The notes below the pieces were generated by a model. The model was not told where the DNA came from. It saw nothing but the letters and a program-made list of their open reading frames with translations, and made no database searches. A stretch of 63,516 bases of DNA, the filler included, from Diploschistes diacapsis (Eukaryota), in assembly GCA_023645945.1 (NCBI GenBank). It is 20 parts of 20 records of this genome, joined end to end, with 100 filler letters (N's around TTAATTAATTAA, not from the genome) between each part and the next. Parts side by side here need not be neighbours in the genome. Positions count along the whole stretch, not along the records: positions 35,869 to 55,652 come from JALAIB010000360.1; 19 more parts are not named here. One strand, 5' to 3'. The position numbers and the translations under genes were made by a program. This document shows positions 1-63,516 of this stretch, in pieces; position 1 is the first letter of the stretch; each line of letters opens with the position of its first letter.

Positions 1-531
1 GAATAGACGTATTTCAAATCATTTTCGGTAAAAACGAAGGATTAAAAAGAATAAAAGATCGAAGAAATCCTCGATGTCAGAAGAGGCCCCGAGCGAGGAA
101 TAAACGTCCAATATAGGGTACGTTGGGTAAAATAATTTACCGACGATAACTAATATTCCGCCGTTAATTTCGAAAATACTTTCGAGATCCTACGAGAGTT
201 TTATTAATTAAATCCCGAAAAAATAAGATTTTGTTGATTAATAATACCCGAGAGTAAATAATTTACGTTAATAAGAATTATAAACGAGAACGAATCTTTA
301 AAATAAGATAATATCGATTATTACGACGATTATATTTTTTTATAGAATCTAAAAACGTATTTAATTAAAAATAACGTTAAAAAAGGTTTAAAGAGGCGGA
401 AATATTTGTTATAAAAAAATAATAAATATTCTTTTAAATAAATTAGAAAAAGGGGTGGAGATTAAAATAAAGATTGATTGAAAAAGAATATCGCGTTTAT
501 AAGAGATATAAGTATCTGGAAAGGGGGGTAA
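1..531 (+). mobile_element. RIP-degraded Ty3/Gypsy (chromovirus) 3' end: integrase chromodomain, 3' UTR and polypurine tract
   Basis: Frame 1 reads E*KIEEILDVRR..VQYRVRWVK*..D N*YSAVNFENTFEILREFY*LNPEK, a chromodomain with stops at Trp/Gln positions. PPT GGAAAGGGGGGTAA lies immediately before an LTR. The 3' UTR is shared with 34557-34783. Confidence 0.85.
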
Positions 532-933
532 TGAGATAGCTTAGTTTAGGGGCCTGCCAAGCTGGGCCTGTTAAGCCACGGCAGGGTTAGTGCCCAGGTG
601 CTTGTTAAGCTACGGTAGGGTTAATGCCTAGGTGCTTGCTAAGACACGGCAGGGTTAATGCCCAGGTGCTTGCTAAGACACGGCAGGGTTAATGCCTAGG
701 TGCTTGTTAAGACACGGCAGGGTTAGGGGGTGGTTGTGTAGCCGGGTAGTCTTCGAACCCCGGTAGATTTAGCATTTATATTACTTAATGGTACTCTCTT
801 CTTATTTAGATAGTTTCTTCTTTAGCTTTTCGAATCGAGACCTTTTACCTGCAGATGCTTAAGCTACATCTAATCCTTCCGGATCAGGTTTAGCCCCCGG
901 TAGAGTAGCATCCTTTCCTGCGCTGGCGTTTCA
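532..933 (+). mobile_element. LTR family A (TGAGA...TTTCA) with internal 34-bp tandem repeats
   Basis: TG...CA ends, follows a PPT, and has homologous copies at 33643-33939, 34784-35102 and 59686-60050. Confidence 0.85.
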
Positions 934-1051
934 TTATTCATCATATAACCGATGTCACCATAATTGGATTATATATAAGGAGTAATTGGGAAATGCCCGA
1001 TCAGCTGTGAAGTACCAAATGGACTATTATTTAGTTACTTGGATCGTAATA
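934..1051 (-). mobile_element. 5' part of an LTR family B copy, interrupted by the family A element
   Basis: The reverse complement matches the TGTTACGATCCAAG... start of 29385-29839 and 58448-58915. Confidence 0.7.
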
Positions 1052-1214
1052 GCGTTGAACAGACGACCAGACTATATAATAAAAAAACCGCGCCAGATCA
1101 AACTATTAAAAATCAATAATAATAAATCATTCACGACGGATTTTCGGGAATTCATAATAATTATAAATATCTTCGAGGACCAACAAGAATAATATCTAAT
1201 AACACGAAGAAAGC

Positions 1215-1314
1215 NNNNNNNNNNNNNNNNNNNNNNNNNNNNNNNNNNNNNNNNNNNNTTAATTAATTAANNNNNNNNNNNNNNNNNNNNNNNNNNNNNN
1301 NNNNNNNNNNNNNN
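1215..1314. other. Artificial contig spacer N44-TTAATTAATTAA-N44 (first of 19; others start at 2529, 22641, 23955, 25268, 26581, 27894, 29207, 30520, 31833, 33145, 34457, 35769, 55653, 56964, 58275, 59586, 60897, 62207)
   Basis: Identical 100-nt layout each time, with a six-frame-stop core. The small contigs decrease steadily in length from 1214 to 1210 nt, and exactly ten of them lie between the two large contigs, consistent with name-sorted concatenation. Confidence 0.98.
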
Positions 1315-1888
1315 CCCCTAGCTTCAATAATACATCAAACTTTCTTTTTTTGTTCTTCATATCCGTCTCATGCTTTTATTGTTTTTCTTTTCTTTTTTTT
1401 TTTTTTTATTCTCTGGTTTTTTCGTTCCGATAATATTGGTGCTTTTATTTATTTATTTTTTGCTATTTTTTTTAAAACTCGTATTTAATTTCGTATTCGA
1501 TACTTTTTTTTAACGTTCGTATTCGTATAATCCTATTTAATCTATTTATTCTTATTCGATCCTTTTTTTCTCGTGTTCGTATTCGCGTAATCCTAATTAA
1601 TTTATTTAATTTCTATTCGGTATCGAGTAACTCGAGTTAATAATATTTATCGTTTCTCATATCGATAATTTTTAACTTTTAATTCTTTCTTAATATCCTA
1701 TCTGTTTGTAGTTTAACCTTCTAAATATATCTTAATTAAATTTTGTTTTTTTATTTTTTTAATACTGGTAGATTATTTAAGGATAATTAGATGCCTCTTT
1801 CCTTTCTTTCTTTATATTTTTATAAATAATATCTTTTTATTATATTTAAAACTTTTAGATCGTAATCTTCTTCTTATCTTTCGTAAGA

Positions 1889-2164
1889 TGTGGAAGGGTC
1901 CTTAAACAAGTCCTTAGGTTAGCCCCTATTATAAATACTAAGCGCGTTGTTTAGGGAGACTTCCCTTGCTGTAATAGGTAGGTAGTCGTAGGTGGTGTAA
2001 TAAGTGAATGTAGTATGATTGCGTAGTCAATAATATACCTAGGTAGGATATTTGTAAGATGTAGGATGCATGAATTGTCTAGAGCTACCTAGCAGGCCTC
2101 CTTAAATGGAGCTGCCCTGTGGGAACCACCCCCACCAAGTCTACGGCCTACTTTTATGTTTACA
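1889..2164. mobile_element. Possible solo LTR
   Basis: Higher-GC island bounded by TGT...ACA within AT-rich RIP debris. No target-site duplication or second copy was seen. Confidence 0.35.
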
Positions 2165-2628
2165 ATATATCTAAAAATAAAAATCGTACGAAAGAAATCG
2201 GATTACGCGTATAACGTTATAATAAATATAATTAATCACACTATAATTCGCGAACTTATAAAATAGAATCTATAGCTTCTAAAAAAAATACTAATAATTA
2301 ATATAATAAATTATCGTATGAATTAATTATATAAATATAATTATAACTCGTACGAATCGAGAAAGGTATCCGCTCGCTATAAGTGTCCGCTCGCTATGCA
2401 TATACGTTATTTAAAAATCGTTATAATAAATATATATTTTCCAAACTTTTGAATTAGTTTAAAGTACGATTTAATAATATTTTTATATCATATTTTTATA
2501 TTATTAGAGTAGCCGACCACCATATGAGNNNNNNNNNNNNNNNNNNNNNNNNNNNNNNNNNNNNNNNNNNNNTTAATTAATTAANNNNNNNNNNNNNNNN
2601 NNNNNNNNNNNNNNNNNNNNNNNNNNNN

Positions 2629-2947
2629 CTTAATAATCGTAAAAAATATAAATTAAATAAACGAATCGAATTAAAAGGTCGTTTTATGTTTAATATAGAC
2701 GAAGTTTTTAAAATAATAGTTTAGGTTAAATCGAGTCGAATAATTTCGAAACGATTTATAACGCGTAAAAAACGTCGTCGCGTTTTTGAAATCAAGAAGA
2801 ATGAAAAAAAAAGGGAATTAGATTCGATTTAAATCGATTAGATTCTAATTGCGACGAAAAGGTTGTATTTAAAAACCGTAGAATGTTAGCGATAGTGATT
2901 TAAAAAAACCGGAATCTAGGGGTGGCCGGAATCCCCGGGAAACACGT
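2629..2947 (+). mobile_element. pogo/Fot1-type DNA transposon end (RIP-degraded)
   Basis: Terminus reads TA|ACGTGTTT..GG...CCGGCCACCCC on the minus strand. The same terminus occurs at 23752 and 62044, and 2820-2905 is the reverse complement of 62090-62172. Confidence 0.7.
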
Positions 2948-3511
2948 TATTTAAATTATTTTTTTCTTTCAAAGGAGGATCTTCCGTTTAATTATTTTAT
3001 TCCGTTTTTTTATTTTTCTGAAACGGGGGCCGTTAGATGTTATAACGTCGAGATCTATAGGGTCGTTTTAGTGGACCTACCGATTCATCGTTTCACCTCC
3101 TCCATCCCCGTGAACCAAAAGTTGCAAGAATAAAGATTGAATTAATATCACAATTGGATTAAAGATTCACGTGAATGATATATTATCCCATGTTGTTTTA
3201 TGCCTACATTGATTCAACATCTGACATGGACTATAACAGGAACAATAGAATTGCGGACTAACATAGCCGACCAAGCAAAAGTGCTTGCTTCTATATTGTA
3301 CGAGGGGCGAACCCGTAGACGCCAACATCGAAACAAGAACAGTCTTGCTGATTGAAGTCATAGCAACGGTACATCCACCGATGGCCAGAACCAGCTCCAA
3401 CCACACAACCGTCTTCTTTTCATATTCACATACATCCGCAAATGCCATCACAAAGCCTTCTATTCACTCACAAGTTTCGAAATCCCGCCTAAATCACTAC
3501 CCACATCGATA

Positions 3512-6153
3512 TTATTCTTCCATTTTCGAAGAGTGGTCATTGATATCCAGTTGCTGGTGCAGATCAATACCCTTCTCGGACCATCCGTTAGCCCCCGGAA
3601 GAGTCGCCAAATCTCCAAACATGGCAAATTCTCCGTGTACACCAATAGCAGACATGTTGTTAGGATCGAAAAGATTGAAATCTCTAGTAGGACGTGCTAC
3701 TAGATCTTGAGTGAAATCATTGTAGCCCTCATCTACAGACATGTCGTTTGAGGGAGCAGAAAAGGGAGAGTAGAGCATAGCATCGCCTTGACCACCTGGA
3801 GATAAAGATGGGTGTGATGCTGTCTGAGGAGAACGATCGAGTGACACGGAAGCGGTACGGCTGAATGTCTGCGTAGGGTGGTGATCCACCGAAGCCGCTG
3901 GCGTGGCCAACTGTGGGTTCAAAGACGTCAAATCGCGGTTCATGTTGCTCCAGTCAAAATTGGAACCGAACAGTGACTGATCCTCGAAGGTTGACTGCAG
4001 TATTGTTGGCCCCACATATCCAGGATCCCAAGAAGCCCTGCTGGAATCGGTCGAGTTCTCACCCTGTTGAACCGCGCGGTGTTCTGTCCAGGTATCGGTC
4101 CAGGAGAAATTGCCATCCGCCGGCCCAAAAATCTCGCCAAAGGTGGAGAGCATGTCTTGTGGGAAAGCATCGGCAAAATCTGTTGGCAGGCCCTCCATTT
4201 GGAGCTGATCCTCTCTAGCTTCATCGTTCTCCGTGAAGGCAGCGTTCTCGCTGAGATCCGGGGTCGGAGCACTGAATATGTAGGAGCCCGGCGTAGATTC
4301 TTGCGGAGTAGGAGGCGCTCTCGCATTTGACGGACGGTTGCTGTTTTTGCCATTGTTTTTCGAGCGAACGTAGACCCAGCCGTGGGCTTTTTCCATATGC
4401 TGTTTGCAATTACTGTCCCTTTTGCTCTCGTACGGGCAAGGATGAAAGCGGCATTTGAACATCGCTGGAGCGGCCGAGTGTTTGTCGTTCACGTGACGGT
4501 CACGCTCCTTCTCAGTGGGCCAACCATACTCGTGGTACTTGCAATTCGCCTCGGAGCATTTCCATGGCCGTGAGTGCGTTTTCTCGTGCTTCCTGAGAGG
4601 ACAGTATCAGTAACGTAATGCTGCTAAAATTAGGGGGGAAGAAGCGCACGTCAGATCACAAGGCCTTTTGAAGGCTTTGTTGCATTCCCTGCATCGATGT
4701 TCCTCTTTGGCAACTGTTCCAGCGGATTTTTTACGACGGGCCATGGATCGCAGAGCATCTTCATCCGAGATCTCTTCCACAGCCCTTTTACTGCCTGTTT
4801 GATATTCATCCATTGAAACTTCCTCTCCAGTTCGGAGCGAAATGCTCTTTCCGTCCTTGACTCTGACAAGTTCTGCCGGCTTGCCTGTTTGACTCAAGCC
4901 GCCAACCAGATGAAGTCTTTCCTCACTAATGAGATTAGCAAAAAGGGCAGCATGAACGTATTGGGACGTACTCAGAGCCATCGTCACTTTGGGCTGTATC
5001 CGAAATTGCTCTGGCTTTAGTAGAAGACAACATTGCCGCATATTGTCTAACTTGTTCCACAAGGTCCAGGAAGTAGCCCTGAGTGTAAGGCCTGTCCGTT
5101 GGCCTTCGTTGTTCATTCTCGCTCAGATACTCGACCGTTGTGTGTATGCACTGGATTGACGTTTCACAGAAGAGAAGAAATGAGGTTTTGGAAACGGACC
5201 ACTTCTGCATCACAGATACAAAACTGGTTACTGAATGATCAGTCCAGGGAGGGATGTCGTTGCTTACCGGTGCGAGCCACAGAAGGACCTTCTCAAGATC
5301 GCGTAGGCAAGTGATCTCCCTTCGTGCAACACGAGCTGGCAAGCCACCAACAAGTGGATGGAAGCTTTTGAGCCTATCCTCCCGGATGATAGGAAGTATG
5401 ATATGTTTCTGAATCTGCCTGCAGGCGTATTCGCTTAGTGCGTGTTGAGAACCCACGCCTGATAGTGCCGCCATTGCACTATTACCGTTAATACCAGTCT
5501 TGACACGGCCCACGTGGAATGAACTGCTGGTGTCTTTCGCAAGACCAACTTGATCGGCGCCTATCACGGTTAGACGGAGGTGGATCAGGTGACTGGACGT
5601 CTGACATACCCCGTTTCAGGCAAGCATCATCTCCTATAGCAGAGCGTTCGGACGTCTCCGTGGAACCGATACCACTATCAGAAGCGTGATGTTTTCTGTG
5701 CGAGCGTTGGCTCCGAGTTGGCCAACATGAATCTACATCGATGGACTCATCATCTTGCATAGCATTGTCAACGAGAAAACGTGGGACTGGAAGAGCTTCA
5801 GACACTACGGTTTCCTGGCTGTCCGAGCAGAACGACCCAAGACCGGAAAGGCTACGATCGACAGCGCCTATGAGTTGTGCGATTCTACTATCCTCTGAAG
5901 CGATAGAAGCTTCCAGTTGTTTGAAGCAGGTTGGTGACCGTCTTGGTAAGGACGGTACACTCAGGATCGGATCATGCTCAGCAGAACGGGGCGAGGTAGG
6001 AGAGTGGAAGGTGGAGCCTTTTCTCAGAGACTGGGCAGGAGCTGAGATCCTAACGGGCGTAGCATTGAGGGGTTGTTCGGCTCGATGCAGGTAGCTGGAA
6101 ACTGGAGCGTTCAAGAATTGGCGGCGTCGAGGGTTGGACCTTGAGGTATCCAT
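3512..6153 (-). CDS. ace1: C2H2 zinc-finger transcription factor of the ACE1/SltA(StzA) family (4 exons)
   Basis: Spliced ORFs contain LRKGSTFHSP, SDSGIGS, REITCLRDLEK, RPTDRPYTQGYFLDLVEQ, LRSMARRKK, and three fingers: CRECNKAFKRPCDLTKHEKTH, C..KYHEYGWPTEKERDRH and CRFHPCPYESKRDSNCKQHMEKAH. Confidence 0.92.
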
Positions 6154-7156
6154 TTTTTATAGACCAAGGAAATAAAAGGTGGCTTGGCAAATCTCTGAGA
6201 AGCGCCTAGTTCCGATATGAGGACATGTCCTGGCGAGGTAGGTTACATAGGTGACTCACGCCGAAGAGGCTGGTTGGCCGCTGGCACAAACTCGCCACCC
6301 AACGTTATATATCCAGATCGAGGGGCACTCTGGTAATTGTAATCAGTCTGGGACTCAACCCAGAAGACCAATTGAGGAAAGAACGATGGACAACCGGCAT
6401 CGGTGAGGAAGGAATGATTTTGAACCTACAGGTTGCAAGTAATGCAAAACTTGGAAGCTGAAGAGGGACAGTGATACTGGTAATATGCTAGGACGAGGGC
6501 GAAGTCCTGAAGTATGCCACACGAGTAATACGCTCGACCTGGAGAGGGTTCTGAATACTACCGTGATGAAGGAATAACAGATAGCATGCCGTAGAGGAGC
6601 GAAATGTAGGTCGTTCAAGTCGAGGCAATGCAAAAGAAAGAAGGGCACATGCAGATGGGTTTCAACAGATGAGTAGAAGAGGGGGGAGATAGTGTAGAGA
6701 GAAAATGAGTAAGTGAGTGAGTGAGTGAGTGAATGAGTGCTCAGGAGAGCGACAGATGGAGATCATGAGAAGAAGCCTTGGTTTAGGCAACAGTCGTCGC
6801 AGCAGCCTTACGACGCCGCTAGTTGATGCCAAGCTAAAGTAGTACAACGTCTAACGTATAGTGTACAGTGTAGACACAGACAGACTCGGAGTGTAAAGTA
6901 CTGTAGAATACTAGTAGTGTCAGTACAAAGTATCTTAAGTACTTGTGTGCCCACTCTGTACTATAGAGATAGATATCTTTTGTCGTGCTTTGATCAACAC
7001 GTTGTAAATTATAAACACAATTGATGTGCGGTCGGTGCACACGCGACCGACCCGACCGATGTGCGAACTACTTGGCCGGTGGGCCCTATTCCCGGATCCC
7101 CAGTGATCACGTGCACGTCTCCCTTTGCCTTTCCAAGTTCCATTCCTAGGTACTTA

Positions 7157-7263
7157 CGGTCAGGTGCCAAAAGTAGTTAGGTACACCATAAGCGGCAGTA
7201 AAGAGTTGACTGTTCTCTTTACTGCCGCTTATGGTGTACCTAACTATTTTTGGCCTAGTACTG
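7157..7263. mobile_element. 107-bp hairpin MITE of the Tc1/mariner type
   Basis: 40-bp inverted repeat (7166-7205 / 7215-7254, one mismatch) with a 9-nt loop, flanked by TA on both sides. The same right terminus occurs at 62595-62639. Confidence 0.85.
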
Positions 7264-7643
7264 TAGGTATTTACAGTTGTACTTACTGCATAGTGCCCAT
7301 CGGTACACGATCTACCATGCACACTGTACAAACAGTACCGTGCTTCACGCTTTGTCATCCATTTGATTGGTTGCAATCTTCACTCTCCAGCGTTTCATCT
7401 CGTGTGTACGAGGCCAGGGCTCTGTCGATACTCCCTTTCGTCGGAGCGTCAACAATGCACAATGGAACAAAGGTCCAACAGAGCAAGCAATCCCTACCCG
7501 CGACCTACAAAGCCCAGGTCGACGTTTAAGTATTCAAACAATCTTCTTTCCATGCATGCTTCCGCCTTATATCTTGTGTCTGCAGGTCAGGCACCATTTT
7601 ATCCTCGTGCCCTCAATTTCCTGATATCTTAACCCATCTGATA

Positions 7644-8502
7644 ATGTTCCCCAACATCTCTTCCATCTTGCTGTTGGGGGTTCTGGTAACGGCCTTACCG
7701 CAGGCGGTGAAAAGGGATCCATCCTCTGGCTCTCCATCCCAACCTCCACCCCCTCAGCCTTCAACCTCTCAAGTTGCCCCTTCGACAACTACCGACCCAG
7801 GTAGTGCGTCGATTGCTGCCGCCATTTTGAAAGTCTCTCCGGATACCTCCACCTGCGACCCAACTTCCAAGTACGCGGCACAATGTGCTACAGCCAGCCA
7901 AGCGGCTCCAGCCATAATCCGGTCATTCTCCACCTACAATATCTCGACCGTGAACGAAAAGGCCGCCCTGATCTCGCTGATGCTATACGAGTCAGGTGAT
8001 TTTAAATACAACGAAAATTTGTACGTCTCCATTCACCAATCCTAAGCAGGTTCAACAGTCGCTAACGGTTGGTATTTAGGTTTCCCGGCCGGCCTGGACA
8101 GGGTTGTCGTGCCAGTAAGTAATCCATCCTGCTCTAATCCCCGAGGTACTCCATTGCTAATTAACAGCAGTGATAGAGGCACAATATATGCTTGACTATG
8201 CCGAGTCAGTAACATCTATCAAGAGTAAGGTCTCGACTATCATCGGCTTTGCGACTTCTGCGCAATCCATGTCGGACCAAGCGCTGAATTCCATGAGGAG
8301 TTTTGTCACCTCCGACCCCGTCTACGACTTTGGATGTGCAGCATGGTTTCTTACTACTCAATGTAGTAGCTCCGTCCAAAACGCGTTGCAAACGGGCGGT
8401 TGGATTGGATGGGAAAATTATCTTTCGACGTGCGTTGGTGTTCAAGCATCGGAAGGCAACCGCACTGCGTACTACCAGGGCATCTCTCAAGCGCTTTCTT
8501 GA
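7644..8502 (+). CDS. Conserved fungal secreted protein, possibly lysozyme/GH19-like fold (3 exons; introns 8021-8079 and 8115-8170)
   Basis: Signal peptide, KR site and S/P/T-rich linker, then a Cys-containing domain reading LMLYESGDFKYNENLFPGRPGQGCRAM...AAWFLTTQC after splicing two GT-AG introns. Confidence 0.75.
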
Positions 8503-9124
8503 AATCAGAGGCATCACGATCAGGCTTTCGGGTCTATGGCTTGCTCAAGGTTTCCCCTTGGCCCAAAAAGGGGATAAGACCGTACTGGGATCGAGGATAG
8601 TATGTTGGTAGACTCGTGTTAGTGATTCGACTGGCTCCGATCTACGGGTCTAGCAGTTTGGATAGAGTAACCTAGATGTATGCATAATGATGCCAAATAC
8701 CCCCTATCTTGAAGATTATTATTGCTATCCAATTTCCAATGCGTATGACGTATCCCTTTCTCGATAAGGTGAAATGCTTGCCAAGTTGATACATGAGACG
8801 AAGTCAATGAAGTACTACACAGCTTACTTTAGCTCCGAGGAACGGCCAGCAAACCATACATCGGGATAAGATAAGTTCGACTGAAGGGAAAACTTATAAA
8901 TTCAGCCTGCGAATCTCAATTTGTTCTGGGCCGTTGGTATGACCAGCTTGTTTTGCAAAGGAGCTGATGCAAGCCTCGACAAAGCGCTGGGCCAAGAGAA
9001 TTCCAGCTGATGGTATGAGACCGGCAGAACATTTAAGGGTGGAAACATTTATACAAGTCAAAAGCATTACCGTAATCAATCGCTATTTAAACTAGTAATC
9101 TATCACCTGGCCAGCATCAAAGGG

Positions 9125-10591
9125 TCAGAACCGGTCAAGCATGCCCACCTTCCAAGCCTGCATGGCAGCTTTTGGCAGGACATGTCTTGCGGGCTCGGGT
9201 AGAATGCTGTTGCTAAAGTCCAGGTCTTCTTCTAACTGCTTGAAGACTGACGGAGGAAATGTTAGCTCCTCAACGAAAGTACTCATTTTACTGCTCAAAT
9301 CTGTGGGATCTTCTAACGGTTTGTATAGAATCTTCATCGCCCTTCTTGGGCGACCTGCATTTAGACGAGAAGAGGAGTATTTTATATCAGGATTAAAAAC
9401 CCACAGCTTCGCGCAATCAGCAGGGTTCTTTGTAGACCATGGGAGCGTAAAACTTACCAATCTACCTTGTCTGTTGTTCGGCAGTTGATGCGGATAAACC
9501 AGAAACTTCCTGACGTTTTGGTCCTCCATAAGTTCAAGCAGCTGAGCTGAGACAAAATTTTGGAGCTGGTTTCTCTCCCACCCCATGTCCTGGCCACGAA
9601 GTAACAGTACACTCCATTTGAACAACCTGTAACCCCCAACATTTAAGTCGACGGCTCCGAGGGCGTTCCCGCAACTTTGACATAATAGACAGTCATGGAG
9701 ATGCTCCTAGCGCGCACTCAGTTTATTAGTATGTGTGCCTCATCTTGATCCCATGAAAGTTAAAACTTGCACAGTCCATGGTGAAAAGTGAGGTGATTCC
9801 GCTGCGAACTGGGAGCCTCGAGGCAAGCAACATGCCCGTGAGCACTACAACGAGCGCAAAGGGTATGCCTTTCCCAGCATGGACGAGACCAAGTCTTGAT
9901 GTTGGATAGCTGTATCGGTGAAGTTGTTTCAACGAAGAGCGCCTACTGCGCCTGAACATTCTCCTTCTTGCTATCCGTAACGCACGAAAAAAGTGTTCAT
10001 TGTTGATAATTAACTCACCTGAAGCTGGATGCATTCGTTCTTCGGGAAAATGAAGTGACAAGTATCGACGAATGCCATACCCTGCTCTACCTGCGGATTG
10101 GCGGCACCGAGGTACTGCTGGTTTGGTTCGTGGCTCTTCGAAGGCCTGTGGCAGTACCATTGATCGAACATATCAGTCCAGGACCCACGTGGGAGGTCCT
10201 TCCAAATACGCTGCTTTGAGGCGACTATTAGAGTAGAGCAGTACCTGCAAGCGATTTGAGTGTATGGAGTCAGCTCAGAAGCCGTCCATGGATTATCGTT
10301 CACTACGACCATGTGCAATCCATGAGGTGTGAGTCCTTCTTCAATGATTTCCAGGCGAACTGAAATCTCAGCAGGGTCGGAAACTGGAAAGCCGACAGAG
10401 CCTTTGAGTTTAAGGTCAAGAGGAAGGACTATAGTCGACGAGGTACCATCATAAGATATCGTAACAGACTTTTGGTCCGCGTGGACATAGGCTTCCTTAT
10501 AAACATTGCTTTCTTTCCGTATGGAAGCACAAACAGTGACACTTCGGACATTAAGCAGAAACTCTGCATACAAGTTAATGTCAAGAGACAT
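9125..10591 (-). CDS. HECT-like ubiquitin-conjugating enzyme E2-binding protein (HECT_2; UBE3D/Ipa1-like), multi-exon
   Basis: N-terminal LYAEFLLNVR, CRYC, WKDLPRGSWTDMFDQWYCH, second CxxC, FKW, LWVFNPD, AMKILY and SNSILP..AR...WKVGMLDRF. Internal exon boundaries are not fully resolved. Confidence 0.82.
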
Positions 10592-10878
10592 GAGCTAATG
10601 AGTCTCGGCCGACATGAAGGATGTACATGCTCTTTGTACTAAAGCTACAGGTCCCTTTATCTCTGCGTATCTGATCATGATAGACTAAGAAAAGTACTGG
10701 GCGCTAAAATTAGGTACTGAGCCTAATCGAGGCTAGCGGGTTGCATCTTTCGGATATAGTATGCTAGGTAGTCTAAATGTGTATCTAGTACTTCCCGACT
10801 ACAACATAAAGAATTTGAACGGTCAGACCCAGGAGCACTATTTTGATAGCTGAACTTGAAACTGTGGTGTGGCTTCGA

Positions 10879-12167
10879 ATGGAAACAATGCTCTCCTTAT
10901 ATACATACTTTTCGATTCCTTCATTCTTCAAGAACAATGGCCCCAAAACAATTGATATCCCGCCTGTGCAAATCTACAACATTGAAACTGAGAAGGACAG
11001 GCGCGCGAGAGTTGTCAAACATTTACTAAAACTAAATCACGCGAGCCACGCTATACTATACCATAATCTTGAGTATCATAACCATTTACCACATATTCTT
11101 GGCTCAGCATACTTGTTTGGCTCCAATGTCATATGTCTTGAGAAGATTTACGACGAAGAGGCGTGCCAGCTAGAGAAGTGGAGGGACTCACCCGGAGAGG
11201 TCTCTAGCCACGACTGGAGGGACTTTCTTGGTGATAGAAGGTATCAACGTGCCTTTGTGGATTTCTTCGAGGATGAGCTCGTGAATAAGGATTACGACTG
11301 GCGTAAGATGATTGATGAGTACCTGTTTCACGCGGAAACTCCTTTGATTAACAACGTCATTTCCGGATGTAGGTTTGCCCCCAATGCACCTTATCAGATA
11401 CTGAAGAGGCAGCAGTGGCCCATCCCCTGATTCATCTAGGGTACGCCTTTGAACTCAACTCAAAGGAGCTCGCCGTAGAAGCCTTGAGTCTCGCTGCTAC
11501 GTGCTATAACTTTCTCCACAAATATATCGACGATTCAGCTTACTCAAGGCCAGTATCAAAGATGTCAAAATCACCCCTAGAGATCCTGGAGAGGGTGCAC
11601 AACGACAGTCGCTTTGATAACGTCTGCGATGGCCCGGGATCCGATAAAATGGAGACTTTGTTTCAGCAAAAAGAAAGCCTTATTCTTGACTATTGGAACT
11701 CATGGGACATCACGAACCCCGTCCAGCAATTTCGAGATAGCCAATGGGCAGCTGCTGGTTTACTTAGCGCCACTGTTGGGTGCGATGACCCTTCCTACGA
11801 TTTTTTCCTCGTGCATGCATTAACGGGTAGCCATGCTGTGCGAATAATACTACCTTTTATCCCTGCGGCTTACCATTTGTTGCTTCTAAGACAATGGTGG
11901 CTCTTCACATTGGCTGTATACATCACGCAAATGCGACCCGTGATCGCTATGAATTCAATCACAGAATATGATATCGAGGGCCGAGATTGGACGTGGGTTG
12001 ATCTGGCTGCAATCCAAAGCAAGTGGTCCTGTGATGCACATTTCGTCAAAGCGCTACGCGCTCTGAAAGAAGCTGCACAAACATGGGGCGATGAGGATAC
12101 ATTTTACCTGAAAGCCGCCATCAAATTCGCGGATCAATTCAATCATTGGTTTGGATTTAGGTCATGA
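10879..12167 (+). CDS. Questin oxidase-like (DUF4243) oxidoreductase family protein (one intron near 11369-11414)
   Basis: Motifs HNHLPHILGSAY, YQRAFVDFFEDEL, HPLIHLGYAFE, DFFLVHALTGSHA and DAHFVKALRAL. The start is ATG 10879 or 10888. Confidence 0.85.
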
Positions 12168-12421
12168 TCGCGGTACTATCTTACACGTCCATCAGTATAA
12201 TGAAACAATGCCATATTGAAGTCCACGTTGCCTTGCCACCAGCTTGTTCTCATGCTACTCAAACAAACGGTAAGCGGCTACTTTGGAACCATAATGGGCA
12301 TGGCAATCGATTGATAAGGACTGAAGCAGATTATCACCCTGCAACTTGATGTTATGGGGGTCTCGTGAATGATTTTGGCGAAGTTACTATACAAGCGAAC
12401 AAGTAAAGAAACAATGCAACG

Positions 12422-13315
12422 CTACTGAGCTTTTGAGGAGACTATCTCTGTAAGAAAATGTCAGATTTCGGGTTCAAGCAGAGCAATAATGGGGGCATTA
12501 CTTTCAACATCAGCAACACTCTGTTGTAAAATCTGCTGAAGGACCCTCGGATTCTCGAGCTCCTTTGCCACTTTCGCCATAACCGTCTCTGCTAATTCCT
12601 GCTGCTCTCGTTGCTTCATCTGGCCTTCATAGCGAACCCAGGAGTCAAGTACCGCCTTCGCCTCATGCGCAAGGGCGGTACGCTGCTGCATTTCGAATGC
12701 TTGAGCCTCAAGTGTCGCCGTCTCCTGCGACCGGATCAGCTACGACAGGCTCTAGATTATGTTTCTTCCAGTTTACTAACCTTTGAGACCTCAAACAATT
12801 GCTTCGTGACATCTACAACGCTGCCCATTTGCTTGACGTTCTCAATGCGTGATTTAACAGCAGCCGTATGATCCTCTCTTGCAGCATTCAGAATGCCCTT
12901 CATCTTTGCAATTTGTCCTTCAGACCATTCCTTGTACATTGGACCACCGTATTTTCCCACTGCCCAAAATACGCTCAGCAAACAAAACGCAACAACGGCC
13001 TCATCATTGAGAACGAGGAACTCGTTGCTGATGCCCCATACTGACACACCTGCGCCAGCAGAGAGAATTGCGGTCTTGGAGATGAGGCTGTTTCCAGGAA
13101 GCGAGTCCAGAATTGATTGAGCCCTTGACTTGGGGTCCTCACTCGGAACGTTCGATGCCTGTCGTAAGGATAGAAGGGGTGCGACAATTGGTGAAATCAC
13201 GCGAGCGTTTACCGTTGGCCTAAAGTAAGCTAGGTCTAGAGACAGTGAGATAGAAACTCAACATGAGAATCAAGAACAACTTACTTTTCCCACTCTTTAT
13301 TAATCTTGAAGCCAT
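12422..13315 (-). CDS. ATP4: Mitochondrial F1Fo ATP synthase subunit b (subunit 4), multi-exon
   Basis: MASRLIKS start, DPKSRAQSILDSLPGNSLISKT, LFEVSK|ETATLEAQAFE, EAKAVLDSWVRYE, and a last exon ending IVSSKAQ*. Confidence 0.95.
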
Positions 13316-13614
13316 TTCAACAGACTCGTGAATAATTCTGGGATATCAAGTCGTGATTCTCTACATGAGACTTGGGATTGGGGAGTACGGATGTTCCTAA
13401 AAGTAGTCCGTACTGAATGCTTAGAAGCAGTGAGGTTGATTGGCTCGCTTAGGATTGTTGGAAAAGCGGGAAAACGTATCACGTGATCTGCAATCCGAAA
13501 ATACTTCGAGGGAAAGACAAAATAAGTTTCCAGACTTAGCACCTTACGCCACCTCTTGACGCGCTGAGTATGCTTGAGCCAATGGACTCCGCTTGATAAT
13601 AAGTTTTCAACAGC
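13316..13614. promoter_or_regulatory. Short bidirectional promoter between ATP4 and NOC4 with a central palindromic E-box (ATCACGTGAT; CACGTG at 13480-13485)
   Basis: Divergent start codons are ~300 bp apart, with a Cbf1-type bHLH motif in the middle. Confidence 0.5.
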
Positions 13615-15359
13615 ATGTCCATCAAGACCACTCGTCCCAAACGCCCTCGCGATACTGACGATGATGATATCGCTGTATCACAGACAGAAGCTAACAAAAG
13701 AAAAACACCACGCTTAAAACTACACACCAAAACTTCTATTTACAATATCCAGCGCGAGGATGGTACGCTGGAGTATCGGTCAATCTGCAATGAGGTTGAT
13801 CGTCTCCTAAAGATCCAGCGCGAAGCTGGAGAAGCGACTTTAGTACCATCCTCGGCAGCTATATCTCTATGCCGCATATTTTCCCAACTGCTCAACAACG
13901 CAAAGATCCAATATACTGCAGATGCAAGTGGAGAGGAAATTCTAATCATAAGGTGGCTCCATGAAAGATTTAGAGATTTCTGCGATTTGTTGTTGGCCTG
14001 GGTGTGCTTGGGCAGCATCGAAAGATGCAAATTAGCGCTAAACCTGTTAATACAGCTTGCTAGAGATGAGGTAAATGCTACAACATCTGATAGGCACTCC
14101 CGCTGGCTTGATGGACTCTACGTGAAGCTATTGGAAGCCGTTTTAGGAGTGAGAGCGGAAGTTAAGCTGGTCATCACCTTTACAACCGATTTTGTTTTGC
14201 CACATGAAGACCTTTGGCTTCAATCTCTACGCATCTTGAAGTAGGACCCGCGAATGTGAATCGCGCTATGCGGCTAACGGGCGTGCAGCAAGCTCCTTGT
14301 TAATGGGAAGCCCCTTGTGGAAAATGTTATCGAGATGTTGAGTCTCTTCAACTATGATAAACTTCTCAACCGAACGTCCAAGCAGCCATCTTCTGAACCA
14401 ATAACAGCACGTCGTGGTTCGACTGGGATGAAACCGCTTAGGAGGGAAGTCGAGCAAGCATGGAAATCCGTGCTTGGAAGAGATCTCAATAAAGGACAGC
14501 GTAAACGTGTGCTTGCGCTCGTGTCACAGTGTATAACCCCCTGGTTTACACAACCAGAGTTATTGATGGATTTTCTATCGAATTGTTTCGGGGAGGGCCG
14601 CTCCATATCCCACATGGCTTTGGAAGGAATTTTTTTTCTGATGCAGAAGGGAAACCTGGACTATCCTCGATTCTTTCCCAAGGTTTATTCTCTGCTAGAC
14701 CGCAATTGCCTTCATTCGAGACACCGAGCCCATACACTTCGGCTCATTAGCACTTTTCTAGCATCCACTCACCTTCCAGCCGTTCTGGTTGCCAGTTTCA
14801 TCAAAAGGCTCTCACGCCTCTGTCTTCATGCACCTCCCCAGGGTACAATTGCAATAGTGCCATGGATCTATAATCTTCTGAAGGACCACCCGGCCTGTAC
14901 GTTAATGATCCACAATCAAGCCTCGGTGTTCAGATCACTGTCAGTTACGCAGTCTTGTAATCGAGACCCCTTCGATTTCGAAGAAGAGGACCCTATGATA
15001 ACGAATGCTTCGCAGAGTAGTTTGTGGGAAATCGAGACACTACAAAGTCACTTTCACCCGCAAGTTGCTATTATTTCGAAGTTGATATCTGACCAATTCA
15101 CTAAACAATCTTATCGGCTCGACGATTTTATGGAGCATAATTTTGATGAGGTAAGCTCTCCCAGCTCTACGCCCAAGCTGCCCGTTAAATTGTCTAGATG
15201 ATAGAGGTAGAGTTGTCAAAGAAACTCAAACGATTGCCCGTTGTTGAATACGAGATCCCGAAGACGATTCTCGCCCAAGATCAGGTTAGTGGACCAGGCA
15301 CTGCTGTGCGAATAGTATCACTCTGGATCCACGATAACTCGGATCACACGCATCATTAG
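13615..15359 (+). CDS. NOC4: Nucleolar complex protein 4 (CBF/Mak21 family), 3 exons
   Basis: PELLMDFL, NLDYPRFFPKVYSLLD, FLASTHLPAVLVASFIKRLSRL, PWIYNLLKDHPAC and SSLWEIETLQSHFHP. The last exon (..LPVVEYEIPK..) ends at TAG 15357-15359. Confidence 0.93.
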
Positions 15360-17289
15360 TTAACAGAACATGCTTCACTTGTCAGTGGCATCTAAAGCAG
15401 CATGAGTGTTGCATTGTAGTAGCGCCGCAAAAGTACTATGCACTTCAAACAAGAGTTGTATAACGGTAACGTCCAAGGATGGGAAAATGGAGCCAGGGCT
15501 GCAAGCTGAGCTTTTGAGCCTACACCAAAAGGTGTGCAATCGCAAATTAATTAAAACCTGATTTGTGAGCTTCTAAATACAAATTTTTTTATCGAATTAA
15601 ATCTTTACCATCTACAATAATCAAAAGATTAAGATAAAGAAAGGGTCTTTAAAAAATTCAAATAAAGAATAATACAAGTTGCGCTACGTTTTCTCACTAT
15701 AAGATAAACATAATAAAGTTTTTTATTTCGATTTTATGTTGATAGCTGAAGCTCAAACACATTGCATGGTCTTGGATTAATCTGCGATGGGATAAACATG
15801 GCTTGGAGTTGAAGCCCAGATGATTGCTGACTATAGAGTAACAATCTGTCAACCTGGACGACTCGATACATAGCTCGCGTGGGCTACTACAGAGAAACTT
15901 GAGCATTGTCAAGCAGGGCATCCAGCAAGAAATAGGGAATGTGAAGCCGGAAAGACCCTAGAGGCCGATTAAGGGAAACACAATCAAGTTAATCCGGTGC
16001 ACCTTCGCCAATCATGTAGAAATCCCACATTGTGCACGATCTAGAATAACATTAGGAGTGGCGCTTATGTCTGGCATGAAGAAGCCTGTGGGCTGACGCG
16101 TTGTTAAGCTTGACTGATAAGTGACTGTGTGTCAACGCTGTATACCCCGCGTTTGCACTTCCGTTTCACCGTGCGGGCAATGACGGGACCAAGATGGGAA
16201 TCTATATTTGCTGGCGGATGCGAGTAGAAAAAAGCCCGATAAGTGGGACAGCGCGCGAGGTGCAGCCAGGGTCGAGATTGTCGCAACAATGTAGATGAAG
16301 GTGTATATCAGACAAGGATATACCCCTGGCCGTTATCAACGTCGTGGGTGTGCTTGTTTGAGCGGGTATTCCCTTGAGTCTTATTGATAGAGCTGTTGAC
16401 GACCTCTTTCGGCGCTAGGGGCTACAGGGCTGCTCGATAATAATAACGGTTCCATTTTCATCGAGCCCCGAATACTTTACCCGAATATTCCCGAGTCCTA
16501 ATGCAGGTTTGGATTGGAGGGTGTTGCGCTCCATTATTGCTTATCCAACACTATCAGAGATCTCTATAAGCTCGGGCAGGAATGAGTGAGAGCCTCATTC
16601 CTGCCTTGCTGTGTTGTGTGGGTTATTGATGGGAACGAGCTGGAGAGCATTACAACAAATGTTTTTATCGAGCGCATTTCTTAACGATCATGCCTTTAGC
16701 TGAGAATTCCATCAGTACAACAAGTGGACGGAGAGGCCGCCGAAGTCCCGCTAATTTGGGCCAAGTGCCAAGTGCCAAGAGCCGCTGCCGGATACAGATT
16801 GCGGATACGGGATGCAGATGGCTCGTGGAAGTGGAAGTGGGTCCGTCGACCTTCGCCCAAGTAACAACCAGTAACAACTTGTTCAAGCTTCAACTGGGCC
16901 TGCGACTAAGCAACCTTTCCTCTACTAGTCCTAGTTCACGTCTAAATTGCATGAAATGGAACTTGCGCCAGTTACTCCGCGTAAAGTAAAATCTTGGAGG
17001 ACTCCCAGGTCTTGTAACGCTTTTCGCCTGACGAGCCTTCTCATTGGCAAGCCCACTACATGTTCTTATTGACCGCCATTCACGCGCATGACTCTTCGCT
17101 GCGTAATCAGTTACAGAGGACACAGAAGGATACAAGGCATTCAAGCCCCATCAGATATGATGGAACTTGCTCTCCCCCTCAGGGCTGTGTGCCGTTTGTT
17201 AAAGTGCAGATGCTTGTTGGCCCCGCAACTTTGACTTACTCGTTGGGCCCCCCAGGCAGGGTGAGCTTGTCTTATCTTGTCTTGTCTTA

Positions 17290-17498
17290 TAGTCACGTTC
17301 CAAGAGTAGTGAGCCCTGGACCAAAACACACCCAAAATTTGCATAAAATTTGCATATCTCACTCGTTAAAAATTTTGGGAAGTCGAAAGATTTAAAAGGA
17401 ACTTTTAAAATTTTAACTGGTGTTATGGGCAACTTTATGAAATGGGTGTACTTTGGGTGTAATTTGGGGGAGGGGCTTACTACTTTAACCTAGTATTT
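17290..17498. mobile_element. Degenerate ~210-bp Tc1/mariner-type MITE
   Basis: Both ends are homologous to the termini of the MITE at 60467-60896 and 63267-63516, and it follows a TA. Confidence 0.7.
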
Positions 17499-18817
17499 AT
17501 TGTATATGATGGCAGTCCTGTCGCGGAGTTTGATAGGAGCCGGAGGGTCGTTGACTGTAGGTGCCGACTCCGACTCCGGGCGGTCAAGGGAATTTGATTG
17601 GGAGGAGCATTCAACGCTCTACCTAGCAATGCGGTATCGGCCTCTATTCGAACCCTGAACCCCCACTTCCTGTCACCATACAACGTATACTAATAACAAT
17701 AATAACAATAACAATAATCACTGCAACCCCACCTTTGTGGTACCCCCTGCAGACGCCATATCCGTCAGAAGATTTTGTTGGGAGATTGACAACCTCCACG
17801 AACGCGTGTGCGAATTCTACAAGATTGTCTTGTCCATTGTCAAGAAGATTAAGATAACGACCAAAAGCACCTTCACTTGCGTGTGCGGATACACTTAGGC
17901 AACTTTGGCAGCTCGTGCATGATGGAAAACCTTGACCGGCCTCCACAAGCAAGGAAAGGGTCCAGTTGAGCTCGACTTGACAAGCACATGTTGCCAATAT
18001 CGAACCGCCGCAGGGAAAGCGTTTGGCAGGGAACTGTCTTGAAGCCCCAGGAGATAGGCCCACGATTGGTGTTTCGACCTTATCGAAAAGACAGCCGTGG
18101 GTGCACAATGGATTTCCTCGACTCAGCAACTGCATCCGTGTACACGAGCCACGGCCGGTATTAGAAAGGTTGCATCGACTGGGATTCGGAAAAGGTGGGT
18201 GTGGTGGGATGTGGTTGAGTTAGCATCTCTGCACACTGAACCCCTCTCTATTCTTGGCTGTTTTGATAAGTTATCATATTCCACCTAAGCAAGAGTTGAA
18301 TTGAGAAAGACGCTTTCAGAGCGATAGGGACTGCAACCGAGCGGCGATCAGGAAGAGGTTTCTTATATTCCTGCCTCGATTGTCTGCACGCTCTGTTGCT
18401 TTGATACTAATGCAGGATGACCATTTGTGTGCGGGCTTTGGTGTGGAGTGTGATATCGTCTTCATTACTAAGTAATCATAGAGTTCTCTGTGACGGAATG
18501 GATATTATATCACGTCTCAAACGAAGGAAGGGTGGCGGCCACTATCAGAGTTTTGTACGGGTAGCTTTTACCACCACACACCACACAGTGTTAGTGAATT
18601 GCTAGGGCAAGAATTAAAATAACTCTCGGATGGACCGGGTTGAAAAGTTAAAAAAACACCCATCCACATTTCCCTCCTAGCGCCGAGTAAAGTATTATTG
18701 CTATCAGTCGAACCTAAGTCCTAAAGGTGCTCTCTAATCACTGCTCCACATCCTAATACTACCCCCATACTCCTAGACTTTTCTTCCTCTTCACAACCTC
18801 ATCCACTCGGCCTCTTA

Positions 18818-18866
18818 CCTCCTCCTGCTCCTCCTCCTCCTCCCCTTCCTCCTCCTCCTCCTCCTC
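18818..18866 (+). repeat. (CCT)n pyrimidine microsatellite upstream of the GAC1-like gene
   Basis: Visible imperfect CCT tandem run. Confidence 0.8.
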
Positions 18867-19426
18867 TTTGTCTTCTTTGTCGCTCCGGGACAGCATCCAG
18901 CTGCACCTATTCCCGGGCAATCGAGTTACACCGCCCCCGCTAATACTGACGCAGAGAGAGGCAAGTCACATTATCCCATCGGCTGAGAGGCTCCTTCACG
19001 GCCACCACGACGAGTTGATACAGAATATCATAGTCGAATAGCTTGAATCTAGAAGTTCTTGTGGGGTAGTTCTCGCTTCTAGATACTCAGATTCATAATT
19101 GTCGAGAAAAGCTGGGCTTTTCTTTATTTTCCTTTCTGGCTGTTCTTATATCAACAACCGTGCTTCGCCCACCAACACTTGGACGCACCAGAGTGAGTGT
19201 TCAGCCACGATCCTCTTGCATAACATCACGCAAATGCTCTCCAATCAGTCAATACTCGCTTGGTGTTCAGTCTTGGCTAACAAAGTTGTCTTCTAAAGAC
19301 ATTCGAGTAACCGAGAATCTGTGGGGCCAATCATCCAATGAAAGCCAACGCCTGATTCTCTTTGTGCGTCCCCTGGTTTTTTTAGATTTCACTAGGCCCT
19401 CCACCTGCCTCTTCGAAGTCGGACAC

Positions 19427-21704
19427 ATGCCTTACACGCCTCCATCGCAGCGATCACCTGCTGCCTCGAACCGTCAAAGCCCAGCAATCTCCCGGAGCAG
19501 CTCATACGTCGGACCTCAGCACAATGGCCTATCCAAGCCTCTTACCTCAGCACCTCGACCTGGACTACCGAGATCCAATTCTTCAACATCCTACCTTAAC
19601 CGAGAACGAAGGAGTCCATCCCTGCAGCAAAACCTCACTCCTGATGACACACCAGCTGCCACGCCGGTAATGGAGGAAACGCAAGAGCACAAGGGAATCA
19701 GTCCAACCGGCAGTTTCAGACAATCAACACCACCAATCAACGACCGCGCGGTTCCAACGGGTGCGGCCATCTCGCCTCCCGATTCCGCTCAGGACTCGAG
19801 CGACGATGATGAACCTGAAAGGGGAAGGGCTCGGGAGCTAGAGAACCTGAGGGAGCTGAAAGATGCTGTTGGTGCTATCGAAATGCATCGGCAGGGCTCG
19901 CCCGAGACGGATCTTGACAAAAACGGGAAACCGAGACTGGCTTTGGATCTTTCCATGGCCTCTCCTCCTTCCAAGGCTCTGGGCTTGAAATTGTCTCCAC
20001 TTTCTAGAGAGGCACGCAAGATTTCGCACTCGCGGTCAAATACCGAGCCAGCTGTCATGGATTTCGCCCGGCAATCCAGCGAATCGCCGTCATCCGAGAG
20101 CGATGTCGAAGAGATGGGATCAAAAAAACCGCCCATGCTTCGCAAGAAGTCGGGGGAGCTTGTGAGACCTGCTTTACGAGCTTCATCGGCCAGAAGACGA
20201 CCTTCCAGTATGCCAGGTACTCCAACGTACTCGAAAGCTGTGCATTTTGATAACAACCTGGAGCATGTTCGCCACTTTCTGCAAGTTGACCGCCCTCTTG
20301 CCGTCAGCGCTACTTCCTCTCCGGCTGATCTGCATGATGGCGAGACGGAATTTCCTTTTCATCATGACCAAGGTCGCTTCATTGAACCTCCATGGCAATG
20401 GGAAATCCGAACGCCCAACTTCCCGCATGATAGTGTTGACAGGGCGCACATGCCGGTCAGAGTGGAGAAGGTTTTTCTGTCCTCCGACAACAAGACCTTG
20501 ATCGGCACGGTAGCAGTGCACAATCTTGCCTTCCACAAGTCGGTCGTGGCGCGATTCACCCTTGATTTCTGGAAGACAACTTCTGAAGTTTCGGCCGAGT
20601 ACAGCCATGATGTTCGACACAAGCAGGTTGATGATATTCATGATAGATTCGCCTTTGGCATAAAGCTGGAGGACCAGACAAACCTTGAGAAGAAGAGCCT
20701 CTTCTTCTGTGTTCGCTACAGTGTCAATGGTCAGGAGTTTTGGGATAGCAACTCGGGCATGAACTACCAGGTCGACTTCTCCAAAAAAGCCGTGCCTCAA
20801 AGGGGCAAGTCGGGAACCCCCGGTAATGCTTCGAAGCCGCTCAGTTCTTCGCAACGAAGCAGGCCGAACTTGCCACTGTCCTCAGCTCGGCCACGTCCGG
20901 TTTCGGTCCCGACTTTTGATGATTTCGCACACGGTTTCGACGCCCCGTTCGCACTGAAATCACCCCCGACTGCAGAATCTCTTGTTGGAGAGAAGCCGAT
21001 CAAGTTTCGTAACAAGAGTGCCGATACGGCCGCCCCCGATGCTCCTGGCCTGCGGACGAAGAACCAAGGTCAGGCGTTCGGTACCCGCTACGACTTTGGC
21101 GCGTCCCTCTCTGCTACTAAGCAGGGCCTCGACAGTCCCCCATTAAGCAGTCCGAGCCCATTCCCCCACTCCAATGCGTCGGCAAGCCTCGGAGAATCTA
21201 CGCAAGCCACACAGCGATCGAACGCCGAGACTGGCGTGCAGAAGCCCGCGGCTCTGTCAGAGAAGCCATCCCTGCAGTCTCAGTCTTACAACGATTTGAT
21301 AAACAAATACTGCTTTGTACGTTCTGCCAAGAGGACCGCAGACGGTGTGGAGGAAACTTGAACGCTAACTTTCGATACAGTTTGGATCTGCAAAATCTTC
21401 ACCTCCTGCCACGGCTCGACCTGAGAACGGTCAAGTCGATGGTGTTGGAGAAAAGCTGTTCGGCACAAGTTCTGACTCTGGCTCTCCTCAAATCTCTTCG
21501 GCTAATCCCGAGTGTGCCGACAACGCTAGGGAATACAAGTCTGCTAATAGCAGTCTTCGAATTTCTGGTGCAGCTTCTCCTACTTTCGGATCTGCCATGG
21601 AGTCTCGGACCGACCCGCCTGTATCATTCGGTTATCCTTATCGTCGGTCGATGCACAGTGGCTTTTTGGAGGAAAGTCATGCACCTACCGCGATTCATGG
21701 GTAG
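19427..21704 (+). CDS. GAC1: Glycogen-targeting protein phosphatase 1 regulatory subunit with CBM21 domain (intron 21317-21380)
   Basis: MPYTPP start, LRKKSGELVRPAL, RVxF-type KAVHF motif, CBM21 domain (VAVHNLAFHKSVVARFTLDFWKTTSEV...EFWDSNSGMNYQV) and YNDLINKYCF|FGS across the intron. Confidence 0.9.
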
Positions 21705-22940
21705 ATGTCCTCGTGAATCTCATATCTTTACGCCACACCACTTTCACCTTGAAGCCACAGCAACAAGGTCTGGCCTATTCTTAATTTTGAGGAGTGCCGA
21801 GTCACATGTTCCCCAAGCTCTTCCACTCTGTCCTCTCAGCTTCTTTTGTCTGAGACATCGAGGATATTGTATTTTGAGCGTCCCACTTCACGAGCGCCGG
21901 CGTTATTTAAAGGTCTGGCTTTTGCATACAACGGATGTTATCTCATGGCTTGGTTGTGGGCGTCACAACTGCGAGTTTACCTTGGGAGAGAGGCATTTTG
22001 GTATTTCCATCCTGGATTCCACTATTGCCATGCCGAGGTTGTTGTCGCAGACCACGAGCCACGCGCTAAGGGGCATGAGCTTACGGCCACAAACACGGTT
22101 TCCTTCTCTGCACTTTGTACCTCGTCATTGCTTAGGTTTGGGGTTGCAGCCAAGGTCCGATTTGGCTTGTGTGAAGCCGTAAAAAGTTTGGTTGGCTGTT
22201 TTGGTTGTTGTTGGGCTTTTAGAGGAATTGTCGTGACCTGTTCACACGCCGTTTCTACCTGTCTTGGCTTGCTTGGAATGGCACCCTACTGGCGGACTGC
22301 ACATAGGGGGAGGGAACGATGGAACGGCTAGACTGGCGGATACAAAGCGGGACTCGAGGAGGGAAAAATTGAGGGAGAGGAAAGGAAACGATGGAGCTAT
22401 GGAGCTAGAGATGAAGTTATCTCAATACATCTGTTTTTTTGAGTGTCGCCTTGCACCGTGCTTCGAGCGCTCGATGTTACTATCTTTCTGCACGCTTCCC
22501 TTGCTGTACTGGAGAATCCGTTCTCTTAAATTCCCTTCGAGACACTAACAGCCCCCTTATGCTTACCTCCCATCATCTTCTCCTGCTTCATCATTTTCCC
22601 CCCCCGCATTCTCCTTGCGCCGGTGGTATGCATCCCGCGCNNNNNNNNNNNNNNNNNNNNNNNNNNNNNNNNNNNNNNNNNNNNTTAATTAATTAANNNN
22701 NNNNNNNNNNNNNNNNNNNNNNNNNNNNNNNNNNNNNNNNGATCTAGCCTTTAGCGATCGCCCGGTTATATTTTTTAATATATTTATTCTAGAAAATATT
22801 CAAATATTATAATCTCTATCTTTATAACGTAGACACGAGATATTAATTAAAATAAGTTTAGTCTCTAGTAGAAAAGAAGTATAAAAAAAGAAGAAGAAGA
22901 TCGATAACAGGTTTATTTTAATTTTTAAAAAGATTATTAT

Positions 22941-23160
22941 TAGAACGCCCCTACAGGAATACTACACAACCAAGGGCTGAGCCTGATCTGGAAGGATCAC
23001 GTGTAGCTGCAATCTGTAGGCTGAATGGTTCAGATTCGAAAAGGTAAAGAAGAAGGAACTATCTAGGTAGGAGGAGGGCACAAATAAATAGTTTGGGTGC
23101 CAGCCCTACTGCCCTACCAGGGTTCAACCCTTGAACCTATAAACGTTCAGGATGTTCTAC
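22941..23160 (-). mobile_element. LTR related to family A (3' portion; far boundary approximate)
   Basis: Similar to the reverse complement of 810-933, with a near-identical copy at 60349-60466. Confidence 0.6.
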
Positions 23161-23751
23161 TATCCTCCTTTCCAAACTGTTGCTGTCCTTTAGCAACAAA
23201 ACAAAATAAAATAAAACAAAACAAAACCTTTATTCCCTCTTTCTTAGTTCGGATATCTGTTCCTCCTATATTTTATATTCTTTTCGGCCTAATTCAGTCC
23301 CTTTTCCCTCTATTGTCTTCAACCCGTACTACACGTAGACATGTGCCCGATTTTACTCCTCTCAAGTTTCGGCGTCGTAAATGGATGTTATTAAACCAAT
23401 AATACTGAAAACAGGCGACTCTTAAAACGAAAAGCAGTAGTAATAGCAGTAAACGTGGCAGCAGAAACCGCTTTCGAAAGATAGCGAAATAAAGGTTTGT
23501 TTGTTGATAAAATGAAGGTTCGAAGGATTATAGGATGTATTCAATTTGTATAGGATTCCCAGCTCTTTCATCGTAACTGATTAGATCGTAACCTCTGATT
23601 CGTCGATCAGTTGCTTATCGTAGATTCTTTTTAAAAGCTTTTCGTCGCTCTAGATAAATATGTCGTAGATCTATTATTACCAGGTTATTCGTTTAAGTAA
23701 TGTTTTATCGCGATAGATAAGACTAAATCTAGCACTTCAGCTATAATTATA

Positions 23752-23954
23752 ACGTGTTTGACGGGGAGTCCGGCCACCCCTAGAGTCCGGCCACCTTAAA
23801 TTACTGTTTTTATCTTATATTCGATTTTTCTTAATAATGACTATCTCGCATCGCAATAATTCGATTCTAATAGAATTTAATATCAACGACTGTTTATAGG
23901 CCCTAAATTATAATAATATACTAACATTCGAGAAATTATTTGCGTATTTAAAGT
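23752..23954 (-). mobile_element. pogo/Fot1-type transposon terminus
   Basis: TA|ACGTGTTTGACGGGGAGTCCGGCCACCCC with an internal direct repeat of GAGTCCGGCCACC; matches the termini at 2947 and 62044. Confidence 0.65.
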
Positions 23955-24335
23955 NNNNNNNNNNNNNNNNNNNNNNNNNNNNNNNNNNNNNNNNNNNNTT
24001 AATTAATTAANNNNNNNNNNNNNNNNNNNNNNNNNNNNNNNNNNNNNNNNNNNNGTTCGAAATAAATTAAATTATAAATTTAAACGATACTAACTGACCG
24101 AACGATGATTTAGTATTATAATAATTAAAAGAAATCTTCGATTCGCATACGAACAAATTTAAAAAAAATATATATCGAATTTTAATTATAAACGATTATA
24201 ATAGTTACGCAAGGTTTTTATATTTGCTTATTGAACCGCTTTAATCATCTTAAAGATAACATAATATACGTAATTGCTGAATATTCCTTTGAGCGACTCT
24301 GGATTGATTTCTGTTGAAAACTGCGAATAGAAGAG

Positions 24336-25267
24336 ATGGCAACGATACAGCAGGACGGAGGCGGAGGGGAGTCGCGTCGCGACGCGTCCCATCCTCGGCA
24401 GGACCGCGCAGGCGGGTCTGTAGGGAGCTCGAATATAAAAGACAGAATAATAGACGCAATGTAAGCAATCGGGATATACGTGAAAATAGAGCGGAACGAA
24501 AAATTAACGTAATTCTAGGTTATAATAACGGAAACGTTACGTAGTAACGACGCCGGCACCCCGGAATTTAACCGCGTTAAAAACGCGTCGAAATTGAAAA
24601 AAAGATTAAACAGGATCGAAGAAGGCATAAAAGCGATATAAAGAATTATAAAAAAATAAGAAAATAATCGTAGCGATATCGGAAATAAGAACTAAGTTTA
24701 AATAATAGATATCGCGCTTAAGAAAGAAAACAGAATAATAAAAATATTAAGAAGAACGGTCAAAAAAGTTATAATTCGGTTAAGAAAAGAAATATAAACG
24801 GGAAGATAACGGAATAAACCCGAGTTAATAACGGACGCAAAAAGGGTCGGATTAAAAAACATTATTATAATCCGACGGTTTTTTAGCGGGAACGTAAAAT
24901 TCGTGATAAATTAAAAAGAAATAAGAAACGAAACCGAAAATGTAAAAAAATAAATAACGATATTCGGAAAAGAGACGAAAACGATACGAAAAGAATTTAT
25001 AATAATAGCGTACGGGATTCGAATACGCTCCGTAAATATTACGAAATAAGATACGATGATTTAAATTATCAATAAAACGAACCCGAATCTAAAAAACATA
25101 ATACGTCGAATAATATAAAAAAAACGAATCCTTATAAACGGAAAAACGGTAAACCTTTGACTCGTTATAATCGAAACGCCGAAAATAATTAATAAATTAA
25201 TCGCGGAAAATTTCCTTTAGGACCACGAGATTCACGATTACGAATTATTTTATAAGAACTACCGAAT
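24336..25267 (+). mobile_element. RIP-degraded LINE (Tad1-like) ORF1 fragment
   Basis: Stop-riddled frame reads IRRFFSGNVKF...IIIAYGIRIRSVN...LVIIETPKIINKLIAENFL*DHEIHDYELF, typical of fungal LINE ORF1 just before the zinc knuckles. Confidence 0.7.
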
Positions 25268-25367
25268 NNNNNNNNNNNNNNNNNNNNNNNNNNNNNNNNN
25301 NNNNNNNNNNNTTAATTAATTAANNNNNNNNNNNNNNNNNNNNNNNNNNNNNNNNNNNNNNNNNNNN

Positions 25368-26221
25368 CTTAAATATACGTCGAGGTAAAGTTTTATTTAT
25401 ATTAATACGCGGTTACGTATAAATCTTATAACGAAGATTATTCGTTTCTTTTAATCGTTTATGATATGTAGGTTTTAATAGAAGTATATTAAGAATTAAA
25501 GTATCTAATATTTTAATTTCTTTCGGTTTTTATAGAACGTTATTAGTTTTATAACTTTTATAATGGGTTCTTTATACGATTTATTTTCGTTAGATTTATC
25601 GTTACTTTCGGGGTCGTCGTCTTTAGCTTCCGTTGTGTCTTTTATACGGACATCGGTTTTATTTAGTGGCGTTACTGCCCTAAATACGCGAGGTGTTGCG
25701 GATTTAGTTATCGATAGCGATCGCCCGGTTATGTTATTAGTAATACTTATTCTTGAGGGTATTTAAATGTTATGATTTTTATTTATACAAGATATACACG
25801 AATAGGATCAAGATAGGTTTAGTCTCTATTAAAAGAAGAGTGTGGTAGAAAAAGAAGATAGAGTAGTTATAGATCTTGGACTGTTTCTGGAAAGAAGGTT
25901 CTAAGGTGATAAAGGTAACGAATATAGATTGATCCCGAGTAATAATTTAAGATGTTTATGAAAATAAACACGTCCTAGACTTATAGAGGCCATGGCGACG
26001 TTCTTATATAGCTAACAGCTCCTTTAGTAGAGTAGATGAGTAGATGAATAGAATTATCGTTCTTTCTTTCTACCCACGATTGGGTAGAATGGTCTTTAAA
26101 ACCTTTTATTCATTACGTGACCCGTGTCACCCTGATTGGACTATATATAAGGAATGGCTGGGAAGTGCCCGACTAGCTGTTGCGTGCCAAGTACTGCCGA
26201 ACAGTACCTTGGATCGTAACA
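25368..26221 (-). mobile_element. LTR family B (25768-26221) with adjacent 5' internal/gag-like sequence
   Basis: LTR bounded by TGTTACGATC...ATCATAACA. The same LTR-internal junction recurs at 22741-22920. Confidence 0.75.
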
Positions 26222-26908
26222 CGCTTATGTTTATGATATATAATTTTTTAGTTTAATTTATAATTAAAAAGCTTTAGCTTTTCCTATAATTTGTTTTTAT
26301 ATTAAATATATTTCGTCGTAATAATATTTATATTTCTTATTTTTATATTAGAGATCGTTTCATTCTTCGTGTTTAAGATGTATAAAGTTTGATTCGTTAA
26401 TTTTTATGTTTTTTGCGATTTTTGATCGAAATTTATAATCGTGGTATATTAGGATCATGTAATTCTTATTTCGGCAGTTTTTTGGCTCGTAGAACTTTAC
26501 GTGGTTTAAATATTCGTACTTTTTTATACGATAAGTATTATATACGAAGTAGAATTTTGTTATTATAATAATTCCTTTTANNNNNNNNNNNNNNNNNNNN
26601 NNNNNNNNNNNNNNNNNNNNNNNNTTAATTAATTAANNNNNNNNNNNNNNNNNNNNNNNNNNNNNNNNNNNNNNNNNNNNTAATTCATATATCCGCGTTA
26701 TACGCACCGAGGGACCGATATTAATCTATATATTAATTAACCGGAACCGTACCGACAACTTTTTCGTTTAACGGTAAATACGTATCCGTCATCTTTCCGC
26801 GGAATTAACGAAAATATATCGAGAATTCTACGAAAATTTTTAAATAAATATAAATAACGGCTCTAAAGATTTAGAATTAAAAAAAAAATAATAATTATAA
26901 TAAATAAT

Positions 26909-27893
26909 TATAACAGTCCTTCGGGCGAGCGAAGGAATTTAATCTTAACGCCGCGTTAAGGCCGCTCCAAAGCCGTAGGTCATAAAAAAAGTTTTTATAA
27001 AGGGATCTCCTCTTTTCTTCTCTAGAGATTAGTTCATAAATACTATGACCATTACTATCACACTACTGCATTTCATCCTTTACAATTATCGCCTACTGTA
27101 ATCATTTTAGACGACTTTACGCCATCTATTCCTACCGGTTCAGGTTCAGTTCTGAACAAGATACCTAAATAATAGAAGAAAAATTAATTTAAAATAAATT
27201 ATTAGATTATAATCTATACGAAAAAAAATCGATTAAAAACGTTTCCGTGGTTTATTTATTACGAAAGCTAAATGGGATTCTTTGTAGACAAAATATTAAG
27301 CGATAACTGAACCTGAACGTCGCTAACTGAACCTTAAATTCGTTAATTATAAACTTAAAGTAGGTACGACTATTTAAAAAATATAAATATATTTAATAAA
27401 ACTTTTAAAGAAGCTGTCGTATGGACGAACCGAATACGCCCTGAAGATTCCTTTTTAATAATTATTTATAATATTGCCGCTTAATTACGGAATTATTATC
27501 GACGCCATTAATACGTAAATCGATAGTATATTATCCGCTAATATCGATTTCGATAGGTAACTCAACAGGCTTATCGATAAGCAAGATAAGTTAATAAAAG
27601 AAATTATAGCATATTCCCTGCGGCATAAAAGATTACAGCACTTTAAAAGCTTATATTCCCATTCTCAGAAAAAATCCGACAAAAAGCGACGCCGCCATTC
27701 TAGCCCAAAAAAAGGATATTTATTTTATAATAACGATAATTATCGCGCGATAAAATGCAAGCTCGCCAGAGAGTTTAAAAAAATGGTCATCGTAGTAAAA
27801 GATAAGAAACGGGAGAAAAGAAAAGAATCCCGAAATATTCGTAACAAATAAAAAAGTAAGAACAAGCGCGCCTATAATGTAGAAGGTTTAAAC
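26909..27893 (+). mobile_element. Ty1/Copia-like 5' end: short putative LTR (26909-26977) plus degraded gag
   Basis: Homologous to 30915-31095. A GGT(T/C)AT motif follows the putative LTR, then a stop-riddled gag-like frame. Confidence 0.55.
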
Positions 27894-27993
27894 NNNNNNN
27901 NNNNNNNNNNNNNNNNNNNNNNNNNNNNNNNNNNNNNTTAATTAATTAANNNNNNNNNNNNNNNNNNNNNNNNNNNNNNNNNNNNNNNNNNNN

Positions 27994-28900
27994 ATATTAT
28001 ATATATGGTAATCTATATTAAACTAGATATTATTTTCGTAATTAAGAAGTTTAATTAGTATATAAGTAATTTTTATTTCTATTATTTATATGTATTTAAG
28101 GGATTACTTCGTTATATTCGAAAGATTAAAGATACGAAGGTTCAGTTTTTAACTGAATCTGAACCTGAACTTTTAAAGTTACGAAGATATTTTAATGTAG
28201 ATTACGGGGGAGATAAGATAAACCGAAAGTTTACGTATGGACATATGTTTTAATTATATGGTGGCTTAATATCATAAATAAGCAAGAAATAAAGTTTAGT
28301 TTTTATCTCGATAACTGAAATTGAATATATTAGATTATCATATGCTATAAAGTAGGTCGTATGGTGCGTATAGTTCTTGAAAGATATTGGATATTTAAAG
28401 TTTATAGGATCATCTCTATTTATTATCAAATTATTAGGAGACAATATTGGTTTTTTGAATCTAATAAAGCACGCGAGGATCAACGATAAATTAAAGTATA
28501 TCGATATTATCTATCATTATATACGGGATCTAGTCAAACGAGGCCGTATTAATGTTATTTATATACTTATAGATAAGATGGTTGCCGACGGATTAACGAA
28601 ATCACTAAATTACACCAAGCACGACATGTTCATTAAAGGACTTGGACTAGTACAGAAGGTATCCAGCTGGACCAGGTGAACATGCCGATGGTTCCGCCCG
28701 TGAGGGAGTGTTGAGCAGGCAGGCAGAATGCATGGCTGGGAAGTTCAGCTGAATCTACTGGGGTTCCTGCTAATCCTAATCGGGAGTAGTGCAAGTCTAT
28801 AGGGCTTAGTGGATCTTATTGGTATAAGAGCTTGCATGTAGACTCTTCCTTCTAGTTAGATCTCTAGATATCTAGACTTCAATACATGCGTTGCCCAAAA
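27994..28900 (+). mobile_element. Ty1/Copia RT/RNase H 3' end, PPT and 3' LTR (28709-28900)
   Basis: YFNVDYGGDK..RK, KYIDIIYHYIRDLV and MVADGLTKSL motifs, then PPT GTGAGGGAG followed by TGTTGAGC. Confidence 0.88.
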
Positions 28901-29384
28901 ATAATAATTATTTCTCGACCGGAAAAGATATTTTATTTAAAAAGATTTCTGGCTATAGTTTCGAATTTAGAACAAAAGTTTCGGAATCTTTCTTAATTAT
29001 TACGATATCTCGTAACTAATTTTATTAAATAAGTTTTAATATTTATCTATTATCGAATATTAAGGTAAACGTAATCCCGAAATAAGATCTTTTTTAAAGT
29101 AGTCCAGTCGCGTTTAATAAATTTAAGAGAAGTTTTAATTAATATATTAATAGATTCTTTATTATAATTAGGCAGTCGGATAAAGAACTCTTTTACCGTT
29201 ATAAAGNNNNNNNNNNNNNNNNNNNNNNNNNNNNNNNNNNNNNNNNNNNNTTAATTAATTAANNNNNNNNNNNNNNNNNNNNNNNNNNNNNNNNNNNNNN
29301 NNNNNNAATCAGTAGATGGATAAAATTACCATTCTGCCGTTTTATTCACAGAAGGTAAAATAACCTTCAAGGCTTTCTACTCAT

Positions 29385-29839
29385 TGTTACGATCCAAGTG
29401 ACTAGGTGGTAGCCACTTGGCACTTCACAGCTGATCGGGCCTAACCCGGCCACTCCTTGTATATAGTCCAATTATGGTGACGTTAGTCACGTGATGAATA
29501 AAAAGCCTCAGAGGCTATTTTACCTTTTATAAATAAAACGGAAGAACGGTAATTCTATCTATCTATTAATCTATTTTATTAGGAAGTAGTTAACTATATA
29601 AGAACGTCGTTATAGCTCTTATAAATTTTAGTATATTTATTTTTATAGATATCTTTAGCGATTGTTCGGAATCAATTTATATTCTTTATTTTTATTAAAC
29701 GGATAATAATCTTTCTAAAAATCAGAACAGACTTGTTATCGATCTACTTCTTCTCCTACTTGCACTCCTCTTCTAACAGAGACCAAACCCACCTTGATTA
29801 ATACCTCGTGTCTACATTGTAGAGATAGAGATCATAACA
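29385..29839 (+). mobile_element. LTR family B, full length
   Basis: TGTTACGATC...GATCATAACA terminal inverted repeat; multiple copies in the window. Confidence 0.8.
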
Positions 29840-30619
29840 CGTAAATGTTCGTAATTTAAGGCAGTTTTCGGCCTAAATCATTTTATTAATATTACAAACG
29901 CAAAGATATTTAACCTATATACGCGTTTTTAGGTTTATTGGCCCCATAAAGGCTCTAACGAGCTAAATAACCGTTTAAACCCGCTTTCCATACCATAAAT
30001 CAAGTCAGAAGTTACTCGAAAGAAAGCACGTCCCGATTATAAATCGATTAAATATCGATTATTAACCGTCGTAAATCCGCTGTAAAGAGACCAGAGACCT
30101 ATTAAATACTATTAATAGGCCGAATCTCTAATCCATTAAACGGAAGCGATTTATAAATTCATAAACTCGCTTTGCTTTCGGATCCGAGCAAACCGCATAA
30201 ATAAATCTTTTAAGAAAGAGTCCGGGACAGGGAGGTCAAGTAGGTACCATATTAGTAATCAATAGATTCCGGGAATAGGCGAGATAGCAGGCTATAGGAA
30301 AAATTTCCGACTGAAACTGGAATATTTTTTATTAATAACGATCGTTAACCTTCCGGAACCCGATCGTATGATATATATATATTAGACGGGGTAGAGGTGC
30401 TTTAAAAGAATTCTGTATCATATTTCTATTTATAGGGGTGGTTATTCTGTCTAAACTATGTCTAAAGATAGAAAAAGAAAAAAAACGCGGGAGATTATAA
30501 AAACTATAAATATCTGTCTNNNNNNNNNNNNNNNNNNNNNNNNNNNNNNNNNNNNNNNNNNNNTTAATTAATTAANNNNNNNNNNNNNNNNNNNNNNNNN
30601 NNNNNNNNNNNNNNNNNNN

Positions 30620-30905
30620 GAAATATAGTGTCCGTATTAATATCAGTGTTTTAAAAATTTTAATTATAATGTCCGTGTCCGTGCTTTTATTGCAGTATAG
30701 TATCCGTGTCAGTGTCCGTGTTTTAAAATTTTAGCTGTCGTGTCCGTGTCAGTGTCCGTGTTTTGAAAATTTTTGCTGCAGTGTCCGTGTCAGTGACCGT
30801 GGCACGAAACGGCCAGCCTAGTCAGTATCCGTGTTTTAAATTTTTTAGTGACGGTGTCCGTGTTCGTGGATTCACGAGAATATAATATCCGTATTAGTAT
30901 CTGTA
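30620..30905. repeat. Subterminal repeat array (GTGTCCGTGTCAGTGTCCGTGTTTTRAAA) and terminus (ACGGCCAGCCTA, ends 30820) of a probable hAT-like DNA transposon
   Basis: The same repeats and 12-bp terminus occur at 60051-60333. Confidence 0.6.
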
Positions 30906-30914
30906 ACAGATAGC

Positions 30915-31832
30915 TGTGACAGTCCTCCGGGCGAGCGGAGGAACTCAGTCCTAGCGCCGCGCCAAGGCCGCTCCAAGGCCGTAGGTTATAAGAGGAGTTT
31001 TTAGAGAAGAATCTTCTCCTTTTTTTTCTAAAGATTAGTTCATAAATATTATAATCATTAATATCATATTATTACATTTTATTCTTTATAGTTCTAATTT
31101 TTTTTCCTTTAATGAAGCAGTGGTCCGGTAAAATGGCGAAAGGAAAGCGAAAAGCCGCGACTACATTTCGAAATACTGGAAAATCGGTAGCAGCCGCAGA
31201 TCTAACGGATACCGTTATTTCATCCCGACGGGAATTATTAATGCATAACGAGATATTAACGGAATCCTTACGGTCAGCAGCCGCAGAGGCCTCGCGAAGA
31301 AAAGAAATCGTCGAAAGGAAACGCGTCGCCATCGAAATTCCTAAATTAGGCGAAAAAGATTAATTTTAAAATTCTATTATCGAAAAAGAATATCTATCGG
31401 ACGCAGATTTTTCGCGATTTAATCGGGAACGTATTTCTTATTTTAAAAGAAAACGCGAGAGATTATTAAAGTAAAAAAGAATCTAAGATCTAATTACGGA
31501 AGTAACGAATCTAGAAATTTAAACCACGTTTCCGACAATCGAAACGGAATATAAAACGTATGTTATTCGTAAGCGAGCCGTATTTAGCGAATACGTTATT
31601 AACGTTACGAGATACCTTCGACTTTAATTTTTATTTAAATATTAAAAGTTATTTATAACGGAATACCGAGAATGATTTATAATAAATAATAATACACGGG
31701 AAATAAATATATTATATTTATTTATAATTACGTTATAAGTTCGTTACGTTATATAGGCGTTTCGGGGAAATTTTTTAAAATTTTAATTCGTTTATAAAAC
31801 TAAAATCGAGATAAATACGGTCACGTAAAGTT
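30915..31832 (+). mobile_element. Ty1/Copia-like 5' end: short putative LTR (30915-30983) plus degraded gag
   Basis: Homologous to 26909-27090, with GGTTATAAG following the putative LTR. Confidence 0.55.
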
Positions 31833-31932
31833 NNNNNNNNNNNNNNNNNNNNNNNNNNNNNNNNNNNNNNNNNNNNTTAATTAATTAANNNNNNNNNNNN
31901 NNNNNNNNNNNNNNNNNNNNNNNNNNNNNNNN

Positions 31933-32351
31933 TACGATTTAAATATTAGATTTAACACGTTCTAGCCATGCCTTATATATAGACTAATTATAATAACACT
32001 AATATCCTGATGAATAAAAGGCCTTAATAGCTTATTTATTACTAACAGGTAAAACGGGAAATCGGTAATTTGATTTAATTATTCGTCTTCACTAAAAAGA
32101 AACATTAAGTTATATAAGAACGTCGCCATGGCTTTTATAAATCTTAATATGTTTATTTTATAAACATCCTTAATTAAAGCTCGGGATCAATTTATATTCC
32201 TTACCTCTATTATTTAAAGTTTTCTTTTAGAGATTAATACAGACCTATAACCAATCTACTTCTTCTTCCTGTCTACACTCCTCTCTACTAGAGACCAAAC
32301 CCACCTTGAACTATACCTCGTATCTACCTAGTAGAGATAGAGATCATAACA
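31933..32351 (+). mobile_element. LTR family B, 5'-truncated or eroded
   Basis: Ends GAGATAGAGATCATAACA and aligns with 29430-29839. Confidence 0.75.
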
Positions 32352-33144
32352 TCCGTTTAATAATAAAGATTCTTTAATTCGTTTTCGCCGGATCTTGGCG
32401 TTAATTTTATAAAACGAGTTAATTTTTATTTTAACGTTTCTTCGTTTTGCGTTAGTCCCGAAAAGCCGCGGCGTTTATTATTATACATCTTAACCTCGGG
32501 ATTATGTTTCGTCTATTTATAATTGGAAGCGTTTAAGTGATCGTAAACATTTTTTAAATTTTCTTTTTTAAAATTTCGATATTTTTTTTCAGCGATCGAA
32601 TTCGTCGTTCGTTCAATCATCCGTATTGTTTTTAATTTTAATCGAGACTGTCTAAACTCCGCTTTTCGTTCATCAATAACGGGTACTTGACGCGTTATTG
32701 ATTCGTCATTCATTTCTTTTAGAGACGGTTTCTTAAGAATCCTCCTAACCGCTTTAAACATCCGATCTCGTCGGTCCGCATCTTGCTGATGAAGGCATAT
32801 CAATCTGTTATCCTTCGGGCCAAGCCATATCTGATGTTTCTGAAAAAACATGTTTCTTATTAAGATGGGTACGTTTCCTAGTGTCGTTAAGATGATCGGT
32901 TAGTCTTTAAAGCGTCTTCCTTAGATCTAGACGCCCGTTATTATTTCTTTCGGAATATTTCGTCCGTTCTTGCCCTCGAATCCTCGGGTCCGGATATTCG
33001 AAAATAGATCTATTATAATACTATCGAGAAACTTCGCGATATATCGGCCATACGATTCGTTTATTACAATATACACGTTTATTCCGGAATTATATAGACT
33101 ATTATTAATTACCGCTACTCTATTTAAAAAATATGATATAAAAC
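32352..33144 (-). mobile_element. RIP-degraded Ty3/Gypsy aspartic protease region
   Basis: SLYNSGINVYIVIN (DSG to NSG by G>A), then GFEGK and TTLGNVPILIRNMFFQKHQIWL. Confidence 0.65.
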
Positions 33145-33244
33145 NNNNNNNNNNNNNNNNNNNNNNNNNNNNNNNNNNNNNNNNNNNNTTAATTAATTAA
33201 NNNNNNNNNNNNNNNNNNNNNNNNNNNNNNNNNNNNNNNNNNNN

Positions 33245-33642
33245 ATTTTATACTTAAACGATATTTTAATTCATTTTAATAGAATATTCGAGAATGATCA
33301 ATAAAAAATTAAAAAAATATTTCGACGATTCGACAAATACGAACTTCGCTTAAAATTAAAGAAATACGTATTCCATAAAACAGAAATTAATTTCTTAAAA
33401 CACGTTATAAAACGAAAAAACGTCAAAATCGACTTTAAGAAAATATAATCTATTCTTAAATAATTAACCCCGAAGAACGTAAAAGACGTTCAATCTTTTT
33501 TAAGATTCGTTAATTATAATCGATACTTTAGTAAAAATTATTTAAAAATAATAGAACCATTAATAAAATTTATTAAAAAAACTTATTTTATAAATAAACA
33601 TAAGATTAAGAACGGGCCTTTTAGAAATTTAAAGATTTAACG
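33245..33642 (+). mobile_element. RIP-degraded Ty3/Gypsy reverse transcriptase fragment
   Basis: YLNDILI (YLDD), KLKKYVFHKTEINFLKHVI and TPKNVKDVQSFLRFVNYNR. Confidence 0.85.
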
Positions 33643-33939
33643 TGAGACAGATCAGCCCAGGCGTGCCAAGCCACCGGGGTCACGTGACGGCAGGGTCACA
33701 TGACGGGTACCAACCGTGTTAAGGATGTTAGGGGGTGGCTATGTAGGCGGGTAGAACCCGAACCCCGTAGGGCTGGCACTTACACACTATTTATTCCTGC
33801 CACCTTCCCACTTAAATAGTTTCTTCTTTAGCTTTTCGAATCGAGACCTTTTACCTATAAATGTTTAGTTACACGTAATCCTTTCGGATCAGGCCCAGCT
33901 TCCGATAATATAATATTCCATTCCTGCGCTAACGTTTCA
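33643..33939 (+). mobile_element. Solo LTR, family A variant, following the RT fragment
   Basis: TGAGACAG...CGTTTCA ends; the 3' half aligns with 720-933. Confidence 0.75.
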
Positions 33940-34556
33940 TATTCGAAAAGCTTACTTTACTTTCATATTCGTAACGAGAATTTAAAACGTCAACCGAATT
34001 AAATATTTAAGTAAATTTATGATAATCGGAACTCGAAAATATTACCCGCCGACCTATTATAAATAATAACTCCCGTTAATAAAAAGGATTAAAAGAAAAA
34101 AAGAAAATTGATAATACCTCCGTTTTTTAAAAAATTAATCGAGATACCATCCATTAAAAAATACGATTCAATAAATAAATCGTTAGTTGGTTAATAAATT
34201 TATAAAATATCCCGCGTTATAATAATCATTAATGTCAGGAATTTTTAAAGGATTTAATATTAATAAAAAATCAGTATCGGGACGAGTCTAATGAAACCCC
34301 CGTGATAATATTAAACGAAACAGATTCTCTTTTAAAAACTTAACGAAAGAATCGGTTAATTAAGATATAATTACGGAGAACGTAATAAACCTATAATCGT
34401 AAAAACGAGCAGAAGAAATCCATTAACGAATTAAAAATAAATTAATAAAATTAATANNNNNNNNNNNNNNNNNNNNNNNNNNNNNNNNNNNNNNNNNNNN
34501 TTAATTAATTAANNNNNNNNNNNNNNNNNNNNNNNNNNNNNNNNNNNNNNNNNNNN

Positions 34557-35102
34557 AAGTAATATTAATCATCACGACGATCATATTCTTTTATAGAATC
34601 TAAGAACGTATTTAATTAAAAATAACGCTAAAAAAGATTTAAAGAGGCAGAAACATCTATTACGAAAGAATAACGGGTATCTTTTTAAACAAATCAGAAA
34701 AAAAGGTAAAGATCGAGGTAGAAATTGATTAAAAAAAAAGCATCGCGCTTATAAGAAACACAAGTATCTAAAAAGGGGGGTAGTGAAATAGCCCAACCCA
34801 AGAACTTGCTAAGCCACGGCAGGATTAATGTCCAGATACTTACTAAACCACGGCAAGATTAATGCCTAGATGCTTGCCAAGACACGGCAAAATCAGGAAA
34901 TGGTTATATAAATGGGTAATTCCCGAACCCCGGTAAGCTAACATTTATACTACTTAACGGTACCTTCTTCCCATCTAGATAGTTTCTTTTTCAGCTTTTC
35001 GAATCGAGATCTTTTACCTATAAATGCCCAAGCTACAGCTAATCCTTCCGGATCAGGCCCAGCCCCCGGTAGAGCAGCATCCTTTCCTGCGCTGGCGTTT
35101 CA
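34557..35102 (+). mobile_element. Gypsy 3' UTR, PPT and LTR family A (34784-35102)
   Basis: Colinear with 310-933, with fewer 34-bp units. Confidence 0.82.
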
Positions 35103-35341
35103 TCTTTCGTGCTATTAAATATTATTCTTATTAATCTTTTAAAATATTTATGATTATTATAAATTCTCGAAAATCTATTATAAATAATCCATCATTATTA
35201 ATCTTTAATAATTTAGTTTAACGCGGTTTTTTTGTTATATAATCTAGCCGTCTGTTCAATACGTTAGCTCGTTCGTTTGTTTTACCTGCGATCTTTTTAA
35301 TCGTGAAACGGTATCGTCCGAAAATTTCTAACCAGCGAAAC

Positions 35342-35768
35342 TTTTGGGCAACGCATGTATTGAAGTCTAAATATCTAGAGATCTAATTAGAAGGAATAGT
35401 CTGCATGCGAGCTCTTATACCAATAGGATCCACTAAGCCCTATAGACTTGCACTACTCCCGATTAGGATTAATAGAAACCCTAGTAGGTTCAGCTGAACT
35501 GAATCTGAACCTGAGGTTTAGCTGAACTTCCTAGCTATGTATTCTGCCTGCCTGCTTAATATTCCCTCACGGGCGAAACTATCGGTATGTTTACCTAGTT
35601 TAGCTGGATGTCTTTTGTATTAGTCTAAGTTCTTTGACGAATATGTCGTGTTTGGCGTAGTTTAGTGGTTTCGTTAATCCGTCGGCAATGATCTTGTCTG
35701 TAAGTATGTAAATAATATGAATACGGTTTCGTTGAATTAGGTCCCGTATATAATAATAAGTAATATCG
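35342..35768 (-). mobile_element. Ty1/Copia RNase H end plus 3' LTR (35342-35561)
   Basis: Reverse complement of 28500-28900. Confidence 0.85.
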
Positions 35769-35868
35769 NNNNNNNNNNNNNNNNNNNNNNNNNNNNNNNN
35801 NNNNNNNNNNNNTTAATTAATTAANNNNNNNNNNNNNNNNNNNNNNNNNNNNNNNNNNNNNNNNNNNN

Positions 35869-36243
35869 ATTAGGGACTGATGTATCTGCTGGTGGGGAAC
35901 AAGAGGGTGGTGAAGAAGAATAGGGAGTGGTCGAGGGTTGGTCGACGAGCGCCGGATGGTGGGGGAGGGCTCGGGGGTAGGTTTGGGAGCTGTCAACATC
36001 GGAGTCGAATCCTGAGGATGAAGATTGACGCGAGGACGGACGTGGAGATGTGGTAGAAGAGGAGGAGGATGAGCGGATCGCTTTGAGTCTGACTTTCGGC
36101 TCGGTTTTTGTTTTCCGTCGAGACTGCTTGTGAAATTGTCCCAGTCTGTTGCTGACCGCTGAGGAAGACTGCTCGGAGGATGACGAGGAGGCTGTTGAAG
36201 GGGTTGTAGAGGACACCGGAGGTGTGTCTTGACGAGAGTCCAT
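35869..36243 (-). CDS. 5' part of a Ser/Pro-rich hypothetical protein, truncated by the contig end
   Basis: ATG-started ORF open to the gap with coding-like GC content; no recognisable domain. Confidence 0.5.
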
Positions 36244-36825
36244 TCCGGGGAGCTTGTAAGATGCTTTGCCTCACGCGAGTGAAAGGCTAGATGTCCATGC
36301 TCTCAGATAACGCTTAGTTTTGTATTTATTCTGATGTTGAACAAATAAAGCAAAGCGATAGATCATGTTAAAGCAGTACGCATACGAGACAGATCAATAG
36401 GCTGCAAGCAATTCCTCCCTGGAGTGGCTGGAAAACGCCATGAGCTGATTCTCCCTGTACTTAATACGGATCATGATGACTGATAACATTCCATACTTTG
36501 GTCGTTGTGAAAATATGTGGCAGGGGGAATGAAGAGCATCAAAAGATTGGCGAGACCGCACGAGTAATAGAAATCTGCTGGTTTGAGCAAACATACGCAC
36601 TCCGATATATTCCAGAGAACACAATGAAGCGGTATACAGAGCATGATGTGATAAGTGATTAAGAGATCCTTGTTTACTTAAATTGGTAATTTGGAACAAG
36701 AACGATGATTACACGAACTTTATAAGTGCTCCAGTATACTAACAACCCTCCAACAGACTTGGTAGCATTTACACGTCTCCATCATGAACATCAAACCAAT
36801 AAAAGTACGCCATCACCAGCCAACC

Positions 36826-39255
36826 CTACCAGATCCTTACTCTATGCGAGATGTCGTACGGCCCTGCCGGGATATGTACATTCATATCCAATGCCTCGCC
36901 CAAGTACCCCAGATCCTCCGCTATCAGCATAGCCACCTTCTCGCCAATGAGCAGCGCCGTGCTGTACGTATTTGCACCCCACATTGTCCGGGCAGATCGA
37001 AAGATCAGCACACTTGAGACCCGTTGACGCCGTGCACGTTTAGACGCTCGTCCAGCACGCCGTGCTTGACAATCGAGTTTCCCTCATTGGGCGCTATCGA
37101 GCAGGTGCCGAGGGAGTGCCATGTAGTCTCGACGTGGCGTTTGACTGGCCGAGTGTTAATAACAGACATAAAGTATAGTCGTTGCTTACCCCATTCCTCG
37201 ATGGCTTTGATGTCCCTCTTGGTATACGGGAGATTCACCTGGACGGTGCACTGGCTGGAATTGAGATAGATGGCCTTGGGATCCTTGGGTTTCTCAATCA
37301 GGGACGGTCCAACTGCCGTGCTGGAGGCCGGCGGTAAGATGGTTCGGGCCACCGTAAGCCTTCGTTGTTTCGAGGTCCATGTCCCTGGCACAGGGCTGGC
37401 GAGTCATATGCGAAGAACGGGTGGTGGGAGGTCAACTCGCCAGCGTAGGCGTCCATCCGGCGAGACCTCTCTCGCGACTTGATGTAGCCCCAGACCAATG
37501 GGGCCATGTCTCGCTCGTCGTTCATAAAGTCGGCGTCAAAATCCGGGACCTCGTAAGGATCGGCGGACGAGATGTGAGTGGAGCCACGAGAAAAGGGGTA
37601 CTCGAGGAAATGGAATTGACTAAAATATTTTCCAGGTGGAACATCCATGTGGTCAACAAAGAAGCCAGCGAGAATCAGAATAATGCATGACTGGTTTGTC
37701 GGGCTTTTCCTTGAAATAGATGTCCCAGCCTGATCGGAACTGGTGGCAAGGCCAGTTGTCCATTTCCTTGAGTCTTCCTCCGTGGGCCGAATCTTGACGC
37801 CAGCTTCAATGCCGTTTGTACTTGCTGGTCCTCCGGTAATTCTCCACTCTTCCAACACCTTCTTCTGGACTTCTGGGTCACCTACGGATAATCCGTGGTA
37901 GGTGATTGAGAATGCAGATTAGCCTACCTCTAAGGAAATAACCGAATGACTCGGTCTCGGGTTTGGATCAGTAAGTTGAAAAGGTAAGATAGTGCTGGAA
38001 AGGTTAGATGTACTAGACTGTAGCCATTCTCGAATTGAATTCTGACATCTTGGAAGTCCAAGTCTACACCTGGTAGGTCGACCTTGGGCTCCACGCCAAC
38101 CTTTTTGAGCTTCTCTGGAGAACCAATGGTGTGCTCAGAATGCCCGAAGACACTAGAATCTGCTTGCCGGCCTTGAAGATGCGTTTCTGGCTCTGGAACA
38201 ATATAAGCAAAGGAGCCCGGTAGTTATTTGGCAAGACATAGCAGTATCTCCGTGGGGCCCAATGGCTTAGTGCGTAGCGTCTGAACTGCAACGGCTCGGT
38301 TGTTTTCATCAAGAATAGTATGGAATCAAAGCATGTCGAAAGGAACTACCTCAGCCCCGTAGCCTATTATTGTCAGAACTGTGAATATAAAGAAACTGAA
38401 GGCAACAACTGACCAGTTGTCAAGTCCTGGAGATTATCTGTGACCCGGATGCCCTGGGACTCGGCAGCCCTAAAGAAGTCCCATGTAATAGGATATGTGT
38501 AGTTGCCGAATGAGACTTTGATGGGCCCCTTGAAACGAAATTAGTACGGCTCCACGCCCTGGTTAAGAAATATACTTCGAAGCCATGGATATCCCCTGTA
38601 TGATGGTTAGCTCGATATCATCAAGGACATGTGGTAGATGGAAACCTACGGTTGCTGCATGCTTGTTGATATGTCTCGTGCTTGTTCATCAGAGGGAGGA
38701 GCTCCTTGGTACCCCATCCTTCGGCCTGGAAATCATCGTAGTCTGAACACTAGCCTAGTCCAGGTCAGAAGACTGTTGCTGTCAGCTCTCGATGTTCTCA
38801 CTTACCCTAGTGTACATTAGGGAAGTTTATCGATGAGCCACCCTCCAGAACATGGGCTGCGGGAACAACAGCACTGCGCCCTCCAAGCCCACTTGGAAGG
38901 TCGAGAATGATAGGAGGCTGACTTGGAATCCAACTTCATGTTTCTTGGGTAGACGCCCGGTGGAAACATCCTGAGTCAAGTAAGATTCTGCTATTGGATC
39001 CTTGAACACTGTATTCAACTGGGTTGTTGAGATTGTTCTCGCCTAAGAATTTTCAGTCGCAGGTGAGAAATGCACGAGGATCCTCATACCTGCTTCAATA
39101 AGAACGATTTTAAGTTGTGGTCCAGATTCGCAAGCCTTCCAGCAACCACGCATCCTGCCGAGCGGCCTCTGCAAACAACTTCCGTTATCAGATTAAGGAC
39201 GACGTCAACTTTCGGAATCAAATCTACTAATATCAAACTCCTCGGCTAGAGTCAT
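36826..39255 (-). pseudogene. AOX1: Alcohol (methanol) oxidase pseudogene, GMC oxidoreductase family
   Basis: MTLAEEFDI start, G(R)SAGCVVAGRLANLD, YPRNMKLDSK, GPIKVSFGNYTYP, FHFLEYPFSRGSTHI, HVETTWHSLGTC and GANTYSTALLIGEK. Several +1 frameshifts (near 38890, 37392, 37301, 37021). Confidence 0.88.
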
Positions 39256-40684
39256 GGTGGAACCCTAAGGGCTGTTCAATCTAGTATTTATTGTTATAGT
39301 CACATGGAAGTTGCATAGCATTAGACAAGCCGCTCGCAGGACATCCCTTCTCGAGCAAGGTCGAGGGAGTTATATAGACCATGACCCCACCTTTGAACCA
39401 GCTCGGAAGAGAGGAGAAGAGTGGGTTTCTTCAGCTTTCGAAACACATCCATCTCCTCGATATACACGACCGAAGCCAGCTTTCGAAGAGGTGGTCGCCA
39501 GTATCATAGGGACGGCAAAACACGGCGACCTAGAGTTGGGCCGAAAGAGACGATCGCCGCTGTCATGGCACGTAAAGAAGCAATTCAAGGGCCCTAACTC
39601 CCTGATTAAAGCTCCAAGCCTCGAGATCAGCGATGCATTGCCCCAATGCAGCGAAGGAAACGCGGTACGAGGTGCACCCGCGGAGAATTGACAAGGATTC
39701 TCCACATCCTTGGGAATGGTGGGTGGTATGTGGAGACTGGCATTCGAGACGATATGACTAGAATGGAGCAGAGAAGGCATCCATATGGAACAGCAGTGAC
39801 ACGGCAGCAACCTCGACAAGCCATACGAATGAGAAGGCACGTAATGGTGCGGGGTTTGAGGAGAAATGACAAGACATGCTTGCCTTCAATGCATGCCCTC
39901 AAATCTTTGATCTGGACCGGATGAAGGAAACTGAATAGAGTTAATGAAAAGGGATGGAATGCTCCGCAATTTGGGGCTTCGTGATCATCACACTCGCGGT
40001 GTTTTGCAATGGCTTCTCTGAATGCGTGGAACACCGCGGATCGAAATACACGGCCAACTATTGCCAGTTCCCAAGAGATAACGTGCTAAAGATGCAGTGG
40101 GTGATGAATGCTTTTGCCGTTGATGCGTAGAGGAAAACATTCCTGCAGACTCTCACAGCGCTGCTCCAAAAGTAGCAGGCATATTGTTACACTCACACGA
40201 ACAGAAACTGAAAACCCATAAGGTCTTGAAGAACAGAGAAGAGAAATCCACAAGGAAACCATTGGGAAAAGCAGCACATATATTAGCAATTTCTACCTAA
40301 GTAGCCTTGTATCAACCGTTAGATGCATAACTGTAGGAACGTGGATATGAGAAGGTCATGCTAAAACTGCATGAATACGGGATATACGGCCCATCGAGCA
40401 GACTACCGAAAAGAAAAAGGCGCAGCGCGACAAGTATGTGGTTGGACATAGATGCCCATGGGTAGTTCAGGTACTGGAACAAATTCGTACTATGACAAGT
40501 CAAAACAGTGCATATTAGGACATGTGCACCGAAGCCCGTCCGTGTGCGTATAAAAACAATAGAGCACCATGCTTCCATCGCTGAGTCGATGCAGAGTATA
40601 TCCGGATATGCCATTGCACATGCATCTCAATTCCATAACCATCGGCGGAAGAAGTCAACGCAACCCTGCAGGGGATTGCTGGTG

Positions 40685-43578
40685 CTAAAATCGGACATGA
40701 AACCGCTTGGGCTTCTCATCCGGTGGTGATTCACTGTCCTTAGCAGCCGAGGGTTCCTGGTCAACCGATAGCGCCGGCTGCTCGGTCGAGGGTTGCGCTG
40801 CTTGCGTCCGAGGGACATCGTCGACTTCCTGTTGGCTCGAAGCATCGGCTTTGCTCGTCTCTTCCCTATCCTGGACTACCGCATGGTCTGCTGCCTCGTC
40901 TTGTTTCGTAACTTCCTCGGCTGCCTTTGCGCTTTCCGTCTGCTGAGTCTCTTCGCTCTTGGGATTCTCCGTCTCTGACGGAGGCGTCAATATTTCTACC
41001 TGCTTGAAGTCGGTGTCTGATCCGCTAATATTACTCGAGCCCGACGTATCGCCAGCAACAGGCGGTAAGTTGCCGATAGGGAAACTTTGCCGGCTTACAA
41101 TAACTCCAGGGCCTTTTGGTTTGTCCGGACCGATTGCACTCAGCTTTACCATCGCCTTGCGCGTGAGGAGGCGCAAGCCAACCGTTGCGATGGCATTCCA
41201 GTCACTGTCTTTCTTTTTTGGGGTTTCTTCAACCGCGTCAGTAGCCTTGTCCTCGGGCTGCGCTGTTATAGGATTTTCGACGGGCGGGTCCGTTGATACA
41301 ACGGCCTCTTCTCTCAGGTCTTTGACATCTTCCATGCTGCGATAGCCTGGAGTGGGAGGCGCCTCCATAGCATCTGTGTTTTCAGGTTGAGCAGACTGCT
41401 TTGGCGTCTCCTCCTTTGCAGAAGCTGATTGCGAAACTTCCTTGAGAGACTTCGTAGTTCTCTCCTCGTCGCCTAAGCCACTCTTCATAAAGGCCAGATT
41501 ATATTTCTTGGCAATCTGGATAAACTTGGTGGTATTCTGCTGGAGAAAAGTCTTTGCTGCATCCTTGACGGGCGCTCGTGGTTGATCCATGGTTGCTTTA
41601 ATTCTGAGGTGTAGGCTGTAAGTCCCTGCGCGAAGATCGAGCTCGGCATTCACGCTACGACATGTGTTGTAGCTGCTGCTTGACCGAGCCAAAATCTCAC
41701 CTTCTCCATCCTTTTCAAGTCGGAATTCGAGTGTGAACCCGTATTGCCCTTCTAGACCTCTGAGAGATGTTCAGTTCAATCGCCAGGGGGGGGGGGGCAA
41801 ACGTGGATTCAATTAACATGCTTGACGTACCTGATGTACCGATCATCGAGTTGAGAAAGAGAGATGACAGTGCGGTCATCTTGATCCAAGGTGAAGACGA
41901 ACTTGGTTTCATTGAACCTAAATTGCCGAGGGATGGAAAAGTTTACCCAGCATTGAGCACACGACCAATCGGGGCCGATCAGTCTTGTACGGTCAAATAA
42001 CTGGAACTTGCGGAGAAGATCCCTGTCTGGGGGCCCGCGTTAGCGAATATACTACGTTGGAGGGAGGGTCGCGTGGTTGTTCTTACAAGACATCCAAAAT
42101 ATGCCATCATCACCGAATCTATGGCCAAGCTTCTGCATCAGATCAATGGTCCACTCTTTGCTCCCATCAGAGTAAGGCCCAGTCCATTCGCTGTTACCCC
42201 AAGGGTTCCGCACAAGGACCAGTCGCTGTGGCGAGCCGTCAATGACCAGCTCCTGTGCCTTCATTACAGAATACGCATGGCAGCTGTGAAGGCCCTGGGA
42301 TTCACCTTTGCTATTTGGCCAACTGGGCGTCCAGCAACCAAATATGTATTCCTGATTGCAGTGAAGGAGCTCTTCCCACATCCTGTCCAGGTCAAGGATG
42401 TCCTCAGTCTTAATCTCTGTAGTGATACCGCCAGTCAGATCCTCGATAGCCTCGCCGGTGAACCCACCTTCGATTGCCTGGTAATCACCGTGAGCTTTAG
42501 CATACGCTTTTTCGAGGAGCGGTAGCCAGGTTTCGTTCTCGTCACGGCACTGTGAAAAATAGAGAGCATCCGCACCGCTTAGAAAAGTATTCGTGTACTT
42601 TTCTTCATCCATGCTTCTGAGAAGTCTTGCCTCGAAAGCATTTCCCCAGTAGCTTGGCGCTGCAGCGTCTGTGGAATTCTCCAGGTTGAGGCGACCCTGT
42701 ACCGGGTTTCGGCAGTACAAAAAGTCGTCTACAATTTCATATATCCATTCTCCATCTACGACGGTGAGCTCTCTCATATCCGCAATCAAGGGTGCGTCCT
42801 TACCCCGGTGGAAAACAAATCCGTATACACCCACTTTCTCATCACCATCCACGTGCACGTAATTGTGGTGCAAACCTTCCTTGAGGTTGGTCAAAGCAGC
42901 CACTGCTGCCAGAAACCAGCAATCGCCACCTGTACCCTGCCGCACGTCGTCTGCCTTTGCACCGTTGACGAAGAGCTTTGGCGAAGGGAAGATCTGTCGA
43001 GTGCGGGCTACAGACTGGGGAGGGGGAGAGTAAGGGTCTCCCTCCGGGTCAGGGACCAAGCTGCGAAGACAAACATCCTGATCGTCAAGCGCAAACTCAG
43101 GGTCTCGGAACTTCTGGTTTTTGCGCTCGCAGTCCTCTATGATGGACTTGACTTTCTCGCGGCACCGCTCCACGGCTGCATCATAGCTGCTAATCGCCTT
43201 CTTGGATACAATCTCCTCTTCAATCTCCTCACAGAACCACCTCTCAGCAACATCGTTCTCGGGTAAAATCCCCACGACCTTGCCGTTACGTTTGGATATG
43301 ACAAGCTTCCACTGGTCCTCACTGACTGTGTCAACCGGCTTTTCAGGGGCTGCTTCCACCTTTTGAGGAAAGTTTTCAACAATTTTCCTAGCCACGGCTG
43401 CGTTGTTCTCGAGCCATCGCGGGAGGTCTTCCAACGTCATGGCCTGGTCCGACGAACCCTGAGTTGCCATACCCCCAATTAAGGAGGTCATGACCGATAC
43501 CATGTAGGAAAGTGTCTTGTCCATGTCGATACGCTGGCCAACGCCCTCCATGGGCGGTCTGCTGTTGTCTTCCGTCAT
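40685..43578 (-). CDS. Calpain-like cysteine protease (peptidase C2) with domain III and an acidic low-complexity tail, multi-exon
   Basis: Catalytic triad contexts QGTGGDCWFLAA, HSCHAYSV and RNPWG; also WLPLLEKAYAKAHG and SQLDDRYI R|GLEGQY across an intron. Confidence 0.92.
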
Positions 43579-44331
43579 CCTTTATGGCCGCGTCGTACAG
43601 AAATGACGGTACAGAAATGACGGACTACGTGACTAAGCTCTGTGCGCGGCAGTACCGGGATGGAGAGCTAATAATGTACAAAGGCTATTATTCACCTAGA
43701 TTGAATGCAACAGAAAAGAAAAAGCTTTACCTGGGCGGATGTATGTAGAAGAAAGAAGATATTGAAATGAAGCACAAGGGTTGGTGGCTGCATGAATATA
43801 TTCTTCAGCTTAGCGTTATAGTACTGTATGCGATCGGTGGAAAGCTTAACCGCTTCTGTCAGCAGGCTCGGCTGAAAGAGAAGGGCTTCGACCGTGCCAC
43901 AGGGAGGGCCAATGCCCCATAGATTCGTGAATGGGCGATGCATCATCAATCATTAATGCAAGGCTGTGAGACTGTTAGACGTGTCGTAGTGGATAGACTA
44001 TCTACTAGTAGCAGAGAAAAGAGGAGAGAGAAAAGAGGCTTAGCAATAAGAACCCTAGAGTGTGGGGGCCAAAAAGGTACGGTACGGTACGAATAACGTA
44101 TTCCACCACACAACGGAGCACAATCCCTGCACCTTCGTAAAGTGTATTTCTTAAAGGCGGAAGAACGGGGTAGTGTAGTTGAGAACAGATTTAGCTTCGT
44201 GCAAATATGGAAGCGCTCGACCTAGCGCAATTACATTATAGTGTATGACCCGTTTCCTGGTGAAACACGTTAAGCCTCATGCTTGCTTATTCAGCGCACT
44301 CAATTAAACCTTGAATTGAAGTCCCTTGTGT

Positions 44332-44412
44332 GGCAGCATTGCCGAATGGTGAAGGCAATTAATTGCTGACAACCCTTTTGAAAGGTCGTGGATTCGACTC
44401 CCACTGCTGCCA
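44332..44412 (+). tRNA. Degenerate type-II (Leu/Ser-like) tRNA gene, pseudogene or SINE head
   Basis: Acceptor stem GGCAGCA/TGCTGCC plus A73, A-box-like TTGCCGAATGGTGAAGGC, variable hairpin CCTTT-TG-AAAGG and T-arm GTGGATTCGACTCCCAC. The anticodon stem does not pair, and there is no oligo-T terminator. Confidence 0.6.
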
Positions 44413-46837
44413 CCCTGCCCACCAACCACTCCGAACATTCTTCACTCCAGGCTTAGTAACCTGGCCTAATCCTAAAGCGGCTAAATCCCGTTGCGACAAC
44501 TCGACAGCTCGACACAGAGTCTTTCTAAACCCAGACATCCAACATGATTTGAGATCTTTGCTCACTACCTTTGAAGGTCAGTCCGGAGCAGAGCCCAGGG
44601 AGAAGAGGTAGAATCTGTACCTTCTCTGACAGTCTGACCTGACACTCGATGCCGCTCTTCTGTTGGGCTTGGCACGCAAAAATCTTTGGATCCGACAAGT
44701 GACGTCGTGTTGCCGAGCCTCAGATTCAGACTACATCCTGGGGAAGAGTCTAGCACGACAGCCACGGGCACCCACCACCACCAGCGCTGCCCGAGCTTCG
44801 GAGACAAAGTCTCGGGCGCTTGGATGAGGATGAAGGGGAGTCTTCTTCGCAGGCCGGGGTTAAAGGCATGTTTTTTGGAACTCCAAGTCTCTTCTCCTGT
44901 GCTTGGTAGCGTCACTTATGTCCGCTTACTTCGCCTCGCGTTTTGGGACACCCCAGAGCCGTTGATGGTATCTACTGCGGCTATGAGATGCTGCGTATTG
45001 TAGGAACAAAAGCATGGAAGTGCTGCAAAGCCATTGCTGAATGAATGCCACTTCACGAAGCCCAACGACATCCGTAACCGCCCATGGGTGTGAAGATATA
45101 AGATACTCTTCAAAGCTGGACATTAGGGGAGGCACATCTGACTGACTGAAGAATCTGGCCCAACGCGTAGAGATGCTCTGGCAGAGCTGAAATCCTGTTG
45201 TTTATCTGTTTACCTTCGAGTAGAAGTTTTTGTATGCGGCTACCCATGTCAAGGACCAGATTGTTTCCCCTTGAACACACATTTTTTTTACTGGTTTCCA
45301 CTCTCTGTTGACGTGGTCTCTTCTTCATAGCAGTCATTCCATCTTGCCCACAGCTTTTACTATACCATCATCGACTTTGCACTACCGGCGGGTTTTCCGA
45401 CCGCTCTTCGTGCATTCCATAAGTCACTGGTTCGTCTAATCCATACTAGATACACAAACCCTTGGATCATGAGGATCTCCGTGGTTAACAGTCTTCTATC
45501 GTCCGGAATCAATAATCTGGGAAGTTCTCAATTAGCCGGCCAAGTTCGCAGGAGAAACGGAGCTCGAAAGTGAAGTTCGGGGGCTCCGCTCCCTTCTAGC
45601 TGAGCTTGTTGCACGAATTGCCATCACGATCCTCCGTCGCTGGAAGCCAGGCTCTGTCACCCTGGCAGAATGTACAGAAGACCCGAACGAACTCGAGGAG
45701 CAATGAGTCTCCTGATATGCGGGCAGCGCGGATATGTTCCTACTGCTCTTAGAGACCAAAGGCCTTGGCGCTAATGGCCGTACTGTGTTGCTCTCAATCG
45801 TTTTTTGTTCGAACACATGCCCGAGAGGCGTCAGGGCATCAGTAAATGCTTGGTGTGACTAGATAGCATTCATCTTGCCTTCTGTTTATCTCGAACCACT
45901 ACTGAGCGGTCAACACTTAGAAAATAGCTCATATGCTCTTCTCCTTGAAGATAGAAAGAAATTTCGTGAAGGTATCCCTACTCTAGTATCACAAAGTATG
46001 CAAAGCACATAACTTCGAGTGATTTTTATTTTATGACATACATGGAAGTTTTCGTACTTTGCGTAGCTATCGGTTCAAGGTGCTAGAATGTAGGAGAAGG
46101 GAAGGAGAAAGATTTAGACCGGAAGAAACACAGCAAACTGATCCCTACAGTTTACTCTATAGCAACCCTAGAAGATTATTAGTACCACCGTCACTACTGC
46201 AGTGTCGAAAGAGCAAGCTCAATCAAAAGACTTCATAATTATGAGTCATAGCTCGAAACGTTCCATTTATTTCTGCATATTGAAGTCATCTAAAAATATC
46301 TTCTTTGTAAAGACTTAGCTGCTAATTGCGAATATAAATTTTAGAAACGTCCTATTTTAGAAACGTCGTATGAGTGTGATTGTTGGTAAGGATTTTTAAT
46401 ATACTTAAAAGAGTAACAAGACGCCGGCAGGGCTGGGGAATAGATTTGCCGATCAGCATAACTATCTCCGAGAAACCCCAAGGTTTAACTGCATAGGGAT
46501 TCTTTCAGTTTAGGTCAATAAAGCGTCCATTTATAGCAAACGTAGCCCATAGCTACACACCTCTCACCATGTATTAAACATTAATCAATCATCATCTTGC
46601 CTTAAACCCTGCCTCAGCTCATCAAAGCTTTTAGATCCGGTCTGAGCTTTGTTATTAGCCAAGACTATCTTCCATTTTCCTTCCTCCGATTGTTTGGCTT
46701 ACTTTTTTTTTAAAAAACAAAGAGCAAATGTAATATTCGTCTTGAACTTGCTTCACTCGCTTTCCTTTAATTGAAATGTTGTCCAAATTCTGAATAAATA
46801 TTCTCTTTAGCTCGTCATTGTGGGACGCGCCAAAGCT

Positions 46838-47634
46838 ATGAAACGATCGCACGAGATAGATATCAAAACAGAGCCTGTTTCGAAGGCCAGGAGAATGAGC
46901 AATAGCGAACAGCCTCAGAGTGAGAGCAGCCGTGGTCATGAGAACCAGCTCGAAGCAGCACCAGCGTCTTCACTGGGACGGTAGGCATAAGCTCGCGTTG
47001 TCTACCGTATTGAGGGCTAAGGATCCGCAGATCTTCTCACTATGCTTCTTCACAGCTTGTCATGATCAAGGTTGGCAAGGATGAGGTGGAATTGCTCTCA
47101 CACAAAGGGTATCTCGAGAAACAATCGGCGCTGTTTTCCGGGTGGCTTCAGAACCGACCTCAAGATTGCCCAAATTTCGCTATCCAGTTGCCGGACGAGA
47201 TACCGGATACTGTTGGCTTCTTTCTAGATTGGCTTTACCGCTCTGATCTTCCACTTAGCAAGGACGATAAGTCGTTTACAGCTGACAACCTTGACAACCT
47301 TGCCAGCATGTATTTGTTCGCACTCCGCTACGAGGTCACGACACTAAAAAGGGACATACAGTGTAGATTGGAAGCAGACTGTTCGAAATGGTCGCAGGAG
47401 TGTGAAGGAGAGTTTCCCGATAGGGCATTGACACGCTTATGGAACATGACTGATGGTCAGGATCCCATGCGAGAAGTGATGATTAACGGGCTCGTTAAAT
47501 ATGTCGACAACTCTTATTATGTTCACGCACGTAAGATTGGAAGTGTCAAACATACTCATGGGAATCTTGCCGCGCTTCCAGCCGATCTTCTAGCGCATGT
47601 TGCGATCAAGTTGTGTGGCTCTAGAAGATGGTAG
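46838..47634 (+). CDS. BTB/POZ domain protein (intron 46981-47030)
   Basis: VMIKVGKD..HKGYLEKQSALF, IQLPDEIPDTVGFFLDWLY and LASMYLFALRYEVTTLK. The upstream exon splices in frame. Confidence 0.8.
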
Positions 47635-47993
47635 TCGCAAATTGTTAGACAGCAAAGAGACAAGATTATAGTGCCGCATCCGGTAGAAGCGTCCAATTTG
47701 ACCATGGGAAACTAAGTAGGGGTGGACAAGTCTAGATATCGGTATCAGCATGCAGCTCCTACTCTAGCAATTTGCTAGGTGATAGTCTCTGAACCATTGC
47801 AGAATGGGCCCTATTAAGTGCCAATGCATGACTTAAAGTTGCATATGGATAGTAGCTAAAGGTCGTCCTTACAGGCTGTGTGGTTGGCGGCTTGCACGAG
47901 AAGTCAAACTGATCAGGTGATACCGCGACTCTATTGCAGGGATTAGACGCGACTGGCAAGTTGCAACTCCAATAGGTCTTCATCATCAGTAAC

Positions 47994-48600
47994 ATGCCTC
48001 CCACAACTCGCAGAGCCCTCCAACAACACCACCGTGCAAGCCAATGGGCAAACGTAAGCGTACAGATAGTGGGACTTGCTGCTGAGGTTGCTTCGTGTCA
48101 CATAAAGTCTGAAGACGACGAACCTCCACCAAAAGGGTATTTGTACTGTGCACTTCGAGGTTTTCAGGCAGCTGATTGACATCACCTAGCGATGCCCGAT
48201 ATATGTCTTTGGCAATCTTCAAAATCGAGGTCGGCGCTGATAAGACCGAGTATGCAGTACACAGAGCGCCGTTGGAGAGAGAGCCCAAGTACTTCCACGC
48301 CGCACTGAAAGAGAACTTCGTCTAGGGTAGAGAAGGCGCCATTCGACTACCGGAAGAAAGCTCGGACACAACATACTATTTTCTCAATTGGGCATACCCG
48401 CACCAGCACTTGAACGAGCACGATTTTGAAGCAAGTAATATGGTCCCATTTTCCAACCCGGATCTCCTCGCTAGGCTCTGTATTTTTGCGGACCGCTACC
48501 ATGTCAAAGCATGAGGGAGCACATCTTGCAACGAATGGCAACCCAAGAAGCATATTGAGGGTCCCATGTTCGAGAAGCATCTTCTACCAGAAAAATCGAC
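47994..48600 (+). pseudogene. BTB/POZ domain pseudogene
   Basis: FKIEVGADKTEYAVHRAPL..KYFHAALKENFV*GREGAIRLPEE..YFLNWAY..LARLCIFADRYHVKA, with a premature TAG at 48323-48325 and a further disruption near 48512. The 3' end is approximate. Confidence 0.72.
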
Positions 48601-49391
48601 AGTAAAGTTCGAACGGTTTTGGTAAATAGCTTGTGCCGCTACATGACCTTTTTTCCTGGGGAGCAAGCACTATACTGGTGTCATAGCAACCTCTCGAGTT
48701 GAAAGTCGAAGCGCCTAAACTTTCAGAATTCGCACCACAGCTCCCGGCTCATGTGCTCTGTAAGCGAAGTGAAAATATCGAGCGCTGGTCTATACCGAAG
48801 CCGAGTTGAACATCAAGCGCCTTGTAAATACATGAGCCAATACCAGCAGAGTTCGATCCATGGCTTCCCCTTGCAGCTATCTACTTATCTACTTTCCGCT
48901 GCTTCAGCTTTGGAGGCACCTATGACTCCGGATCGTCAGGGGAGAGCCAATGCCCACTCGCAAGGTTCTTGGGGTTCTAGAAATGGCATCCGAACCTTCA
49001 ATAGCTCAAACAAAGTGAGCTTAGTGGAAACAGCTCCATATTTTCAGATGTTGGTATTCACGAAGCTCTATCGTGCAGCTTGAGACTAACTGTTTATTAG
49101 GATACTTTCACCATAGTAGCTTATAGTAGCGTGAGCATGCAATTACAAGGGCACAATGACCAATTTTACGGACCTATTCGCTCATGGCGGTTTGATGTAA
49201 ATCGAGCATTTACAACTGGCTAGGTTTCAATAAAGGTATGAGCCACATGAGGCAGAAAAAGAAACAACAGTTGCTGTGGGCAAGCAATCGCAGCAATAGA
49301 GGACAATTTCACAGAACCTCCGAGCAATTGTCGCTGCTTCACCATGCTCATTACTTATTTACATGCTATATGCCTAGAAAAGTCGGGTACG

Positions 49392-50653
<1,262 letters not shown>

Positions 50654-51295
50654 AACAGTTGACGTAGTTATAAGATGGTATCAACTATGCATTGAATCTG
50701 GACGATCGGCTTCAAAACTTCCAGACTTTGTCAGAACAAAGAACCGATAATGCCCAGTGTGTTAATTGGTGTTTCCAAGCCTGAAGAATGCAGTCTACGT
50801 AGAGCACCTCGGCAAGACCGCTTATTACCCGTGATGACAGCCAAATTAGTCTTGCTTTACCGAGAAGTAAGCCAATAACTTCTTGATGGGCCAGTACAAG
50901 AGCAAAAGTTACTCATGTGTAGATACAACCGCATGATCTCTTTAAACCGTGTCGCTGAAATAGTCATTGTGGTGAATCAGCCTAACTGTTCTATCGAATC
51001 GAGTGGGCATTGTTCCCTAGGTTCTATCTCTTGTAGCACGCTAGAAGAAACTCCCAGACTTCCTATTACCCGTACATATAATCAAGTAATATAATATCTA
51101 AGAAAGCCATTTGCTCGCATTTTACGGGCATACCAGCGAACACACATACCATGGCATACCATAATTGACCAGTGACTGATACTACCGGTGCCAAGAGCGA
51201 ATCCGGAGGACACCAAAGAGCACTACACACGCCTATATTACCGAAATACTCGTTCCCAACCAGCGCTTCGGACTCTTGAACCCTTCTTTGCTTAT

Positions 51296-53134
51296 TCAAG
51301 ATGCCGCACTGGGGGCAACTGTGGCTGATGGAAGCGGCGCACAGCAGTTGATCGCCGGTAGGCCGAACAAGCCAACGCCTCCTTCGACAAATTCGATTGG
51401 TGTCGCAACCGCGTTCCAATGATCACGAAGCTCGTGGGCTACTGTGGGGTCCGGGGAGTCTCCGGCTGGATTTGCTCCACGGGAGCTCTCCGCTGTGCCT
51501 GTCTTACGAGGAGGTTTTTTGTGCGCCGATGCGTGGGTGCTTGAATTATGATGGTCTGTACTATATCCCTGGAAGATATCAGAATCATCGTTCAAATCAG
51601 AAGTTGATGCGATGTCGTCCTGTAATAGTTGTGGATAAGTGACCGAGGTCATTACCAGCATAGGAGTGCTCAGCGGAGCCTTCGTTGTTTCTATTGCAAA
51701 GCCATAGGTAGGCTCAGGGACTGCAGACGCCAATGCCGTTAGGGGAAAGCCTAGAATAGCAAGCCAGCGCCCAATCTCAGGACCAGATAGAAATGTAGAT
51801 ATGACCAAAGCGGCACCCACAGGAAAGAGCATTGACGGTATTCCGTTGCTGGCAGACGCCTGATTGTTGGGACCGCAAGCAAAGGTGCTGGTACATCCTG
51901 GGATGGATTGATCTAGGATCAGTGCCGTAGTGTTGTGCTCTGGGGGTGGCACTCCGTTGAAGTCATCGGCCATAGGAGCTGACGCGCGAACGGTCTGAAG
52001 AAAGGCTAGATATATCAAAAATAGACTGATAGAGCTGCGGGCTCCAATCTTCACCTTCGCCATAGACATCGATAGAAAATTTAGTGCTAGAGGAAGTATG
52101 GCCATGTTTTGATTCATACTTAGCCGGTGTAACAACCATGAACGGCTATCGCTGTGATGCCTCTCCATATCTTCGCCTCTTTCTCCTACTATACTAGATC
52201 CGCCTTCGCCTTTGAAGTCGGCAATATCACACGAATCATTTGTTTCACTAACGCGCGTCAGGATCGCCTCTCTTCGGGTCCAATCGTTCGATACAGGAGA
52301 CGCATGTGCAGTGTCAAAGAAGACTGATGCGAATGATAGGACGGAGTTTTCGCACAGGAGCAGTGCTGCCGTTGTTGCAAATGCTGTTCCCCATATCCAT
52401 TGAATCGATAAGTTTTCTGTCTCTCCTGATGATCCTGAGGTCAGGCCTCCTCCTCCTCCTCCTCTGATTCTGCCGCCCTTCTTATCGGTAGCATTATTTC
52501 GAATTGCCAACTCGAACTTGAGGGCGCTGGTTTCTATGCCCACATCTTTTAAGATCTCTGGCTGTACCTTGTCAGTATCCATTGCGGCTCTCGCTAATGG
52601 CGAGCCCAAACATGCAATCAATGTCAGGTGAAAAGGTCGGCTTCTTGAAACTTGGATAGTAATCATCAAACTAGCGAGCGTAAATAGACTGTTCGATCTC
52701 AGTCGATTAGCTTCTAAAAACTGCCCCATGGCACCTGGACCTGGCTGATGTAGAAAAGGCCAAGAGGAAGTATCTTCAGCGAGACCAGCCACCACCGTAG
52801 TGATGACATCGGTAACCTCATTAATAGTGTTTTCAATAGTGCAGGCCTTCTTAGAATAGGCGTCGTGCGGGACAGTCAAAAAAACCTCAACCGGGATTTC
52901 AAATAGTGCGATATTGGACGCCGCTTGGTGTACAGTTTCAGAACTGAATGTGACCATAAATACGGGGTCATGGTGTCTAGCATCCATAGTGCCCTGGCTA
53001 ATCGCACCAGCGGAAGTTGTATCAAGGTGTCGACCTTGAGATGTGGTGATGGATGGTGCCGATGGAGCATAACCTGCTCCTGAAGTGCTCATGTGACCCC
53101 CAATAAGACATAGTATTCCTAGAAGTCCTAACAT
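51296..53134 (-). CDS. 612-aa single-exon secretory-pathway hypothetical protein with four repeated hydrophobic-hairpin modules
   Basis: Long uninterrupted ORF filling the HEM2-CIA1 interval, with good ATG context (CCACAATG), an N-terminal hydrophobic leader and N-glycosylation sequons. No recognised domain. Confidence 0.75.
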   Translation of the reverse strand: MLGLLGILCLIGGHMSTSGAGYAPSAPSITTSQGRHLDTTSAGAISQGTMDARHHDPVFMVTFSSETVHQAASNIALFEIPVEVFLTVPHDAYSKKACTIENTINEVTDVITTVVAGLAEDTSSWPFLHQPGPGAMGQFLEANRLRSNSLFTLASLMITIQVSRSRPFHLTLIACLGSPLARAAMDTDKVQPEILKDVGIETSALKFELAIRNNATDKKGGRIRGGGGGGLTSGSSGETENLSIQWIWGTAFATTAALLLCENSVLSFASVFFDTAHASPVSNDWTRREAILTRVSETNDSCDIADFKGEGGSSIVGERGEDMERHHSDSRSWLLHRLSMNQNMAILPLALNFLSMSMAKVKIGARSSISLFLIYLAFLQTVRASAPMADDFNGVPPPEHNTTALILDQSIPGCTSTFACGPNNQASASNGIPSMLFPVGAALVISTFLSGPEIGRWLAILGFPLTALASAVPEPTYGFAIETTKAPLSTPMLVMTSVTYPQLLQDDIASTSDLNDDSDIFQGYSTDHHNSSTHASAHKKPPRKTGTAESSRGANPAGDSPDPTVAHELRDHWNAVATPIEFVEGGVGLFGLPAINCCAPLPSATVAPSAAS

Positions 53135-53371
53135 TGTGGTAGTGACAACAGCTCAACAGACTATGCTGTGAACAAGGTTTATAAAGACAACGAGGCAGTC
53201 TTGTTCAGTTGAATATATTTGGATATGGAGTGTCAAAGGTCGGGTGTTGATGGAACAGTAGTGGATTGGGCAAATGAGGAAAGAGACGAGCGGTTAGAAG
53301 CCATCTTATATGATTGCATAGCGCCGAATTACTGCGATAATTGAGGTGAAAGAAAGATTCAAGATAGTGAA

Positions 53372-54709
53372 TCATGGTGTGAGCGCCCACACTTTGACTC
53401 CTCCATCATCGCCTGTACTAATCAGTATTTCTTCGCTTTCATCATGCTTCCCTCGGTCCGCTCGCTTAGCCCAAGCGATGTGATTCACCTCAAAGACATC
53501 ATGAGCGCCATCGAATTCCGCAACAACAACCCACTCGGTCACGTTGGCGGCCTGTGGCAGCGCACTCTTGTCATACCCAGTGACGTCCATCGGAGCACCC
53601 CCTTGACTCTCGCCATTTAGAGCGTCAGTCTCATCCTTCATTCCCGGGCCTATAGCGATAGGGTCCTTCCGCCATCGCTCCTCGTAGACTACAATTTTCC
53701 CATCACCTCCAGTACTGGCGATTCTTCCCGACTTCTTGCTCCACGAAATTGCATAGATTGCTCTATCATGTCTCTTTGGTAGTTGCGCTTCTTCCAACCA
53801 GTCTTCCTCTATCGAGCCCGTCCTTATTATGCTCAATTTGCTCTGTTCTGGGCCCTTCTCCCTTGGTACTCTCCGCCAGATGCGTATAGTTACATCATCC
53901 GAACAGCTTGCGAGTCTTGGGCCACTGGTCTTCCGCCTTTCAATCCAAGCATTGCGCTCAGGGGTTTCGCCAGTAGATGCCATTAGGCTTTCGGTGATGC
54001 TCAAGGCTTCCCACTCGACCATCCATACTGTGCTACTGTGTCCTTGTAAGAGGCTTATGCATGTCCAGTCGTCAACATCGTTCTTCCATAGCCTGACGTC
54101 GTCATCGTAACTGCAACTAGCCAGCATTTCTTCTTCGGGATGCCATGAGACACACTTTACATCGCCAGAGTGCTCTTGAAGGACCGCAACAGTCTCGTAA
54201 TCATCTTCATCCATCTCTTCCCAGATCCATACACTCTTGTCCCTCGAGCAAGTAGCGAGCAAGTTCCCACCAGCATTCCAGGAAACACCCTTTACTTCGG
54301 AGTCATGGCCATCTAGGACAAGTGCAAACCTCCATTCCTCGTCCTCCTCCTCTTCTTGATTTTCTCCCTCAAAGTTCGCGTCTGTGAAACCCACTCCATC
54401 CCCACCGGTCACATCGTGGTCCTTTCTCCAGACTCCGACACTCGAGTCGAAACTCCCTGTGGCTAAGGTGCTTTCATTCTGCAAATTAGGCTTCCAAGCA
54501 CATGTTCTTATGCTGCGCTTATGTCCCCCAGTTATTGACGAAAGTTGGGTGAAGGAAGTCAGGGAATATATTCGTACAGTTCTATCAGAAGCGCATGTTG
54601 CTAAGATTGGTAAATATGGGTGAGGAGCCGAGATCCACGCACGAGATAAAGGAGTGGGCGACATAGAACCGACCACCTCTAGCTGCAGCGGTAGAATTGG
54701 ATCGTCCAT
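53372..54709 (-). CDS. CIA1: Cytosolic Fe-S protein assembly WD40 protein
   Basis: GGHKRSIR, LATGSFDS, LDGHDSEVK, LATCSRDKSVWIWE, VLQEHSGDVKCVSWHP, AHDVFEVNH and STGDDGGVKVW. Confidence 0.95.
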   Translation of the reverse strand: MDDPILPLQLEVVGSMSPTPLSRAWISAPHPYLPILATCASDRTVRIYSLTSFTQLSSITGGHKRSIRTCAWKPNLQNESTLATGSFDSSVGVWRKDHDVTGGDGVGFTDANFEGENQEEEEDEEWRFALVLDGHDSEVKGVSWNAGGNLLATCSRDKSVWIWEEMDEDDYETVAVLQEHSGDVKCVSWHPEEEMLASCSYDDDVRLWKNDVDDWTCISLLQGHSSTVWMVEWEALSITESLMASTGETPERNAWIERRKTSGPRLASCSDDVTIRIWRRVPREKGPEQSKLSIIRTGSIEEDWLEEAQLPKRHDRAIYAISWSKKSGRIASTGGDGKIVVYEERWRKDPIAIGPGMKDETDALNGESQGGAPMDVTGYDKSALPQAANVTEWVVVAEFDGAHDVFEVNHIAWAKRADRGKHDESEEILISTGDDGGVKVWALTP

Positions 54710-55245
54710 TGAGTGCGATTAATTGGATTTTGAATAGAAAAAAATATTTAGACCTATCAATTTATTCCAAGAAGACCTACAGAGCTTTGAAGAAGGCATC
54801 GTTTCTCGGTAGGAGGGAGGAAAACTAAAGAATTCTTCGTACAGGATAAGTAGTTCCACCTATATTTAGGGTGCTGGAGCGAAGCGACTCATGTTCCGAA
54901 AAAGTGAGCAAGATATGAGTTCATGCGCTGTAGATGGGCTCTTAAGAACTGCATGTTCTTAAACGCTATCTACTGAAATACCAGAGCATAAGGTATATAC
55001 CTCTCCCCTACCGAGTAGGGAAAAATCCTTCATTCAAGCAAGATCGAGTTTACTAAGCGGAGTAGCAATCAGACAGCCATTTCTTCCCCAGTCAAATCAT
55101 TGTCAGAGTTCTCTCCAATAGACAGATTTTAACTACGTAATGTAAATCACATATCCCATTCCGCCGATACAAAAGATGGCCAAATTATTCCCCGTTAACT
55201 GCTGAGCTTTGAGTCTCAAAGAACGCTCATAAGAAGCCCGCAGCA

Positions 55246-55652
55246 ATGGCAGACTACGAGACCGAGCGCCAGGCAAATATCCAGCGCAATAAAGCTCTGA
55301 TCAAGTCCCTCGGCCTCACCAGCGCAGCCCGCGACACCACAGCGTCCAAACAGCCCCCAGTGAAGAAGCGCAAAACCATCGTAACCGAGGCTCGGCCAAC
55401 GCGGTCTTCAGCACGCATTGCATCTGCTCCGAGGCCCACATACACCTCCCCCTCTCCTCCACCAGCCACCTCTCGCACCCGCAACAATGCCAGACCGTCG
55501 CGTTCCCTCAAACAGGAGTCTCCCACATTGGAAGAGCCCGCATCGCCCTCCCTCGAAGCCCTCATAGCCTCCTGGTCCTCCTGGACCCTCACCGCCCCAC
55601 CGCCCATCCGCGACGAAAGTACCGGCATCTTCCACTTCCCCTCCCACCCCAC
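55246..55652 (+). CDS. 5' part of a conserved fungal hypothetical protein, truncated by the contig end
   Basis: YETERQANIQRNKALIKSLGL, basic NLS-like segment, PTRSSARIA and PIRDESTGIFHFPSHP. The ORF is open to the gap and divergent from CIA1. Confidence 0.75.
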
Positions 55653-56600
55653 NNNNNNNNNNNNNNNNNNNNNNNNNNNNNNNNNNNNNNNNNNNNTTAA
55701 TTAATTAANNNNNNNNNNNNNNNNNNNNNNNNNNNNNNNNNNNNNNNNNNNNTAGGAATATTATAGAAAATCTAAATTAATTAAATTAAGGCTTTAAAGC
55801 CCTCTACGCCCTAATATAACCCCCAAAAAGCAGTTATTACACCCCCTATCCAGCCCCTATACCTCCCTCGCCGCCTTTTCCTTTTCTTATAAAGGCCCTC
55901 TACCCCCGTCGTCGCTTTAGAAGGGAATTACGCCGCCGCGACAAACCTCCCTATTCTTTAAAACGACGCGCGGAGTTAAATATAATAACAGACTAAATAA
56001 AAGGCTTATAACACCGTTCACTAGTTCTGTTATCGTCGTCGCCACCGACAACACCCCGAAGTTTTTAACGCAGGCCTCCACTTTTTCTTCTTTTTTAGTT
56101 TCCTTTTTTTTTCCTTTATCCTTTTCTAGCCCTTTATCACCTTACTTCTTTTTCCGTAGCCAGCCACTTAGGGTATCCCTATCTTTCTTTTTTAACGGCG
56201 ACGACGTAACGTCTTTGTTTATAAAATCAGCGCTAGCGACGAAACGCGCACGATAACCGAACCGAGAGAACGCGTCGTAATCGTAAGAAACGAGTTTCAC
56301 CACGGTAGACAAGCGACGGAAACGAAAAGCTATTAAAGTTAAAATAGAGGAGAAGTGTAAAGGGTAGAATACGACAATGTGCCAAGATGGCTATACGCAG
56401 GGCAGGTTCATGCTAGGACTAATTACTAAGAGGAGAGAGTAAGAAGGGCAAAATCCCCCTTCAAGTACTAGTAAGCTAAGACCCTGAGCGCCGCTTGTCC
56501 GACTTTTGGCATGCTCTTCGCTTAATTTTATAATTATCTTTCTTTTTTTTGTTTTAGTTCTTTAGCATCACGAAAAGTTTTTCAAGCCAAAAAAAATTTC

Positions 56601-56712
56601 TGGCGAAAGTGCCTGTTTCGCGGGTTTCGCCCATTTCGCCAGCTTTCGCCAAAACGTTTGGCGAAACGTGGCGAAACTGGCGAAACCGGCGAAACTTGGC
56701 GAAACCGGCGAG
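56601..56712. repeat. Array of GGCGAAAC units in both orientations; probable DNA-transposon subterminal binding sites
   Basis: About four TTTCGC(C) units followed by about six GGCGAAAC units at 9-10 bp spacing. Confidence 0.6.
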
Positions 56713-57063
56713 GCCAATCAATTTATTACGTAATCAAAAAATAAAAAGGCATTTTTTTAATATTTAAAAAAAAAAAAATTTCGAAAAAAATATTAAAAAA
56801 TCTACTAATTTAGCGCCGGATAACTAGCGCTAAGAACTCGCTAAAGCTCTCACGCTACGAATATCCACGCTTACGTAATATAAAATACGCCATTCTTAAT
56901 ATTTTCGCGACAATATATAGTACCTGTTCAACCCCGTTAAATCCGATACCACTAGTACTAATCNNNNNNNNNNNNNNNNNNNNNNNNNNNNNNNNNNNNN
57001 NNNNNNNTTAATTAATTAANNNNNNNNNNNNNNNNNNNNNNNNNNNNNNNNNNNNNNNNNNNN

Positions 57064-57802
57064 CGAAATAATATTATCATTTAATTAAAAACAAATATTA
57101 AAATATTAAAATAACGTTAACGAGCCTACGGCGGTCGGGAATAAAAACCTCGATATATCTTAATAATAACTTCGTCGGTTATAATATTTCGTCTTCTACG
57201 GACACTATTACGACCTCTACACCTTTTATATTTAAATCAAATATTTCAACGACAGCCACCTTGCCGCCGACTCACAAAGACATAATGAAATCAATCTACC
57301 ATATCGACAAATCTACAGCTCAACTTAATCAGAACCTCGGATTTAGTTTTAAAAATTATTGCTACGTTACCGTCTCCGTTCGCCTAAATTTAAATAAAAA
57401 TACGTATCGATTCTATCTCGATAACGGATGCACGATATCATTTATAAATAAAAAATTCTTACAGAAATACAAGCTTAAGGCGAGGATACTTACGATATCG
57501 ATACCGATAGAAATCATTAACGTTAAAAAAAACAAGCATTCGGCCTCGAACTTTATCGTATTAAACATGTTTTTCCCAACCAACGAAGGAAGATTTACGT
57601 AGATTCAGAAAAAGTTATATATCGTAAATAATTTACGAGTAAACGTGTTTATCGATATCGATATATTATATTTAAAATAATTTATCGTCGACTTTTAAAA
57701 ACAAATTACTATTATCGGAAACTACGCCGGCTTAAAAATTCCGATCTTAGTTATAACGTAAAAGAAAATTACGGCTATAGTATTTTCTTAAAATACATTT
57801 AT
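57064..57802 (+). mobile_element. RIP-degraded Ty3/Gypsy aspartic protease region
   Basis: FYLDNGCTISFINKKFL (LDSGC), then LYIVNNLRVNVFIDIDIL. Confidence 0.75.
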
Positions 57803-58274
57803 TGTTTGGCAACGTAATGGATGTATTGAAGTCTAGAGGTCTATCTAGGAGGTTATCTTACTTTGCAGACTTTTATCCTTATGGGATACGCTAAGCCCTA
57901 TTACCTACATTATTCCTAAACCGGTCTAGTTGGGATTCTAAAAGGTTCAGTTAAACTGAACCTCCTTCTGGAACTTAATTAGATTCTTAATTATATCTTT
58001 TGCCTATCTGTTCAACATTTTTTTATAGGCGGAATCGTCCGGCATGACTATATAATCTAATTAGATATCTTTTGGATTAGATCGAGTTTCTTAATAAAAA
58101 CGTCGTGTTTCGAGTAATTTAATAATTTCGTAAGCTTATTAATAACCATTTTATCGGTAGGGATATAAGACACCCTAATACGTTTTTGCTTAATAAGATC
58201 TCGTACGTGATAATAAGTAATATCGACGTGCTTGAAACGATCGTTGATATTCGCGTGTTTTATTAGATTTAGAG
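57803..58274 (-). mobile_element. Ty1/Copia RNase H end plus 3' LTR (57803-58017), a diverged relative of 27994-28900
   Basis: Minus strand reads KHANINDRFKHVDITYYHVRDL; the LTR starts TGTTGAAC and ends CCAAACA. Confidence 0.8.
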
Positions 58275-58447
58275 NNNNNNNNNNNNNNNNNNNNNNNNNN
58301 NNNNNNNNNNNNNNNNNNTTAATTAATTAANNNNNNNNNNNNNNNNNNNNNNNNNNNNNNNNNNNNNNNNNNNNGTGGATAGTATGATAGGGAGAATAAA
58401 TATTAGAAAACCTTAAGAAATTATAATTATAATAAGGTAGAGTCTGT

Positions 58448-58915
58448 TGTTACGATCCAAGGTACTAGTCGGTAGTACTTAGCACGCAACAGCTAGTCGG
58501 GCATTTCTCAACCATTTTTTATATATAGACCAACCACGGATTAGGGGTTACGTGACTGATAAACTTCCGTTAAGTAGATATTTATCGGGGACAGATCTAT
58601 CGGGATAGATATTTATTAATAATAATTCTATTACGATAATTCTATTATCGATAACTAGCTATCGTTTTAAATTATATAAAAACGTCGTTACGGCCTTTAT
58701 AAATCCGGAACGTGTTTATTTTTATAAATATCTTTAATTATTATTTAGGATCAATCTATATTCGTTATTTCTATCCTTAAAGAGCTTTCTTTCTAAAGAT
58801 AGTCTAAGACCTATAACTACTCTACCTTCTTCTCCTACTTGCACTCCTCTTCTAACAGAGACCAAACCCACCTTGACTCTACTTGTGATACCTTGTATAG
58901 ATAGAGATCATAACA
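58448..58915 (+). mobile_element. LTR family B, full length
   Basis: TGTTACGATCC...GATCATAACA ends. Confidence 0.8.
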
Positions 58916-59685
58916 ATAAGGAGTAGGATTTACTTGCTCGATTAATTTACTCGATGCCTACGCGAATTCAGGCTGTATACGACGCGCAGAGATAACAAAC
59001 AAAGTATTAATAGATACTACGAATAAAGGGCATCAAAATAATCTAAAAAGCGCATTTGTAGGACATTATTTGGGTGCGCATCGCATCTCCAAAGTTGATG
59101 ATGTCTACTATAATTTAGATAAGGACCATTACTTTTGGCACGTGACTGTATGTTATGCACGTACACAGCCATCCCGCCCCCTCTGCGGGTCTTGAGGAGC
59201 CCCCCTTTAGCCCAGCCCTCATCCCCCAATTCACACCTATAATTAGATGGGGATCCACACAACTTTCTTTCTTTCTAAGTTCCCCCCTCCATGGGACTGA
59301 AGTCGGGTACTGCAAAAGTAGCAGGTTTTCTCCAGAGATGTCCCATTTCTTCGACCCACTGCCGGACATCCAGTCCGAGGCCGACCGAAGCATTGTTTTA
59401 GGAAGCGGGAGGTTGGGAAGGTGAATTGGAGGTGCCTACGTTACACACTGTTACACAAGGAAAATAGAATGGGGATGGAAGCATGGGTATTGATATCGTG
59501 GGCTACTACTGTGGGGGCCCCCTATTCGAGACGAGTTCTTGTGAAGTCCATAGTTGGTAAGTATTGCTTGGTATGGGGATGGGGGNNNNNNNNNNNNNNN
59601 NNNNNNNNNNNNNNNNNNNNNNNNNNNNNTTAATTAATTAANNNNNNNNNNNNNNNNNNNNNNNNNNNNNNNNNNNNNNNNNNNN

Positions 59686-60050
59686 GACCCTGCCGTGTCT
59701 TGGCAAGCACCTGGGCATTGACCCTGCCGTGGCTTGGCAAGCCCCTGGGCACTAACCCTGCCGTGGCTTGGCAAGCCCCTGGGCACTAACCCTGCCGTGG
59801 CTTGGCAGGCCCCTGGGCTGGGCTGTATCAGGAGGGCACCGTTAAGTAATGTAGGTGCCAGACCTACCGGGGTTCGAGGACTACCCATCTACACAGCCAC
59901 CCCCTGACCCTGCCGTGTCTTAGCAAGCACCTGGGCATTGACCCTGCCGTGTCTTGGCAAGCACCTAGGCATTAACCCTGCCGTGGCTTGGCAAGCATCT
60001 GGGCATTAACCCTGCCGTGGCTTGGCAGGCCCCTGGGCTGGGCCGTCTCA
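59686..60050 (-). mobile_element. Two nested, largely unmutated family A LTR 5' halves with 34-bp tandem repeats
   Basis: LTR 5' termini at 59830 (TGATACAG) and 60050 (TGAGACGG) on the minus strand. The repeat unit is ACCCTGCCGTGGCTTGGCAAGCMCCTGGGCAYTR. Confidence 0.8.
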
Positions 60051-60333
60051 AATTATTAAAAAATAAATATTATTTAAAAATATTTTGATAAATACACGAA
60101 TACGATAATAAATTTATTAATACGAATATTACGATTAAAATTTTTAAAACACGAATATTTTTACGGATATTATATTATAATAAAAACATAAATACGGATA
60201 TTACGACTAAAAATTTTAAAATACGGATACTTCTACGGATATTATACTGCAGTAAAAACACGGACACGGACACTACGACTGAAAATTTCAAAACACGGAT
60301 ACTACCACGGCCGTGTCCGTGACGGCCAGCCTA
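60051..60333. mobile_element. hAT-like transposon end with subterminal repeats
   Basis: AAAACACGGACAC repeats ending at ACGGCCAGCCTA; same family as 30620-30905. Confidence 0.6.
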
Positions 60334-60466
60334 CTTTTGGCCTAGTACTAGAACGCCCCTACAGGAATACTACACAACCAGGGGCTGAGCCTAATCTGGA
60401 AGGATCACGTCTAGCTGCAATCTGTAGGCTGAATGGTTCAGATTCGAAAAGGTGAAGAAGGAACTA

Positions 60467-60896
60467 CAGTCACGTCCCAAAAGTAATGGTCCCTCCACCA
60501 AAACACACCAAAAATTTCGCATTTCAGGAAGCTCCCAACTCATCAATTAAAGGTTTTAGGAGTTGAAAAGATTATAACGGCCATTTAAAACTACGCTCAA
60601 TATATATAAATTCTTTTAAAAAAACTCCATGCGATATAGAGTGATTAATAACACGATAAACTTTTGAAGTGTACCGCTGCCGCCAAAAATCGCGGCAACG
60701 GTACGTTCTCGATCTTTACAACGTAATTACTTCCGTTATAGCTTTAATAATTTCAAAAAAAAACAGTAGAATAAATATTCATCTTATTATAAAAAGCTTG
60801 AATATTTTTTTAGATTTTTAAAAGGCTTATGGGTGGTATAATAGCTCTATGAAATAGACGCATTTTGGTGTAATTTGGGGGAGGGTCCATTACTTT
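60467..60896 (+). mobile_element. ~440-bp Tc1/mariner-type MITE inserted at a TA in an LTR
   Basis: Imperfect ~45-bp terminal inverted repeats (CAGT..CCAAAAGTAATGG.CCCTCC.CCAAA..ACACCA). Positions 60661-60896 are near-identical to the reverse complement of 63280-63516. Confidence 0.8.
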
Positions 60897-62043
60897 NNNN
60901 NNNNNNNNNNNNNNNNNNNNNNNNNNNNNNNNNNNNNNNNTTAATTAATTAANNNNNNNNNNNNNNNNNNNNNNNNNNNNNNNNNNNNNNNNNNNNGTAT
61001 TTAACGGTAAGAAACAAATAATTAATTAACAATAAAACGGCGATATCGTAATATAAATATAAACTAACGACGCGATAACGAAAAAAACGATAAAAAAAAT
61101 AAGAAAACGAAAATTAAACGTATCGAAACGTATTTCATATTTATATATATATCTATCATTTAATATAGCTTTAATTTTTAATTTTCTATATATTAAAATC
61201 TTAAATTATAATTATAACTTTAATTTATATATAAATTTATTAATAAATCTAAGTATTTATATTAAAAATGGCTTCTCCACCTGCGCCACCGCTAAAATTT
61301 ATGACCGTTAATATTTCGGTCAGAATAACTGCGCCCGAGCCTTTGCGCCCTTTTTGCGGGTCATAATCACTATCCTCCTGAATAGTGCACCTATATTAAA
61401 TTATGTCAGATTATTATTATGCGTCGGGAAGTAGCCTCCAAGCTCCTAAGTGAAGCAGTAAGTATTAACTAAAAAATCTAGGCTTAAAAAACTGGGTAAA
61501 TTTATTCGGGGTTGCACCCTCAAACCCAAGCTTTTTTTATTCGTGGGGATTGCATCCTTGTTACGATCCGAGGTTCCGACCTCGTCACGTCCTAACGATA
61601 TTTCATATATAGTTTATGGCAAAGGTGACACCGGTCACGTGACTTGCTTACTATTCGCGTTTATTTTATAATAAACGGCGAGCAGAGGTCGCCATTCGTT
61701 TAACGATCGCGTTTATTTTTATAAATAACGGATCTCGCGGGTAACGCTCGGCGGGCTTACGATAAATAATAAACGGTACGCAAGTTAGCTATATAAAAAG
61801 GAGTTACAATCCCGTTAAGAATAAATATATTCATTATTTATTATTATAAACAACCTTGTAATCTAAACAAAGAATAAAATTTATTAATATTTTTTTATTA
61901 GAGTAGCCGACCACCATAGAAGATGTACCACCATATGAAATGCTTTTCGTATGTTACTCGCATTCAACGCGCAACCATATCGCAATAATTATTTAAAATA
62001 TTTAATAAAATATTTAATCGTAAAATTTATATAACTTAACGTA

Positions 62044-62206
62044 ACGTGTTTCACGGTTAGCTCGGCCACCCCCAAAGCGCAGCTACTTCAAATCACTACC
62101 GCTAACATTTTACGGTTTTTAAATATAACCTATTCGTCGTAATTAGAATCCAATCGATCTAAATCGAATCTATCTTCTTCTTTTTTATCTTCTTCGATTT
62201 TAGAAA
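62044..62206 (-). mobile_element. pogo/Fot1-type transposon terminus
   Basis: TA|ACGTGTTT terminus; homologous to 2790-2947. Confidence 0.65.
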
Positions 62207-62306
62207 NNNNNNNNNNNNNNNNNNNNNNNNNNNNNNNNNNNNNNNNNNNNTTAATTAATTAANNNNNNNNNNNNNNNNNNNNNNNNNNNNNNNNNNNNNN
62301 NNNNNN

Positions 62307-62639
62307 ATTATATATTTAATTATCTTTTGGCGCGTCGATAAAATCTATTTTTTTAATTTTCGGTAATAATTCGAGGTCGTTTTAAGCGATCGAAATTATA
62401 TTGTTTATTATCGCGTTTTAAAGCTTTTTTTTTGATATATTAGGTTATAAAATAAGAAATATTAAGCTTTTAAACAGTATTTTTAAGAATATTACCGTTA
62501 TAGAGGGCGCCGAGGAGCTCCGAACGCTCGAAGGGCTTTAAACGACGTTGTAGTGGCATAATTAAAAGAATAATAGCAAGAGTTGAATATTTATTTATTA
62601 CCGCTTATGGTGGACCTAACTACTTTTGGCCTAGTACTG
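62307..62639. mobile_element. RIP-degraded Tc1/mariner-type element end
   Basis: Terminus ...CCGCTTATGGTGGACCTAACTACTTTTGGCCTAGTACTG|TA, matching the MITE at 7157-7263. Confidence 0.75.
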
Positions 62640-62892
62640 TATGTTGTTAAAGCTGTCAGAACCAGGACCGTCAGGGGGTAGGGGAGCATTTTTGATTGTT
62701 GGATACTGGGAATGCTGTCAGTAGTATGCTCGCAGCGAATGTGCAACTTGCACCACGCATTCGAATCGTAAATTACCGGCTTACAGAGGTGGTTCGGACA
62801 CCACAATTTCCGCCAGGCGAGGTAGGAGTTGGTGCTGGCGGCGTCTCAATGAACTCGAACTCCTCGGAAGCTTCCGAAGCCGAATTCGACAT
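62640..62892 (-). pseudogene. MTS1: 5' fragment of a sphingolipid C9-methyltransferase gene (cyclopropane-fatty-acid-synthase-like), interrupted by a transposon
   Basis: Exon 62785-62892 encodes MSNSASEASEEFEFIETPPAPTPTSPGGNCGVRTTS, followed by GT-AG intron 62706-62784 and exon 2 YPTIKNAPLPPDGPGSDSFNNI, which stops at the transposon terminus. Confidence 0.75.
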
Positions 62893-63266
62893 CCCGCAGG
62901 GACTTCTATAAGACCACCAAGTGCAGCACGATTGAAAGAATTATGTTCACCACGCCTGGTTTAGTAAAGCTATAGCCTGCGGCTTTAATATTTTGTTTGT
63001 TCCCGTTCATGTCCACAATCGACTTCTTTACAGAGAGGGGGTGAAAGGGGGTTTTTGCTATTAGACAACTAGAGGTATAATTAGGGAGACTTCAACAGAG
63101 ATGCAAAAAGGATTCCGATCCAAATAAAAAGATAGCTTTGAACGTCATAAGCTTGAAATGTCCAGAGAAAATATCATTTCTTTCGCAGTTTCTAGGATGC
63201 TAATTATTTCTTTCTTTCCTTTGAATTTCAACTCTTTCCCATCTACATAAATATATATCGGAGCTA

Positions 63267-63516
63267 CAGTACTATGCCAAAAGTAATGGACCCTCCCCCA
63301 AATTACACCAGAATGCGTCTATTTCATAGAGCTATTATACCACCCATAAGCCTTTTAAAAATCTAAAAAAATATTCAAGCTTTTTATAATAAGATGAATA
63401 TTTATTCTACTGTTTTTTTTTTGAAATTATTAACCCTATAACGGAAGTAATTACGTTGTAACTAACGAGAACGTACCGCTGCCGCGATTTTTGGCGGCAG
63501 CGGTACACTTCAAAAG
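63267..63516 (-). mobile_element. Second copy (right end) of the ~440-bp Tc1/mariner-type MITE
   Basis: TA|CAGTACTATGCCAAAAGTAATGGACCCTCCCCC terminus; near-identical to 60661-60896 reversed. Confidence 0.8.

Follow-up and report, generated by a model that had tools for sequence, protein, structure and literature searches.

A fungal orphan gene may encode a polyprotein cut by signal peptidase into small surface and secreted peptides

In Bradyrhizobium, the cytochrome b/c1 precursor FbcH is a cellular two-protein precursor that is split at an internal signal peptide; it is bacterial, it has one junction, and its products are known enzyme subunits. At the HCV E1/E2 junction, signal peptidase (SPC) acts on a hairpin that forms transiently and then flips into one span (PMC3970144). 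The authors working on astrotactins call an internal signal-peptidase cut uncommon in cellular proteins (10.1101/493858). Fungal KEPs are precursors with internal repeats and KEX2 sites between them, and the same paper defines the Kex2/Ste13 type of site (PMC6339444). The preferences of the SPC have been summarized, in PMC13385932, as an h-region of fewer than 18 residues and a c-region of at least 5. Among open-licence papers and preprints, our search found no fungal precedent for a polyprotein processed by signal peptidase.

The window, that is, the whole stretch of 63,516 nucleotides (filler included) assembled from 20 parts of the Diploschistes diacapsis assembly GCA_023645945.1, carries on its minus strand, at 51296-53134, the 612-aa ORF that an earlier note had singled out; the stop-to-stop frame measures 618 aa and no overlapping ORF of at least 150 aa was found in its other frames. 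The ORF is predicted to be a single exon, judging by its open frame and by the near absence of splice motifs (two donor-like and one branch-like, in an order not compatible with an intron). The note had described an N-terminal leader followed by four modules, each with two hydrophobic segments around a short linker and a signal-peptidase motif at the end of the second. All four junctions are where it placed them, with sites ARA|A at 183, AHA|S at 278, VRA|S at 384 and ALA|S at 469, spaced by 95, 106 and 85 aa, and the leader does precede them, itself beginning with a candidate signal peptide. The features of the locus, all on the minus strand, are as follows.

53372-54709, minus strand: CIA1 WD40 protein, upstream neighbour, given as context only
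53132-53183, minus strand: candidate promoter and start for Met1 (weak), with a TATAAA box lying 44 nt ahead of a CACAATG context
51296-53134, minus strand: orphan ORF of 612 aa, single copy; no Pfam family; one outside relative, of 124 aa
53075-53134, minus strand: candidate N-terminal signal peptide, aa 1 to about 20; the protein's most hydrophobic 11-mer, with (-3,-1) sites at 18-21
52691-53074, minus strand: unit 0 (128 aa, residues 21-148), predicted to be lumenal
52586-52690, minus strand: junction 1, aa 149-183; a basic linker between a hydrophobic and a signal-like segment, then ARA|A
52406-52585, minus strand: unit 1 (60 aa, residues 184-243), predicted to be lumenal, with a Gly run, and an omega-like triad before junction 2
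52301-52405, minus strand: junction 2, aa 244-278; acidic three-residue linker, AHA|S; unchanged in run X2
52106-52300, minus strand: unit 2 (65 aa, residues 279-343), predicted to be lumenal, with RR|EA at 287-290
51983-52105, minus strand: junction 3, aa 344-384; the linker is basic, a textbook signal peptide begins at Met358, and VRA|S follows
51833-51982, minus strand: unit 3 (50 aa, residues 385-434), predicted to be lumenal, with Cys414/Cys420, and an omega-like triad before junction 4
51728-51832, minus strand: junction 4, aa 435-469; ALA|S
51299-51727, minus strand: unit 4, aa 470-612 (143 aa), predicted soluble and secreted, without an anchor-length segment; aa 495-612 are 82% identical to P0003
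49637-50362, minus strand: HEM2/ALAD exon, downstream neighbour, given as context only

Only 237 bp (53135-53371) separate the CIA1 stop from the orphan start, and both the gene neighbourhood and the GC content of the ORF are ordinary. Existing annotation begins the protein further downstream: in the NCBI call P0002, which is 428 aa long, the first residue is Met185 (52580-52582), one residue past the first predicted cut, and a second call, of 598 aa, probably begins, judging by its length, at Met15. Since both omit the candidate N-terminal signal, databases would not list the protein as secreted. Elsewhere in the window, positions 24001-36000 and 56001-63516 are AT-rich blocks (GC about 0.28-0.39), one of which has an ORF (57102-57602) with a retropepsin-like match below cut-off, which suggests decayed retroelements; a calpain-family protease gene (PF00648) lies at 42052-43581 and is followed, at 40685-41770, by a 361-aa frame with no Pfam match that is perhaps a further exon.

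Within the protein, the N-terminal candidate signal is hydrophobic over aa 1-13, has its (-3,-1) sites at 18-21 and lacks a basic n-region. The hydrophobic cores at the junctions are 8-15 residues long, those of the second segments 8-13, and the predicted cuts follow the latter by 4-6 residues, values in line with the SPC preferences given in PMC13385932. The linkers, previously characterized as polar or basic, are indeed basic at junctions 1 and 3, while linker 2 has three residues, is acidic and runs against the positive-inside rule. No hydrophobic core occurs after aa 472, and a GPI-type tail is lacking at the C-terminus. Among the five units sequence similarity is absent (all pairwise z ≤1.4) and no DNA repeat was detected; the modules are alike in layout only. 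There are five dibasic sites (95, 218, 287, 539 and 543; shuffle mean 2.1), all of them inside units and none in unit 3. One of these opens an RR|EA motif of the Kex2/Ste13 type at aa 287-290 (52265-52276), nine residues past the predicted cut at 278, as in a short pro-peptide. The sequons N214, N299 and N401, cited earlier in favour of processing, are present, but together with N241 and N530 they make five where chance gives a mean of 4.35 (P 0.44), and lend it no support.

The layout was compared with shuffled and background sequences. We used a generic junction rule requiring a hydrophobic segment, an uncharged hydrophobic core, small residues at (-3,-1) and a hydrophilic stretch behind. 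Applied to the orphan protein it returns exactly the four junctions; four were found in 0 of 1000 shuffles, and three in 0 of 332 background ORFs of at least 300 aa (109 from 555 kb of the 29-Mb genome itself and 223 from 825 kb of other fungi). When the hydrophobicity threshold was relaxed to 1.5, four or more junctions appeared in 8 of 1000 shuffles and three in 3 of the 332 ORFs, and when the first segment was dropped from the rule four were obtained in 332 of 1000 shuffles. The textbook signal-peptidase consensus is [AV]xA, and among the ten uncharged hydrophobic cores of the protein this motif stands only behind the four that come second in a pair (4/4, against 0/4 for first cores). In the background it follows 69 of 715 hydrophobic segments overall; for segments that come second in a pair the count is 6 of 67. 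If the cores are held fixed and the remainder is shuffled, the strict motif falls behind all four second cores in 0 of 60,001 trials, whereas a loose (-3,-1) rule is satisfied at all four in 6165 (10%); the signal thus resides in the strict motif, which was chosen after the sequence had been seen and in a scan that covered very many genes. The reversed protein has [AV]xA behind none of its four cores. The four-junction architecture is confirmed to be more than chance: two short hydrophobic stretches split by polar residues are found at each of the four junctions, and behind the second stretch small residues occupy -3 and -1 at c-region distance in 4 of 4.

An architecture of this kind could also belong to a fast-evolving orphan membrane protein that is left uncut, or is cut once, in which the four pairs form re-entrant or short helical hairpins and the A-x-A motifs are simply alanines at helix ends. 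In fungi some 10% of hydrophobic segments are followed by such a motif, and three or four of them occur in 6 of the 29 background ORFs with multiple segments; furthermore, the SPC normally spares transmembrane helices, according to PMC13385932, and internal cuts are, as 10.1101/493858 puts it, uncommon in cellular proteins. Yet cores of 8-15 residues are short for stable spans and right for signal h-regions, the motif is confined to second segments and sits at c-region distance, and no family was recognized in Pfam, PDB or Atlas. We regard this alternative as unlikely, if worth keeping in mind. Membership in a known transporter or receptor family, which the earlier note had asked to be checked, was rejected as far as sequence comparison goes: neither the whole protein nor any of the five units taken separately matched a Pfam profile (0 families), and the best PDB hit had an E value of 1.5. 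The best ESM Atlas value was 0.76 for the whole protein, with no usable match for P0003. An AlphaFold model built without an alignment (mean pLDDT 33.8, with 601 of 612 residues below 50) was unusable for telling the readings apart.

Whether the ORF is a gene at all was judged by a codon test; a frame-margin Markov test was inflated by stops in the other frames. The codon score, 0.005, exceeds that of every one of the 85 stop-free non-coding controls; among 93 long ORFs it ranks at about the 10th percentile. Synonymous codon bias is absent (score -0.04, non-coding median -0.043), and CIA1 is also low by this measure (-0.029). The genome has one copy, as searched with the whole protein, with one unit and with DNA. 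Of the five sequencing runs listed as containing this DNA, the best match was a lichen metagenome, which may be its source; none was an RNA run, which is uninformative as to expression. The orphan status proposed for the protein stands up well. Among 1.84 billion representatives, searched at all lengths and also in a shorter-length search, its only outside relative is P0003, a 124-aa protein on a 576-bp contig, which is 82% identical to aa 495-612, keeps the frame with a single in-frame insertion of six residues, has the same end, and begins behind the last predicted site, 469. A search for homologues of near-equal length returned only the gene's own call, and a scan of metagenome contigs yielded relatives in 0 of 37 pattern matches. 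The closest named relatives of the neighbouring CIA1 are from lichen-forming ascomycetes, at about 60% identity, and others are on record at 65-75%. At 80 CIA1 loci from distant fungi (49-60% identity), many of them short, there was no match to the ORF (best E 4.0) and no HEM2 within 8 kb; these loci are too distant to be informative on the place of origin of the gene, and the CIA1-HEM2 neighbourhood seems to be lineage-specific.

The predicted cut sites are covered only by relatives that are about 98% identical, the runs X2 and X3, which were compared as contigs; the listing of this comparison at about 98% DNA identity covered 40 of the 72 differences and, of the 20 rows with gaps, 12. Among the 24 listed changes in the ORF none creates a stop, and 10 are silent by site or 8 by whole codon, where 29-34% would be expected (P 0.13-0.26). 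In the junctions 5 of 7 listed changes are silent and the other two are conservative (L172F and I369V), compared with 5 of 17 outside them (Fisher P 0.075), which is a hint, from these few substitutions, of more constraint at the junctions than elsewhere. Overall, constraint on the ORF is weak by this sequence comparison. In X2, substitutions are as dense in the ORF (1.8%) as in the flanks (1.7%), and the listed indels amount to one 3-nt gap in 1593 ORF bases versus five events in 793 flank bases (P 0.018), with two inserted letters unplaced in the piece that spans the 3' end. The predicted sites are unchanged in X2, but this would be expected anyway at a divergence of 1.8%. A minor deletion of 8 bases in X2, at 53146, falls within the 5' leader of the orphan gene, and X2 has some 25 extra bases at 50829-50851, in the intergenic region before HEM2; the many short alternative contigs across the ORF indicate that X2 contains more than one allele or strain. 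In X3 the ORF differs at 24 of 1424 positions (1.7%), fewer than the 3' flank (11 of 268, 4.1%; P 0.018) and similar to CIA1 (6 of 326). One X3 contig, of depth 4.3, carries a single extra base somewhere between aa 432 and 602 (510 letters for 509 places), which may be an error or a real frameshift.

These comparisons bear on a more sceptical account, in which the ORF is young, weakly selected or decaying and gives little or no functional protein, the junction pattern being vestigial or picked out by chance in a very large scan. The missing synonymous bias, the near-neutral silent fraction, the equality of ORF and flank divergence in X2 and the possible 1-base frameshift in X3 all fit it, as does the recovery of one fragment only from 1.84 billion representatives, despite CIA1 relatives at 65-75% identity. 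However, the ORF has 612 open codons with a codon score above every non-coding control, P0003 preserves both frame and end at 82% identity, indels in X2 are fewer in the ORF than in its flanks, and in X3 the ORF diverges less than the 3' flank (P 0.018) and to a similar degree as CIA1. We consider this account rather improbable, and the ORF is probably a real, fast-evolving, lineage-specific gene.

The explanation that we place first, while according it somewhat less than even confidence, is that signal peptidase in the ER likely cuts the 612-aa chain at about 20, 183, 278, 384 and 469 and so releases five small pieces through junctions of the HCV E1/E2 type. The N-terminal signal would start translocation and be cut near residue 20; at each junction the first segment would halt transfer and the second would restart it as an internal signal peptide, to be cut at its lumenal end. 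The nine segments would then have a consistent topology in which all five hydrophilic pieces face the ER lumen. Units 0-3, with 128, 60, 65 and 50 lumenal residues, would each keep the 35-41-residue junction as a C-terminal tether, and since each half of it is short the tether would probably flip to form one membrane span, like the HCV E1/E2 junction. Unit 4 (143 aa) would be secreted in soluble form, and Kex2/Ste13 may trim unit 2 at RR|EA. A likely purpose would be the co-expression at a fixed ratio of fast-evolving cell-surface peptides, for which adhesion or recognition is a guess. As for the origin, a small gene of the 'signal peptide - short domain - anchor' type was likely duplicated in tandem or fused, in frame, and the resulting units then diverged until they could no longer be recognized as related; the duplication is unproven, as the units are not homologous. 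The proposal that an anchor and an internal signal are processed by SPC, made in the earlier note, agrees with the shuffle statistics and with a consistent topology, its cleavage step being a prediction; the sequons and omega-like runs enlisted for it carry no weight.

Some of the same features could be explained by initiation at internal starts (Met157, Met356/358 and Met435), in which case the internal signals would be the N-terminal signals of shorter isoforms. Met157 and Met358 do head signal-like segments, 27 residues before the cut. Junction 2, however, has no such methionine (the nearest is 185), the TATA box and CACAATG context are found at Met1 only, and shorter isoforms would still contain the later junctions, so we think this very unlikely. 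The TATAAA plus CACAATG pattern has one match in the window and is contained in 11 of 100 shuffles; it was selected post hoc and is weak as evidence.

GPI anchoring needs to be considered in two forms. As a rule, the omega triad of a GPI-anchored protein lies about 10 residues before a hydrophobic segment. A GPI anchor for the chain as a whole was rejected, there being no C-terminal hydrophobic signal and no core after aa 472. A variant of the polyprotein explanation holds that the pieces are GPI-anchored peptides, each first segment serving as an internal GPI signal after the SPC cut, perhaps once signal peptide peptidase has trimmed the second. Junctions 2 and 4 do have small-residue triads, located 8-11 residues ahead of their first segments, internal GPI signals function in engineered DAF-hGH proteins according to PMC2288913, and the genome contains a Peptidase_A22B gene, of the signal-peptide-peptidase family. 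Nevertheless, the triads are missing at junctions 1 and 3, 52% of all positions pass the same test, and the real C-terminus bears no GPI-type tail. The omega-like runs put forward earlier as support are therefore at chance level; GPI transfer may take place at junctions 2 and 4, but we give little credence to the variant as a whole.

A viral origin was suggested by the junction design, which is typical of enveloped RNA viruses (PMC3970144), and the ORF could on this account be an integrated and degenerate gene for a structural polyprotein. Against this, a scan of 2.9 million viral contigs gave relatives in 0 of 2 pattern matches, PDB and the protein collections gave none, the would-be ectodomains measure 50-128 aa with few cysteines, and the gene sits between CIA1 and HEM2 at ordinary GC. 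Such an insertion appears extremely improbable, and membership in the Flaviviridae envelope polyproteins was rejected for lack of homology to viral glycoproteins and in view of the non-viral neighbours.

If the cuts predicted by the signal-peptidase explanation are real, the gene would be a fungal, cellular counterpart of the trick used by viral envelope polyproteins, and its chain would be cut internally four times, compared with once in astrotactin, and it would point to a hidden class of small surface or secreted peptides in fungal secretomes, alongside the Kex2 precursors. The weight of this is limited for now by its being a single orphan gene, with cleavage predicted from sequence. A broader claim, which we find conceivable but doubtful, is that this represents an undescribed and recurrent fungal route, in which SPC would cut the product of one orphan gene co-translationally at four internal signals to give unrelated surface peptides, tethered or GPI-anchored, and one secreted peptide. 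Such a route would be invisible to secretome pipelines, because these score only N-terminal signals and discard multi-TM proteins.

Among known systems, the KEPs resemble the orphan protein in that one fungal precursor yields several small secreted products, and the orphan has one RR|EA site, but its units are not repeats and are separated by hydrophobic junctions (compared with PMC6339444). Assignment to the KEPs was rejected, as there are no repeats (z ≤1.4) and the dibasic sites lie inside units and not between them, so that the distinction drawn earlier from Kex2 repeat precursors holds. The DAF-hGH chimeras indicate that a mid-chain GPI signal can be processed; they are artificial and have one junction, while the omega-like sites of the orphan occur at 2 of 4 junctions, a chance frequency (compared with PMC2288913). 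Astrotactins 1 and 2 are closer in being cellular, with a lumenal domain, two hydrophobic segments and an SPC cut after the second; as described in 10.1101/493858, however, they are vertebrate proteins that are cut internally once, have helices of full length on either side of a cytosolic domain and keep their fragments together by a disulfide, and they share no homology with the orphan. The earlier analogy with flavivirus and alphavirus structural polyproteins was apt as regards the idea of internal-signal junctions, but not as regards two-helix anchors: two stable helices would need longer segments, which makes the HCV E1/E2 hairpin the closer model. The orphan differs from HCV E1/E2 in being a cellular gene with no sequence relation to it, four junctions and cleavage that is here predicted, and in having lumenal pieces of 50-143 aa in place of large disulfide-rich glycoproteins. 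What the two have in common, going by PMC3970144, is a pair of abnormally short hydrophobic stretches with polar residues between them, acting as stop-transfer and signal, and an SPC site behind the second.
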